In this document: positions 1-64,000 of the stretch, piece after piece
How positions within the stretch are numbered: position 1 is the stretch's first letter
How the letters are laid out: each line of letters starts with the position of its first letter
Source: Hydrolagus colliei
Lineage: Eukaryota
Direction of reading: 5' to 3'
Length of the DNA: 64,000 nucleotides
Assembly (NCBI GenBank): GCA_035084275.1
Contig: CM068761.1
Location: 8,680,001-8,744,000 of the forward strand
The notes under the pieces: generated by a model
What the model saw: only the letters and a program-made list of their open reading frames with translations
Database searches by the model: none
What the model was told of the DNA's origin: nothing
Position numbers and translations under genes: made by a program

Positions 1-28
1 AATGTTTTAATCTGAAGAGCTTGATAAA

Positions 29-305
29 ATATTAATAATCCTTCATTTGATATGGCGCTTTTCACGTCTACTAGACGTCTGATAGCGCTTCACAGAATAT
101 TCTGTATATATGTGGGCGAAAGGGTCAGCCAATTGCGCAAACCAGTTTCCAACAACAGTCATGAAATGACCAATGTATATTGAGTATTTTCCGGATTATT
201 ATCAGGCGTGGAGTAAAGAATTTTCCGCAAGGTTTCGCCCTGACTGGCTTCAAGCCCAGATCTCTTGATTGTAAGGCAAGTGCTCTAAACACGGAGCTAC
301 AGGAT
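29..305 (-). mobile_element. tRNA-derived SINE with L2-like 3' tail (degenerate)
   Basis: The reverse complement of 232-305 reads gtagctccgtgtttagagcacttgccttacaatcaagagatctgggcttgaagcc, a tRNA-like head. It ends in a gtgaaaagcgccatatcaaatg...attatt tail. Confidence 0.7.
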
Positions 306-1396
306 ATCAGAAAGTGATGCTAGTTTTCATTTGCAGTGTGAAACACTTTGTTAAGTAGCACAAACTTCAATTATTGACAATATCGTTAAAACGTCTTAAT
401 CCAATTAAATATTCATGTAGTTCACCGCGTTGCAGTGTGTGAATTCTGCAAGATTCACTTGCCCAGATACAAAGAGCTTTATTCGCTTGTGATGCTTGTT
501 CCGATGAAAGATAATTTGTAGTTGGGAAAGTTTAATCCTTTAATTCTGTTACACTTTACACACCGACAACCATACCTGAACTGATACAGTTAAACTCACA
601 CTTCACATCAGGTGACAGGGTTCCTCACATAGACGGTTTATCTTTTTCTAAAATACTTTTTCCAATTCACCTCGTGGCAAACATCAGACCTGCCCTCACG
701 CTAGGATTCCCTTTACTGCAACATGCCTCACTGCAGATGTGATATACAATAGAGCCACAATGAATTGTAGCGGCTACTTTTTCTGATAAAACATTAACAG
801 CTGTTAATCTACTTTTCCTTTCAGGGCATCAATACACAAAAACATAAATCCCATCTTCTGGATATGTCACTGACATCTAAATTGTCATACAGACTGGAAC
901 GGGGAGTGTAAAAGCAGATTCATGTTACACAACTCGCTAAAAAAAGAACAGTCCTCAAGTGAAGATTTCCCCCAGAGTTCCCACTCACGTGAATTCAATT
1001 CTATCCATGCGCTGATCTCATGCACGTTTGGGACAAGTCAAAGTCAAATAACTTGCACATGCGTGGAAAACCCAACCCTGCATTCATTTTCAAACTGAAT
1101 ACTTCCATAATGCATTGAATGATAAATGAAATAAATAGATAATGCTTTTGACAAAGCACCTTTCATATCAACAACAATAACAACTTCGATTTATATGGCG
1201 CCTTCCATACCAGGCGGCATCTCAAAGCACTTCACAGAAGCGGATCCCAGGACCAACCCAGGGCAGGGGTACAAAGGTGACCAAAGGCACAGTCGAAAAG
1301 AAAGGTATTTAGCTGTGAAGAGGACCTGTCACGATCCTCGCAGAATATGCTGTACATGCTGTTTATAAAAATGTTGCAGCCTATTTGTACATGGTA

Positions 1397-2668
1397 ATAG
1401 ATTCATAGATTCATAGAATTTTACGGCACAAAAGGAGCCCATTCGGCCCATCTAGTCTGTGCCGGCTCTTTGAAAAGAGCGATTCAATCCCACTGCCCTG
1501 CCCGCTCCCCATAGCATAATAGACCTGTTCTCCCTAAATAAAGATCTAATTCCCTTTTATAAGTTGTTATCGAATCAGCCTCCACCACCTTTTCAGGCAA
1601 TGTATTCCAGATTCGAACAACTCGCTGAGTGACAAAATTTCTCCTCAGCTCCCCTCTACCTCGCCTTGAAACTATTTTAAATCTGTGACCACGAGTGGAA
1701 ATAGTTTTTCTCTATTTGCTCTGTCGAAACCCCTCATGATCTTATAAACCTCTATTAGGTCTCCCCTCAATCTTCTCTGCTCCAGAGAGAATAACCCTAG
1801 CCTATCCAGCCTCTCCTCATAGCTGAAGTCCCTCAATCCTGGCACCATCCTAGTAAATCTTCGCTGAACCCTTTCCAATGCCTTCACATCCTTTCTGTAG
1901 TGTGGTGACCAGAAATGAACACTGAGGCCTCACCAAAGCTGTATTCCAGCTGAGGCCTCACCAAAGTCCTATAGAGGTTAGTCAGCACTTCCTGACTTTT
2001 GTACTCTATACCCCTATTTATAAAGCCTAGTATCCCACATGCCTTCTTAACAGCCTTGTCTACCTGTCCTGCCACCTTCAACGAGTCACTAACACAAATC
2101 CCCAGGTCTCTCTGTTCCTTCACACCATTTAAAATTGTACTATCTAGCCTATATTGCCTCCCTTCATTTGTTCTCCCAAAATGCATCACCTCACACTTCT
2201 CTGCATTAAACTTCATCTGCCATGTGTCTGCCCACTTTACCAATTTGTCTATATCCTCTTGCAGATGGCTACTATCCTCCTCACTATTTACTATTCTCCC
2301 TAACTTAGTGTCATCTGCAAACTTGGAAACTGTACTCCGTACTCCCAAGTCCAGATCATTGATGTAGATTACAAACAGCAATGGTCCCAAAACTGATCCC
2401 TGTGGCACACCACTGCTCACTTCCCTCCAATCTGAAAAACAGCCGCTCACTACAACTCTCTGCTTTCTGTCTCGCAGCCAGTTGTGGATCCACGCTGCCA
2501 CTGTCCCTTTTACGCCATGGGCCTTCAATTTCATAATACGTCTCTCATGTGGCACTTTGTCAAATGCCTTTTGAAAGTCCATGTAAACTACATCGACTGC
2601 GTGACCATAACTACATGACCATTATCCATCCATTCCGTTACCTCATCAAAAAATTCTATCAGATTTGC
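1397..2668 (-). mobile_element. CR1 LINE, 5'-truncated (RT C-terminal part and 3' UTR)
   Basis: ORFs 1884-2582 and 1672-1887 carry CR1 RT motifs (DFQKAFDKVPH, GVPQGSVLGP, FADD). The element has a (GAATCTAT)n tail. It is absent at the paralogous site 15300-15310. Confidence 0.95.
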
Positions 2669-3606
2669 AATGTTTCACAAACAGCCTTGAAATGAATGAT
2701 ACTTATATTTGGGAATTGTTGGCCAGGACTTCAAATGCTTTGTTCCCCATTTGTATTGTGGCATGGGATGCTTAGCATCCATATTAACAAGAAAATGATA
2801 TATGGTTTCAAGTGTAATCCAAAGGACGGCACCTCCAACAGCAAAGGACATACACATCAGTGCATTTCAGGAGGTGATCTACTCAGGTCTTCAGATTTGA
2901 AAGCTTGCTTGTATTGAACTCATCGCATGTGACAAATAAATGGACGTTTGTGGCAAGTCAGGGTCAAATAATTTGCACAAGCACAGAAACAAAGAACAGA
3001 CTTCAAAAAAACAAACTCACACGTGTAGTGTGGTAAAACTGAGATAAATAATAATACCTTTTTGAAAGTACCTTTCATTTAATGATGGCATTTCGTTTCA
3101 AATGATGCTTCACTGGATATATGACATATATTCTTCAGGCAAATGTGGATGCCAATTTGTGCACATTAATATCTTACAAGCAGCCTTGAAGTCAATGCCA
3201 ATTTTACTTGGGTCATTGCTGGACAGGGTATCAAGCGTTTTCTTCTTCATGTGCATAATGGCATGTGGTCATTGGTATCAATATAAACAGTAAAATTGGA
3301 TTTAGCTGAAACTCACATCGAAAGGTTGGCTACTACAACAATGCAGGACATCCCCATGATTGCATTGCAGAAGATGAGTTACCCCAGGTATCCAATTATC
3401 ATTATTGTAGTAGCATTATTTGGGAAATTATCAAACTTATTAACATAACATAGAAATATATGAATGAACAACAACAATAAAATTACATTTACAGAGCACC
3501 TTTCACATCAGGAAGACATCACAAGGCAGTGAACACTTCGGTCAGGACCCCAAAATGGCGGCGGCGTTGGAGCAGCAGGGTTAGATGGCGCCCCCGACAC
3601 AGCGGC

Positions 3607-3883
3607 CACAAGCGCAAGATGCCGAGTTACACCTCATACGTGTACAAGGTGCTGAAGCAGTTCCACGTGAACACAGGCAATTCATCATCAGCCATGAACA
3701 TGGTGAATTCGTTCATCAGTGATATCTTGGAGCAGATCGACTGCGAGGCCTAGTACCTGATCGAGTACAGCAAGCGGCAGATCATCTCATCATGCGAGAT
3801 CCAGACGGCGGTCAGGCCTCCACTGCAGGGTGCACCGGCCAAATACAGAAAGCACTGAAGCCATCACCAAGTACACCAGCTGA
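3607..3883 (+). pseudogene. H2B: Histone H2B pseudogene
   Basis: Translates as [68 protein letters not shown], then a frameshift, then AITKYTS*. This follows the H2B histone fold with an internal stop. Confidence 0.9.
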
Positions 3884-3959
3884 GGAGCCGGTTGGTTTGT
3901 GGCCTGTCACCACACTAGACCCAATCCCTGCCGCCGTCTTGACCATCATGTCCGAGAAA

Positions 3960-4109
3960 CTGCAGCGGCTGAAGGCCGAGCAGGAACTGCTCAACTCATC
4001 ACTTTTGGCCCTCACCTCCCACTTCACGCAGGTCCAGTTCCACCTCAATCTTATCATAAAGGCAAACGGTGACGACAAGGAGCAGCTGCTGGACGAGCTC
4101 AAGGACTTC
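3960..4109 (+). pseudogene. RUNDC1: RUNDC1-like N-terminal coiled-coil fragment
   Basis: LQRLKAEQELLNSSLLALTSHFTQVQFHLNLIIKANGDDKEQLLDELKDF resembles the conserved RUNDC1 motif (LLALxSHFAQVQFRL...LxELExF), recognised from memory without a database search. It stops abruptly in a TTA/TTG repeat. Confidence 0.75.
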
Positions 4110-5045
4110 ATTATTGTTATCGTTGTTTTTTTTGTCGCTGTTCATTATTCCCCCCACCTTTTTGCTCTCTTACCTTTCCCCCCTTTGCTTCCCTGGCTCC
4201 ATTTGCCCCTTTTATATCCCGCACTTTTCCCTCCTTTCTATGGCTCTCTCTGGCAGGAGCCAGAGAGAGGCATTTTTCCTCTTTCTTTGCCCCTCGTAGC
4301 TCCTTTCTCTTCCCCCCCTCTTTGCCCACCTTTCCTTCCTCTTGTTCTTTCACCCCTACCCTCTATATCCCCTTCCCTTCCTCTTCCCTCCCTCTCTTCC
4401 CCCTTTTCTTCCATCTCTTATGCCCCCTCTTCTCCCTCTTCCTTCCACCTGCTCCCTTTCCCCCCATTCATTCCCTTTTCCCTCTCTCTTCCCCCTCATC
4501 CTCTTTGCTCACCCATTTCTCTGTGATTGTAACGCCACACCTTTCGCTCCCTCTCCACCCCTAGCCCCCTTTCTCCCCCCCCTTTTCCGCCCTGACTTTA
4601 CCACACCGTACCTTTCCCTCCCTCTCACCCATTACCCGCTTTTAACCCTTTCTCCCCTAACCCCACTTCCACGACTGTTTGTGCGATGCTGCTGTGCACA
4701 ATTTGGCTGCCATGCTTTGCCCATAATATACAGTCAATTCTCCTACTCTCCTTCCCTCAATCCCTCCCCACCTGCTCTGTTTCCTACCTGACTTTACAGC
4801 GCCTTGGAACATCCTTCCGACTTGAAAGGCGCTATATAAATGTAATTTTGTTGTTGAGAAATAATTGAACATATTCATAGACCTTTATAATATATGAACA
4901 AAGGGTAAGACGTATATCATTCGGCCTATTGAATTCAGACAATTATTTTGATGGGCCATTCTTTTACAAATAAACATGTATTCAAGCTGTTCCTCCCTAT
5001 TTCTCAATGTGTTTCCTGCCATTTTCAGGGATCAAGCCCTGAGTA

Positions 5046-5400
5046 TTGGCTAATATTCTCCAGTTTAAAATTGATGAGGTGAAGGCTACTTTATTTGGAT
5101 CCTGTCTGCAATTCTTCACACAAAGATCTGACAACGACACTATTAACAGATTCATTTTTCACCACCCAGAGTTTGTACAAAGCCTCGGTATTCTCTTGGA
5201 TGCTGATCTTTCCTTACCCCAATATGGACGCCACCCACAGTTCTCCATTCCCGCACTTCCACTATATTGAACAACACTGCCACTGTCTCTCCACTCATGC
5301 TGCCAAAACCATCATTATTGCTTTCATCACGCAAGGCCTTCAACATGCTTTGGTCACATCCCTTGGGAAAACTGTCTCAGAAACACTTTGCCTTGCCCTG
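5046..5400 (+). mobile_element. Old L2-type LINE fragment
   Basis: Degenerate translation LQFKIDEVKATLFGS...SLGILLDADLS resembles the L2 RT C-terminus. Paralogous copies lie at ~17651-18000, ~43060-43545 and ~56400-56895. Confidence 0.6.
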
Positions 5401-6589
5401 CCTTCCCTCCTTGAAATCTCATCTAAAGTCCTGTCTCTTTCACCGTGTCTCGGTGATGCTTCCACCCATCCCAATTTAAATCCAATCACAGCACAGATAA
5501 CTAGTTTTGGTGCACACTCCCAATATGCACCTTGCTGCATAAATGCAATGTGTTCTTCCATTTGTCTGTCATTATTATTGCCTTGTACTATGGTGGAGCA
5601 CGTGCCATAAAATTAATCTAAATGTGGTAGTCTTGATAGTATATTGCCCTTGAACCGTCTCACCATCACTAACATCAATTCTCAAAGACATGAGATTTTG
5701 CTGCCTTTGTGGTGTTGTATAAGAAGCCAGGCAGTAGGATAGAGCACAAATGTAATGACGTTGGTTGTGGAGGCACCAACTAGGATAACTTATGATACAT
5801 TCTCGATTTACATTGCATATCTATCATGATTTTTATCAGCATATCCAGGGCAAACACTGCCATCCATTGTTTGGAAGTTTAGATTTTTACAATAAGATAC
5901 TAATCGAAGTTGCTGTTTGCTCAAGTGTATATCAGTGTTTCCGTGAAATTAATTGGAAAGTGAAAGAAAGTTTGTCTTGGAGTCCTGTAGAACTACCGGT
6001 ATACGTCAGATTATTTACTATTTTTGTCGTTCAATTGTGGAGTGATATTGCTGCTGCAAACAACCGCTGTGTTTGGCTACAAAAACAGACACTACATGTA
6101 GCAACAACCTGAGTAGATTTTATATAAGCTATGAAATTCAACCTGCCACTCATTCAAAACTGTTGCCTCCCTGAGAGTGAGGAAACGTTTTTATTTATTG
6201 TGAGGCAATACCCTCTACCGATTGAGTGTTCCTCGCCTGAATCTGCCCACATCTGATCTATCAGAAGCTTGGGTAGAAATAAAAGGTGTGATAAAATGTA
6301 CCCTATCAATGTAACATGTTAGAGTTTGCTGAAATTGTCTCTCTGTGAAATTCATGCTGAACTATGAGAACCTCTCTCTCTACTTCAATAGGCACATCTA
6401 TACTTTCCACTTAAATATTCATGAACATCACAAACATGAATTGAACGCAAGAACATGTTGCTATTACTTTAAAAATATTTATGCACAATTAAAACAAATA
6501 TTAAGCAATAACACCAATCTTTGTATCGTCTGGGCGCCTCAAAGCGCTTCACACAATTTACTATAAAGTGAACTGACTACATATGTGCG

Positions 6590-8668
6590 CACAATATGTC
6601 AGCAGAGTCCCTCAAACAGTCGCGGATTGAAGCAATTTATTATTCCCTCTGGTTCACCACTCAACTCCGTTCCCTCAAGGGCCAGGTGCGGGTCAGTGAA
6701 AGCACCTGGCTCAAATCCCGCCTACCTGTCAAATGGCATATCTGGCTGGACCTCATGTCGTCCTACTGCTCCACTCTAGCCTCCTCCAGGATAATCCTGG
6801 AGGCGAATTACAACCCCCGATTGCTTTTCTCCACCACCAACCAGATCCTCCGTCTCCCCATTGTCATCCCTGTACCTCCGCCCACCGCCTCACATTGCTT
6901 CGCACATCCTTTCCTCCAACACCCACTGTGAGGAGATGCTGGATTTCCTTGAGTCCAAAATCCGAGGAAATCCGTTCTGCGGTCACCGTCCTTCCAACTT
7001 CCAATCCCTTCTCAACTTCCTCTCAAACTCTGTATCCCACCCATCCCTCCTTCCCTACCTTCCATCCCATCTCCCCATCCTCCATCACAAAAACCATCGT
7101 CTCCATAAAGAACATCACATGCTACCTTGACCCCATCCGCACCCCTCTCCTTATCACGCAGCTACAACTTCTAGGCCCACTAATTGCCGACACCATTAAC
7201 CTGCCCTTTCATCTGGCATCATTCCTACTCACCTCAAAACTGCCACTATAACCCCATCCTAAAGAAACCTTCCCTCAAAGTTTTGCATCTATCAAGTTAC
7301 CCGCCCATCTCCAATCTCCCTTCCCTGTCTATGGTCAGGAAAGGGAGAGATGTTTCCCAGTTCCATTCTTTCCTCTCAACCCAATCACTTTTCGAACCCC
7401 TCCAATTGGGGTGAGAAACTGCTCTGTTCAAGGTCACGAATGACATCCTGACCATCTGTGACCAGGCCTCCCTCTGCCTCCTTTTCCTCCTCAATTTATT
7501 CGCTGCCTTTGACACCATTGACCACGCAATTCTCCTCCCCCGCATCTCCCCCCTTCCTCAAACTTCAAGGGTCTGTTATTGATTAGTTCCAGTCATATGT
7601 CTCACACAGCTTTCACTTTGTCTCCCTGAATGGCTTTTCCTCCAGCCCTCACACAGTCACACGTGGCATCCTCCAGGACTCTGTTCTTGGCCCCCTACTC
7701 CTCACCCTCCACACGCTTCTCCTCGGTGACATCATCCCCTGATATGTGATAAATCCACATGTATGCGGATGACACCCGCTTCCACCCTCAACTCTGGGAC
7801 TCATGGCATTCTGACTGAATGTCTGTCCAACATGTAGTCCTGGACAGGGGACAACTTCCTCCAACTCAACATCAACAAGACAGAGATCATCCTGATTCAC
7901 TCGCGTCAGCGCCTCCGCACCTCAGATGCTGGCAACATCGGCATTCAAGGCTGCACTCTTCACCTCTTGAAGCCAATCAGGAATCTGGGCATCTTGTTCA
8001 ACCCCAAACTATCCTTCCTTCTCCAAATCCGCACCATGACCAGTACAGCCTTCCACCACCTCCGCAAGTACCTCCCACCCATGCTGCTGAAACACTCATC
8101 CACGCTTTCATCACATCTAGGCTCGACTACGGCAGATTATTCAGAACTCTGCAGCTCATGGATCCTCCTGCGCTAGGTGCTGCAACCACATCACTCCCAC
8201 CCTTGCTCATCTCCAATGGCTCCCCATACTCCCTAGGGTTAAATTCCAGATCCTCGTTTTCACTTTGAAGGCTATCCATGGCCTTGCCCCCACCTATGAT
8301 TCCAACCTACTGACTCCCTATCAGACTGCCCATTCCCGCCATTCAGTGGGCTCTATCCTGCTCCATATACCCTGCCCGAAACTGACCAACCATCGGTGGC
8401 CGGGCTTTCAGCCATTCTGGCCCACACTCTGGATCTCCATCCTGCATCCCGTTCGACTCTCTTCCTCCCTTTCCTCCTTTAAGGCCAGTCTCAAGACCTT
8501 CCTCTTGGACTGTGCCTTCTCCACCCCTCCAAACGCTCCCCCATTTCCTACTCTCCTGCCCCCGACCACGTCGCCTTATATCCAATCGATACCTGACCTG
8601 ACTGTTCAACGCTTTGTGACATCCTCCTGACATGAAAGGCGCTCTATCAATATAAGTTTGCTGTTGTT
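6590..8668 (+). mobile_element. L2-clade LINE fragment (RT region to 3' tail), degenerate
   Basis: Broken frames contain AFDTIDH, GxLQDSVLGP, YADD-like and LQLNINKTE motifs. The 3' end is cgctttgtgacatcctcctgacatgaaaggcgctctatcaa...tgttgtt. Confidence 0.85.
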
Positions 8669-9200
8669 ATATTTTGTATATATTTATTAAACTTTAAACT
8701 TTTATTTTATTTTCAAAACTAGTTGTGTTGCTTTTAGTCTTCATTTAATATTAGTGTAAGGAAATTTAAACCAGCAATGTACGGAAGGAACGTAGCCCCT
8801 GTGGATAGTATGGGGGCCTTTGGTAATTTAGGTTTTGCAATATGGTATTCAACTTAAAATCCCAATTTTTAAGAGCACATGCCCAACGTTACTTGGGCAG
8901 ATCCAGTACTGATAATTACTTAAAGAGATATACCTCCACTATGTTAAAGTGATTTCCCAAGTATCGTTAGATTTAAACACACGTTTTTGCCGTTTCAATA
9001 TGTGTTTTCCGGCATTAGGCCCCCTAAAATAGAATATATAGTGGTGGTGAACGATGACCAAAGTAACAGTTTTGATTCCTCCTCCCCCATGAAGTAGAAT
9101 CAACACTTTCAGTTATTATTCACAAATTAGCGCACGAGGCAGAATGTGTAAACGTGGATCTCGAGCCTGATTGGTTGAGATAACCATACATAAACATTAA

Positions 9201-9998
9201 CAGATGCAAATTCTTAGATTAGGAGAGCAGCAAACTATATTATGTGAATGAAGAACATGGTCCGCTCACTGCCGGTTGTGCTCAGTGTATCATTCATTTT
9301 ATTGTTTTTATTGGTTCAATCAATTATACTATTCTCTTCCAACCAATCAATTCTCTCAATTCAAACATAACTATAGGCTATTATATTATTACTTTAAACA
9401 GATCTTGGGATTCATTCCATATGAGTTACGTAAACATCTCGATTAGATCACTAAAAGATGTTGGGGAAACTCAGCAGGTCAAACAGCATCCAAAAGAAAT
9501 TTGCTTGATTGTGTGTTCTCCAAACCCCGTTTCCACAGCCACATTTTGGATGCTGTTTGACCCGCTGAGCTTCCCCAGCATCTTTTGTTTTTGTTTCAGA
9601 TTCCCAGCATCTGTAGTATTTTGTGTTTCGATGACATCAGTACCAGCTGCGATTGGTGTATTCCAGACAAGTCGTTGTCCAGCGTCCTCTTACCATAGTT
9701 CCATTTCAATGATTAAACTTGTTTTGATATGTACCAACAAAGAACAGTTCTATTTAACGGTTATATCGTACCGATTTAATGTTTTGCAATAAAGTGAAAA
9801 TATTGACTAGAATTGACAGCAGCTTAAACGACTGAAGGAAACTGCAGAGACACCTGCGGGTGTTAAAAGGCTGCAATGCGGAAGTTGGTACGTTACTCAA
9901 CCGCAGGTTTGGAGCTCACTGGCCACCGGGTGGGGAGGGGAGTAACTCTACAATGAGCTCTTCGGAGTGGGTACATTTTGATGTTTCATTTGCATCTG
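9201..9998. promoter_or_regulatory. Candidate 3' enhancer of cluster 1 (two inverted E-box/octamer composites)
   Basis: CAGATGCAAAT at 9201-9211, ATTTGCATCTG at 9988-9998 and CACCTG at 9851-9856. The motif positions are retained in the paralogous clusters. Confidence 0.45.
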
Positions 9999-10515
9999 AT
10001 GGTCCTATAACCTTTCAATAGGTTGTCACTCCTGTTGACAACACAAAAGCTCATCATAGTGATCGCGTGAAGCACGTGAGTAATACTTTGCTTTAGTTCT
10101 ATAGAGATTGGCGGGCTGGAGAGGCAGTGGGCAAAAGTATCTCAATGAATTATCTTCCAAACCCAAGGTGGATGTACAGCATTGTTTGGGAGAGCATTTC
10201 ACAGGTGCTCAGCCTGTAACAACAATCATGACTTAACACTGAATATTGTGCGATAATTTGAATTCACTTTAATTTTAATTGATGTTGAGTTTACTTTGAA
10301 GGATGGCTCTTTTTAACAACAACATTAAAAGGCTCTCAAATAGCGACCAAGATTGAGATGTTTCCAAAATTCTGCGCGATAGATTTCAAACGCATATCAG
10401 TATTGGGTGCATGTTTAATTAATAACATCAAATTCGTGTTTCAGACAAAATAATAAAATCAAAAGAAGAAATTGAAGAAAAATAGTCATGGCACGGAGGG
10501 CAATGAAAGAGTCAT

Positions 10516-10521
10516 TTTATT
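10516..10521 (-). terminator. Polyadenylation signal AATAAA of C1
   Basis: tttatt on the plus strand, ~300 nt past the stop. The same position is conserved in C3 and C4. Confidence 0.7.
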
Positions 10522-10822
10522 AAACCGCATATTTCTTATTTCTGTAATGGTACACAGGGGGCGTGATTCTTGCAGCGTGAACTCACTGGAAAATACAACC
10601 ATTCAATTCCAGCAAACAAATTATTGTTGGCGTATTGTAATACTCTACTTAAAAATCTAAGAGCTTATTTCCTGCTGTTAGAAATTTACAGAAGGTATTT
10701 CAGCGAATTTGTTTCTGAATTTGGGCATTCCTGACAAAATTACTTTAATTTCCAAAGAACCATTATTGTTAATGTAGATTGCCAAAGATAAATTCGTTAC
10801 TTTGGGAATGCTATGTTCCTGA

Positions 10823-11145
10823 TTAGGAACAACTGGATCTGGCGATGGTTTTTTCCAGCGGAGTCCCCCGAGTCTCGTGTGTGACCAGACAGGAATACAG
10901 CTCGTGTGACTCCCACTCGGAGGCTGGCAGAGTCAGATAACTGCTCACACTGTACGTGTTGTCCACCTCCTGCTTGATCGCACTCGTTTCAACACCTTCA
11001 CTTCTGGCACTGCCATCCACAGTCCACTTGACCTCCACAGCTCCCGGTGTAAAATCATTCACCAGACACACAAGGGTCGCCTTGCTCTTTGCTGTGATTT
11101 GATCTGGTGACGGCGGCAGGACAGTCACCGAAGGGGCCCGTGGGT
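10823..11145 (-). CDS. IGLC: Ig light chain lambda/type II constant exon, cluster 1 (intact)
   Basis: Acceptor tttgtcttccag|AC, then (N)[12 protein letters not shown]...[10 protein letters not shown]...KW...YSVSSYLTL...YSCLVTHE...ARSSCS*. This is a C1-set Ig domain with a penultimate Cys. Exon length is 323 nt. Confidence 0.95.
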
Positions 11146-13172
11146 CTGGAAGACAAATGTGGATAAAAAAAAATGAAATTAATTTTTTAACATTTTAAGT
11201 TAGAAACGACCTGTTGAAAAACACGACAAAACTTCAGGATCGCCAATAAATAATCCTATACATTATTTCACATTCCTGTAAATGGTAAAACATTTTCTTG
11301 TGCAGAGTTTTAGACGGTACTTTACAACTGTGACAAAGTGTAACAATGTAAAGGGAACAGTGAGTGTTGGTGGTCATCATACACCATCGCACACCATTCA
11401 TTATTATACTATCAATAGTTTGCTGCTGAGAGCTCAACAACAATAATAATAATCCTCGCATTTGATATAGTGCTCTTCATGTCACAAATTTCTCAAAATA
11501 TACTGTAGGCAGCCAATTGCGCACAGCAGTGTCTCACAAACTGTCGTGGATTGAAATGACCAATTTATAATAGGATTGTTTGCAGTGGGGAACACACGTT
11601 CAAAATTTTCCTCAATTTAAATAATTATTAAATACAATCATAAGAAATAACACTGGACACTATATATCGGGTCACAAGGAGAGAAAGCGCAGTGAAACGT
11701 CATGATTAACTCGATCGAGTTTGTATAGAGAGTAACAACCTGAAAATAGGAAGCAAATAAATGTTTTCCTTCAGACCAAACACTCTGCACTGTAAAACAA
11801 TGCAGGAGCACAATCAGAATGCAATGTTTGATTAGTTGCAGAGAGAAGCTTCAGATTTCAGAATAATTTATTTGGCACAGTATTTGCTGATTTCAGTTCA
11901 AAATGTATAACGCACAATACACAAATTAGAATCCGTTTAATATGATGCCTGAGGGAAATAATAAAGTTAAGTTTCAAGCGAGAAAATATACTTTCACCAG
12001 ATTGAGCCGACGCTCAGCCTCTGTCTTTAATGAGCGATGATTGCCATCTGATCAACTGCAGCAACTTGTGGCGAAAATCATGATATTATTGAGTCTCTCC
12101 AATGGTGCTGCCCTTAGCGATATCAACAATGGAATTCGGAGAAAATAATACGTTTCTAAAGTTAGAAATCTGAAGATAAATGTGCGCAATATATTGTAAG
12201 GTAGAAACGTATTTTAATGGGGGTAGTGGAGGAGAAAATAAAACATTTGAAGAAATCCGAGTAGAACTCTGGAATAGAAAAATGCTAAAATGCGAAGATT
12301 GGTACTGGCAGCAACACAGAGCAGATTATAACATTTGGGTTATTTTGAAAATAATGGATTCGTTTCGAAAGCATAATGATGTTGAGAACAAACTCCCCTA
12401 CATTTATTCTCTATCATCCACATATCAGTTTCACATAATGTTACTCAGTCTCAAAGAAGTTTACATTGTCAAAATGATCATTACAGACGAATACTATTTT
12501 CAGGGAATCCGGTTCCCTCTAAGATTGAACCGCTCACCAATCGGTCCATTGGACCCCAGCGACAGTCACCAGATGGAAAGATGCTGTTGATCTCCTTATG
12601 ATGGAGATTCTTTTAAATATCACTTCGTGGTCACAAACTGGGAAAGAGGTTCACAGGCAAACATAGAAATTAAATAATCTGGCACAAAGAGATTTAACTT
12701 CAATCTCAGGTGTGAAGTGTTAACTAATTTCCCTGGTGTAGCTCATTCTTTACCAGGATCTATAAGCGGTGTTAGAGTGAATCTGGCATCTTCAGTCCTT
12801 CAGAATGTTAAATATAAATATCACCACGGTTACCTCCGCTTGACTAATTTCATTCCTTTCTCCACCCTTTTACCTTTGTTAGTTTGCTGTAATATTTGTC
12901 TAAATTTCTTCACAGATTTTCAATTGAGGTCTGTTTTGGTTTAAAATTTGCGATTACCAAATAAAAGGTTTATCATTCGGAAGATTTTCACCAAGTGCGA
13001 CTATTACAGAAACCGTGTGAAACAATATCGAATATAGACAAACATACAAATATATTTGGACGTTCTCCTGACCTGAAAGGCTCTGTACAATAGCAAGGTT
13101 GTTGTTATTATTGTGGAAACTGTCGAAGAATTAGATCAAATGATCATTGAAAGTCGAAACAAGATAACTTAC

Positions 13173-13508
13173 TTTTCAAACTCAACTTGGTCCCTTTACC
13201 AAAGATGAAGCTGCTATACCCGGAAAAACAGTAATAATCGGCAGCGTCCTCCGGCTGCACACTGCTGATGGTTAAATGCATGGCGTTGCTCGATGAGTCC
13301 ACAGAACCAGTGAATCGATCAGGAATCCCCTGACCTCTGGTGGAGCTATCATACCAAACAAACACAGGGGCGCTGCCAGGCTTCTGCTGGTACCAGTTCG
13401 TGTAGCCTCCGATGCTGCCTCCGGACATGGTACAGGTGATCTTGACGGTGTTTCCCGGGGAGGTTGAGATGGACGGTGGCTGAGTCAGGGTAACAGCTGC
13501 GGTTGTTC
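13173..13508 (-). CDS. IGLV: Germline-joined VJ exon, cluster 1 (intact)
   Basis: [44 protein letters not shown]...[21 protein letters not shown]. Acceptor ctccag|GA and donor A|GTAAG. V runs in frame into FGxG with no RSS. Confidence 0.95.
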
Positions 13509-13618
13509 CTGGAGAAGTAACAGGTCCAAGATTAGTCACACTGTAGAGATGTCACACTGTAGAACTAGCTGTACATAGTGAAGGTAATTGAGATCAGTGC
13601 GGATTCCGCTGCGCTTAC

Positions 13619-13667
13619 CATGCAGACAAAGGAGCAAAGCGGCCAGAACTCGGAGCCAATCGCCCAT
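13619..13667 (-). CDS. IGLV: Leader (signal peptide) exon, cluster 1
   Basis: MGDWLRVLAALLLCLH(G)|GTAAG. The exon is 49 nt in phase 1, followed by a 110-nt intron to V. Confidence 0.92.
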
Positions 13668-13791
13668 TGTGAACAGTTTGATGAACATCAGAGAAATTAC
13701 TGCTTCACAGACGAAAGCCACTTTACTGCTCGATTGTAAACTTCTCCTTAAGAACCATCAGGTGATGCAAGTCCAGTTGAATTCACAATTT

Positions 13792-13799
13792 ATGCAAAT
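13792..13799 (-). promoter_or_regulatory. Octamer ATTTGCAT of the V1 promoter
   Basis: Perfect octamer in light-chain orientation, ~125 nt upstream of the leader ATG. Confidence 0.85.
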
Positions 13800-13944
13800 T
13801 GTCCTCCGGCTTCCATCCTCCAATAGGAATCCTTGTTCTGAACAGCAGATGGAACATCATGCAGATTTGAACAGTTTTACTGCCCGGATTTCAAAAGATG
13901 TTTCATAGTAACATTGAATAGTGTTTAAATCTGAACAGCTTGAT

Positions 13945-14224
13945 AAAATATTAATAATCCTTGATTTGATATGGCGCTTTTCACGTCTTCTAGACATCTG
14001 ATTGCGCTTCACAGAATATTCTGTATATATGTGGGCGAAAGGGGCAGCCGATTGCGCAAACCAGTTTACAACGAAAGTGGTAAAACGACCAATTTATATT
14101 GGGTATTTTCGGGATTATTATCAGGCGTGGAGTAAGGAAATTTACCCAAGGTTTCGCCCTGACTGGCTTCAAACCCAGATCTCTTGATTGTAAGGCAAGT
14201 GCTCTAAACACGGAGCTACAGGAT
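13945..14224 (-). mobile_element. tRNA-derived SINE (paralogue of 29-305)
   Basis: Same tRNA-like head (14150-14224) and L2-like tail. Confidence 0.7.
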
Positions 14225-16216
14225 ATCAGAAAGTGATGCTAGTTTTCATTTGTACTGTGAAACAGCTTTTTAAGTAGCACACACTTCAATTATTGATAGT
14301 ATCGTTAAGAAGTCTTAATCCTATTAAGTATTCACGTATTTCACGGCTTTGCGGTGTATGAATCCTGCAAGATTCGCTTGCCCATATACAAAGAGATTTA
14401 TTCGCTTGTGATGCTTGTTCCGATGAAAGATAATTTGTAGTTGGGAAAGTTTAAACTTTTCATTCTGTTAACCTTTACACATCGACAAGCCACACCTGAA
14501 CGTGTACAGACTTCACATCAGGTAACAGGTTTCCTCACATATACGGTTCATCTTTTTCTGAAATACGTTTTCCAATTCACCTTGTGGCAAGTTGCAGACC
14601 TGCCCTCACGCTAGGATTCCCTTTACTGCACCATGCCTCACTGCAGATGTGATACAATAGAGCCACAATGAATTGTAGCGGCTACTTTTTCTGATAAAAC
14701 ATTAACAGCTGTTAATCGACCTTTCCTTTCAGGGCATAAAAACACAAAAACATAAATCGCATCTTCTGGATATGTCACTGACATCGAAATTGTGATGTAG
14801 ACTGGAACGGGAACTGTAAAAGCAGAGTAATGTTACACCACCCATTAAAAGAAGAACAGTCCTCAAGTGAATAATTCCCCCAGAGTTCCCACTCACGTGA
14901 ATTCAATTCTGTCCATGCGCTGATCCCATGCACGTTTGGGACAAGTCAAAGTCAAATAACTTTCACATGCGTGGAAAACCCAGCCCTGCATTCATTTCTA
15001 AACTGAATACATGTATATTATATTTACTGTTAAATGAAATAAATAGATAATACTTTTGACAAAGCACCTTTCATATCAACAACAACAACAACTTCGATTT
15101 AGATGGCGCCTTCCATGCCAGGCGGCATTTCACAGCGCTTCACAGAAGCGGATCCCGGTACCAAGCTAGTGAAGGAGAAGAAAGGTGACCAAAGGCACGG
15201 TCGAAAAGAAAGGTCTTTAGCTGTGAAGAGGACTTGTCACGATCCTCGCAGAATATACTGTACATGCTGTTTAGAAAAATGTAGCAGCCTATTTGTACAT
15301 GGTGATGTTTCACAAACAGCCTTGAAATGAATGATACTTTTATTTGGGAATTGTTGGACAGGACTTCAAATGCTTTGTTCCCCATTTGAATTGTGGCATG
15401 GGATGCGTAGCGTCCGTATTATCAAGAAAATGATAGTTGGTTTCAAGCGTAATCCAAAGGATAGGACATACACATCAGTGCATTTCAGAAGGTGATCTAC
15501 TCAGGTCTTCAGATTTGAAAGCTTGCTTGTATTGAACTCTTCGCACGTGACGATTGAATGCACGTTTGTGACAAGTCAAGGTCAAATAATTTGCACATGC
15601 ACAGAAACCCAGAACAGACTTCGAAAAAACAAACTCACACGTGTATTGTGTTAAAAATGAGATAAATAATAGTACCTTTTAGAAAGTACCTGTCATTTAA
15701 TGATGAATTTTCGTTTCAAATGATGCTTCACTGGATATATGACATATATTCTTCAGGCAAATGTGGATGCCAATTTGTGCACATTAATGTCTTACAAGCA
15801 GCCGTGAAATCAATGCCAATTTTACTTGGGTCATTGCTGGACAGGGTATCAAGCGTTTTCTTCTTCATGTGCATTATGGCATGTGGTCATTGGTATCAAT
15901 ATCAACAGTAAAATTGGATTTAGCTGAAAGTCACATCGAAAGGTTAGCCAATACAGGACATCCCCATGATTGCATTGCAGAAGCTGATTTACCCCAGGTA
16001 TCCAGTTATCATTATTGCAGTAGCATTATTTGGGAAATGATCAAACTTATTAACATAACATAGAAATATATGAATGAACAACAACAATAAAATTACATTT
16101 ACAGAGCACCTTTCACATCAGGAAGACATCCCAAGGCAGTGCACACTTCGGTCAGGACCCCAGAATGGCGGCGTCGGAGCAGCAGCAGGGTTAGATGGCG
16201 CCCCCGCCACAGCGGC

Positions 16217-16493
16217 CGCAAGCGCAGGATGCCGAATTACAACTCATACGTGTACATGGTGCTGAAGCAGGTCCACGCGAACACAGGCAATTCATCACCA
16301 GCCATGAACATGGTGAATTCGTTCATCAGTGACATCTTCGAGCGGATCGCCTGCGAGGCCTAGTACCTGATCGAGTACAGCAAGCGGCAGATCATCTCAT
16401 CATGTGAGATCCAGACGGCAGTCAGGCATCTGCTGCCGGGTGTGCCGGCCAAATACAGAAAGCACGGAAGCCATCACCAAGTACACCAGCTGA
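16217..16493 (+). pseudogene. H2B: Histone H2B pseudogene, copy B
   Basis: [38 protein letters not shown]...EIQTAVRHLLPG...AITKYTS*. It has the same internal TAG as copy A. Confidence 0.9.
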
Positions 16494-16569
16494 GGAGCTG
16501 GTTGGTTTGTGGCCTGTCACCACACTAGGCCCAATCCCTACCGCCGTCTTGACCATCATGGCCGTGAAA

Positions 16570-16719
16570 CTGCAGCGACTGAAGGCCGAGCAGGAACTGC
16601 TCAACTCATCACATTTGGCCCTCACCTCCCACTTCACGCAGGTCCAGTTCCATCTCAATCTTATCATAAAGGCAAACGGTGACGACAAGGAGCAGCTGCT
16701 GGACGAGCTCAAGGACTTC
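16570..16719 (+). pseudogene. RUNDC1: RUNDC1-like fragment, copy B
   Basis: LQRLKAEQELLNSSHLALTSHFTQVQFHLNLIIKANGDDKEQLLDELKDF. Confidence 0.75.
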
Positions 16720-18440
16720 ATTATTGTTATTATTGTTTTATTTGTAGCTGTTCATTAATTGCTCCAACTTTCTGCTTTCTAACGTTTCCCCGTTTTTCTT
16801 CCCTCCATCCTTTTGCCACTTTTATCTCCCCCACTTTTCCCTCCTTTCTTTGCCTCTCTCTGGCTTCCTCTTTATTTCCCACTTTCTTTCCCCCTCTTCC
16901 CTCCTTTCTCTACCCCCTTCTTTCCCTACCTTTCCTTCCTCTTGTTCTTTCACCCCTACCCTCTATATCCCCTCCCCTTCCTCTTCCCACCCTCTCTTCC
17001 CCCTTTTCTTCCATCTCTTATGCCCCCTCTTCTCCCGCTTCCTTCCATCTGCTTCCTTTCCCCCCATTCTTTCCCTCTTCCCTCTCTCTTCCCCCTCATC
17101 CTCTTTTCTCACCCATTTCTCTGTGATTGTAAACCGCCCACCATTCGTTCCCTCTCCACCCTAGCCCCCTTTCTCCCCACCTTTTCCTCCCTGACTTTAC
17201 CACACCCCACCTTTCCCTCCCTCTCACCCACTACCCTCTTTTAACCCTTTCTCCCCTAACCCCACTTCCACGACTGTTTGTGGGATGCTGCTGTGCAAAA
17301 TTTGTCTGCCATGCTTTGCCCACAATATTCAGTCAATTCTCCTACTCTCCTTCCCTCAATCCCTCCCCACAGGCTCTGTTTCCTACCTGACCTTACAGCG
17401 CCTTGGAACATCCTCCGAACATGAAAGGTGCTCTATAAATGTAATTATGTTGTTGAGAACTGATTAAACATGCACATATTCATAGACCTTTAAAATATAT
17501 GAATGAAGGGTAACAAGTATATCATTTGGCCTATTGAATTTAGACACGTATTTTGAAGGGCCATTCTTTTACAAATAAGAATGTATTCAAGCTGTTCCTC
17601 CATATTTCTCAATGTGTATCCTACCACTTACAGGGATCAAGCCCTGAATAGTGGCTACTATTCTCCAGTTTAAAATTGATGAGGTGAAGGCCGCCTTATT
17701 TGGATCCTGTCTGCAATTCTTCACCCAAACATCTGACAACAACACTATTAACAGATTCATTTTTCACCACCCAGAGCTTGTACAAAGCCTTGGTATTCTC
17801 TTGGATGCTGATCTTTCCTTATCCCAATATGGACACCAAGCACAGTTCTACTTTTTCGCACTTCCATTACATTGAAAAACACTGCCACTGCGTCACCACA
17901 CATGCTGCCAAAACCATCATGAAAGGCCTTCAGCATGCTTTCGTCACATCCCTTGGGAAAACTGTCTCAGAAACACGTTGCCTTACCATGCCTTCCCTCC
18001 TTGAAATCTCATCTAAAGTCCTTTCTCTTTCACCGTGTCTCGGTCATGCTTCCACCCATCCCAATTTCAATCCAATCACAGCACAGATGACTAGTTTTGT
18101 TACATATTCCCTAAACTCAACTTACAACATAAATGCAATGTGTTCTTCCATTTGTCTGTCATTATTATTGCCTTGTACTGTGGTGGAGCACATGCCATAA
18201 AATTAACCTAAATGTGATAGTCTGAAGTATATTGCCCTTGAACCGTCTCACCATCACTAACATCAATTCTCAAAGACATTGGGATTTTGCTGCCTTTTTG
18301 GTGATGTATAGGAAGCCAGGCAGTAGGATAGAGCACAAATGTAATGACATTGATAGTGCTTGTGGAGGCACCAACGACGATAATTTACAATGAATTAATG
18401 ATACAATCTCGATTTACATTGCACATCTATTATGATTTTC

Positions 18441-18966
18441 ATCACATCTAGGCTCATGGATCCTCCTGCACTAGGCACTGGAACCACATCACTCCCACCC
18501 TTGCTCATCTCCAACGGCTCCCCATCTTCCGTAGGGTTAAATTCCAGATCCTCGTCCTCACTTTGAAGGCCATCCATGGCCTTACACCCACCTATGTTTC
18601 CAACCTACTGACTCCCTATCAAACTGCCCATCGTGGCCGTTCAGTGGGCTCGTTCCTGCTCCATACACCCTGCCCGAAACTGACCAACCATCGGTGGCCG
18701 GGCTTTCAGCCATTCTGTCCCACATTCTGGAACTCCATCCCGCAACCCGTTCATCTCTCTGCCTCCCTTTCTTCCTTTAAGGCCAGTCTGAAGACCTTCC
18801 TCTTGGACCGTGCCTTCCCCACCCATTCAAACACTCCCCCCTTTCCTACTCTCCTGCACACGACCCCCTCGCCCTATACACAATCGACACCTGACCTGAT
18901 TGTTCAGCGCCTTGGGACATCCTCCAGACATGAAAGGCGCTCTATCAATATAATTTTGCTGTTGTT
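18441..18966 (+). mobile_element. L2 3' fragment (remnant of the element at 6590-8668 after deletion)
   Basis: Matches 8106-8668. It is joined directly to the homologue of ~5835. Confidence 0.85.
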
Positions 18967-19105
18967 GTCTTATGTATATACTTATTAAACTTTAAACTTT
19001 TATTTTATTTTAAAAACTAGTGGTGTTGCTTTTGGTCTTTATTTAATATTAATGTAAGAAATTTAAACCAGAAATATACTGAAGGAACGTAACCCCTGTG
19101 GATAG

Positions 19106-20314
19106 TAGGGTCCGACGATATATCGCTAAAACCCGATATAATTTGCATATCGATACGCATAAACAGGCATTTAAAATATCGATATATCGAAAAACGATAT
19201 ATCGAGGTAAAAATCGGGATGCGAGCACACTGAACTACAAGAACCAGAATACTCATCTCTATACACAATGCACAGACCGAGGTGCAAAGCCGCCATATTG
19301 TATTCACAGTCCTCGAATACAATATAAAGGTATGCAAGTGCTGGGGGGTGAGAGAGACAGCAGGGGGGGGAGGGGGACGAGGAGAGAGACTGCTGGAGGG
19401 GGGGGTGAGGGGGAGAGAGATGGCTGGGGGAGGGGGAGAGAGATGGCTGGGGGGAGGGGGAGAGAGACGGCTGGGGGGAGAGGGCGAGAGAGACGGCGGG
19501 GGGGAGGGGGAGCGATACGGCTGGCGGGAGGGGGAGAGAGACGGCTGGGGGGGGGAGAGGGGGAGAGATATGGCTGGGGGGGAGAGGGGAATAGAGACGC
19601 CTGGGGGGAGGGTCAGAGAGACGGCTGGGGGCTGGGGGGAGAGACGGCTGGGGGGAGAGGAGAGGGGGAGAGAGACGGCTGGGAGGAGGGGGAGAGAGAC
19701 GGCTGGGGATAGGGGTAGAGAGACGGCTGGGGGTGGAGAGACGGCTGGCTGGGGGGGAGCGAGACGGCTGGGGGGGGAGGAGAGGGGGAGAGAGACGGCT
19801 GGGGAGAGGGGGAGAGAGACAGCCGGGGGGAGAAAGATGGCTAGGGGGGTGAGAGAGACGGCTGGGGGGGGGAGGGAGAGATAGACGGCGGGGGGTGGGG
19901 GAGGGAGAAATAGACGGCTGGGGGGGGGGGTGGGGGAGAGAGAGGACGGGGGTGGGTGGAGAGAGAGAGGGACGGGATGGGTGGGAGAGACGGGGTGGAT
20001 GTGATAATATACAGATAGAAGAGATGGGGGGGATGTGAGAGGGGAGAGAGGGAGATTGACACAGAGACACACAGACAGAAAAACGCAGAGATAGAGAGAG
20101 TGAGAAACACAGAGAGAGAAAGATATTTACCTCCTGAGAAGATAGGCCCCGAATGCGCGCGCACCCGGAATGCGCACGCACCCGGAACCCGCGCGCACTC
20201 CAAATCCGTGCGCATGCGCAGTACGAAAAACCCGAAAATATCGATATTTCGATATATCTCGATATGGGCCTAACGATATATTTAATCGGAAAATTTCCAT
20301 ATCGACGGACCCTA
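19106..20314. mobile_element. Non-autonomous hAT-type element (MITE family 1), copy 1
   Basis: Termini TAGGGTCCG...CGGACCCTA with an exact 8-bp TSD gtggatag (19098-19105 and 20315-20322). The empty site is at ~8800-8812. Subterminal CGATAT repeats are present. Confidence 0.92.
19340..20000 (+). repeat. G-rich minisatellite (GGGGGAGAGAGACGGCT-like units) inside the MITE
   Basis: Dozens of imperfect ~15-20-nt units. It produces spurious Pro/Ser and Gly/Arg ORFs. Confidence 0.9.
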
Positions 20315-20714
20315 GTGGATAGTATGCGGGCCTTTGGTAATTTAGGTTTTGCAATATGGTATTTCACTTAAAATCACATTTTTTAACAAAACATCCCCAA
20401 CGTTACTTGGGCAGATCCAGTACCGATAATTACTTAAAGAGATATACCTCCACTATCTTAAAGCAACTTCCCAAGTATCGTTATCTTTAAACACCAGATT
20501 ATGTCGTATCAATATGTGTTTTCAGGCATTAGTCCCCCTAAAATAGAATATAGAATGGTGGTGAACGATAACCAAAATAACATTTTTGAATCCTCCTCCC
20601 CCATGAAGTGCAATCAACACTTTCAGTTATTATTCACAAATTAACCCATGAGTCAGAATGTGTAAACGTGGATCTTGGGCCTGGTTGGTTGTGATAACCA
20701 TTCATAAACATTAA

Positions 20715-21513
20715 CAAATGCAAATTCTTAGATTAGGAGAGCAGTAAACTATATTATGTGAATGGAGAACATGGTCCGCTCACTGCCGGTTGTGCTCAGT
20801 GTATCATTCATTTTATTGTTTTTATTGGTTCAATTAATTATTACAAGTAATTCTCCCAATTCAAACATAACTATAGGCTATTATATTATTACATTAGACA
20901 GAGCTTGGGATTCATTCCATACGAGTTACATAAACATCTCGATTACATCAGTAAAAGACGCTGCCGAAACTCAGCAGGTCAAACAGCATTCAAAAGACAT
21001 TTGTTTGATTGTGTTTGATTGCGTGATACTGTTCACCAAAACACGTTTCCACAGCCACAGTTTGGATGCTGTTTGACCTGCTGAGCTTCCCCAGCAACTT
21101 TTGTTTTCGTTTCAGATTCCCAGCATCTGTAGTATTTTGTGGTTCGATGACATCAGTACCAGCTGTGATTGATGTATTCCAGAAAGTCGTTGTCCAGCTT
21201 CCTCTTACCATAGTTCCATTTCGAGCATTAAACTTGTTTTGATATCTACCAACAAAGAACAGTTCTATTTCATGGTTATATCGTACCGATTTAATGGTGT
21301 GCAATAAAATGAAAATATTTACTATAATTAACAGCAGCTTAAACGACTGAAGGAAACTGCAGAGACACATGCGGGTGTTAAAAGGCTCCAATGCAGAAGT
21401 TGGTACGTTACTCAACCACAGGTTTGGAGCTCACTGGCCACGGGGTGGGGAGGGGAGTAACTCTACAATGAGCTCTTCGGAGTGGGTACATTTTGATGTT
21501 TCATTTGCATCTG
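20715..21513. promoter_or_regulatory. Candidate 3' enhancer paralogue, cluster 2
   Basis: CAAATGCAAAT at 20715-20725 and ATTTGCATCTG at 21503-21513. Confidence 0.4.
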
Positions 21514-22337
21514 ATTGTCATATAAACTTTCAATAGGTTGTGACGCCTTTTGGCAACACAAAAGCTCAGCATAATGATCGAGTGAAGCACTTGAGTAATA
21601 CTTTGATTTAGTTCTCTAGAGATTGGCGGGCTGGAGAGGCAGGGGGCAATTGTATCTCAATGAATTATCTTCCAAACCCATGGTGGATGTACAGCATTGT
21701 TGGGGAGAGCATTTCACACGTGGTCAGCTTGTAACAACAATCATGATTTAACAGTGAAGATTGTGCGATATCTTGAATTTACTTTAACTTTAATTGATGT
21801 TGAGTTTACTTTGACGGATGGTTCTTTGTAGCAACGTGAAAAGACTCCCAAGTAGCGACCAAGATTAAAATGTTTCCAAAATTCTACTACGTAAATTTCA
21901 AACGCATATAAGTACTGCTTGCATGTTTAATTGATAAGATCAAATTCGTGTTTCAGATAAAATAACAATGAAATGAAAAGAAGAAATAGTTTTAAATAGC
22001 CATGGCACGGAAGGCAATGAAAGAGTCATTTTACTAAATATATTATTTCTTAGTCATGTAGTGTTACACAGGGGGGCTTGATTATTTCAGCCTGAACACA
22101 CTGTAAAGTACAACCATTGAATTCCAGCAAACAGACAAATTATTGTTGCCGTATTGTAATTCTCTGCTTATAAATCTAAGATCTTATTTCCTTTCGTTGG
22201 AAATTTGCCGGAGGTATTTAATCGAATTTGTTTCTCAATTTGGGCATTCCTGACAAAATGACTTTAATTTCCAAACAATCATTAACACAATTCTTAGCCT
22301 TAATGTTATTGCCAAAGTTACTCTATATGTTCCTAAT

Positions 22338-22638
22338 TTAGATACAACTGGATCTGGCGATGGTTCTTTCGAGCGGAGTTCCCCAAGTCTCGTGTTTGAC
22401 CAGACAGGAACAGAGCTGGTGTGACTCCCACTCGGAGGCTGGCAGAGTCAGATAACTGCTCACACTGTACGTGTTGTCCACCTCCTGCTCCATCCCACTC
22501 GTTTCAACACCACAGTCCACTTGACCTCCACAGCTCCCGGTGTAAAATCATTCACCAGACACACCAGGGTCGCCTTGCTCTTCGCTGTGATTTGATCTGG
22601 TGATGGCGGAAGGACAGTCACCGACATGCCCCGTGGGT
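22338..22638 (-). pseudogene. IGLC: IgL constant exon, cluster 2 (frameshifted)
   Basis: 301 nt against 323 nt in the intact exons. A 22-nt deletion after KWTV removes DGSARSEG and shifts the frame. The polyA signal is changed to AGTAAA (22030-22035). Confidence 0.92.
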
Positions 22639-24664
22639 CTGGAACAAAAATGTCCTTAAAAAAGTTTAAATTATTTTTTTTCATCTTAATTTACAATCGA
22701 TTGTTGAATAGCACGACAAAACTTCAGCATCACCAATAAATAATGCTATACATTATTTCACATTCCTGTAAATGGTAAAACATTTTCTTGTGCAGCGTTT
22801 CAGACGGTACTTTTCAATTGTGACAAAGTGTAACAATGTAAAGGGAACAATGAGTGTTGGGGGTCATCATACACCACCACACACCATTCATTATTATACT
22901 ATCAATAGTTTGCTGCAGAGAGCTCAACAACAATAATAATAATAATCCTCGCATTTGATATAGTGCTCTTGATATCACAAATTTCTCAAAATATACTGTA
23001 GGCAGCCAATTGCGCACAGCAGTGTCTCGCAAACTGTCGTGGATTGAAATGACCAATTTATTATAGGATTTTTTGCAGTGGGGAACACACGTTCAAATTT
23101 TCCTCAATTCAACTAATTAGTAAATACAATCATAAGAAATAACACTAGACACTAAATGTCGCGTCACAATGAGTACGTGGCGGGAGGCGCTGAGTGAAAG
23201 CGCAATTAAACATCATTATTAATTCGATAGAGTTTGTATAAAGAGTAAGAAAATAGGAAGAAAATAAACGTTTTCCTTTGGAACAAACACTCTGCACTGA
23301 CAAACTATTCAAGAGCTCAATCAGAATCCAATGTTTGATTAGTTACAGAGAGGGGCTTCCGATTTCACAATAATTTATTTGGCACCGTATTTGCTGATTT
23401 TAATTCATAATTAACAGCGCAAAATACACAGGTCACAATAACCAATACACAAATCACAATACACAAATCGGAATCCCTTTAATATGGTGCCTGATGGCAA
23501 CAATAAAGTTAATTTTCAAGGAAGAAAATGTATTTTGACCAGATTGAGCCGGCGCTCTGCCTCTCTTTAATGAGCGATGATTCCCATCTGACCAACTGCA
23601 GCAACTTGTGGTGAAAACCATGATATTATTGAGTCTCTCCAATGGTGCTGCCCTTAGCGACATCAACCACGGAATTGGGAGAAAATAATGCCTTTGTAAA
23701 ATTAGAAATCTGAAAATAAATGCGTTCAATAAATGGTAAAATAGAATTGTATTTTAATGGGGGTAATGGGGAGAAAATAAAATATTTGATGTAATCCGAA
23801 TAGAACACTGGAATAGAAATGTTTTTAAAATGCAAACAATGTTTATGGCAATAACGGGGAGCAGATTATAACATTTGAATTATTCTAAAACGAGTTGATT
23901 AGATTTGAAAGCGTAATGATGCTGAGAACAAACTCCGCTACAGTTATTCTATATCATCCATATATTAGTTACACATAATGTTACTCAGTCTCAAAGAAGT
24001 TTCAATTTTCAAAATGATCAGTTAGTCACGGATGAACACTATTTTCAGGGAATCCGGTTCCCTCTGAGATTGAACCGCTCACCAATCGGTCCATTAGTTC
24101 CCAGCGACAGTCACTAGATGGAAAGATGCTGTTGATCACCTTATGATGGAGATTCTTTTGAACATCACTTCGTGCTGACAAACTGGGGAAAGAGGTTAAC
24201 AAGTAAACATAGAAATTAAATAATCTGGAACAAAGAGATTTAACTTCAATCTCAGGTGTGAAGTGTGAACTCATTTCCCTGGTGTGGCTCATTCTTTACC
24301 AGGATCTCTAAACGGTGCTTCAGTGAATCTGACATCTTCAGTCCTTCAGAATGTTAAATATAAATATCACCACGAATATCTCTTCTTCGCTTATGTCATT
24401 CCTTCCTGCACCTTTTTACCATTGTTAGTTGGATGTAATATCCGTCCAAATTCTTCACAGAATTTCAGTTAACATCAGGTTTCCCGTGTTTGATTCTTTA
24501 ACATTTCCGATTTCCACATAAAACGTTTATGATTAGGAAACCAGATGCGACTATCACCGAAAGCGTGTGAAACAATATCGAATACAAATAAACATACAAT
24601 TATATTTGGACGTACTCCTGACGTGATCACAATAATCATCTAAAGTCGAAACAAGATTACTTAC

Positions 24665-24857
24665 TTTTCAAACTCAGCTTGGTCCCTTTACCAAAGTTGA
24701 AGCTGCTGCCATACCAGACACCACAGTAGTATTCGGCGGCGTCCTCCGGCTGCAAACCGCTGATGGTTAAATGCATGGCGCTGCTCGATGAGTCCACAGA
24801 ACCAGTGAATCGATCAGGGATCCCCTGAACTCTGGTGGAGCTACTACTGTACTCATA
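24665..24857 (-). pseudogene. IGLV: 5'-truncated germline-joined VJ, cluster 2
   Basis: [64 protein letters not shown] with an intact donor. Everything 5' of CDR2 is replaced by a TIR element. Confidence 0.92.
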
Positions 24858-26334
24858 CAAGGCCGTACGCAGGGGGGGTGCGACGGGTGCGTACGCACCC
24901 CCCCAAATTATAAAAGGTCCACATTTTCCGGGGTAGAGAATTGCATTTTTTTATCAAATTTAAATACCAAGTAAATTTATTGAACATTTGTGCAACAATC
25001 AGTTCTTCAAAACTATGTATGAATTATAAATACACATCTTTGAATGATTTAGTATTAATATAAAATTATCGAGTCGCGCACCAGAATCGGCGTCTACCCA
25101 AAACATACCGCGTCGATAGACCAGTCCATGACGTGGCGAGTCTGTGACTCGTGATTGGATAAACATAGGCGCCAAGACTCAAATCCATCCTCGTTTGGAA
25201 ATCATCCCGTAAACAGCCACAAGGGTAGCACCACTACTGGAGTTAAATCATCTTTTCATCTGATCACCGTAAGTAAAAATTACTCGAGTTTTGAGAGGTG
25301 TGGCTGTAATGCTAGCAAACAATGACAACATATTTACAAGCTTCTGAGAAATTAAAGCTTTTGAGAACCCAACAAAAAAGTTATGTGTGTCTGGACGGGA
25401 ATGCCTATCTTTAAAAAAAAATACTCATGGACGTAGACCTATGCTTTAGCGCCTATGTCTACGTGGTGTGTCAATCGGAAATCATCCCGTATACAGTCAC
25501 TACATAAAAAGGTAGCACCACTTTGTGGAAGCTGAAATCGTATTTTAATCTGATAAATGTAAGTAAAAATGACTTAAGTTTTGATAGGCGTGTTTCTGAA
25601 ATATGTTTCTTGTTTTGTCTTGATTATCACATTTGATTTATATTATTAAAGATGTATTCCTGTCATTAAAAATTGCTTTTAGAGACGTCCAATGGCATGC
25701 AAAAAACATATGATCGCAAAGATAAACAGTGCTACTTTATTCCACATTCAGTTTTGTACCCAGAGTGAAAAAACATCAATGTCGCACGAATTTGGCATAA
25801 AAATAGTTTCACCATCATCTGATCGAGCGAACTCGGGCATTGACAACCACACTTCTCCACTGATCCCTTCTCTCCATGCAGCCTGACAACTCCCGCCTGC
25901 CAATACCCCAATCGCGCTCCAGAGTATCGATGTAGGTAAGCGTCGGTCTACCTCGTGTTCTGTGACCGTGCAATGGTTCCCATAGGATAGTAGGACTATG
26001 GACAGTTTCCTCCCGGCTTCTCCAGCTATGTCCATTAAACCTAAGACGCCTCTGCAGTAATGTCTGTGATACCAGTGTGGTGGTGTACCATATAGCTCAC
26101 TATTTGTCAGATGCTGTCGCCTGTAAACGTTCAGGGCGGCTCTTAGAAGCCTGGTATATACCTCATGAGTCACCTAATCTCCTGATCTTCTGAACCGATT
26201 AAATAAGACCTCAAACTGTATAAAACGTCGGAGCCTCGAGGGGGCTTCGGGGGCAGCCCCCAAGCCCCCGGCCATTGTTGGTCCCATCACTAGCAATTCG
26301 CACCCCCCCAAAAAAAATCCTGCGTACGGCCCTG
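24858..26334. mobile_element. Non-autonomous TIR DNA transposon (hAT-like, family 2), copy 1
   Basis: Termini CAAGGCCGTACGCAGG...CCTGCGTACGGCCCTG. It is near-identical to 32477-35112 at both ends. No TSD is present here. Confidence 0.88.
25808..26175 (-). mobile_element. RTE-clade (RTE-X-like) LINE 3' fragment inside the TIR element
   Basis: YTRLLRAALNVYRRQHLTNSELYG, then after a frameshift RRLRFNGHSWRSREE...LWEPLHGHRTRGRPTLTYIDTLERD...MERRDQWR, then a gatgatggtga tail. This is typical of RTE RT C-termini. Confidence 0.7.
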
Positions 26335-26793
26335 GGGATGTCTCAAAGCGCTTCACATTACATACGGTAAAGGGAATTGTCTGTGTATTTGTGGGAAAAA
26401 TGCAGCAGCCCATTGTACTCTGCCTTCAAACCCACGTCTCTTGCTTGCAATGCGAGTGCGATGTATTGATGGATTTTTGCAGTCTCACGTCAAAAGGCTA
26501 CTTCCAGCTAGTCTTTACAATTATACCGATTTCAAAGAAAAAAATCACAAACACTTAAGCTGCTTTTCATTGAAGCGTTTTCCTAAATATCATGATCCAA
26601 AATTAATCTGCATCAAAATTTATTCTCAGTGGGTTATAGACTTTTTGGCCACGACTATAGCATATAAAACGATCTTGAAAGATGTCCAAAATAACCTTCT
26701 TGAATCCTCCTCCCCTATAAAGTCAGCACTTGCCGGTTTGACTCACAAATTAGTCCCTCCTGGTTTGTTCTGATAACCACTCATACCCACTAA

Positions 26794-27441
26794 TAGATGC
26801 AGATTCTCACATTAAGACAGTATCATACTATATCTATTGAATGTAGAAAATGGTCCACTGAAACCGTCAGTTGTGCTGAGTGATTCAACACTCATTTTAT
26901 TATCTTAATTGGTTAATTGCATTTTACTATTCCCCTCTTAGTCAATTCTTAATCAAGAATCAATTCGTCCGATTCAAACATAAATACCGACTATTATATT
27001 ATCCAGATCTAGGGATTCAATTGAGACGTGATTCGTAATTTCATGGTTCTCAAAGTGAATGTGTAAATATCTCTATTCCTTCACTACTTGGTACATTGTA
27101 GACAAATTGTTGCCTAGTTATCCTCTTGTGATATTTCTAATTAATTAGTACACTGTCTTTCAATATTGATCTACAAAGATGCACGTTATGATACGTACCG
27201 ATTTAATCGTTTGCAATAAAGAAAAAATATTAACATCAACTGACGGAACGTTGAACAATTGAACTAAACTGCAGTGACATCTGCAGGTGCTAAAATGTCA
27301 TCTAAATGCTGCAAAGTGGAAGATGGTATGTCTCTCAACAGCTGGCTTGGGGCAGACTGGCCACAGGGGCGGGGTGGGTGGTGTAACTCGTCAGTGAGCC
27401 CTTGAGGTGGGAGGTACATGTTCATGTTTCATTTGCATCTG
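26794..27441. promoter_or_regulatory. Candidate 3' enhancer paralogue, cluster 3
   Basis: ATTTGCATCTG at 27431-27441 is intact. The distal site is degenerate (tagatgcagat, 26794-26804). catctgcaggtg lies near 27280. Confidence 0.4.
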
Positions 27442-27559
27442 GGTGCCAGAAAACCTTTAAATATGCTGCGACTCCTTCGGGCAATGTAAATGCTAAGCGT
27501 AATTTTTGTACTAAAGATATGGTTAATATGGAGTCCTGTATCTCAGTGAAGTGGAGTCT

Positions 27560-27845
27560 TGTAACTCAGTATTTAGAGCACTCGCCTTACAAGCGAGAGT
27601 TCATTTCCTGGCAGGGCGAAACCTTGGCCAAATTTCCTTGCTCCACATGCCTGATACTAATCTCTCTCTAAAAAAAGAATTCCAAGACTTTTTGTAGGAC
27701 ACGGTCATGCGTAATTAGCTGCCGCGTTTCGCCCACATACATACAGTCAATTCACTTAACCGTTTATTCTGTGAAGCACGCTGAGACATCGAACAAGTGT
27801 GAAAAGCGTTATATCAAATGCAGTTATCATTAATATTATCAATAC
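27560..27845 (+). mobile_element. tRNA-derived SINE with L2-like tail
   Basis: Head gtaactcagtatttagagcactcgccttacaagcgag. Tail gtgaaaagcgttatatcaaatgcagttatcatt. Confidence 0.75.
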
Positions 27846-28296
27846 GTTGATCTATTACTACAGACAATGGCAGGTTGGAGAGGGAGCGGGCAAAAGTATT
27901 TCAGTGAATTGGCTTCAAACCTAAAGTGGATGTACACCATTGTTGGGGCAGAGCATTTCACGTGCGTTTAGCCTATAAGAGCGATCATGACTTAATATTT
28001 AACATCGTGCAATATATTCAATTCATTTTGATATTAATTGATTTTCATTTCGATTTGAAAGTTAATTATTTTTAAGAACAAAGTGAAAAGGCTGCTCACT
28101 AACGACCCAAATTAAGGTCTTTCCAAAATTCTGCGCTTTCAATTTTAAACACATCTAAATATTATGTGCTCGTGTAATCTCAAAACGTGGTATAGACAAA
28201 CAAAAATCACTTCGTGGTATAAACATAAAATGAATTAAATCAAGAGACAAAATTGAAGAAAAAGAGCCACGACACAGAGGGCAATGAAAGAGACAT

Positions 28297-28302
28297 TTTA
28301 TT
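28297..28302 (-). terminator. Polyadenylation signal AATAAA of C3
   Basis: Positionally homologous to 10516-10521. Confidence 0.7.
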
Positions 28303-28617
28303 AGACTGTGGTATTTCTTATTTATGTAATGTTACACAGGGGGGTGCTTCATCGATGCAGTGTGAACACTGCAAAATAGAACCATTAAATTGCAGCAAAC
28401 AGACAAACCATTGTTGCGGGTTTTAATACAATACTTAAAACTCCAAGAGCTTCTTTCTTTCCCACCGGTAATTTACCGAAGGTGTTTAAGCAAACTTGTT
28501 TCTCAATTTCGACATTCCTGACAAAATGAATTTAAATTCCTAAAGTATAGAAACACAATTATTAGTATTCAACATAGATTGCAAAAATACTTCCGACGAG
28601 CGCTGTATATTCCTGAT

Positions 28618-28940
28618 TTAGATACAACTGGATCTAGCGATGCTTGTTTTAAGCGGATCTGCCCGAGCCTCGTGTTTGACCAGACAGGAATACAGCTCGT
28701 GTGACTCCCACTCGGAGGCTGGCAGAGTCAGATAACTGCTCACACTGTACGTGTTGTCCACCTCCTGCTTGATCGCACTCGTTTCAACACCTTCACTTCT
28801 GGCACTGCCATCCACAGTCCACTTGACCTCCACAGCTCCCGGGGTAAAATCATTCACCAGACACACCAGGGTCGCCTTGCTCTTTGCTGTGATTTGATAT
28901 GGTGACGGCGGAAGGACAGTCACCGAAGGGGCCCGTGGGT
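28618..28940 (-). CDS. IGLC: IgL lambda/type II constant exon, cluster 3 (intact)
   Basis: Acceptor ttccttccag|AC. 323 nt reading (D)[15 protein letters not shown]...KHEARADPLKTSIARSSCI*. Confidence 0.95.
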
Positions 28941-29304
28941 CTGGAAGGAAAATATTTTAAGTTCAGATCATGTCCATTACATTATGAGTAAAGATTGTTA
29001 CAATGTGTTTTAATATCTTAAGTTTATAATTGTCCTGTTCGATCGTACAACACAACTTCAAAATCACTAGTAATTATTGCAGTGCAGTACTGTGTTTCAC
29101 TTTGTTGTCAATTGTAACATGTTTTCGTGCGTAATGGTTTGGATGGTACTTTTCAATTGTGACAAAGTATAATTACTATATATAAACGGAACAATCGGTG
29201 TTGGGTTCACCAGTGATTGAAAATTGCCTCATGATATACCATTCATTATTATACTATTAATAGTTTGCTGATCAGCGGTTAGTGGGGACCAAGCGTTCAA
29301 ATAT

Positions 29305-29612
29305 TCCATTATGTATCTCAGTGATCAGAGCACTCGCCTTACAAGCGAGCGACCTGGGTTCAATTCCCGACAGGTGAGGGTGAAATCTTGGACAAGATTT
29401 CTTACTCTACATATCTGCCAAAATTCCTAAAAATAAATAATTTTAGCCCATGTCTATTTGTGGACCATGTCTGCTGTGTCCCGCAATTGGCTGCCACGTT
29501 TCACCCCTATATACACAGTCAATATGCTTTACAGTGTATTCTATGAAGCGCTTCGAGACATCTGGAAGACGTAAAAAGTGCCATATCAACTGCAATAATG
29601 ATAATTATTATT
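29305..29612 (+). mobile_element. tRNA-derived SINE in the J-C intron of cluster 3
   Basis: Head tatctcagtgatcagagcactcgccttacaagcgagcgacctgggttcaattcc. L2-like tail ends in ataattattatt. Confidence 0.75.
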
Positions 29613-31421
29613 TAATTGTATACAGAGTTTCGAGTCACAACGCAGAGAAAATTGTTCAACACCCTATTCCGATTATTTCTGCGTAGACGCTATTTGCTCA
29701 GCTCTAAATCCAATTCTGCACAATTTAACCTTCCCTGTGAAGGGAGCTCTCATCTTTCGGAGGTGTTTGGGCATGAAAAAATCACGCTTCATGGCTGGAG
29801 GTCGTTTCTTATCTGTAGAACAAAATGTTATGTGCAACCGGTATATCAGAAATTCTCAACATCAACGCGAGCCTTTTTCCGAACGATAATGCGATATGGC
29901 TACAGATAACAGTCAACAGTCACCCCAACTGTAAATTACACGCTACAGCGATAAGGGTTTTATAGGCACCAGCAGCAGAGAGCAAAAACGTGAAAATGCG
30001 ACTAAAATAGTGCTTCCCTTGTATACTGTGCACAGAAAACCGAATCAGGAGCAAAATGAGATTCTAATATTTGATTCGCTGCGGAAGAGTTCCGATTTCA
30101 CCTTAATTTATTTTGCACTGTATTTATTGATAAATTCGTAATTTATAGCGCACTACAATTACAATTAATACGTAGATCAGGAACTGCTTAACTTGGCGAC
30201 TAAGGGAAAATAATAAATTTAGCTTCTAGTGGAAAAAATATATCCTCTGTTTTCATCAGATTGATCCCCAGCTCAGACTGTGTCTTCACTCTGGGCTGAT
30301 TCCCATCTGACCACGTATAGCAATTTTTGATGAAACGCATAATATTACTGAGTCTCTATAATGGTGCTTCCATCAGATACATGAAACATTGAATTTGAAG
30401 AAAGTAAAACATTTTGAAAATACAGAAATCAGAAGTGAAAGGTGCGATTAAAATATTAAAACAGAATAATGTTTTGCTGGAAGTAGTAGTGTCGAGAATA
30501 GAAAAGATTTGTAAGAATCTGAGTAGAACAGTGCGCAAAAAAAAAGTTATTGAAACTCTTAATTGGAAGCCTAAAACAGTTGTTACTCACTCATTTAGCC
30601 GACTAAAATAGATGAATTATCCGAAAAATAATAGATTAGGTTTGAATGGGAAATGATGGTCAGAGAATACTCTCCGAGAAGTATTCTCGGTCAAACGTGT
30701 CCCAGTTGAAGAGTGTTGGTCAGTCTCAAAGAGCTTGTAATTCCCCAAATGTTTAAGTAGTTACAGACAACCACCTCCACTGTATCCTGTTCCCCCTGAG
30801 ATTTGAACCCCTCACCAATCTGTCCATTGGAGCCCAGCAATAGTTATTCTATGGAGGGCTGCAGCTTATATTCTGTGCTGGATAGTCTTTTAAATACCCT
30901 GTATCAAATCGTGCTTACAAATCAGGGGAAACAAACTCAGAAGTAAGTATATAAATGCACCAGAAGTCAGATCTTCAACCCCAACTGTAAACTACAAACT
31001 AATTTCCCTGTTGCAACTCAATGTGTACCAGGATATCTGGACGGTGGTCCAGTCAATCTCATATCCACAGTCCTTCAATGTGCAGATTGCTAAACAAAAT
31101 GCTCATCACCATCTAACTCCTCAGGACTTTTGCCTTGCTCGTTTTCTGTATTATGCACCTTAATTCTTCAGAGAATCTCAATTAACCACAACGATCGCAT
31201 TCTTGATTCTTCAAAATTTACGAAATCCACAAAAAGAGCTTATCATAGCGAAGATTATAGCCAGAAGCAACTTTTTACACGAATAGTGTAAAAGAGAATA
31301 GAACGCAGAAAAACGCACATTTATACTGAAGAATCTTTGAAGGAGAACTAGATCAAAATAATAAATAATTGGAAAAGTCGAACCAACCACGTGCGAATTG
31401 TAGAATGTCAAAATTACTTAC

Positions 31422-31763
31422 CTTTCAAACTCAACTGGGTCCCTTTGCCGAAGGTGAACACACCACTGCTTGCGGCACCACAGTAGTAATCGGCGGCGTC
31501 CTCCGGCTGCACACCGCTGATGGTTAAATGCATGGCGCTGCTCGATGAGTCCACAGAACCAGTGAATCGATCAGGAATCCCCTGACCTCTGCTGGAGCTC
31601 CCATACCAAACAAACACAGGGGCGCTGCCAGGCTTCTGCTGGTACCAGCTCGTGTAGTAGCTGCGGATGCTGCCTCCGGACATGGTACAGGTGAACTTGA
31701 CGGTGTTTCCCGGGGAGGTTGAGATGGACGGTGGCTGAGTCAGGGTAACAGCCGCAGTTGTTC
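31422..31763 (-). CDS. IGLV: Germline-joined VJ exon, cluster 3 (intact)
   Basis: [45 protein letters not shown]...YYCGAASSGVFTFGKGTQLSLK. 342 nt with canonical splice sites and no RSS. Confidence 0.95.
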
Positions 31764-31889
31764 CTGGAGAAATAACAAGTCACAGATAAGTCACACTGTA
31801 GATAGGTCACACTGTAGCGAGGTCACACTGTAGAACTAACTGTACAAAGTGAAGGTAATTGAGATAAGTGCGGATTCCGCAGCGCTTAC

Positions 31890-31938
31890 CATGCAGACAC
31901 AGGAGCAAAGCGGCCAGAACTCGGAGCCAATCGTCCAT
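31890..31938 (-). CDS. IGLV: Leader exon, cluster 3
   Basis: MDDWLRVLAALLLCLH(G)|GTAAG, 49 nt. Confidence 0.92.
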
Positions 31939-32062
31939 TGTGAACAGTTTGATGAACATCAGAGAAATTAGTGATTCACAGACAAAAGCCACTTTACTGC
32001 TCGATTGTAAACTTCTCCTTAAGAACCATCAGGTGATGCAAGTCCAGTTGAATTCATAAATT

Positions 32063-32070
32063 ATGCAAAT
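32063..32070 (-). promoter_or_regulatory. Octamer ATTTGCAT of the V3 promoter
   Basis: Perfect octamer ~125 nt upstream of the ATG. Confidence 0.85.
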
Positions 32071-33171
32071 CATCATCTGGGTTGCATCGTCCAATAGGAA
32101 AACTTGTTCTCAGCAGGAGATTGACGATCATGCAGATTTGAGCCGCTTTACTGCCCACTTTTCAAACGACATTTCAAGGTAATATTGTATAAAGTTACCC
32201 CCTGAAGACTTTGATTAATTGAATCTGATTTTGAAATCCAATATGAAACACAATTTTATTGTGAACATTAAGATGATAATACAAACTTGAATTATATACA
32301 GAATCGTGCAGACGGCTTATTCCATGATATAATCATACAGTCCATGGTTTTGATGTGTGTGGATCCTGCAAGGTTTCCTGTTAATGCTCACAGTGAGTTA
32401 CACATATAAACCTTATTCCGATTTGTGGCTGAGAATGCTTCATCGTTCCATTCAGTTACAGTTTACACACTGATATCAAGGCCGTACGCAGGGGGGGTGC
32501 GACGGGTGCGTACGCACCCCCCCAAATTATAAAAGGTCCACATTTTCCGGGGTAGAGAATTGCATTTTTTTATCAAATTTAAATACCAAGTAAATTTATT
32601 GAACATTTGAGTAACAATCAGTTCTTCAAAACTATATATAAATTATAAACTCACATCTTTGAATGATTTAGTATTAATATAAAATTATCGAGTCGCACAC
32701 CAGAATCGGCGTCTACCCCAAAACATACCGCGTCAATAGACCAGTCCATGACGCGGCGAGTCTGTGACTCGTGATTGGATAAACATAGGCGCCAAGACTC
32801 AAATCCTCGTTTGGAAATCATCCCGTAAACAGCCACAAAGGGACAGCACCAATGCTGGAGTTAAAATCATCTTTTCATCTGATCACCGTAAGTAAAAATG
32901 ACTCAAGTTTTGAGAGGTGTGACTGTAATGCTAGCAAACAATGACAACATATTTACAAGCTTCTGAGAAATTAAAGCTTTTGAGAACCCAACAAAAAAGT
33001 TATATGCTGGACGGGAATGCCTATCTTTAAAAAAAATACTCATGGACATAGACCTAGGCTTTAGCGCCTATTCTACATGGTGTGTCAATCGGAAATCATC
33101 CCGTATACAGTCACTACATAAAAAGGTAGCACCACTTTGTGGAAGCTGAAATCGTATTTTAATCTGATAAT

Positions 33172-33577
33172 GTTAGCAATTGATAATAGTGCCTTAGTAC
33201 ATTGTCGAGACAGCTCAGAGCGCTTCACAGAACGTACTGTAAAGTGGCCAGTTTTTGCCCAGGATTGTCCCACAAACACCGATGGAGTGAGTCACCGATT
33301 TTATTTGGGGGCGTTTGTTGGCCAGGACAACAGGAGGGAGACTTCCCTCCGCTTTTCGAGTAGTGTCAGAGGATCTTTTCACATCCATCTAAACAGACGG
33401 ATCAGACCTCGGTTCAGCATCTCAACCAAAAGAACAGAGCCTCTAACAATGGGACACCCCCACACACAGCACCACATTGAAGTGTCAGCTTCCTCTGTGT
33501 GATACCGAGTGCCGACGTGGGGTTTGAACCCATAACTTTCTGACTCAGAGGCCAGAGTGCTATTCACTGTGCCAGGC
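33172..33577 (-). mobile_element. tRNA-derived SINE (second family) nested in the TIR element
   Basis: The reverse-complement head gcctggcacagtgaatagcactctggcctctgagtcagaaagttatgggttcaaacc has A and B boxes. The central ggatcttttcacatcc...cctcggttcagcatctc motif recalls the Meta-domain SINE core (from memory). An L2-like tail follows. Confidence 0.75.
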
Positions 33578-33955
33578 GACTCGCCAGGTGATGCTGCTGT
33601 CTTCTATCACCTGTGGGAAACTTTCTTTCCCTCCTACTCAGTGCCTCTGAATCTGAAGACATTCCCAAGGTCGAGGTTGCATATCTGACTGATTGACAAC
33701 TGAGATTTATTTTCAGGGTTTGTGGGCAGTGTCACGTAATTGGCTATAACTTAAAGGATTGTTAACCTGCACCTGTTAGAGTTGAGGTCCCCAGAACTGC
33801 TGCCTCACACCAGCGGGATATAAAGGACAGGTGCAGTCGAGTCTGCAAAGCAACAGCTCTTCCTACACAAATCTCTTCAACGTGACTCCTCTGAAAGTCA
33901 CTCTTTCTCTCTTTGAATAATAATATAATCCGTGCATTTCATGTAGCGAGGTAGG

Positions 33956-34195
33956 TTAGGGTCGGTCTACCTCGTGTTCTGTGACCGTGCAATGGTTCCC
34001 ATAGGATAGTAGGACTATGGACAGTTTCCTCCCGGCTTCTCCAGCTATGTCCGCTAAACCTAAGACGCCTCTGCGGTAATGTCTGTGATACCAGTGTGGT
34101 GGTGTACCATATAGCTCACTATTTGTCAGATGCTGTCGCCAGTAAACATTCAGGGCGTCTCTTAGAAGCCTGGTGTATACCTCACGAGTCACCTA
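33956..34195 (-). mobile_element. RTE-like LINE fragment, second copy
   Basis: Near-identical to 25933-26175. Confidence 0.7.
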
Positions 34196-35937
34196 ATCTC
34201 CTGGGTTTGCCTAAGTTTCCAGCATTCTGCTCCATATAGGAGCGACTTTCAGCCCTCGCGTTAATGCACATTCATTATAATATGGAAATCGATATTGGTA
34301 GAGCGGTTGACGTATTCGCTTCAAAGCGACCGAGGCATCTCGAATACGGAACGCTATTAAATAATTAATTTCCCCTCCCTTATTTTTTCAAGTATTTTTT
34401 CGTCAGATCAGTATTGCTTGATGGGTCACTTCCTTTAATTTTGATTCTAAATAAATAAAAACTAACTACACTATTGCTCACAGTTCAACGATATTTTCAG
34501 GATAATGCTGATAACAGGCTTGTAAAACGTGTGAATTAACTGTTTTACACTGATTTTCAGTTTCTGTATATTTTCTTGTCTTTTATAAAATTTGCTTTGC
34601 TGGAATTTCTGAGCACATCATTCATACTTTACTCTTACATTATTTTTCATTACAGTCCGAAAGAAATTTAGTCTTAGGATAACAATGCAGAACAACTTAT
34701 TAATTACCGTCAATCTGTAGTTTATGATCATTTTCTCTATACGCCTACATTTATCAAGCATTCGTCATTGTACTGTGTTAATTGGATTGTAATTTACTTT
34801 ATCGTTCGCATTCCTTACATCATCGAGTCAACAATCGTGTTTGCTTTTATCGGCGAACACAATCGAACTTCCCAATTAGACACGGACTACCGAGGAAAAT
34901 AAAAACACTGAATAAATAATGATGCTCTTAAACACCAAGGGCATAAATACCGTTCATATTAGATCTTCTGAATCGATTAAATAAGACCTCAAACTGTGTA
35001 AAACGTCGGAACCTCGAGGGGGCTTCAGGGGCAGCCCCCAAGCCCCCGGCCATTGTTGGTCCCATCACTAGCAATTCGCACCCCCCCAAAAAAAATCCTG
35101 CGTACGGCCCTGCTGATATGCCACACCTGACCTTGTAGATGACTGCAGAGAAAGTCACACATTATAGCTGGTGCCAGGCTGCCACAAACTCCATATACTG
35201 AAAATTGTTTTTTTAAAATATATACTGTAAATTGTTCAAATCACCTTCCGCCAGGTATCAGCCCTCGCCCTATCTCTGACACTGGGATTCTCGTTACTAC
35301 GCTATGCCGCACTGCAGACTTGATCTGGTTTTATTTAGCAGAATACGAGCTCGTTTCATAACAGCAAGATTCTAAAGGAACATTTCCCTCAAGAAACTTC
35401 ATAAACGCTGAATGGAGCCATGTATCCATTGAATTAGCCTGGAGCAAAGCTCCGTGCTTAAAGATAGATATTCGTGATATATCATTCATACAGTGTTTGT
35501 CCTGTTCGAAGGTTAACGCCACAAATGACGGATGCCCAGGCCTTGGATGTAGTCAATCTGTACCTAACACATTCCAGAATACGGCGGTTTGAAATGGAAA
35601 GACGGCCCTGGAAATTTCCTTACGAACGTGTCACCAATATATCACTGATAAATTATTACCTCATATTATTCGACATTGATTTGTTAAATCTGATCACCTT
35701 TGAAGAGTTGCAGAGTGAGTGCCATCTGCTATTTCTCACCCCCTACACCCCACCTCCACACACACACGCAATAAATATCGATACGGGTTTGTTTTGGTTT
35801 TGTGCTGCTTATTTCTTGTTTCGAAACAGAGATTTTCTTGAAGAAACTAATGGAAGGAAAAGTATAGGTTTGAGTTAATGTTTTGAACGAGTATCGAGAA
35901 ATCCTACTTCGCAGAACATATTGTGAATATATCGTAG

Positions 35938-36195
35938 AGTACTGTAGCTCAGTGGATAGAGCACTCGCCTTACAAGCAAGAGACCTGGGTTCAATTCCGG
36001 TTCGGGTGAAACTTTGGCTTACTCCACATGCCTCATAATAATCCCTCCAAAAACAAAATGATAATTCGGTCACTCAATTCACGACCGTTTTTGGGACACT
36101 GCTTTGCACAAATGGCTGCCACGGTTCACCCACAAATATACAATTAATTCACTTTACAGTACTGTACAATATGTGAAGCGCTTTGAAATGTCTAG
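35938..36195 (+). mobile_element. tRNA(Val-TAC)-like SINE
   Basis: gtagctcagtggatagagcactcgccttacaagcaagagacctgggttcaattcc, followed by SINE body and L2-like tail. Confidence 0.75.
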
Positions 36196-36745
36196 ACTCT
36201 AGAAGAGAGTGAGTTGAGGTTGTATTGAGTGGAAAGTTTTGCACTTTGGTAAATTGCTAAATTTCGAATCTAATGTCGGATAATACTGGATACTAATGTT
36301 CCCTTCTGAATTTGGAAAGCAACCTGCTAGTAAATATATTTGTAATGAATGTTGGCTTCACCATGTTTAACTAAATCACTGTGAATTAGACTGCCTCTGC
36401 CTCATATTGCTCCATAATCGTGGAGACTTTTGGACAAACATTATCCATTGGAAGCCTATATTTTCCCCCAATCTGACGCCATGCTTTGGAACTGCATTAC
36501 ACAATCCCTTCGTCTTGCTCCCTCCCTTGCATCCTTCAAGTGTGGTCTTCTCTTGTCAACTGTGCATTAAGATGGCCACCTACTTCTCTGCCCTTCTTCA
36601 TACCAAACCTGCCTGCCCCATCCCCATGCAACACACTCAGATCCTGACTTAAATCTGATCTTCTGGACATGTTCCTGGCAGCTATATTGTGAAGTGATCG
36701 GGAACCGGAATTGTAAAAACAGATTTATGCTAGTCAAGCTGCCCA

Positions 36746-36862
36746 AAGCACCTTCGCATTCCAGTGCAGGAGGCACAATAACTGCCCTTTCATCTCTTCC
36801 CAGACCACTGTCCAAGGCTCCAAGCACAGTTTTTATGTGAGACAGCAATTTACATGTACATG
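36746..36862 (+). mobile_element. Penelope-like element fragment (GIY-YIG-proximal region)
   Basis: Translates STFAFQCRRHNNCPFISSQTTVQGSKHSFYVRQQFTCT. This resembles the CxxCP...QGPK..FQVRQRFTC motif of fish Penelope elements (recall only). Confidence 0.55.
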
Positions 36863-36869
36863 TACATGA

Positions 36870-37400
36870 GGGAACAAGGCAAAGGGATTGTGGGATGGAG
36901 TTGTAAAGTATTCGGGTAGAGAGACTGATGGCCCAGCCACTGATGGTAGGGCAGCTCAGGTGGGAGACATGCAGAGGACCAGAGCGTGCTGATCTGACAT
37001 AGTAGACAGATTGATAGAGTGTCAACAAGCTAGAGACGTAGGAAGGGGAAAGGAGGTTGAGGTCCTTGAAGGTGAGGAGAATAGCAACAACAAAATTATC
37101 GGAAGAATGGGGAGCCAGTGGAGCTGGTCAAGGGTGGGGTTGATGGGATGATGTAGCCTGGTGCTGGAGAGGACATGAGCTGCAGAGTTTTGGATGATCT
37201 GCAGCGTGTGGAAGGAAGAGTTGTGGAGGCTGGCAAGAAGGGAGTTGCCGTAGGTAAATCTAGAGATGACAAACACATGTGTCAGGGTTTTAGCTGCCTG
37301 AGGGGTGATGCAGGATGCAGACAAGCAATATTGTGGTGGTGGAAGGCGGTGCTAGTCATGGCATATTGTGGAGGTGATGGAAGGGTGTGCTGCTCACAAA
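36870..37400 (-). mobile_element. L2 fragment
   Basis: ORF 37022-37324 reads AKTLTHVFVISRFTYGNSLLASL...LQIIQNSAAHVL...LHWLPI. Confidence 0.8.
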
Positions 37401-37659
37401 TTCTCTATCAAGTGAGGATACATTTTGATACAACATAAAGTGTTGTTTCAGAAACCGATATTTAGGAAATCACTGTAATGCAATGCAGCAATATACGTTT
37501 AAGTAATTATCATATTATTCTTTGAAGTCGGAATCATTCTAAAGATTACAGCTGATGGCAACCCTGTGACGTGAGGCTACCTCACCTCATAACCCAACAA
37601 TCGCTGCAATCACAGGAAAGATTGGTTGTTCTATTAATTCATAGCAATCGCAGAATCCT

Positions 37660-37910
37660 ATCAATATATTTCTAGTACAATTTGTGTGGCTATCCCATAT
37701 GACTCAATGGAAAAAATAAAGAACTGGGGAAGATGAGGGAAATATATTGATCTGCAAACTGAATGTGCAAGGTTTCTAAAACAATACCGACTTGTTCAGG
37801 TATTATTCTGTGGCTTTAAGCATCTCGTGTGTAAACACCTGGAAGTATTTGCATTGATACCACTTTTCTTAGACTCAGTTCAATTTTGCAATATTATTGA
37901 ATGTTTTCAT
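37660..37910 (+). mobile_element. Decayed REL-endonuclease (R4/Dong-like) non-LTR fragment
   Basis: VAIP...KYIDLQ motif. The paralogue at 60960-61110 reads CNIIDVAIP...KYIDLQ...PTIIGAT. Confidence 0.5.
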
Positions 37911-38516
37911 TCAGAATTTTTGGTGAAAAATTGTAACAGGAAACAAAGAATGCATATAACATTATGCAACTTATGGCATGTATTATTTTTATGAATGTGC
38001 CTCAGTATTTATTTAACCTCTTCTTTGATTGGTATCCAAACCCATTCATGAGAAGCAATCTGTATGAATACATGTGTAAAGGGCGCTATATAGATGTAAG
38101 TTGTTGTTGTTCCTTTTTATCAACGTTATGACCAAATTTGGCAGTTAGACTATTTACACTCTCTTCTTGGTTGTATGGAAATTAAAAGAATCTACTGTCG
38201 TGATATGGCGTTGTCCTTCTGGGCTCTCTGTAGCTGTGGAGTGACCAACTCCTGATATGTTCAAGCCATGGACTCCTCAGCATACTCCTCAGCATCCTGT
38301 TGTAAAGTTGCCATGTAATGACATCAGCTCAGAAACCCTGAGCTCAAGATCGAGCTGCTTGAGGCATTTTATAGAATTATACAGCACAGGAAGAAGCCAT
38401 TCGGCACATCATGTCTGTGCCATTTCCTACACTCACGTGTAGGAAATGGTACACAAACCATCTCGGAGTTCCCACACGTCACACCTTGAGCAGGCTACTG
38501 GTCTCAGCTGCCCGGA

Positions 38517-41289
38517 CATAGATTCATAGAATTTTACGGCACAAAAGGAGGCCATTCGGCCCATCTAGTATGTGCCGGTTCTTTGAAAAGAGCAATTCAA
38601 TCCCACTGCCCTGCCCGCTCCCCATAGCCTAATAGACCTGTTCTCCCTAAATAAAGATCTAATTCCCTTTTAAAAGTTGATATCGAATCAGCCTCCACCA
38701 CCTTTTCAGGCAATGCATTCCAGATTCGAACAACTCGCTGAGTGAAAGAAATTCTCCTCAGCTCCCCTCTACTTCGCCTTGAAACTATTTTAAATCTGTG
38801 ACCACGAGTCACAGATTCGCCCACGAGTGGAAATAGTTTTTCTCTATTTGCCTTGTCGAAACCCCTCATCATCTTATAAAACTCTATTAGGTCTCCCCTC
38901 AATCTTCTCTGCTCCAGAGAGAATAACCCTAGCTTTTCTAGCCTCTCCTCATAGCTGAAGTCCCTCAATCCTGGCACCATCCTAGTAAATCTTCTTTGTA
39001 CCCTTTCCAATGCCTTCACATCCTTTCTGTAGTGTGGTGACCAGAAGTGAACACAGTATTCCAGCTGAGGCCTCACCAAAGTTTTGTAGAGGTTAGTCAG
39101 CACTTCCTGACTTTTGTACACTATACACCTATTTATAAAGCCTAGTATCCCATATGCCTTCTTAACAGCCTTGTCTACCTGTCCTGCCACCTTCAACGAG
39201 TCACTAACACAAATCCCCAGGTCTCTCTGTTCCATCACAGCATTTAAAATTGTACTATCTAGCCTATATTGCCTCCCTTCATTTCTTCTCCCAAAATGCA
39301 TCACCTCACACTTCTCTGCATTAAACTTCATCTGCCATGTGTCTGCCCACTTTACCAATTTGTCTATATCCTCTTGCAGATGGCTACTATCCTCCTCACT
39401 ATTTACTATTCTCCCTAACTTAGTGTCATCTGCAAACTTGGAAACTGTACTCCCTACACCCAAGTCCAGATCATTGATGTAGATTACAAAGAGCAATGGT
39501 CCCAAAACCGATCCCTGTGGCACACCACTGCACACTTCCGTCCAGTCTGAAAAACAGCCGCTCACTAAAATTCTCTGCTTTCTGTCTCGCAGCCAGTTGT
39601 GGATCCACTCTGCCACTGTCCCTTTTACGCCGTGGGCCTTTAATTTTCGAATAAGTCTCTCATGTGGCACTTTGTCAAATGCCTTTTGAAAGTCCATGTA
39701 AACTACATCAACTGCGCTACCATTATCCACCCATTCCTTTACCACATCAAAAAATTCTATCAGATTTGTAAGGCAAGATTTGCCTTTGACAAATCCATGT
39801 TGACTGTCCTTTATTAGCCTGTATCTTTCTAAGTGAAGATCTACCTTGCCCCTGATTATGGACTCTAGAAGTTTGCCCACTACCGACGTTAGACTGACTG
39901 ATCTGTAGTTACCAGGCTTGTCCTTCTGCCCCTTTTTATACAAGGGAGTAACATTAGCTATCCTCCAGTCCTCTGGCATGACCCCTGTGTCCAAGGAAGA
40001 TTGAAAGATCGTGGCCAGAGTCTCTGCTATTTGCTCCCGTGCCTCCCTTTGTACCCAAGGGTGCATCCCATCCGGACCAGTTGACTTATCCACCTTGAGC
40101 GACGTCAACATTTTTAGCACTTCCTCTCTGGTTATAATTATTCTATCCATTTCTCCTACCCTCTCCTCCAATACTATGGCATTGGCTGTATCCTTTTCGT
40201 TTGTGAAGACAGAGGCGAAGTACTCATTCAGTACATCAGCCATGCCCTCTGCCTCCACAATGAGATTTCCTCCTAGGTCCCTAATTGGCCCCACCCTATC
40301 CTTGACCAACCTTTTACTCTTAGTATGTTGCTAAAAAAATCTTAGGGTTCCCCTTAATCTTACTCGCTAATTGTTTCTCATGCAGTCTCTTTGCCCCTCT
40401 AACTTCCTTTTTTAGTTCTATCCTACACTTCCTATATTCTGCTTGGTTCCCTTCTGAATTTTGAGCCTGACAATTATCATACGCCTCTTTTTTTTGGTTT
40501 ATTTTGGCCCCGATTTCCTTAGTCATCCAGGGAGGTTTGGATGCCTTACATTTCACCTTTGTGGGGATGCTTTTGACCTGTGCCTGAACTATCTCCTCTT
40601 TGAACGCTGCCCACTGCTTGTTAGTCGTCTTACCTGCCAATTTTGCTTTCCAATCCACCTTGGCTAGGTCCCACCTCACATCATTGAAATTAGCCGTTTT
40701 CCAGTTGAGTGTCCTCACCTGTGATCGTTCCTTATCCCTTTCCATAATTATTCTGAATCTAACGATATTGTGGTCACTATTCCCTAGTTGCTCACCTACA
40801 GAAAACCTGTTGAACTTGCCCTACCTCATTTCCCAAAACTAGATCCAGCAATGCTTCTTTCCTCGTCGGACTGGAAACATACTGATCAAGAAAGTTGTCC
40901 TGCACACACTTCAGGAATTCTTCTCCCTCCTTGCCCTTTACCCTACTATTCTGCCAGTTTATGTTGGGATAGTTGAAGTCACCCATTATCGCTACCCTAT
41001 TAGCTCTGCATTTCTCCGTGATACGCTTGCAGATCTGCTTGTCAATCTCCTCCCCACTATTTGGTGGTCTATAGTATACCCCTAATAGTGTAACTGCACC
41101 TTTTTTATTCCTCATTTCTAACCAGATAGATTCGGTTTTTAGTCCTTCTTCCACCTCGTTCCTTTCTAAGGCAGTCACTGAGTCCTTAACTAAAATTGCC
41201 ACCCCGCCCCCTTTTCTCCCTTCTCTATCCCTCCTGAATACCTTATAACCAGGAATGTTCAACTCCCATTCCCGCCCATGCTTGAGCAT
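38517..41289 (-). mobile_element. CR1 LINE, 5'-truncated, ORF2 disrupted
   Basis: Partial APE endonuclease (40792-41382 frame), linker (40320-40745) and a 570-aa RT ORF (38597-40309). Frameshifts occur near 40325 and 40795. The element has a GAATCTAT tail. Confidence 0.96.
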
Positions 41290-41399
41290 TCTTGCCCTGC
41301 CCTGCCCATACTCCCAACATGCTTGTATTGTTTTACTGCAACTATTATACATTTTATAATTGTGCATCTCTTTTCCCCTCAATCACAGATTTCTCACTC

Positions 41400-41752
41400 T
41401 CACCAAATTCCCTAACGGTATTCTCACTCTGTTCCACTTTCTTAGTTCCCTCCTCACTCTGTATCCTGTATTCACAGGCTTCAGGCTCTCTGCTCCCATA
41501 CTGTGGAATTCCATCCCACAGTCCCTTCACCTCTCTCCCTCCCTCTCCTCCTTCAAGGCCAGTCTCAAGACCTTCCTCTTCTACCGCCGTGCATTCTACT
41601 ACCCTTTCAACTCTCTGCCTCCCATCTTAACTGTCCCCTTCCCGTCCCGTCTGCCCTGCCCCTTACCCTTCCTTGGGTCCGTCCTGACAGTTCAGTGGCT
41701 TGGGACATCCTCCCAACGTGAAAGGCACTCTATAAATGTAATTTTGTTGTCG
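41400..41752 (+). mobile_element. L2 3' fragment
   Basis: FRLSAPILWNSIPQSLHLSPSLSSFKASLKTFLF, with a gtgaaaggcactctataaatgtaattttgttg tail. Confidence 0.8.
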
Positions 41753-42177
41753 TTCGTGAATGTTTGAGTAAAAATTCAAGCCTGCTTTATTGAAGTACAG
41801 AAAACGGTTCTCAAAGTTAAACATGAAGTAAGCAGGGTGACAATTTTTGAAAACTGTAACGTTTTACATTAACAGGATATATTTTGACCCATCTTGTATT
41901 TCTACCCAACCATTCAGACCAGCTATCGACAGAATCTGGGCAAGGAGCATAAGTATTCATCAAACATTCGATCTGTAGAGGGCGCTACCTCACAATAAGT
42001 AAAACAGTTTGCTCAGTATTCCAGAGGCAACAATTTTGAATGGATCAATTTCTAATTTATAGTGCTTCTTAAACCTACATATATTGTTTTTACTTGTAGT
42101 GACTGTTTTTGTAACCAAACACGGTAGTTGTTTGCAGCAGTAGAATCACACAACGAATCAAGAACAATAAAACTAAT

Positions 42178-42473
42178 TGGAGTCCTGTAGTTCAGTGGTT
42201 AGAACACTTGCCTAATAAGCGAGAGACCTGGGTTCGATTCGAGGCAGGGCAACACCTTGGGAAAGTTTCTTATTCCACATGGATAATAATAACCCCTCAG
42301 AAATTTTTATTCGCAATTCTATCCATGACGGTTTGTGGAACAGTGCCATGTGCAATTGGCTGTTGCGTTTCACCCACAAGCAAATATTCATCTTACAGCA
42401 TGTTCTGTGAAGCACTTTGAAATGTACAGAAGATGTGAAAAGCACTATATCAAGTGCAAGGATAATTATTATT
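42178..42473 (+). mobile_element. Full-length tRNA-derived SINE with TSD
   Basis: A box tagttcagtgg, B box ggttcgattc and an L2-like tail. actaat is duplicated at 42172-42177 and 42474-42479. The element is absent at the paralogous site ~55810. Confidence 0.85.
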
Positions 42474-43059
42474 ACTAATCTTATGTATGGTAGTTAGTCA
42501 GGACTCCATGAAAAATGTTCTTTTTCTTTTGAGTTAATGTAACAGACACATTGATGTCCACCTGAGGAAACAGCAACTTGGTTTAGTATCTTATTGAAGG
42601 AATGAAAGCTCTGGTAATGCACCAATATCCTCAACAATTGAGTGCATTGTTAGCCGTAATTTAGACTGTGAAAATCAAGACAGATGTTCAATTTGACATG
42701 CTATTGTATCATGTATTTATTGTAGATTATCATAATCGTTGTCAATAATGGGAATATGGATGTTACAATGGGTGTGCTTCATCACACTGCCAGCTTCCAA
42801 TACACCTCACCCCAAGCTGCCAAATCCTTTGTCCAATTCTTCAGGAATTGAGATTCGTGAGGTCTCATTTGAGGTGAGATGGCTTCAATGCAATGTACTT
42901 CAGATCATCAAATTCAGTTTACTCTTATGGCAGGTGCTTCACTGTAGTACAAGGCAATAATAATGACAGACAACAGCATTTATGCAACGGGTTTCATATA
43001 GTGATTTGTACCAAATTGGTAGACAGTCAAGAGGATGCAATCGAGCTGGGATTGGAATC

Positions 43060-43545
43060 AATGGGGATGGGGTGGATTGGTGACCAAGGCACTGTCAAAT
43101 CAAATGGCTTAAAATGAGCCTTCAAGCAGGAAAGGCCTCGCAAGGGAAAAATATTACTGGATGGTGTTCTCAATGGCGTGGCCAAAAAGGGTGAAAGTCC
43201 ATCTCCAGATAGTTAACAAAGTAGAGCCTGGACGTGATGAATGCATGAATTATTGTCTGGAGCAGTGTGAGTAGAGTGGCAGTGGTAGAGTTAGGCAATG
43301 TAGTGGAAGTGCAAGATATCGCAGATCGATTGATTACATAGATGAGGGGAAAAACGAATGATCAGGGTTGAACGTGACACTAAGGTTGGCTCTGTGAGGT
43401 GAAGAGTGTATCTGTCAAGATTGACTTTTTCAGAGCCTGAGGTGTGGAAGTGCTGATGGAAGTCAAGTCGGAGGGCTTCCACCCTATCAACATGGGAATG
43501 GAGAAAGTTGGTTGTCATCCAGGAATTGGACACTGAAACAGGATG
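43060..43545 (-). mobile_element. Old L2 fragment
   Basis: Inverted paralogue of 5046-5400. ORF 43291-43554 has WMTTNFL...VEAL...IRFSPHL similarity. Confidence 0.6.
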
Positions 43546-44851
43546 TAAAAACATTGAAGAAAATCGAGAAAGAGCTTATCACATGTTTATTTGTAAATCA
43601 ACTGCCCTACAAAATAAAGGTACAAGTAGAATGGGCTGACCGTCATACTTCTTACCCCACAATCACAAGTTGACTACGTGGAATAATTATGACCTATTAC
43701 CAAAATAATAGTAAGAAAACTGAAGACCTGGGTAAATCACCGACTGCAATGCAATCCTGGGGATTTTTAGAGGTGCGATCCTTTCACTTAGACTTCAAAA
43801 AAAATCTCATATGTTTGTTGATGTATATGTTAAGGATCACATGTAAATGAAGAAGAAAAGATCTGGTGTCCTGTCCTACAATTCCTCAAAATAAAATCAT
43901 CATTCACTTTAAGGCTGTTTGTAAGACGTTACCACACACAAGTTGACATCCACACGTGCATAACCAATATATATGATATATCTAGTGAGGCATCATGAAA
44001 CGTCCTCCGGAAATGAAAGGTACGATCTGAAACTATCATACTATCATCTATTTTTAAAATTTCTATCGCAGTACATGCAGGAGGTTTTCGACTTCATTCA
44101 CTTAATAGTTAGGATGAGAAATTGCTGTCTACTCAAACCTATATTTTCCCTTCCTCGAGTGTCTCTAGGAAAATCTCCCTACCCGAACAACTAATAAGTA
44201 TGACACCCGTGTCTACGGAAGCAAGCGAGGGAGCAAGGTAAATTAATTGTGGGTGGATTCCCAAACCATGGCTTCAGTGTGCCGGCAAATACAGACTTAC
44301 AGCTGTTGATGTTTCATCCTAGAATCTCCAGTACTATAGGGCAAAATGAGGCAGAGGCATTGGCACGTTATGGTTTATTCAACCCTGGTGAAGCCAATTT
44401 TCATTGCAAACATATTTAGTACGAGGTTATTTTCCAAGATTAGAAGAGAAATTCGTATCGGATATTATCTGACATTTGATTGGAAATTTCGCAATTTACC
44501 AAAGTGCAAAGCTTTCGCACAGTGCAGCCTCAACCCACTATTTCAGATGAAAGAAACAAAAATATAGTTAATCATAAAAGTAGGTGGGGAATGATATCTG
44601 ATCGCTGACCAGATTCCTGTGTGAGGATACTGAACTGATTCAATTAATATTTGGCGTCAGAAATCGTTAGTTAGTCATTTTTTAATTTAATACATGTGCC
44701 ACAAAGCAGTACTTCCAGACAGTCGTCCACAATATCTACTGGAACCTATATATTTCCTTCCACGAGTGTCCCCATGAAAATCTCCCTTTCGGAACAAGCA
44801 ATACGTATCCAAAAGTCAAAGCAAACAGCGTGGATGTCTATTTGTGTGTGT

Positions 44852-44907
44852 GGGGTGGGGGGGGGGGGGGGGGGCGGGGGGATGGGTGGGGGGGGGGGGG
44901 GGGGTGG
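44852..44907 (+). repeat. Poly-G tract
   Basis: Near-pure G run. The exact length may be affected by sequencing error. Confidence 0.8.
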
Positions 44908-45216
44908 TGAACAGCCGATCTGAGTCTCCTCAAAACTGATCAGATTTAATCAATCAATGTCCAATAATATAAAGTAATGATGTGTTTGTGGCACGTTGGC
45001 AATTTCCCTGTGACTGGAATGGAATTTCAGGCCCCTCTCTCCTCTGTCTTACCTTATTCTGGAGACTATTAGGCATAGATAATAATAATAATTCTTGCAT
45101 TTGACATAACGCATTTCACGTCTTCTATCCATCTTAAAGAGCTTCACGGAATAAACTGTACAGTGAATTAATCGTAGATTTGTAGGCAAAACGTGGCAAT
45201 CAATTGCGCATAGCAA

Positions 45217-48200
45217 TTCATAGATTCATAGAATTTTACGGCACAAAAGGAGGCCATTCGGCCCATCTAGTCTGTGCCGGCTCTTTGAAAAGAGCGATTC
45301 AATCCCACTGCCCTGCCCACTCCCCATAGCGTAATAGACCTGTTCTCCCTAAATAAAGATCTATTTCCCTTTTAAAAGTTGTTATCGAATCAGCCTCCAC
45401 CACCTTTTCAGGCAATGCATTCCAGATTCGAACAACTCGCTGAGTGAACAAATTTCTCCTCAGCTCCCCTCTACTTCGCCTTGAAACTATTTTAAATCTG
45501 TGACCACGAGTCACAGATTCACCCACGAGTGGAAATAGTTTTTCTCTATTTGCCCTGTCGAAACCCCTCATGATCTTATAAACCTCTATTAGGTCTCCCC
45601 TCAATCTTCTCTGCTCCAGAGAGAATAACCCTAGCTTTTCTAGCCTCTCCTCATAGCTGAAGTCCCTCAATCCTGGCACCATCCCAGTAAATCTTCTTTG
45701 TACCCTTTCCAATGCCTTCACATCCTTTCTGTAGTGTGGTGACCAGAATTGAACACAGTATTCCAGCTGAGGCCTCACCAAAGTCTTATAGAGGTTAGTC
45801 AGCACTTCCTGACTTTTGTACTCTATACCCCTGTTTATAAAGCCTAATATCCCATATGTCTTCTTAACAGCCTTGTCAACCTGTCCTGCCACCTTCAACG
45901 AGTCACTAACACAAATCCCCAGGTCTCTCTGTTCCTTCACACCATTTAAAATTGTACTATCTAGCCTATATTGCCTCACTTCATTTCTTCTCCCAAAATG
46001 CATCACCTCACACTTCTCTGCATTAAACTTCATCTGCCATGTGTCTGCCCACTTTACCAATTTGTCTATATCCACTTGCAGATGGCTACTATCCTCCTCA
46101 CTATTTACTAATCTCCCTAACGTAGTGTCATCTGCAAACTTGGAAACTGTACTCCGTACACCCAAGTCCAGATCATTGATGTAGATTACAAACAGCAATG
46201 GTCCCAAAACCGATCCCTGTGGCACACCACTGCTCACTTCCCTCCAATCTGAAAAACAGCCGCTCACTACAATTCTCTGCTTTCTGTCTCACAGCCAGTT
46301 GTGGATCCACGCAGCCACTGTCCCTTTTACGCCATGGGCCTTTAATTTCATAATAAGTCTCTCATGAGGCACTTTGTCAAATGCCTTTTGAAAGTCCATG
46401 TAAACTACATCAACTGCGCTACCATTATCCACCCATTCCGTTACCTCATCAAAAAATTCTATCAGATTTGTAAGGCAAGATTTGCCTTTAACAAATCCAT
46501 GTTGACTGTCCTTTATTAGCCTATATCTTTCTAAGTGAATCATAGAATCATAGAACCATAGAATTTTACGGCACAAAAGGAGGCCATTCGGCCCATCTAG
46601 TCTGTGCCGGCTCTTTGAAAAGAGCGATTCAATCCCACTGCCCTGCCCGCTCCCCATAGCCTAATAGCCCCGTTCTCCCTAAATAAAGATCTAATTCCCT
46701 TTTAAAAGTTGTTATCGAATCAGGCTCCTCCACCTTTTCAGGCAATGCATTCCAGATTCGAACAACTCGCTGAGTGAAAAAATTTCTCCTCAGCTCCCCT
46801 CTACTGCGCCTTGAAACTATTATAATCTGTGACCACGAGTCACAGATTCACCCACGAGTGGAAATAGTTTTTCTCTATTTGCCCTGTCGAAACCCCTCAT
46901 GATCTTATAAACCTCTATTAGGTAGAAGATCTACCTTGTCCCTGATTATGGACTCTAGAAGTTTGCCCACTACCGACGTTCGACTGACTGGTCTGTAGTT
47001 ACCAGGCTTGTCCTTCTGCCCCTTTTTATACAAGGGAGTAACATTAGCTATCCTCCAGTCCTCTGGCACGACCCCTGTGTCCAAGGAAGATTGAAAGATC
47101 GTGGCCAGAGTCCCTGCTATTTGTTCCCGTGCCTCACTTAGTAACCTAGGGTGCATCCCATCCAGACCAGGTGACTTATCCACCTTGAGCAACGTCAACC
47201 ATTTTAGAACTTCCTCTCTGGTTATAATTATTCTATCGATTTCTCCTACCCTCTCCTCTAATACCATGGCATTGGCTGTATCCTTTTCTTTTGTGAAGAC
47301 AGAGGCGAAGTACTCATTCAGTACATCAGCCATGCCCTCTGCCTCCACAATGAGATTTCCTCCTAGTTCCCTAATTGGCCCCACCCTATCCTTGACCAAC
47401 TTTTTACTCTTAATATGTTGGTAAAAAACCTTAGGGTTCCCCTTAATCTTACTCGCTAATTGTTTTTCATGCAGTCTCTTTGCCCCTCTCACTTCCTTTT
47501 TTAGTTCTATCCTACACTTCCTATATTCTGCTTGGTACCCTTCTGAATTTTGAGCCTGACACTTATCATAAGCCTCTTTTTTTTGTTTTATTTTGGCCCC
47601 GATTTCCTTAGTCATCCAGGGAGGTTTGGATGCCTTACATTTCACCTTTGTGGGGATGCTTTTGACCTGTGCCTGAACTATCTCCTCTTTGAACGCTGCC
47701 CACTGCTCGTTAGTTGTCTTACCTGCCAATTTTTCTTTCCAATCCACCTTGGCTAGGTCCCACCTCAACTCATTGAAATTAGCCGTTTTCCAGTTGAGTG
47801 TCCTCACCTGTGATCATTCCTTATCCCTTTCCATAATTATTCTGAATCTAACGATATTGTGGTCACTATTCGCTAGATGCTCACCTACAGAAACCTGTTG
47901 AACTTGCCCTACCTCATTTCCCAAAACTAGATCCAGCAATGCTTCTTTCCTCGTTGGACTGGAAACATACTGATCAAGAAAGTTGTCCTGCACACACTTC
48001 AGGAATTCTTCTCCCTCCTTGCCCGTTACTCTACTATTCTGCCAGTCTATGTTGGGATAGTTGAAGTCACCCATTATCACTACTCTATTAGCTCTGCATT
48101 TCTCCGTGATACGCTTGCAGATCTGCTTGTCTATCTCCTCCCCACTATTTGGTGGTCTATAGTTTACCCCTAACAGTGTAACTGCACCTTTTTTATTCTT

Positions 48201-48625
48201 CATTTCTAACCAGATAGATTCGGTTTTTAGTCCTTCTTCCACCTCGTTCCTTTCTAAGGCAGTCACTGAGTCCATAACTAAAATTGCCACCCCGCCCCCT
48301 TTTCTCCCTTCTCTATCCCTCCTGAATACATTATAACCAGGAACGTTCAACTCCCATTCCTGCCCATGCTGGAGCCAAGTCTCTGTTACTGCTATAACAT
48401 CATATCGCCACGCAGCAACCTGAGCCTGCAGCAGCTCACCAATTTTATTTCTCAAACTTCGTGCATTTACATACATGCACTCTAAGGCACAAATTACTTC
48501 CTCTGCACTTTTCTCCCGTCTTACCCTTACCCCTGTCCTCTTTGCTACCCCTCCCGTATCTGAACTACTGATCAGTTTCCCACCCTCACCCCCCGGGATT
48601 AGTTTAAAGCCCCCCCCACAAAACT
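45217..48625 (-). mobile_element. CR1 LINE with nearly complete ORF2, interrupted
   Basis: Begins at the ORF1 end (GGALN*). ORF2 starts MYVNARSL at 48476, has a TGA at 47814 where the other copy has CGA, and is split by a nested CR1 at 46540-46923. The RT C-terminus is at 45299-46267. Confidence 0.95.
46540..46923 (-). mobile_element. Nested short CR1 3' fragment
   Basis: A second CR1 3' UTR and tail (tcatagaatcatagaaccatagaat) sits inside host sequence ctaagtgaa|gatctacc. gaa is repeated on both sides. Confidence 0.9.
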
Positions 48626-48949
48626 TGTCTGCAGGTCTGTATCAGGTCAGGTGTGGCATCTCAGTGTGGAAATTGTAACTGAGTCGAAAGATGAAACATT
48701 TCTACCAACAAATTATCCAACATTGGAACAAGCTGCACAACAGTGTGATTCCCTGTGAACCCAGACGAGAGATCTTGTAAGATTCACAAACTTGAAAGTC
48801 AGGATATGTGCCTTCTACGATTGTGTAAATAACTGAAGATTGGGTGCTGTTGGCTTTAATTTTACAAAACGGTTTCATACTGGAAATGAAAATAAGCTTC
48901 AATTAATCAAACTCGTCGGGCGGAAACGCTATGCCTTTTGGGAAAATGG

Positions 48950-49083
48950 GCAGTAAAATGTCTATAATCTGCATAATCTTCAATCTCTGGCTCAGAACAA
49001 GGATTCCCATAGGACAGTGCAATCAGGAGGGTGGTTTGCATAACCAATGAATTCAATTGGACTTGCAAAAGCTGATGGTTCTT
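48950..49083 (+). promoter_or_regulatory. Degenerate V promoter of cluster 4
   Basis: Matches the reverse complement of 13750-13880. The octamer is mutated to GTTTGCAT (49034-49041). Confidence 0.8.
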
Positions 49084-49472
49084 GCCCCGCCCTGCTTAAC
49101 TAATTTACTTTCCCCCTACAAGCCCACCTGGACCCACCGTTCAACAGGACTTGGCCTGCTCCAAGCCACCCGCCTCAACCGCCCCACCATCGTAGGCCGG
49201 GCCTTCAGTTTCTCCGCTCCCACCCTATGGAACACCTTCCCCCAATCCCTCCATTTAGTTTCTTCCCTTTCCTCTTTCAAGGCCGGTTTGAAGACTTTCC
49301 TCTTCGACCGTGCCTTTTGTTCCACCCCGAATTTTTCGACCTCCACTTCGTGTCTCACCCCTTCCCAAACACTCGCCTCCCAGGTCGTGTCACACGCCTC
49401 CTGTGCAGTGCCTTGGGACGTCCTCCCGACGTGAAAGGCGCTCTATAAGTGTAACTTGTTTTTGTTGTTGTT
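49084..49472 (+). mobile_element. L2 3' fragment inserted in the cluster 4 promoter
   Basis: APPCLTNLLSPYKPTW...FSFSAPTLWN...FKAGLKTFLF with a ttgttgtt tail. The flanks rejoin as the promoter sequence gatggttctt/gagaagttt. Confidence 0.88.
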
Positions 49473-49553
49473 GAGAAGTTTGGAATCAAGCAGTAAAGTG
49501 GCTTTTGGCTAGAAAAATCTTTCATCTCTCTGAGCGTCATCCAACCATTCACG

Positions 49554-49581
49554 ATGGGCGACTGCCTCCGAGTTCTGGTCG
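49554..49581 (+). pseudogene. IGLV: Truncated leader exon of cluster 4
   Basis: ATGGGCGACTGCCTCCGAGTTCTGGTCG (MGDCLRVLV) against ATGGGCGATTGGCTCCGAGTTCTGGCCG in cluster 1. The preceding 80 nt match the V1 5' UTR. Confidence 0.85.
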
Positions 49582-51704
49582 GAAAGTAGATTGGTTAAAT
49601 AGGGCGGAGCAAGGCCGTGTAAGACCTTGAAGGTGAGGACGAGGATCTTGAACTCGATCCTCTGGAGAATGGGGAGCCAATGGAGACGGGCGAGGTTGGG
49701 GGTTATATGGCCGCGGAGGCGGGTGCGGGATAATACACGGGCTGCAGAGTTTTGGATGACCTGCAGCCTGTGAATGGAGGAACTGGGGAGGCCGACGAGG
49801 AGAGAGTTTCCGTAGTCCAGCCTCGAGGTGATGAATGCGTGCACGAGTGTTTCGGCAGCGTGGGGGGTAAGATAGTTGCGGAGCCTGGCAATGTTGCGCA
49901 GGTGGAAATAAACGGTGCCGGTCAAGGCACGGATGTGGGGGAGGAAAGAGAGTTTTTGATCGAACGTGATGCCGAGGTTCCTGATTGGCTTTGTGAGGTG
50001 GAGAGTACACCCTTGGATTTTGAGGCTGGCAGCGCCCGATGTGCGCAGGCGCTGGCTTGAGCCGATCAGGAGGGCCTCGGTCTTACTCACGTTCAATTGC
50101 AGGAAGTTGACCCACGTCCAGGACTCGATGTCGGACAGACATGCTGGTCTGGGGGTTGAGGGATGAGGCAGAAAGGTACAGCTGGATGTCGTCTGCATAC
50201 ATGTGGAAATTTATCCCATGTTTGCGGATGACATCGCCCAGAGGGAGCGTGTAAAGGGTGAAAAGGAGGGGACCTAGGAAAGTGCCCTGAGGGACGCCAT
50301 GAGAAAGTGTGCGGGGGTTTGAGGAAAACCCGTTGGAAGAAACAAAGTGTAAACGGTGGGTCAGGTAGGAATGGAATCAGTCAAGGACTGTGGCTTGAAG
50401 GTTGAGGTGGGAGGAAAGACTTTGGAGGAGGAGGATAGGGAACGGCGATATGGGAATTTTCCGGATATGGATATATCGGTTGGCTCATATCGAGATATAC
50501 CGAAATACCGATATTTCCTTTTTTTCCTACTGCGCATGCGCGCGCGCATTCGGGGTGTGCGCGCATTCCGGGTGCGCACGCATTCCGGATGCGCGCGCAT
50601 TCAGGGCCTATCTTCTCAGGAGGTAAATATCTTTCTCTCTCTGTGTCTCTCACTCTCTCCATCTCTGTGTTTTTCTGTCTGTGTCTCCCTTTGTCTCTCT
50701 CCCTCTCTCGTCTCTCACATACCCCCCCATCTCTATCTATCTGTATATTATCACATCCACCCCGTCTCTCCCCACCCTCCCCCCGCCGTCTCTCTCTCCC
50801 TCCCCCCCCAGCCGTCTCTCTCCCCCTCCCCACAGCCGTCTCTCTCCCCCTCTCCTCCGCCCCCCCCCCCCCCCCCCCGCCGTCTCTCTCTCCCTCCCCC
50901 CCCAGCCGTCTCTCTCACCCTCCCCCCAGCCGTCTCTCTCCCTCTCTCCTCCCCCCCACCCCACCCCGCCGTCTCTCTCTCCCTCCCCCGCAAGCCGTCT
51001 CTCTCCCCCCCCCCCAGCCGTCTATCACCCCTCCCCCCAGCCGTCTCTCTCCCTCTCTCCTCCCCCGCCCTCAAGCCGTCTCTCCCCCTCTCCTCCCCCC
51101 CCCTCCAGCCGTCTCTCTCCCCCTCTCCCCCCCCAAACGTCCCTCTCCCCCTCTCCCCCCCCAGCCGTCTCTCTCCCCCTCTCCCCCCCCAGCCGTCTAT
51201 CTCCCCCTCCCCCCAGCCGTCTCTCTCCCCCTCAACCCCCCCCCAGCCGTCTCTCTCCCCCTCACACCCCACCCACAGCCGTCTCTCTCCCCCCACCCCT
51301 TGCATACCTGTATGTTGTATTCCAGGACTATTAATACAAGATGGCGGCTTTGCATCTCGGTCTGTGCATTGTGTATAGAGATGAGCATTCTGGATCTTGT
51401 AGTTGATTGTGCTCGCATCCCGATTTTGTACCTCGATATACCGTGTTTCGATATATCGGTATTTTTAAACGTCTATATCGGAATATCGATATGAAAATCA
51501 TGTCGGGTTTTGGTGATATACCGATATATCGCCTTTCCCTAGGTTGCTGTGATCGACTGTGTCGAACGCAGCAGACAGGTCAAAGAGGACGAGGAGGCAG
51601 AGGGAGCCCTGGTCACAGGCGGTTAGTATGCCATTTGTAACCTTAACTAGGGCAATTTATGCGCTGTGAATTGGGCGGAAACCTGATTGGATGGGTTCAA
51701 GGAG
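49582..51704 (-). mobile_element. L2 RT fragment (interrupted by a MITE) replacing the VJ exon
   Basis: LLEPIQSGFRP...LFDLSAAFDTVDH (51542-51700) continues past the MITE into [10 protein letters not shown]...YADD...HGLAPPYLTNLLS. There is no 3' tail. Confidence 0.88.
50436..51541. mobile_element. MITE family 1, copy 2 (opposite orientation)
   Basis: TIR TAGGGAACGGCGATAT / ATATCGCCTTTCCCTA. Same internal layout and minisatellite as 19106-20314. No clear TSD. Confidence 0.88.
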
Positions 51705-53230
51705 ATAAACAGCAAGTGTCCGCAGAGTAATACTCGCTGGGCTCTGCTGGACCGATTGGTGTGCTGTTGAAATCCCAAAGTGACCCAGATACCGTGTAAA
51801 TGCTGCTTTTGTGTATCTAGCTAAACATTTGGTGAATGCTTAATTGCCGTGAGAGGAGTAAAACTGTTTAACTGGTACCCAGATGATTGAGAATACCTCG
51901 GTGAGTATACAATAGCTTTGAGGTTTCGCATTCAAATATAATCGATTAATTTTAGAATCATTCAAACGCTATAATGCGCTACGTGAGTGTGTAACCCCTA
52001 TGTTATTCTCCCGTTTCACAGTCTTTCCGGTTCAACATTTTTTCTGTGCATAATTGCATTCGGATTTCTTAACATGCTTTGTTTTCTCCGCATCACTCCC
52101 ATTAAAATGCGTTTCTATTTTAAGATTTTGTTTCGCGCCATTCTCGTCAGATTTTAGATTTTTGTAAATGTTTTATTTTGTCCCAATTCCGTATCTGATA
52201 TCTCGCATTGGAACATCACTCCAGGGATTAAGTAACGCCACGTGTTTCACCACAAGTTGCTGTAAGTGATCAAATGGGAGTCATCGCCGAGGCAGAGGCG
52301 GCTCAATCTGGTCATAATAGAAAATATATGTTTTCCCTTAGAAATTAAGTTTGCTGTTAGTCCTCTTGGTCGTCAAGTTAAGGAGACCTACATATTAACT
52401 GCACTGTAGATTGAAATATCGGAATCTGCTTGAATTGGCAGTGTTGGTGAAAAGAGAAACGTTCTTTCGTTCATGTATCTGTCTACCTGTTTATTTTTAT
52501 TTTTTTCGGATTTTCACGTTTTTGCTAACTGAGGCCGGTGCCCGTGAAATGTTACTTCTGGAGCTGCTGATTTATAGTGGGGATGAAAGCATTTTTCTGT
52601 TACTGTATTTGTATCCGTATCTCAAAATCGATCCCAAAAGATTCAATTTGATCTTGAGAATTACTAAATTCTGAATTAATGCGTTGTTTATATGCATATT
52701 TATATGCATTTAGTAAACGTTCTTTCCCTGGAAACGGAATGGAAACATGGAGACAATTAACAATACTGCGCTTCCAGTCAGCTGCTCCTGCTATATAATA
52801 CCCGTGACAGATATTTAGTGTTTTATGTTATTTCTGATAAATGATGTATTGTATTTATTAAATACAGGACTATTTCAACGCTTTGTTCCCATTTAACTGC
52901 GCATTAACAAATTACTGATAATGTAATGGAATGGGGTATGATGAACAACGCCGACATTTGTCCATCAGCTGTGAAAGGCCCTGAACAAATACAATATTGT
53001 TATTGATGATGATAGTTGTACTTTGTCAAAATTGAATGGGACCATCAATAAATCTGGACAAGAAAATGTTTTTTCATTTACATTAATGTGAAATTCGGTA
53101 TTGCAGCATTCAGTAGCGATCCTGAAGTTGTGTCCTGCTATTGTAGTATTAAGATGTTGAAATAAAATTTCAGCTATTTCTATTGATCGTATTATGAACA
53201 GGATCTGAATATTAAATATTTTCCTTCCAG

Positions 53231-53553
53231 ACCCACGGGCCCCTTCGGTGACTGTCCTTCCGCCATCACCAGATCAAATCACAGCAAAGGGTAAGGCGAC
53301 CCTGGTGTGTCTGGTGAATGATTTTACCCCGGGAGCTGTGGAGGTCAAGTGGACTGTGGATGGCAGTGCCAGAAGTGAAGTTGTTGAAACGAGTGCGATC
53401 AAGCAGGAGGTGGACAACAGGTACAGTGTGAGCAGTTATCTGACTCTGCCAGCCTCCGAGTGGGAGTCACACGAGCTGTATTCCTGTCTGGTCAAACACG
53501 AGACTCGGGGGACTCCGCTGGAAAAAACCATCGCCAGATCCAGTTGTATCTAA
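53231..53553 (+). CDS. IGLC: Orphan IgL constant exon, cluster 4 (open frame, no VJ)
   Basis: Acceptor ttccttccag|AC and a 323-nt intact frame ending KHETRGTPLEKTIARSSCI*. The upstream 51705-53230 is J-C intron homologue only. Confidence 0.88.
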
Positions 53554-53814
53554 ATCAGGAATGTGCAGCGCTAAGGGAATGTATCATTGACAATCTACCT
53601 TCAATAATAACAATCGTGTTTAAAGTGTTTACGCATAAGGTGAATTTCCCGATGGAGAACAAGAAACTCTTAGATTTTTAAGTATTGTAATAAATCTGAC
53701 AAGAATAATACTTGGCAGTTTGCTGGATCTGATTGGTTCTTTTTTACTGCAGGTTCAAGCTGCCTTGATCAAGCCGCATATGTAACATTACAGAAATAAC
53801 AAATACTATAGCTT

Positions 53815-53820
53815 AATAAA
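53815..53820 (+). terminator. Polyadenylation signal AATAAA of C4
   Basis: Positionally homologous to the signals of C1 and C3. Confidence 0.65.
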
Positions 53821-54729
53821 ATGATTCTTCCATTGCCGTCCGTGTCGTGGCTCTTTTCCACGCAAATCTTTTCTTGATTTCATAGGTTTTTTTGTTCGTA
53901 CCACAATTTTTTTTAATGAAGCATACACACAGTACTTAGATGTGTTTAAAGTTGCTCGCTTAAAATTTTGGGGAAATCTTAATTTCGGTCGTTAGTTTGG
54001 AGCCTTTTCATGTCGTTCTTAAAAAAAAGACGTTCAAATCAAACTGAAAATATATTAAAATGAATGCGAGTTACAAAATATTGCACAACGTTAAATATTA
54101 AGTCATGATTGTTGTTACTGGCTGAGCGCATATGAACCGCTCTGTCCTAACAGTACTGTACATCAAATCTGGGTTGATGTACAGTATTGATGTATAGGGT
54201 TGATGTACAACACACACCCCTCCCTCGTGGGCTTTGCGCCCAAGTCTGTTGCGAACCATAGCAACTTCCTCTTTGCAGCATTACCCCTAGATCTGGTCGA
54301 ATAGTGGGTATTTATATTTGAATTGGGAGAATTGATTTGTTAGGAGAGAGTAGTACAATTGAAGGAACCGTTTAAAACAATAAAATTCGAAACACTCAAC
54401 ACAACCGACATTCAGAGGGCCGTTGTGTACATTCACGGGATACAGCACAGTATGGTACTCCCGTAATCTCAACATTTTCATCTATTAATGGTTTTGAATG
54501 GTTGTCAGATCCAACGAGGCCCAACAACCACCACCAGGCATTCTGAATCATGCGCTAATTTTGTGAGTCAAAGCTGCCAGTGATGATTGTTCTTGATGGG
54601 GGAGGGAGGCGGATTCAACAAGTTTATTTTGGACCCCTTTCAGGCACACTTTCTATCTTATTTTAGTGGCATCAATGCTTCTAACACCAACTAAATTTCG
54701 CCTCTCACGTCGTTGGACACCCCAACACA

Positions 54730-54940
54730 CTGAACAATCTGGGGTAAGGACCAGAGTATGGGAGAGGGGGGGAGGGTTGGGATGGGGGAAGGGCAGTGAG
54801 ATACGAAGGCGCCTGAAGGTATGGTGAAAAGGTGGGTGTCAGGTTGCGATGAGGGGAGACAGATGTACGAGGCACAGTTCAGTCGGGCCTTGAAGGAGAC
54901 AAGGCGAAGAGATTGTGGGATGCAATTCCAAAAAGTGTGG
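54730..54940 (-). mobile_element. L2 3' fragment
   Basis: The reverse complement contains ttttggaattgcatcccacaatctcttcgccttgtctccttcaaggcccgactg. Confidence 0.6.
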
Positions 54941-56399
54941 ACAGAATATATTTTGATAAGGTATAAAGTGTTGGTTTAGATAACGCTATTTATGAAATCC
55001 CTTCAACGATCACGGTCATAATGCAATAATATACGTTTAACTATTCATCATTTTTTTTTCCTTTGGAATCGGCATCATTGTAAAGCCATCAGCTGATGGC
55101 AGCCTTGTGACATGAGGCTGATTCACCTCACAGTCCCACAGTCACTGCAGTCTCAGAGGAGATTTGTTTTATTCAATCGATTTATAACAACTGCAGAAAC
55201 CGATCAATATATTTAGAATCATTATTATATCAGGGGGCATAACCAGTACATAGAGATAGAATGTTAAACTGTTACAAAGCAGATATTATAACAAAGAACC
55301 AAATTTTGCAGTGTTGTTATTCGAAGTATTGTCCTTTGTCCTGTTTGTATGTGAATTTTTTTTAAAAAAATTCCATGCAATTCGTGAATGTTTGTGTCGA
55401 CATTCCACCTGGATCTGTTGACCTACAGAAAGTAATTCTCAAAATTGACTATGAATTTAACAGGCTGACAATTTTTGAAACCTGTAAAATGCTACATTAC
55501 TAGTGTACATTTTGACCCACCTTGTATTTCGTAACTTCTGAAAGACAAGATGTGGGCAGAATCAGGGCGAGGAGCAGAAGAATTGTATTCAACTCAAACA
55601 CTCGATCGCTAGAGGCCGCTGTCTCGCAATAAATCAAAGCGTTTCCTCAGGCTCACAGAGGCAATAATTTTGAGTGAATGACAATTTCAATATAGCTCTT
55701 CTAACTCTCATAAAATCTACTTGTTTGTTGTTACTTGCGGTTACTGTTTTGTAGCCAAACATAGTAGTTGATTGTGGCAGCAAAATCACTCAAGGAGTCA
55801 AGAATAAAAATACTTATTAATCTTGTGTATCTTGTGGCCAGGACTGTAACAGAAACGTTCTTTTTCAATTAATGTTACAGAAGTGGTTATGTCTGCCCGA
55901 GGAAATAGCAACTTGGTTTAGCAGCTTGTTAAAAGAATAAAAACTCTGGTAATGCACCAATACCCTCAACAGTGGGCTTCATTGTTAGCCCTAGATGAGC
56001 CGATAAAAATCATGACAGATGTTCAATTTGATGTTAGATTCTATCATTTATTCATTGTAGATTATCACTTTTGGTGCCACCTGCGGGAATATGCATGTTA
56101 CTACAGTACTTTAATTTTACCGGGATGTGTTCGCTGTCAAATTGCCTGACTTCCAATATACCTCACCCCCAAGGCAGCCAAAACCCAAGCCCACATCTTC
56201 GAGAAGAAAAGTTAGTGAAGTCAGCTTTGGGGTGAGATGTCTCTGAGGCAATGTACTTCAGACAATCAAATTTAGGTTAATCTTATGGCAGGTTCTCCAC
56301 CATACGATAATAATAAGCAAAAGCAAAAACAAGTTGTATTTATGCAGCGTGATTCATGTTGGGATTATGTACCAAAGTTCTGGACAGTCAAGGTTTTGC

Positions 56400-56895
56400 A
56401 TCCTTGCTGGGGTTGGAATCAATGGGGATGGGGTGAAAGGATCACAAAGGCATGATCAAAGATAAAGGACTTGAGATGAACGTTTAACGAGGGAAGGCAG
56501 GGCAAGGTGAAAGGATTCCTGGATGGAATTGTCGAGGATGTGGCCAGAAGGGTGAAGGCCTACTTGCAGGAAGTAGTGTAGCCAAGCCTGGATGTGATAA
56601 ATGGATGAATGATGGTCTCGGCATGTTGATGAGGGAGGCAGTGGCAGAGGTTGGTAATGTAATGGGAGTGAGGCACACAGAACGGTTTCAGGTGTTGATG
56701 TGGGGATAAAATGATCAATGAGGGTTGAACACAATACCAAGATTTGGTACTGACTCTTTGAGGTGATGTGTACAACTGTCAACAGTGACGTTGTCAGAGC
56801 CTGGCACGAACAATTGCTGATAGGAGCCAAATAAGAGGGTGTCCGCCCTATGAATGTCCAACTGGAGAAAATTAGCTGTCATCCAGGACCTGATC
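56400..56895 (-). mobile_element. Old L2 fragment
   Basis: WMTANFLQLDIHRADTLLFGS...NLGIVFNPH. Paralogue of 43060-43545. Confidence 0.65.
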
Positions 56896-56986
56896 ATTGA
56901 AAAGGGAAATAAAACATTGAGAAATATAGATGCGGTGCTGGAATGCATATTTATTTGTAAATCAACTGTCCTGCAAAATCAGAGTA

Positions 56987-57300
56987 CATAAGAACATAAG
57001 AAATGCTTGATAAAAAAAGATCAAGGTTCATCAAGTTCACCTCCCTGTCAGTCGCATGCATGTATGTCCTCAACTACATATGGACTATGTCCAATAATGT
57101 CTAATCTCGTGATTTCACTATTCTAATCTGTGTTTGAAAGAATCTGCACTTCCTGCTTTAACCATCTCCTTAGGGAACACTGGAATAATGTTTGCGTAGA
57201 TATGTTCTGAATTGTTCTCCCTTCAACCACTCAGGAATGGTTTCATGTTGATACCATGTGACATATCAGCCGTTTGATTCGCCTGAAGTCAATTGCCAAA
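56987..57300 (-). mobile_element. Old CR1-type 3' end
   Basis: cataagaacataagaa tail followed by degenerate CR1-like 3' sequence. The inner boundary is uncertain. Confidence 0.45.
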
Positions 57301-58399
57301 GTTGGGGGGGGGTTGGTAGGGGAGTGTGTAATTGACGTCTATATTGATCTTATCTGATTTATTGATGATGTCCTTGGAAATAGAATTTTGGAATATTCTA
57401 TTGCATTCTCATCCAGCTGATTTCTGAGTCAATCTGTCTGACAGTCATCAAAGGCATTGCTGGTGACAGACCAGCCGATTCTGTTAGAGTGGAAGACCAT
57501 TCAGTTGGTCATGCTGCCATACGATTAACCACGTTATGTTGTTCTATTATCCAAAGTGTTGCCTTCGGAATATGACAACCATCAAAATGTTTAAGTGTAT
57601 CCAAATACACAGAGGTTCCAAAAAATGTGCAAACAATACATGGAAATTTATATGAACAGACTGAAATTTGTGCTCTTTTTTGGATGGAAACAATTTAAAA
57701 GGGTTTGTTTTAGTCTGACATATATATTTCTTGAAATATTTTCCGAGTACCAAGATGTTTTAATGTGGTTTTGTACATTCTCTAGAACTACTTCTACTGA
57801 CAGCACTATTCTTACTTAGATTGTTGTTTCCATTTTTCCAATAATGTTCATTGTTTCCATTATGTTTTCAGATTCATTCCACTTCAATAGTCTTAGCGAA
57901 TATGCGGATAGAGATTCCACCTAGACCTAGATGTAATGACAAATCATTTCAGAACATGCAGGATTTGTTACGTGCTTAAATAAGATCCTTCATTTTTAAC
58001 TTTGTTGGAAATAATTTTAAAACTACAGAAAACATTTTTTAACATTGAATATGAATTTAAGAAGTGGAAAAGTTCTGCAAACTCTAAAGTGCTACATTAC
58101 AACAGTAAATCTGGACACAAGTGAAATTTCTAGCCAAGTTGTCCTACATTCGTCAGGACAGCGTGAGGACCAGTGGTATAGACTGCAATCCGGTGGTAGT
58201 AGGCACTGTCTCAGAAGAAATTAAACAGTTTGCTCCAGACCAAATTATAAATGAGTTAAATTTTTGTTTCAAGGATGATTATTATTATCAAAACATAATT
58301 TTATTTTTTTATAAATTTATTATCCCCACCTGAGTCCAGGAATCCGGGAGAAACGTTCTTTCCCCTTTCAATTACCTCAAGGTGGGAGAGGAGGTATCA

Positions 58400-59125
58400 T
58401 CAGACCAGTCAAGGACACATCCAGGCCATGACCAGTATTAGTTTCTCCCACCTTTGCAACATCGCCAGATTTCGCCACTGTCTCACCCCTCAGACTGCCG
58501 AAACCCTTGCCATGCATTCATCATACCAAGGCTCAACTGTGGAAACTCCCTCCTCATTGGCCTTCCTGGTTCTTCCTTGCACAAGCTGCAGATCATCCAG
58601 AACTCTGTAGCTCATGTCCTCACCCACATCAAGCTCTGTGACCACATCACTCCCACCCTTGCCCCGCTCCATTGGATCCCCATTCCCCAGAGGATCGAAT
58701 TCAAGATTCTCATCCTCGCCTTCAAGGCCATTCATGACGTTGCTCCCCCCCCCCCCCCCCCACCAACCCCTCTGACCTGTTGTCCCCCTATGAACTTCCC
58801 GCCCCATCTGTTCAGCGGGCACTGCTCCATGTGCCCTCCCCAACCCTCCTTACCATCAACCTCTCTGCCCCCACACTCTGGAACTCCATCCCACGATGCG
58901 TTCACCTTGCTCCCTCCCTCGCCTCTTTCTAAGCCAATCTCAAGATCCTCCTCTTTGACCATGCCTTCGACTGCTCTCCTAACTCTCTCCCTCCCCTCTT
59001 AACTGTCTCCCACCGCTCTCACCTACCCTGCCCTTGTCCCTTGCTTGGGTACCGACCTGACTGTTCAGCAACTTGGGACATCTTCCCGACGTGAAAGTCG
59101 CTCTATAAATGTAATTTTGTTGCTG
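58400..59125 (+). mobile_element. L2 3' fragment
   Basis: IARFRHCLTPQTAETL...PRLNCGNSLLIGLP...LHWIPIPQRIEFKIL, with a canonical tail. Confidence 0.85.
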
Positions 59126-59179
59126 TTGTGGAATTCTACTGCTGCAAATGCTACCCTGTTTCCCAACAAAAACGGTCAC

Positions 59180-60610
59180 CACATGCGCCAGCGCTAGTAC
59201 GATTGGCAATCTTTAATGATAATAATTGTGCTATGTAATCTTATGGAGATTGTGTTCATTGTATCAGAAGTGTCCAAAGCAGCAAACGAATTCATTTTGC
59301 AAATACTTTCCTTAAATATCCTGCCAGAAGGAAGGAAACTCTTAGTTGTTTTTCAGTAATGCCTTGAAATCGGCAACAGTAACACGCAGACATTTTGATG
59401 GAATTGAGTGTGCATCTTCACTGTACAATGATCAAACCCTTGTGTAACATTACAACAATAACAAATACCTCATTTTAAAACATGACTGTAATTTTCGTCT
59501 GTGCTCTGACTCTATTTCTTCCAGTTCTTCTCTTGTACAAACCATTATTTTTTATTTATTCATAAGCAGTAAATATTTAATGATTCGATGGAACTACACA
59601 CACAAAATTCCGCCCTAGATGATGAAATATGGCACTAGGAATTTATAGGACCAAGGGAATAAACGTACAGTATTCAATTTGTTTGTGGCCCCATTCTAGG
59701 TTCTACAGAATATGGCACTGATTTAAAAATATTTCCGCAATGTTTCTATTAAGTAACAAACATTCTTCCAGGTTAAGAGCATGTGAAATATTGTATTGCA
59801 GTATTTAGTAGCGACGTTAATGTTGAACAAAACAATATAAATCTAAAGTGTCCAGCGACGTGCATGATGCCCCAAATCCATTGTTGACAAGTATTGATTT
59901 CCCTTCCAAGGTCCCTTTGCTCAGGTTCCATTGACATATTAACACTGCATGTGTTACTGACGTTTATATCAACAGTCCAAGGCTGTATAATGTTTATGTT
60001 AAAATTTACCATTTGTTGCAAAATGTTACATGGGTAGGTATCATATTGTGCATATGATATGGTAGATCAATGGTGAAACAAATATAAAATGTTGGATTAT
60101 TTAACTGGAATTAGCATAAGAGAGTGACAAGATAACAATGTTTCTGTAACGTCCAAACCACAGCAGTTGGTGAAGTAATGCAGAAGCTCGCACCATTTTC
60201 AAGTAAACTTTTAGAATTGTAAACATACAAAAATCATGTCTGAATGACCCAGTATATGTGGATAATATGCTGGTGGGCATTTATGTTTAAATCAGGAGAA
60301 TTGAATGATTGGGGAAAAAAATAGACAAGAGATGGAACTAATATCACCAATGATTATTGACAAACTCAACACAACCGACAGTAAACAAACTGTTTCCTAC
60401 ATTCCAGAAGAGATAACGTGTTACTTCCTTTATCTGAGAATTTGCATCTATTACTGGTTATTAGTACCAACCAGTACCCATGACCCATGTATTCGGTACA
60501 AGCATTGTGATCCGTAGGCTGATTTGTGAGTCGAAGTGTCGATTGTTCTTAATGGAGAGATGAAATTTAACAAGTTTATTTTGACCATCCTTCAGGATCG
60601 TTTTGTATTT
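59180..60610 (+). pseudogene. Relic of a fifth IgL cluster: C 3' UTR and downstream flank without the C exon
   Basis: 59180-59520 aligns with the C4 3' UTR (53560-53870). 60400-60600 aligns with 54480-54650 and the reverse complement of 9050-9230, including an octamer at 60440-60447. Confidence 0.6.
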
Positions 60611-60899
60611 TATTTTAGTAGCTCCTGAGTCATCATAGTTTCACCGTGTAAATAGGAATAAATTTTGTTATGGCAGAAACTGTTATTTTTACATCAAGTA
60701 GTCTCATTTTATCAATCATAAAGCATCAGTACACATTTAAGTCTTTAAACATGTTTTTCTTTGAAATTGGCACTATTGAACAGACTTCACTATTGCACTG
60801 CCTCACCTCAGAGCTTCAACCATCAATGTAATCACAAATGATATTTCTTTCGTCAGTCGGGTTTACTATAACCATTAGAACTCATCAAAATATAAAGTA

Positions 60900-61660
60900 C
60901 AACAATAATAAAATAAGAAGAGTTATCTTTTACCATCAAAAAGATCCCAAAGCGAACTGACATGCAATATTATTGATGTGGCTATCCCAAGTGCTTCTAA
61001 GTAAGGAATAAGGAATTTGGGAAAACAGAAAATATATTGATCTGCAAATTGATTGTGGAATGTATGTAGCAAAATAAATCACATGTTAAACCTACAATCA
61101 TCGGTGCAACTGTGTCTTTTAATACAACAACAAAGTTGTATTTGTATAGCGCCTATCACTTAGGGAGGACTTCCCAAGGTGTTGGATAGACAGTAATTCA
61201 CACCTGGACTGATAGGCATTGAGGAAATTGGAGGGCAGGGGAGGAAGGAGATTGAAAAGCAAGGTCGAAGAGGTGGGTCTTGAGGTGGGTCTTGAAGAAG
61301 GCAAGGGATGGGGCACAATGCAGGGACTGTGGCATAGCGTTCCAGAGGGTGGAAGCGGAGTGTTAAAGGCCTTCCAATAGTGCGGCAGGCTAGGCAGGTG
61401 ACGTGAAACAGGTTGGAGCTACTGAGTGGAGGGAGCAGGTAGGTTGGTAGGGGGAAGGAGGTCACAGAGGTAGGGGGGAGCGTGGCCATAATAATACTAT
61501 TTATTGATTATTTCCGTCTGGAATAAACATTTCTAAACTAAAGGCAGGATATTCAGAGTTATTCTGAAGCTTTAAGCAATATTCCAGAGGTATTTCAATT
61601 GACAGTATGATGGTTGCACTATTCTTAGACACCATTCAATTTCTGCAATATTGTTTATTG
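60900..61660 (+). mobile_element. R4/Dong-like relic (paralogue of 37660-37910) split by an L2 fragment
   Basis: CNIIDVAIP...KYIDLQID...PTIIGAT at 60960-61110. It resumes at ~61500. Confidence 0.5.
61120..61490 (-). mobile_element. L2 3' fragment
   Basis: The aacaacaaagttgtatttgtatagcgcc tail lies at the left end. Reads RTIGRPLTLRFHPLE-like frames. Confidence 0.75.
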
Positions 61661-62199
61661 TCTTCATTCTTCAATTCCCTTCAGGGCAAAATGTTGGACA
61701 TGTTTCCTTACTCTACATATTTCTATTTACCTAGCAGTTAGCAGCAACCTTGTTGAAAGTTGGCTTGCTTTTCCATGGGTACTAATTCATTCCAACAAAA
61801 CAATAATAGTAATAAATTGGTCACTGAATCCATAACTGTTTGTGAATCATCGATGCGCTATCAACAGAAAAATGCATAAGGTATTGTGCCACTTGCATGC
61901 TGAAAGTGAAGTGCTTTGTTCTTGAGGAATATACCTCAAACACATTTCTGGGCTCATCATTCCCTTATTCAGTGTCCAACGCCATCCATATGTCGCATTC
62001 AGTGAGATTGGCCTGTGGAAGGGGTATAATATAGAAGGAACTTGCCATCATTGCTTTTCATCAATGTTACGGTCACATTTTGCAGTTTTATTTTGCAGAG
62101 TATTGTTGCTCTTCCTGTTGCTATGAAAAATATCAAATGCAAATTTGTGATTTTGGAGAATATTTGAGCAGAAATTCCACTTGGGCTACTGAACTATCC

Positions 62200-62520
62200 A
62201 TATCAGCCTGCCTTTCCCCTCCGTTCAGTGGGCTCTGACCTGCTCCATGTCCCCTGCCCGAACTACCATAGCATTCGTGGCTGGGCTTTCAGCCACTCTG
62301 CCCCCACACTCTGGAACTTCATCCCACAATCCCTTCACATCACTTCTGCCGTTTCGTCCTTCAAGCGATTCTAAAGACATTTCTCTTCAACCGTACCTTC
62401 TTCTGCCCTCCTAACTCTCCTCCTTCCCCCTTCCCCTACCATCCCCCGGTCCCCACCCCAACCCCCGACCCCCCACATGGATCCTGACCTAACTGTTCAG
62501 CGCATTGGGGCATCCTACTC
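62200..62520 (+). mobile_element. L2 3' fragment
   Basis: gggctttcagccactctgcccccacactctggaacttcatcccac...cctgacctaactgttcagcgcattgggg. Confidence 0.7.
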
Positions 62521-62669
62521 TCTGCTTACTACCCGATAGCCATTCTTTTATCTAGGTTAATATGTTCCCATTAATCCCATGGGCCTTAATCTTGAGTAGT
62601 TAGTTGAATATGCTGGATATTCGGGCGGCAGTTTGCTGAAATCTAACACAAAATATTAACTTTTTTTAA

Positions 62670-63108
62670 ACATCTTGTTTCTCATCCACAAACCCGAGAA
62701 AGTTAACCGTGAAGTTTAAGAGGAGATTTAGTAGAAGATTTCAAAATTATCAGGGGATTCAAGACAGTGAACAAGAAGCAACTATTTCCACTGGCAACTG
62801 GATTGGTAACCCGAGGACATTAATTTAAAGTAGTTGTTAAGAGAAGTAGAGGGGAGACAAGGAGAAAGTTTTTCAAACATCGTGTTGTTCGCATCTGGAT
62901 TGCATTGCCTGAAAGGGTGGTGGAAGATTATTTGATAACAACTGTTTAGAGAGAAATTCATAGTTATTTGAGGAGGACAGATTGCAGGGCTATGTGGAGA
63001 TCACGGGGGAGAAGGTTTGATTAGGATTACCCTTTTTCAAACAGCTGGCACAAACATAATGCCCAGAATGGCCTTCTGTCTCTGCTGTATGATTCTACGA
63101 TTCTATGA
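62670..63108 (+). mobile_element. Older CR1 3' fragment
   Basis: Degenerate RGDLVEDFKII...LFPL...RGH.FKV...RSRGE.R frame with a tatgattctacgattctatg tail. Confidence 0.8.
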
Positions 63109-63349
63109 ACATCTTCATGCACAAGTATCTCCTTAGCTTTCTGACCTACTTTCTCCCCACTCTACTAACCACTGCGTGAAGGGCATTATTTAAATGCTGT
63201 TTTTGTTCTCCATTATGAAAGTCCATTGTAGACATTGCTGTGCCTTCAAGCTATAGGCAAGAGTATTGTAGTGTTTCACATGGTGATGAAGAGGCTCACA
63301 TGGAGTTCCTGGAATCTAATGGTTACCTAATGAAGCCTGAAAAATGCGC

Positions 63350-64000
63350 GTGTTAGATATCAAATTAAAAAAAAGGAAGGGTGACCTAAGGCATGGTCAA
63401 AGAGTAACATCTTGAGCTGGGCTTTCAAGGAGCGGAGGGATGTGGCAAGGTGAAAGAATGGGATTCTAGAGGCTGAAAGACTGAATGCTGAACTGCTGCG
63501 ACAGGTAGGGCATAGTATATGGAGCAGGCTACTGCGCACCAACCATAGGGAGAGAAAGGTAGGTAAAATTGTAGCAGTCAGATGGAGCAGAACCATGGAT
63601 GGCTTGAAAAGTGAGGTTAAGAATCACAAGCTTATTCCTCTAGCTTCTGGAGAGCCTGTGGAGCACAGAGTTGGGAGGCCTGAAAAGCTGGAAGTTAGTT
63701 TAGCATAGTCAAGCCACAACGTGATTAAAGTAAATGTGATTAATGGATGTGCTTGGGGGGAAAGGCAGGCAATTATGTGGAGGTGGGCAAGGCTGAATTG
63801 GAAAAGGCACAGATGTAGGACGAACAAAACAGCAACTTTCTGTATTGGTTCTGTGAGGTGGCGAGTTCATGTATGATGAGGAATAATGATGCAGTCAGTA
63901 CCTGAGGTGAGAATGCATTGGTAGGAGCCAAGAAGCAGAGCCTTCATCGTATCAATATTCAAATGTAGAAAGTTGACTTTCATCAGGACTGGATGCCTGA
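63350..64000 (-). mobile_element. Degenerate L2 fragment
   Basis: Reverse-complement frames resemble FSLSASRI...LRSLKAQLKMLLFDHAL and AHLHIIACLSPQA. Confidence 0.55.

What the first reader, a model, noticed from the sequence alone, without database searches (positions are those of the whole stretch)
16064..17507. 1.4-kb TSD-flanked retro-cassette fusing histone H2B and RUNDC1-like sequence between two L2 tails
Seen: an exact 15-bp direct repeat brackets, in order, a minus-strand L2 3' tail, a decayed H2B, about 75 nt of linker, a RUNDC1-like coiled-coil fragment ending in a TTA/TTG repeat, a CT-rich tract and a plus-strand L2 tail. The same cassette is at 3469-4887. The paralogous spacer at ~43620-43720 has one copy of the target and no cassette. 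Known: TPRT creates TSDs, and L2 machinery recognises L2 3' tails. Inference: a chimeric RNA, antisense to both host genes and ending in an L2 tail, was retroposed as one unit. It may be an undescribed SINE-like family or transduction that carries host-gene pieces.
Basis: partly seen in the sequence, partly recalled or inferred. Interest (0 to 1): 0.8.

Follow-up and report, generated by a model that had tools for sequence, protein, structure and literature searches.

The report
Two-tailed L2 retro-insertion carrying H2B and RUNDC1
A 1.4-kb piece of junk DNA in a shark-type antibody light-chain locus looks like a single accident of an L2 jumping-gene enzyme that copied bits of two host messenger RNAs; it is a neat mechanistic curiosity, and nothing shows it to be a new mobile family.

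Summary
The cassette (16079-17455; copy at 3469-4856) contains, in order: a minus-strand L2-type 3' tail, a disabled H2B, a 67-nt linker, 54 codons of RUNDC1 exon 1, a short TTA/TTG run, a 530-bp CT tract and a plus-strand L2 tail.

Three corrections apply:
- The flanking repeat is about 46 bp, not 15 bp. It abuts the terminal (TTG)n of both tails.
- H2B and RUNDC1 are sense on the + strand, the same polarity as the right tail.
- The two copies lie inside a duplicated Ig light-chain cluster unit (about 90% identical). They therefore record one insertion, not two.

A related old L2 copy (43657-43698, minus strand) has the target once and no cassette.

Best reading: one L2 target-primed reverse-transcription event with nicks about 46 bp apart.
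- One nick primed on an L2-tailed RNA. The cDNA then ran into RUNDC1 and H2B RNA, either by template switching or from a pre-fused RNA.
- The other nick primed on a second L2 tail ("dual" or twin priming).

No pol III head and no further copy were found. Genome-wide dispersal could not be tested. Interest is moderate to low.

The parts
16033..16078 (.). Left copy of the 46-bp target-site duplication (GGAAATGATCAAAC...AAATATATGAATGAA). It ends directly against the terminus of the left tail.
   Evidence: single copy in the related L2 at 43657-43698
16079..16164 (-). Inverted arm: a complete L2-type 3' tail (hairpin GCGCCTT/AAGGCGC plus terminal TTG repeats). Its 3' end points outward to the left.
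   Evidence: nhmmer E 1e-22, model positions 3-85; alignment with 8 other tails
16165..16213 (+). GC-rich 49 nt of uncertain origin. It may be the arginine-rich N-terminal tail or 5' end of the H2B copy. It is not L2 3'UTR.
   Evidence: no significant match to L2 3'UTRs; reading frames
16214..16490 (+). H2B pseudogene fragment (histone fold to C-terminus). It has an in-frame TAG at 16361-16363 and a frameshift before the last ~15 codons, both shared with copy 1. No histone 3' stem-loop is present.
16491..16557 (+). 67-nt linker of unknown origin
   Evidence: no match in the window apart from copy 1
16558..16719 (+). RUNDC1 fragment: 54 codons of the conserved N-terminal coiled-coil motif (LNSSLLALTSHF.QVQF). 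It breaks off inside exon 1, before FAF.G.
16720..16759 (+). T-rich run, (ATTATTGTT)2.7, followed by TTTATTTGTAGCTGTTCATTAAT. This resembles the reverse complement of the left junction (unexplained).
16760..17290 (+). Polypyrimidine (CT-rich) low-complexity tract of about 530 bp, with no relative elsewhere in the window
17291..17455 (+). Right arm: L2 3'UTR-like sequence (from about 17325) and a complete L2-type tail (17373-17455) ending GTTGTTG. Same polarity as H2B and RUNDC1.
   Evidence: nhmmer E 1.9e-23
17456..17507 (.). Right copy of the target-site duplication. It starts 0-1 nt after the right tail terminus, carries a private 6-nt insertion (GCACAT) in this copy, and ends with the exact 15-mer.
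3423..4902 (.). Copy 1 of the whole structure: TSD 3423-3468, cassette 3469-4856, TSD 4857-4902. It was produced by duplication of the Ig light-chain cluster unit, not by a second insertion.
43657..43698 (-). Unfilled counterpart of the target in another copy of the same old L2 family: one copy of the ~46-nt segment and no cassette

Best explanation
This is one L2-driven target-primed reverse-transcription event into an older, dead L2 copy. The whole light-chain cluster unit was duplicated later, which copied the cassette as DNA.

Inferred steps:
1. The two strands were nicked about 46 bp apart, which produced the 46-bp TSD.
2. The bottom-strand 3' OH primed on the (UUG)n end of an L2-tailed RNA. 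The cDNA ran through the tail, some L2 3'UTR and a CT-rich stretch.
3. The cDNA then continued on RUNDC1 mRNA (entering inside exon 1) and on an H2B mRNA. This happened either by successive RT template switches or because those RNAs were already fused to the L2-tailed RNA.
4. The top-strand 3' OH primed independently on a second L2 tail ('dual priming', or twin priming on an upstream tail of the same RNA). This produced the ~86-nt inverted arm.
5. The two cDNAs were joined near 16165.

Shown:
- the insertion, its single-event boundary and the TSD;
- both outer ends are exact L2 3' termini;
- the gene identities and orientations;
- the later DNA-level duplication.

Inferred: the priming order, template switching versus a pre-fused RNA, and the use of two RNAs.
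For: - The 46-bp direct repeat abuts both tail termini. Its alignment score of 44 compares with a shuffle maximum of 38 in 2000 trials. The outer 13-mer matches 11-12/13 in exact register.
- The joined flanks are colinear with a related old L2 that lacks the cassette.
- Both arms match the full tail model, including the conserved hairpin and the TTG repeats.
- The arms are only 80% complementary and differ by an indel. This fits two source RNAs.
- H2B and RUNDC1 have the same polarity as the right tail. Published surveys of L1 chimeras assign same-orientation parts to template switching or RNA fusion, and opposite-orientation parts to twin priming (PMC13174262).
- Dual priming at both nicks has been proposed for L1 (PMC2837659).
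- Double template jumps giving TSD-flanked tripartite chimeras are documented (PMC2104539).
- Zebrafish L2 makes TSDs, occasionally long ones, and adds 5' extra nucleotides by template jump (PMC2666801).
- No sub-piece has its own TSD of 8 nt or more.
- The RUNDC1 piece ends inside exon 1, so the break is not a splice site.
- The H2B piece keeps a CpG o/e of 0.8-0.9, which is compatible with copying from mRNA not long before the duplication.
Against: - There is only one independent event, so nothing can be replicated.
- Several template switches are needed (L2, then the CT tract, RUNDC1, possibly the linker, then H2B).
- The CT tract, the linker and the 49-nt GC stretch have no identified source.
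- The H2B piece differs from canonical H2B at about a third of its residues. It already had a stop and a frameshift before the duplication. That would also fit copying from an older, pre-assembled pseudogene locus.
- A 46-bp TSD is longer than the usual 20 bp or less for zebrafish L2.
- The middle of the TSD is unexpectedly divergent.
- The internal stretch 16736-16759 resembles the inverted left junction and is not predicted by this model.
- The LINE's membership of the L2 clade rests on recalled sequence hallmarks, not on a tree.
Confidence: 0.5

Rival explanations
1. The cassette is a copy of a pre-assembled composite unit: a transcribed chimeric pseudogene locus, or an undescribed non-autonomous L2-dependent family (SVA-like). 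L2 retroposed it as one RNA via one of its tails.
For: - The structure is bounded by one TSD, and a functional-looking L2 tail sits at an end.
- The stop codon and frameshift in H2B, and five changes at otherwise near-invariant RUNDC1 motif positions, are shared by both copies, so they predate the duplication.
- A CT-rich tract combined with an antisense SINE/LINE piece recalls the layout of SVA (knowledge, and the mention).
- The internal relic-like junction at 16736-16759 could be an older L2-type 3' junction from a source locus.
Against: - The 5' end of such an RNA would have to coincide, to within 0-1 nt, with the outward terminus of an inverted L2 tail. That is roughly a 1-in-500 coincidence for random 5' truncation over 1.4 kb.
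- No pol III head or other promoter feature was found.
- The window has at least 17 L2 tails but no independent second copy.
- No cassette-like ORF appears among 1.8 and 5.8 billion proteins. This is weak evidence, because pseudogene ORFs are rarely called.
- The in-window second copy was made by segmental duplication.
Confidence: 0.17
2. Stepwise nesting. An ordinary plus-strand L2-tailed insertion (with or without the gene pieces) made the 46-bp TSD. Later, a short 5'-truncated minus-strand L2 fragment landed exactly at its 5' junction. The H2B-RUNDC1 retrocopy may have landed separately inside.
For: - L2 tails are very dense here, about one per 3-4 kb, so inverted neighbours are common.
- Nested TE insertions are the rule in this window. 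Examples are the CR1 piece at 1401-2667, present in copy 1 only, and an L2 inserted into another L2 at 49431-49560.
- The (ATTATTGTT)n run after RUNDC1 looks like a separate L2-style 3' end.
Against: - No second TSD flanks the left arm or the H2B-RUNDC1 block; the longest shared flanking word is 7 nt.
- The left arm's terminus touches the TSD with no intervening nucleotide, which requires an exact-boundary hit.
- L2-type LINEs are stringent and need the hairpin tail (PMC4176376). The H2B-RUNDC1 block lacks that hairpin.
Confidence: 0.15
3. Endonuclease-independent repair. A chromosomal double-strand break in this RAG/AID-exposed Ig locus was patched by end-joining, which captured several free cDNA or filler fragments (two L2 cDNAs, H2B, RUNDC1).
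For: - The insert is a mosaic of unrelated short RNA-derived pieces with unidentified filler.
- The locus holds a germline-joined VJ, which by established knowledge implies recombinase activity in the germ line.
Against: - A 46-bp target duplication, and two L2 termini placed exactly at the junctions, point to priming from staggered nicks.
- Captured fragments would be expected in random orientation and with random end points.
Confidence: 0.07
4. A DNA transposon of MITE or Pack type, whose terminal inverted repeats happen to derive from L2 tails and which captured host-gene fragments.
For: 56-nt terminal inverted repeats at 80% complementarity, flanking direct repeats, and captured gene pieces.
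Against: - A 46-bp TSD is far outside the 2-11 bp made by known cut-and-paste superfamilies (established knowledge).
- The 'TIRs' are complete LINE tails ending in the LINE's own microsatellite.
- No other copy was found.
Confidence: 0.03

Closest known systems
L1 'dual priming' and twin-priming variants with a 5' inverted poly(A) (Meyer et al. 2010, PMC2837659; Ostertag & Kazazian 2001)
   Same: A TSD-flanked insertion in which both outer ends are LINE 3' termini in opposite orientation. The inverted arm is short, and the two cDNAs are joined internally.
   Different: - Here the enzyme is a stringent, hairpin-recognising L2-type LINE, not L1.
- The inverted arm is about 86 nt of specific tail sequence rather than an uninformative poly(T), so the second priming on a LINE 3' end is actually visible.
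- The TSD is 46 bp.
- Host mRNA pieces lie between the arms.
Bipartite and tripartite chimeric retrogenes formed by LINE RT template switching (Buzdin/Gogvadze, PMC2104539; the L1 chimera census, PMC13174262)
   Same: Copies of unrelated transcripts fused head-to-tail, in the same orientation as a 3' LINE part, flanked by one TSD.
   Different: - The known cases involve L1 (mammals) or MGL (a fungus) and mostly small abundant RNAs such as U6, 5S and SINEs.
- Here the LINE is L2-like, in a cartilaginous-fish-type genome.
- The partners are internal fragments of two protein-coding mRNAs, plus a long CT tract.
L2-clade stringent LINEs and their SINE partners (UnaL2/UnaSINE1, ZfL2-1/-2; PMC4176376, PMC2666801)
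   Same: The 3' tail has a conserved hairpin and short terminal tandem repeats. Insertions carry TSDs, are 5' truncated, and have template-jump extras at the 5' junction.
   Different: The cassette has no LINE coding part and no pol III SINE head. It has two tails and carries host-gene fragments.
SVA, LAVA and other composite non-autonomous retrotransposons
   Same: A composite of a CT-rich repeat, an antisense repeat fragment, unrelated sequence and a LINE-recognised 3' end.
   Different: SVA is a multi-copy family with a defined 5' end, and it is mobilised by L1. Here only one insertion event is documented.

Membership tests
L2-type (stringent) LINE 3' tail | Conserved 3' hairpin | tested here: met
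   The stem GCGCCTT/AAGGCGC is kept in 10 tails, including both arms, and 3 pairs show compensatory changes. Single-sequence folds are not better than shuffles.
L2-type (stringent) LINE 3' tail | Short tandem repeat at the extreme 3' end | tested here: met
   Both arms end in TTGTTG(TTG), like the other tails in the window.
L2-type (stringent) LINE 3' tail | The tail is physically linked to a LINE ORF2 C-terminus in other copies | tested here: met
   ORF2 C-terminal matches at 7820-8342 and 58416-58744 are followed by tails at 8585-8667 and 59043-59125.
L2-type (stringent) LINE 3' tail | RT phylogeny places the LINE in the L2 clade | not tested
   No intact RT of this LINE is in the window, and Pfam finds nothing in the C-terminal fragments. 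The L2 assignment rests on recalled hallmarks (LHWLPI..RIEFKIL..HGLAPPYL, and the tail type).
TPRT retro-insertion | A target-site duplication flanks the whole insert, and an unfilled site exists | tested here: met
   The 46-bp duplication is shown. The colinear empty counterpart is at 43657-43698.
Twin / dual priming | The 5' segment is inverted relative to the 3' segment, inside one TSD | tested here: met
   The left arm is on the minus strand and the right arm on the plus strand, and both abut the TSD.
Twin / dual priming | Dual priming specifically: the two arms derive from two RNA molecules | tested here: inconclusive
   The arms are 80% complementary and differ by an indel. Most differences are transitions, several at CpG, so post-insertion decay of identical arms, or two tails on one RNA, is not excluded.
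Chimeric retrogene by RT template switching | Copies of different transcripts are fused in the same orientation as the 3' LINE part, within one TSD | tested here: met
   H2B, RUNDC1 and the right tail are all on the + strand. No sub-piece has its own TSD.
Chimeric retrogene by RT template switching | The parts are RNA-derived (introns absent) and the parent genes lie elsewhere | not testable with these tools
   H2B genes are intronless, and the RUNDC1 piece lies within exon 1. No host genome is available to locate the parent genes.
SINE / non-autonomous retrotransposon family | Internal pol III promoter head (tRNA, 5S or 7SL) | tested here: not met
   Rfam gave no match at E up to 1, and ARAGORN found no tRNA.
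SINE / non-autonomous retrotransposon family | Multiple dispersed copies with different flanks and TSDs | tested here: not met
   Within the window there are only the two copies made by segmental duplication. Genome-wide copy number is not testable here. The protein databases show only real RUNDC1s.
Cut-and-paste DNA transposon (MITE / Pack-type) | A short TSD of fixed length (2-11 bp) | tested here: not met
   The TSD is about 46 bp.
Classical (L1-type) processed pseudogene | 3' poly(A) tail after a full 3' UTR | tested here: not met
   The H2B piece ends at its stop region, and the RUNDC1 piece ends inside exon 1. There is no poly(A).

The most novel reading that the evidence does not exclude
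The cassette may be one member of an undescribed L2-dependent composite retrotransposon family of cartilaginous fishes (SVA-like). Such a family would carry H2B and RUNDC1 exon fragments and a CT-rich repeat between inverted L2 tails, and would still be mobilised as a unit.
Probability: 0.12. Interest if true: 0.7.

Novelty: new variant of a known kind. Interest (0 to 1): 0.35.

Why it matters
L2/CR1-type LINEs are 'stringent': they need their own 3' hairpin. For that reason they are thought to make few retrocopies of host genes. A TSD-bounded insertion carrying fragments of two host mRNAs on an L2 tail shows one way this can still happen, by RT template switching or RNA fusion.

L2 tails also have specific sequence, unlike poly(A). 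The inverted arm therefore gives unusually direct sequence evidence that the second nick can prime on a LINE 3' end. For L1, this 'dual priming' idea could only be postulated.

It remains a single, decayed locus with no sign of function. Its value is mechanistic and anecdotal unless more such insertions are found genome-wide.

Tried and rejected
- Whether the 15-mer alone is the TSD. Rejected: the 37 nt to its left on the right side is a diverged copy of the left flank, in exact register.
- Extending the left arm into 16165-16213 as L2 3'UTR. No significant similarity.
- Separate TSDs for any pair of internal boundaries. None of 8 nt or more.
- Other copies of the H2B-RUNDC1 block, the linker, the pre-tail block or the CT tract in the window. 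None besides copy 1.
- A histone 3' stem-loop, or tRNA/5S/7SL heads. None.
- Cassette-like ORFs in public protein collections and exact-ORF look-ups. Only real RUNDC1s were returned, and the ORFs are not on record. This is uninformative about dispersal, because no cartilaginous-fish genome DNA can be searched with these tools.
- The fourth flank homologue (55858-56979) as a second empty site. Its homology stops before the target.
- Dating the insertion from TSD decay against H2B decay. Inconclusive. TSD mismatches cluster in the middle, and the H2B piece keeps a high CpG content, so its parent may be a divergent H2B variant.
- Pfam on the RUNDC1 piece. Only a chance-level FIMAH hit, E 0.1.
- A recalled resemblance of 17290-17323 to a shark SINE core could not be checked and is not used.
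Full report
**Context**

The window is a cartilaginous-fish-type immunoglobulin light-chain region.
- It holds a germline-joined VJ ORF at 13144-13539 (-).
- Constant exons lie at 10823-11128 (-), 28618-28923 (-) and 53248-53553 (+).
- The region is packed with LINE debris.
- A self-comparison shows a cluster unit of about 12.6 kb tandemly duplicated at 85-90% identity (3-13076 versus 13922-24626).
- Within that unit, 2670-5842 corresponds to 15305-18447 at 90% identity.

Both cassette copies, 3469-4856 (c1) and 16079-17455 (c2), lie in that block with their flanks. They therefore document one insertion followed by a DNA duplication, not two insertions. Sensitive BLASTN finds no further copy of any internal part in the window.

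**Anatomy of c2**

- **Left arm, 16079-16164 (-).** It matches a profile built from the window's L2-type tails over the whole model, E 1e-22.
- **Right arm, 17373-17455 (+).** It matches the same profile with E 1.9e-23. Some L2 3'UTR-like sequence extends upstream from about 17325.
- **Both arms.** Each contains the conserved hairpin GCGCCTT/AAGGCGC, which is kept in 10 tails with a few compensatory changes. Each ends in TTG repeats like the other tails.
- **Link to a LINE.** The same tails follow LINE ORF2 C-termini at 7820-8342/8585-8667 and at 58416-58744/59043-59125. Calling this LINE 'L2' rests on recalled hallmarks; no RT tree was made.
- **H2B, 16214-16490 (+).** The two pieces either side of the in-frame TAG (16361-16363) hit PDB H2B chains at about 1e-13 and 1.6e-5. 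A frameshift precedes the last ~15 codons. Copy 1 shares both lesions. No histone 3' stem-loop is present.
- **RUNDC1, 16558-16719 (+).** These 54 codons hit 271 proteins. The best is frog RUNDC1 at 8e-18. Six full-length hits scanned against Pfam all carry a C-terminal RUN domain, and sources name one of them and the best hit RUNDC1.
  - The fragment stops before the conserved FAF.G that follows in real proteins.
  - Exon 1 continues about 30 codons further.
  - The break is therefore inside an exon, not at a splice site.
- **Unassigned stretches.** These are the 49-nt GC-rich stretch 16165-16213, the 67-nt linker 16491-16557, the T-rich run 16720-16759 and the 530-bp CT tract 16760-17290.

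**The flanking repeat**

The exact 15-mer is real; it occurs at 3454, 16064 and 17493 only. It is the best-preserved end of a longer duplication.
- In c1 the two copies are 46 nt each and align without gaps.
- In c2, 16033-16078 aligns with 17457-17507. It matches 11/13 at the outer end and 15/15 at the inner end, and this copy has a private 6-nt insertion.
- The alignment score is 44. In 2000 shuffles the mean was 20.7 and the maximum 38.

The duplication begins 0-1 nt after the right tail's last TTG and ends directly against the left tail's last TTG. Both outer ends of the insert are therefore exact L2 3' termini pointing outward. The middle 17 nt of the repeat is much more divergent than its ends. 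Small indels in AT-rich sequence are the likely cause, but this is not fully explained.

**Empty site**

The left flank 15677-16010 and the right flank 17500-17777 match 44032-43715 and 43665-43389 on the minus strand, at 65-69% identity. Joining the flanks with one repeat copy gives a colinear alignment to the reverse complement of 43600-43760. The target is present there once (43657-43698) and nothing is inserted.

tblastn shows that this homologue, and another at 55858-56979, are copies of an old L2 ORF2 C-terminal region. So the cassette inserted into a dead L2, and the 'paralogue' is a sister copy of that family. That still serves as an unfilled site. The homologue at 55858-56979 loses homology before the target.

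**Mechanism**

No pair of internal boundaries has its own direct repeat of 8 nt or more. One TSD encloses everything. The genes have the polarity of the right tail, and the left tail is inverted.

A recent census of L1 chimeras states a rule. Same-orientation parts arise by template switching or RNA fusion. Opposite-orientation parts arise by a second reverse transcription primed from the other end of the break (PMC13174262).

Meyer et al. proposed 'dual priming', in which two RNAs anneal by their 3' ends to the two nicks. They used it to explain L1 insertions with a 5' poly(T), and could not distinguish it from twin priming (PMC2837659).

Double template jumps giving TSD-flanked tripartite chimeras are documented for another LINE (PMC2104539). 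Zebrafish L2 shows several relevant behaviours (PMC2666801; PMC4176376):
- it needs its cognate hairpin tail;
- it makes TSDs in 80% of insertions, and a long TSD in 1 of 25;
- it adds 5' extra nucleotides that appear to come from template jumps.

The most economical reading is one L2 TPRT event with nicks 46 bp apart.
- The cDNA from the bottom-strand nick ran through the L2 tail, the CT tract, RUNDC1 and H2B.
- A second priming at the top-strand nick, on another L2 tail, gave the ~86-nt inverted arm.
- The arms are 80% complementary and differ by an indel. This leans towards two RNAs but does not prove it.

Treating only the 15-mer as the TSD put the left tail at the insert's 3' end and made the genes antisense. 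It also left an unexplained 37 nt at the other end. That 37 nt is target sequence.

A unit RNA would need a 5' end that coincides with the outward terminus of an inverted tail. There is no pol III head. There is no independent copy. Searches of 1.8 and 5.8 billion proteins returned only genuine RUNDC1s, and the ORFs themselves are not on record.

The family hypothesis is not excluded, because no host genome could be searched. Three points keep it alive at roughly 0.1-0.2:
- lesions in H2B and RUNDC1 shared by both copies;
- the SVA-like composition;
- the internal stretch 16736-16759, which resembles the inverted left junction.

The H2B piece retains a CpG o/e of 0.8-0.9, against 0.56 for the window. 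Its many differences from canonical H2B may therefore reflect a divergent parent variant rather than long decay.

**Verdict**

It is wrong on polarity and unsupported on mobility.

This is a new variant of known processes, combining chimeric retrocopy formation with twin or dual priming. It is carried out by a stringent L2-type LINE and seen at a single, decayed locus without evident function.

Noticed in passing
window 13144-13539 (-); 10823-11128 (-); 28618-28923 (-); 53248-53553 (+); ~22330-22651: Ig light-chain clusters with a germline-joined VJ ORF and several near-identical constant exons. The cluster unit of about 12.6 kb is tandemly duplicated, and one further cluster is inverted.
   Followed up: partly
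window 38597-41382 (-) and 45299-48476 (-); 1401-2667: Young CR1-like LINE copies with long ORFs (RVT_1 E 5e-34, about 96% identical to each other). A fragment at 1401-2667 is present in duplicate copy 1 but absent from copy 2, so it inserted after the duplication.
   Followed up: partly
window 19017-20367 and 50356-51494 (inverted): A large CT/proline-codon-rich minisatellite (PPAVSLPLSPP-like units) of about 1.2 kb. It is present twice, in opposite orientation, at about 80% identity.
   Followed up: no
window 16736-16759: The internal sequence TTTTATTTGTAGCTGTTCATTAAT resembles the reverse complement of the left junction (L2 tail end plus the first 9 nt of target), 20/24 with one gap. It could be a relic of an older L2 3' junction, or chance.
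   Followed up: partly
window 16214-16490 and 3604-3880: The H2B pseudogene keeps a CpG o/e of 0.8-0.9, while the window average is 0.56. It has an arginine-rich rather than lysine-rich N-terminal region. This suggests a divergent (possibly germ-line) H2B variant as parent, or local hypomethylation.
   Followed up: partly
window 49384-49560: A plus-strand L2 3' end (tail at 49431) is inserted into the 3' part of a minus-strand L2 (ORF 49509-50198). Its junction TTG|AGAA is the same as that of the cassette's right arm.
   Followed up: no
window ~4250-4275: Copy 1 of the cassette has a small palindromic insert (ctctctggcaggagccagagagag) in the CT tract that copy 2 lacks.
   Followed up: no
window 5842-8154: About 2.3 kb is present in duplicate copy 1 but missing from copy 2 (18447/18452). 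It includes the ORF2 C-terminal part of a younger L2. This is either a deletion in copy 2 or an insertion in copy 1.
   Followed up: no
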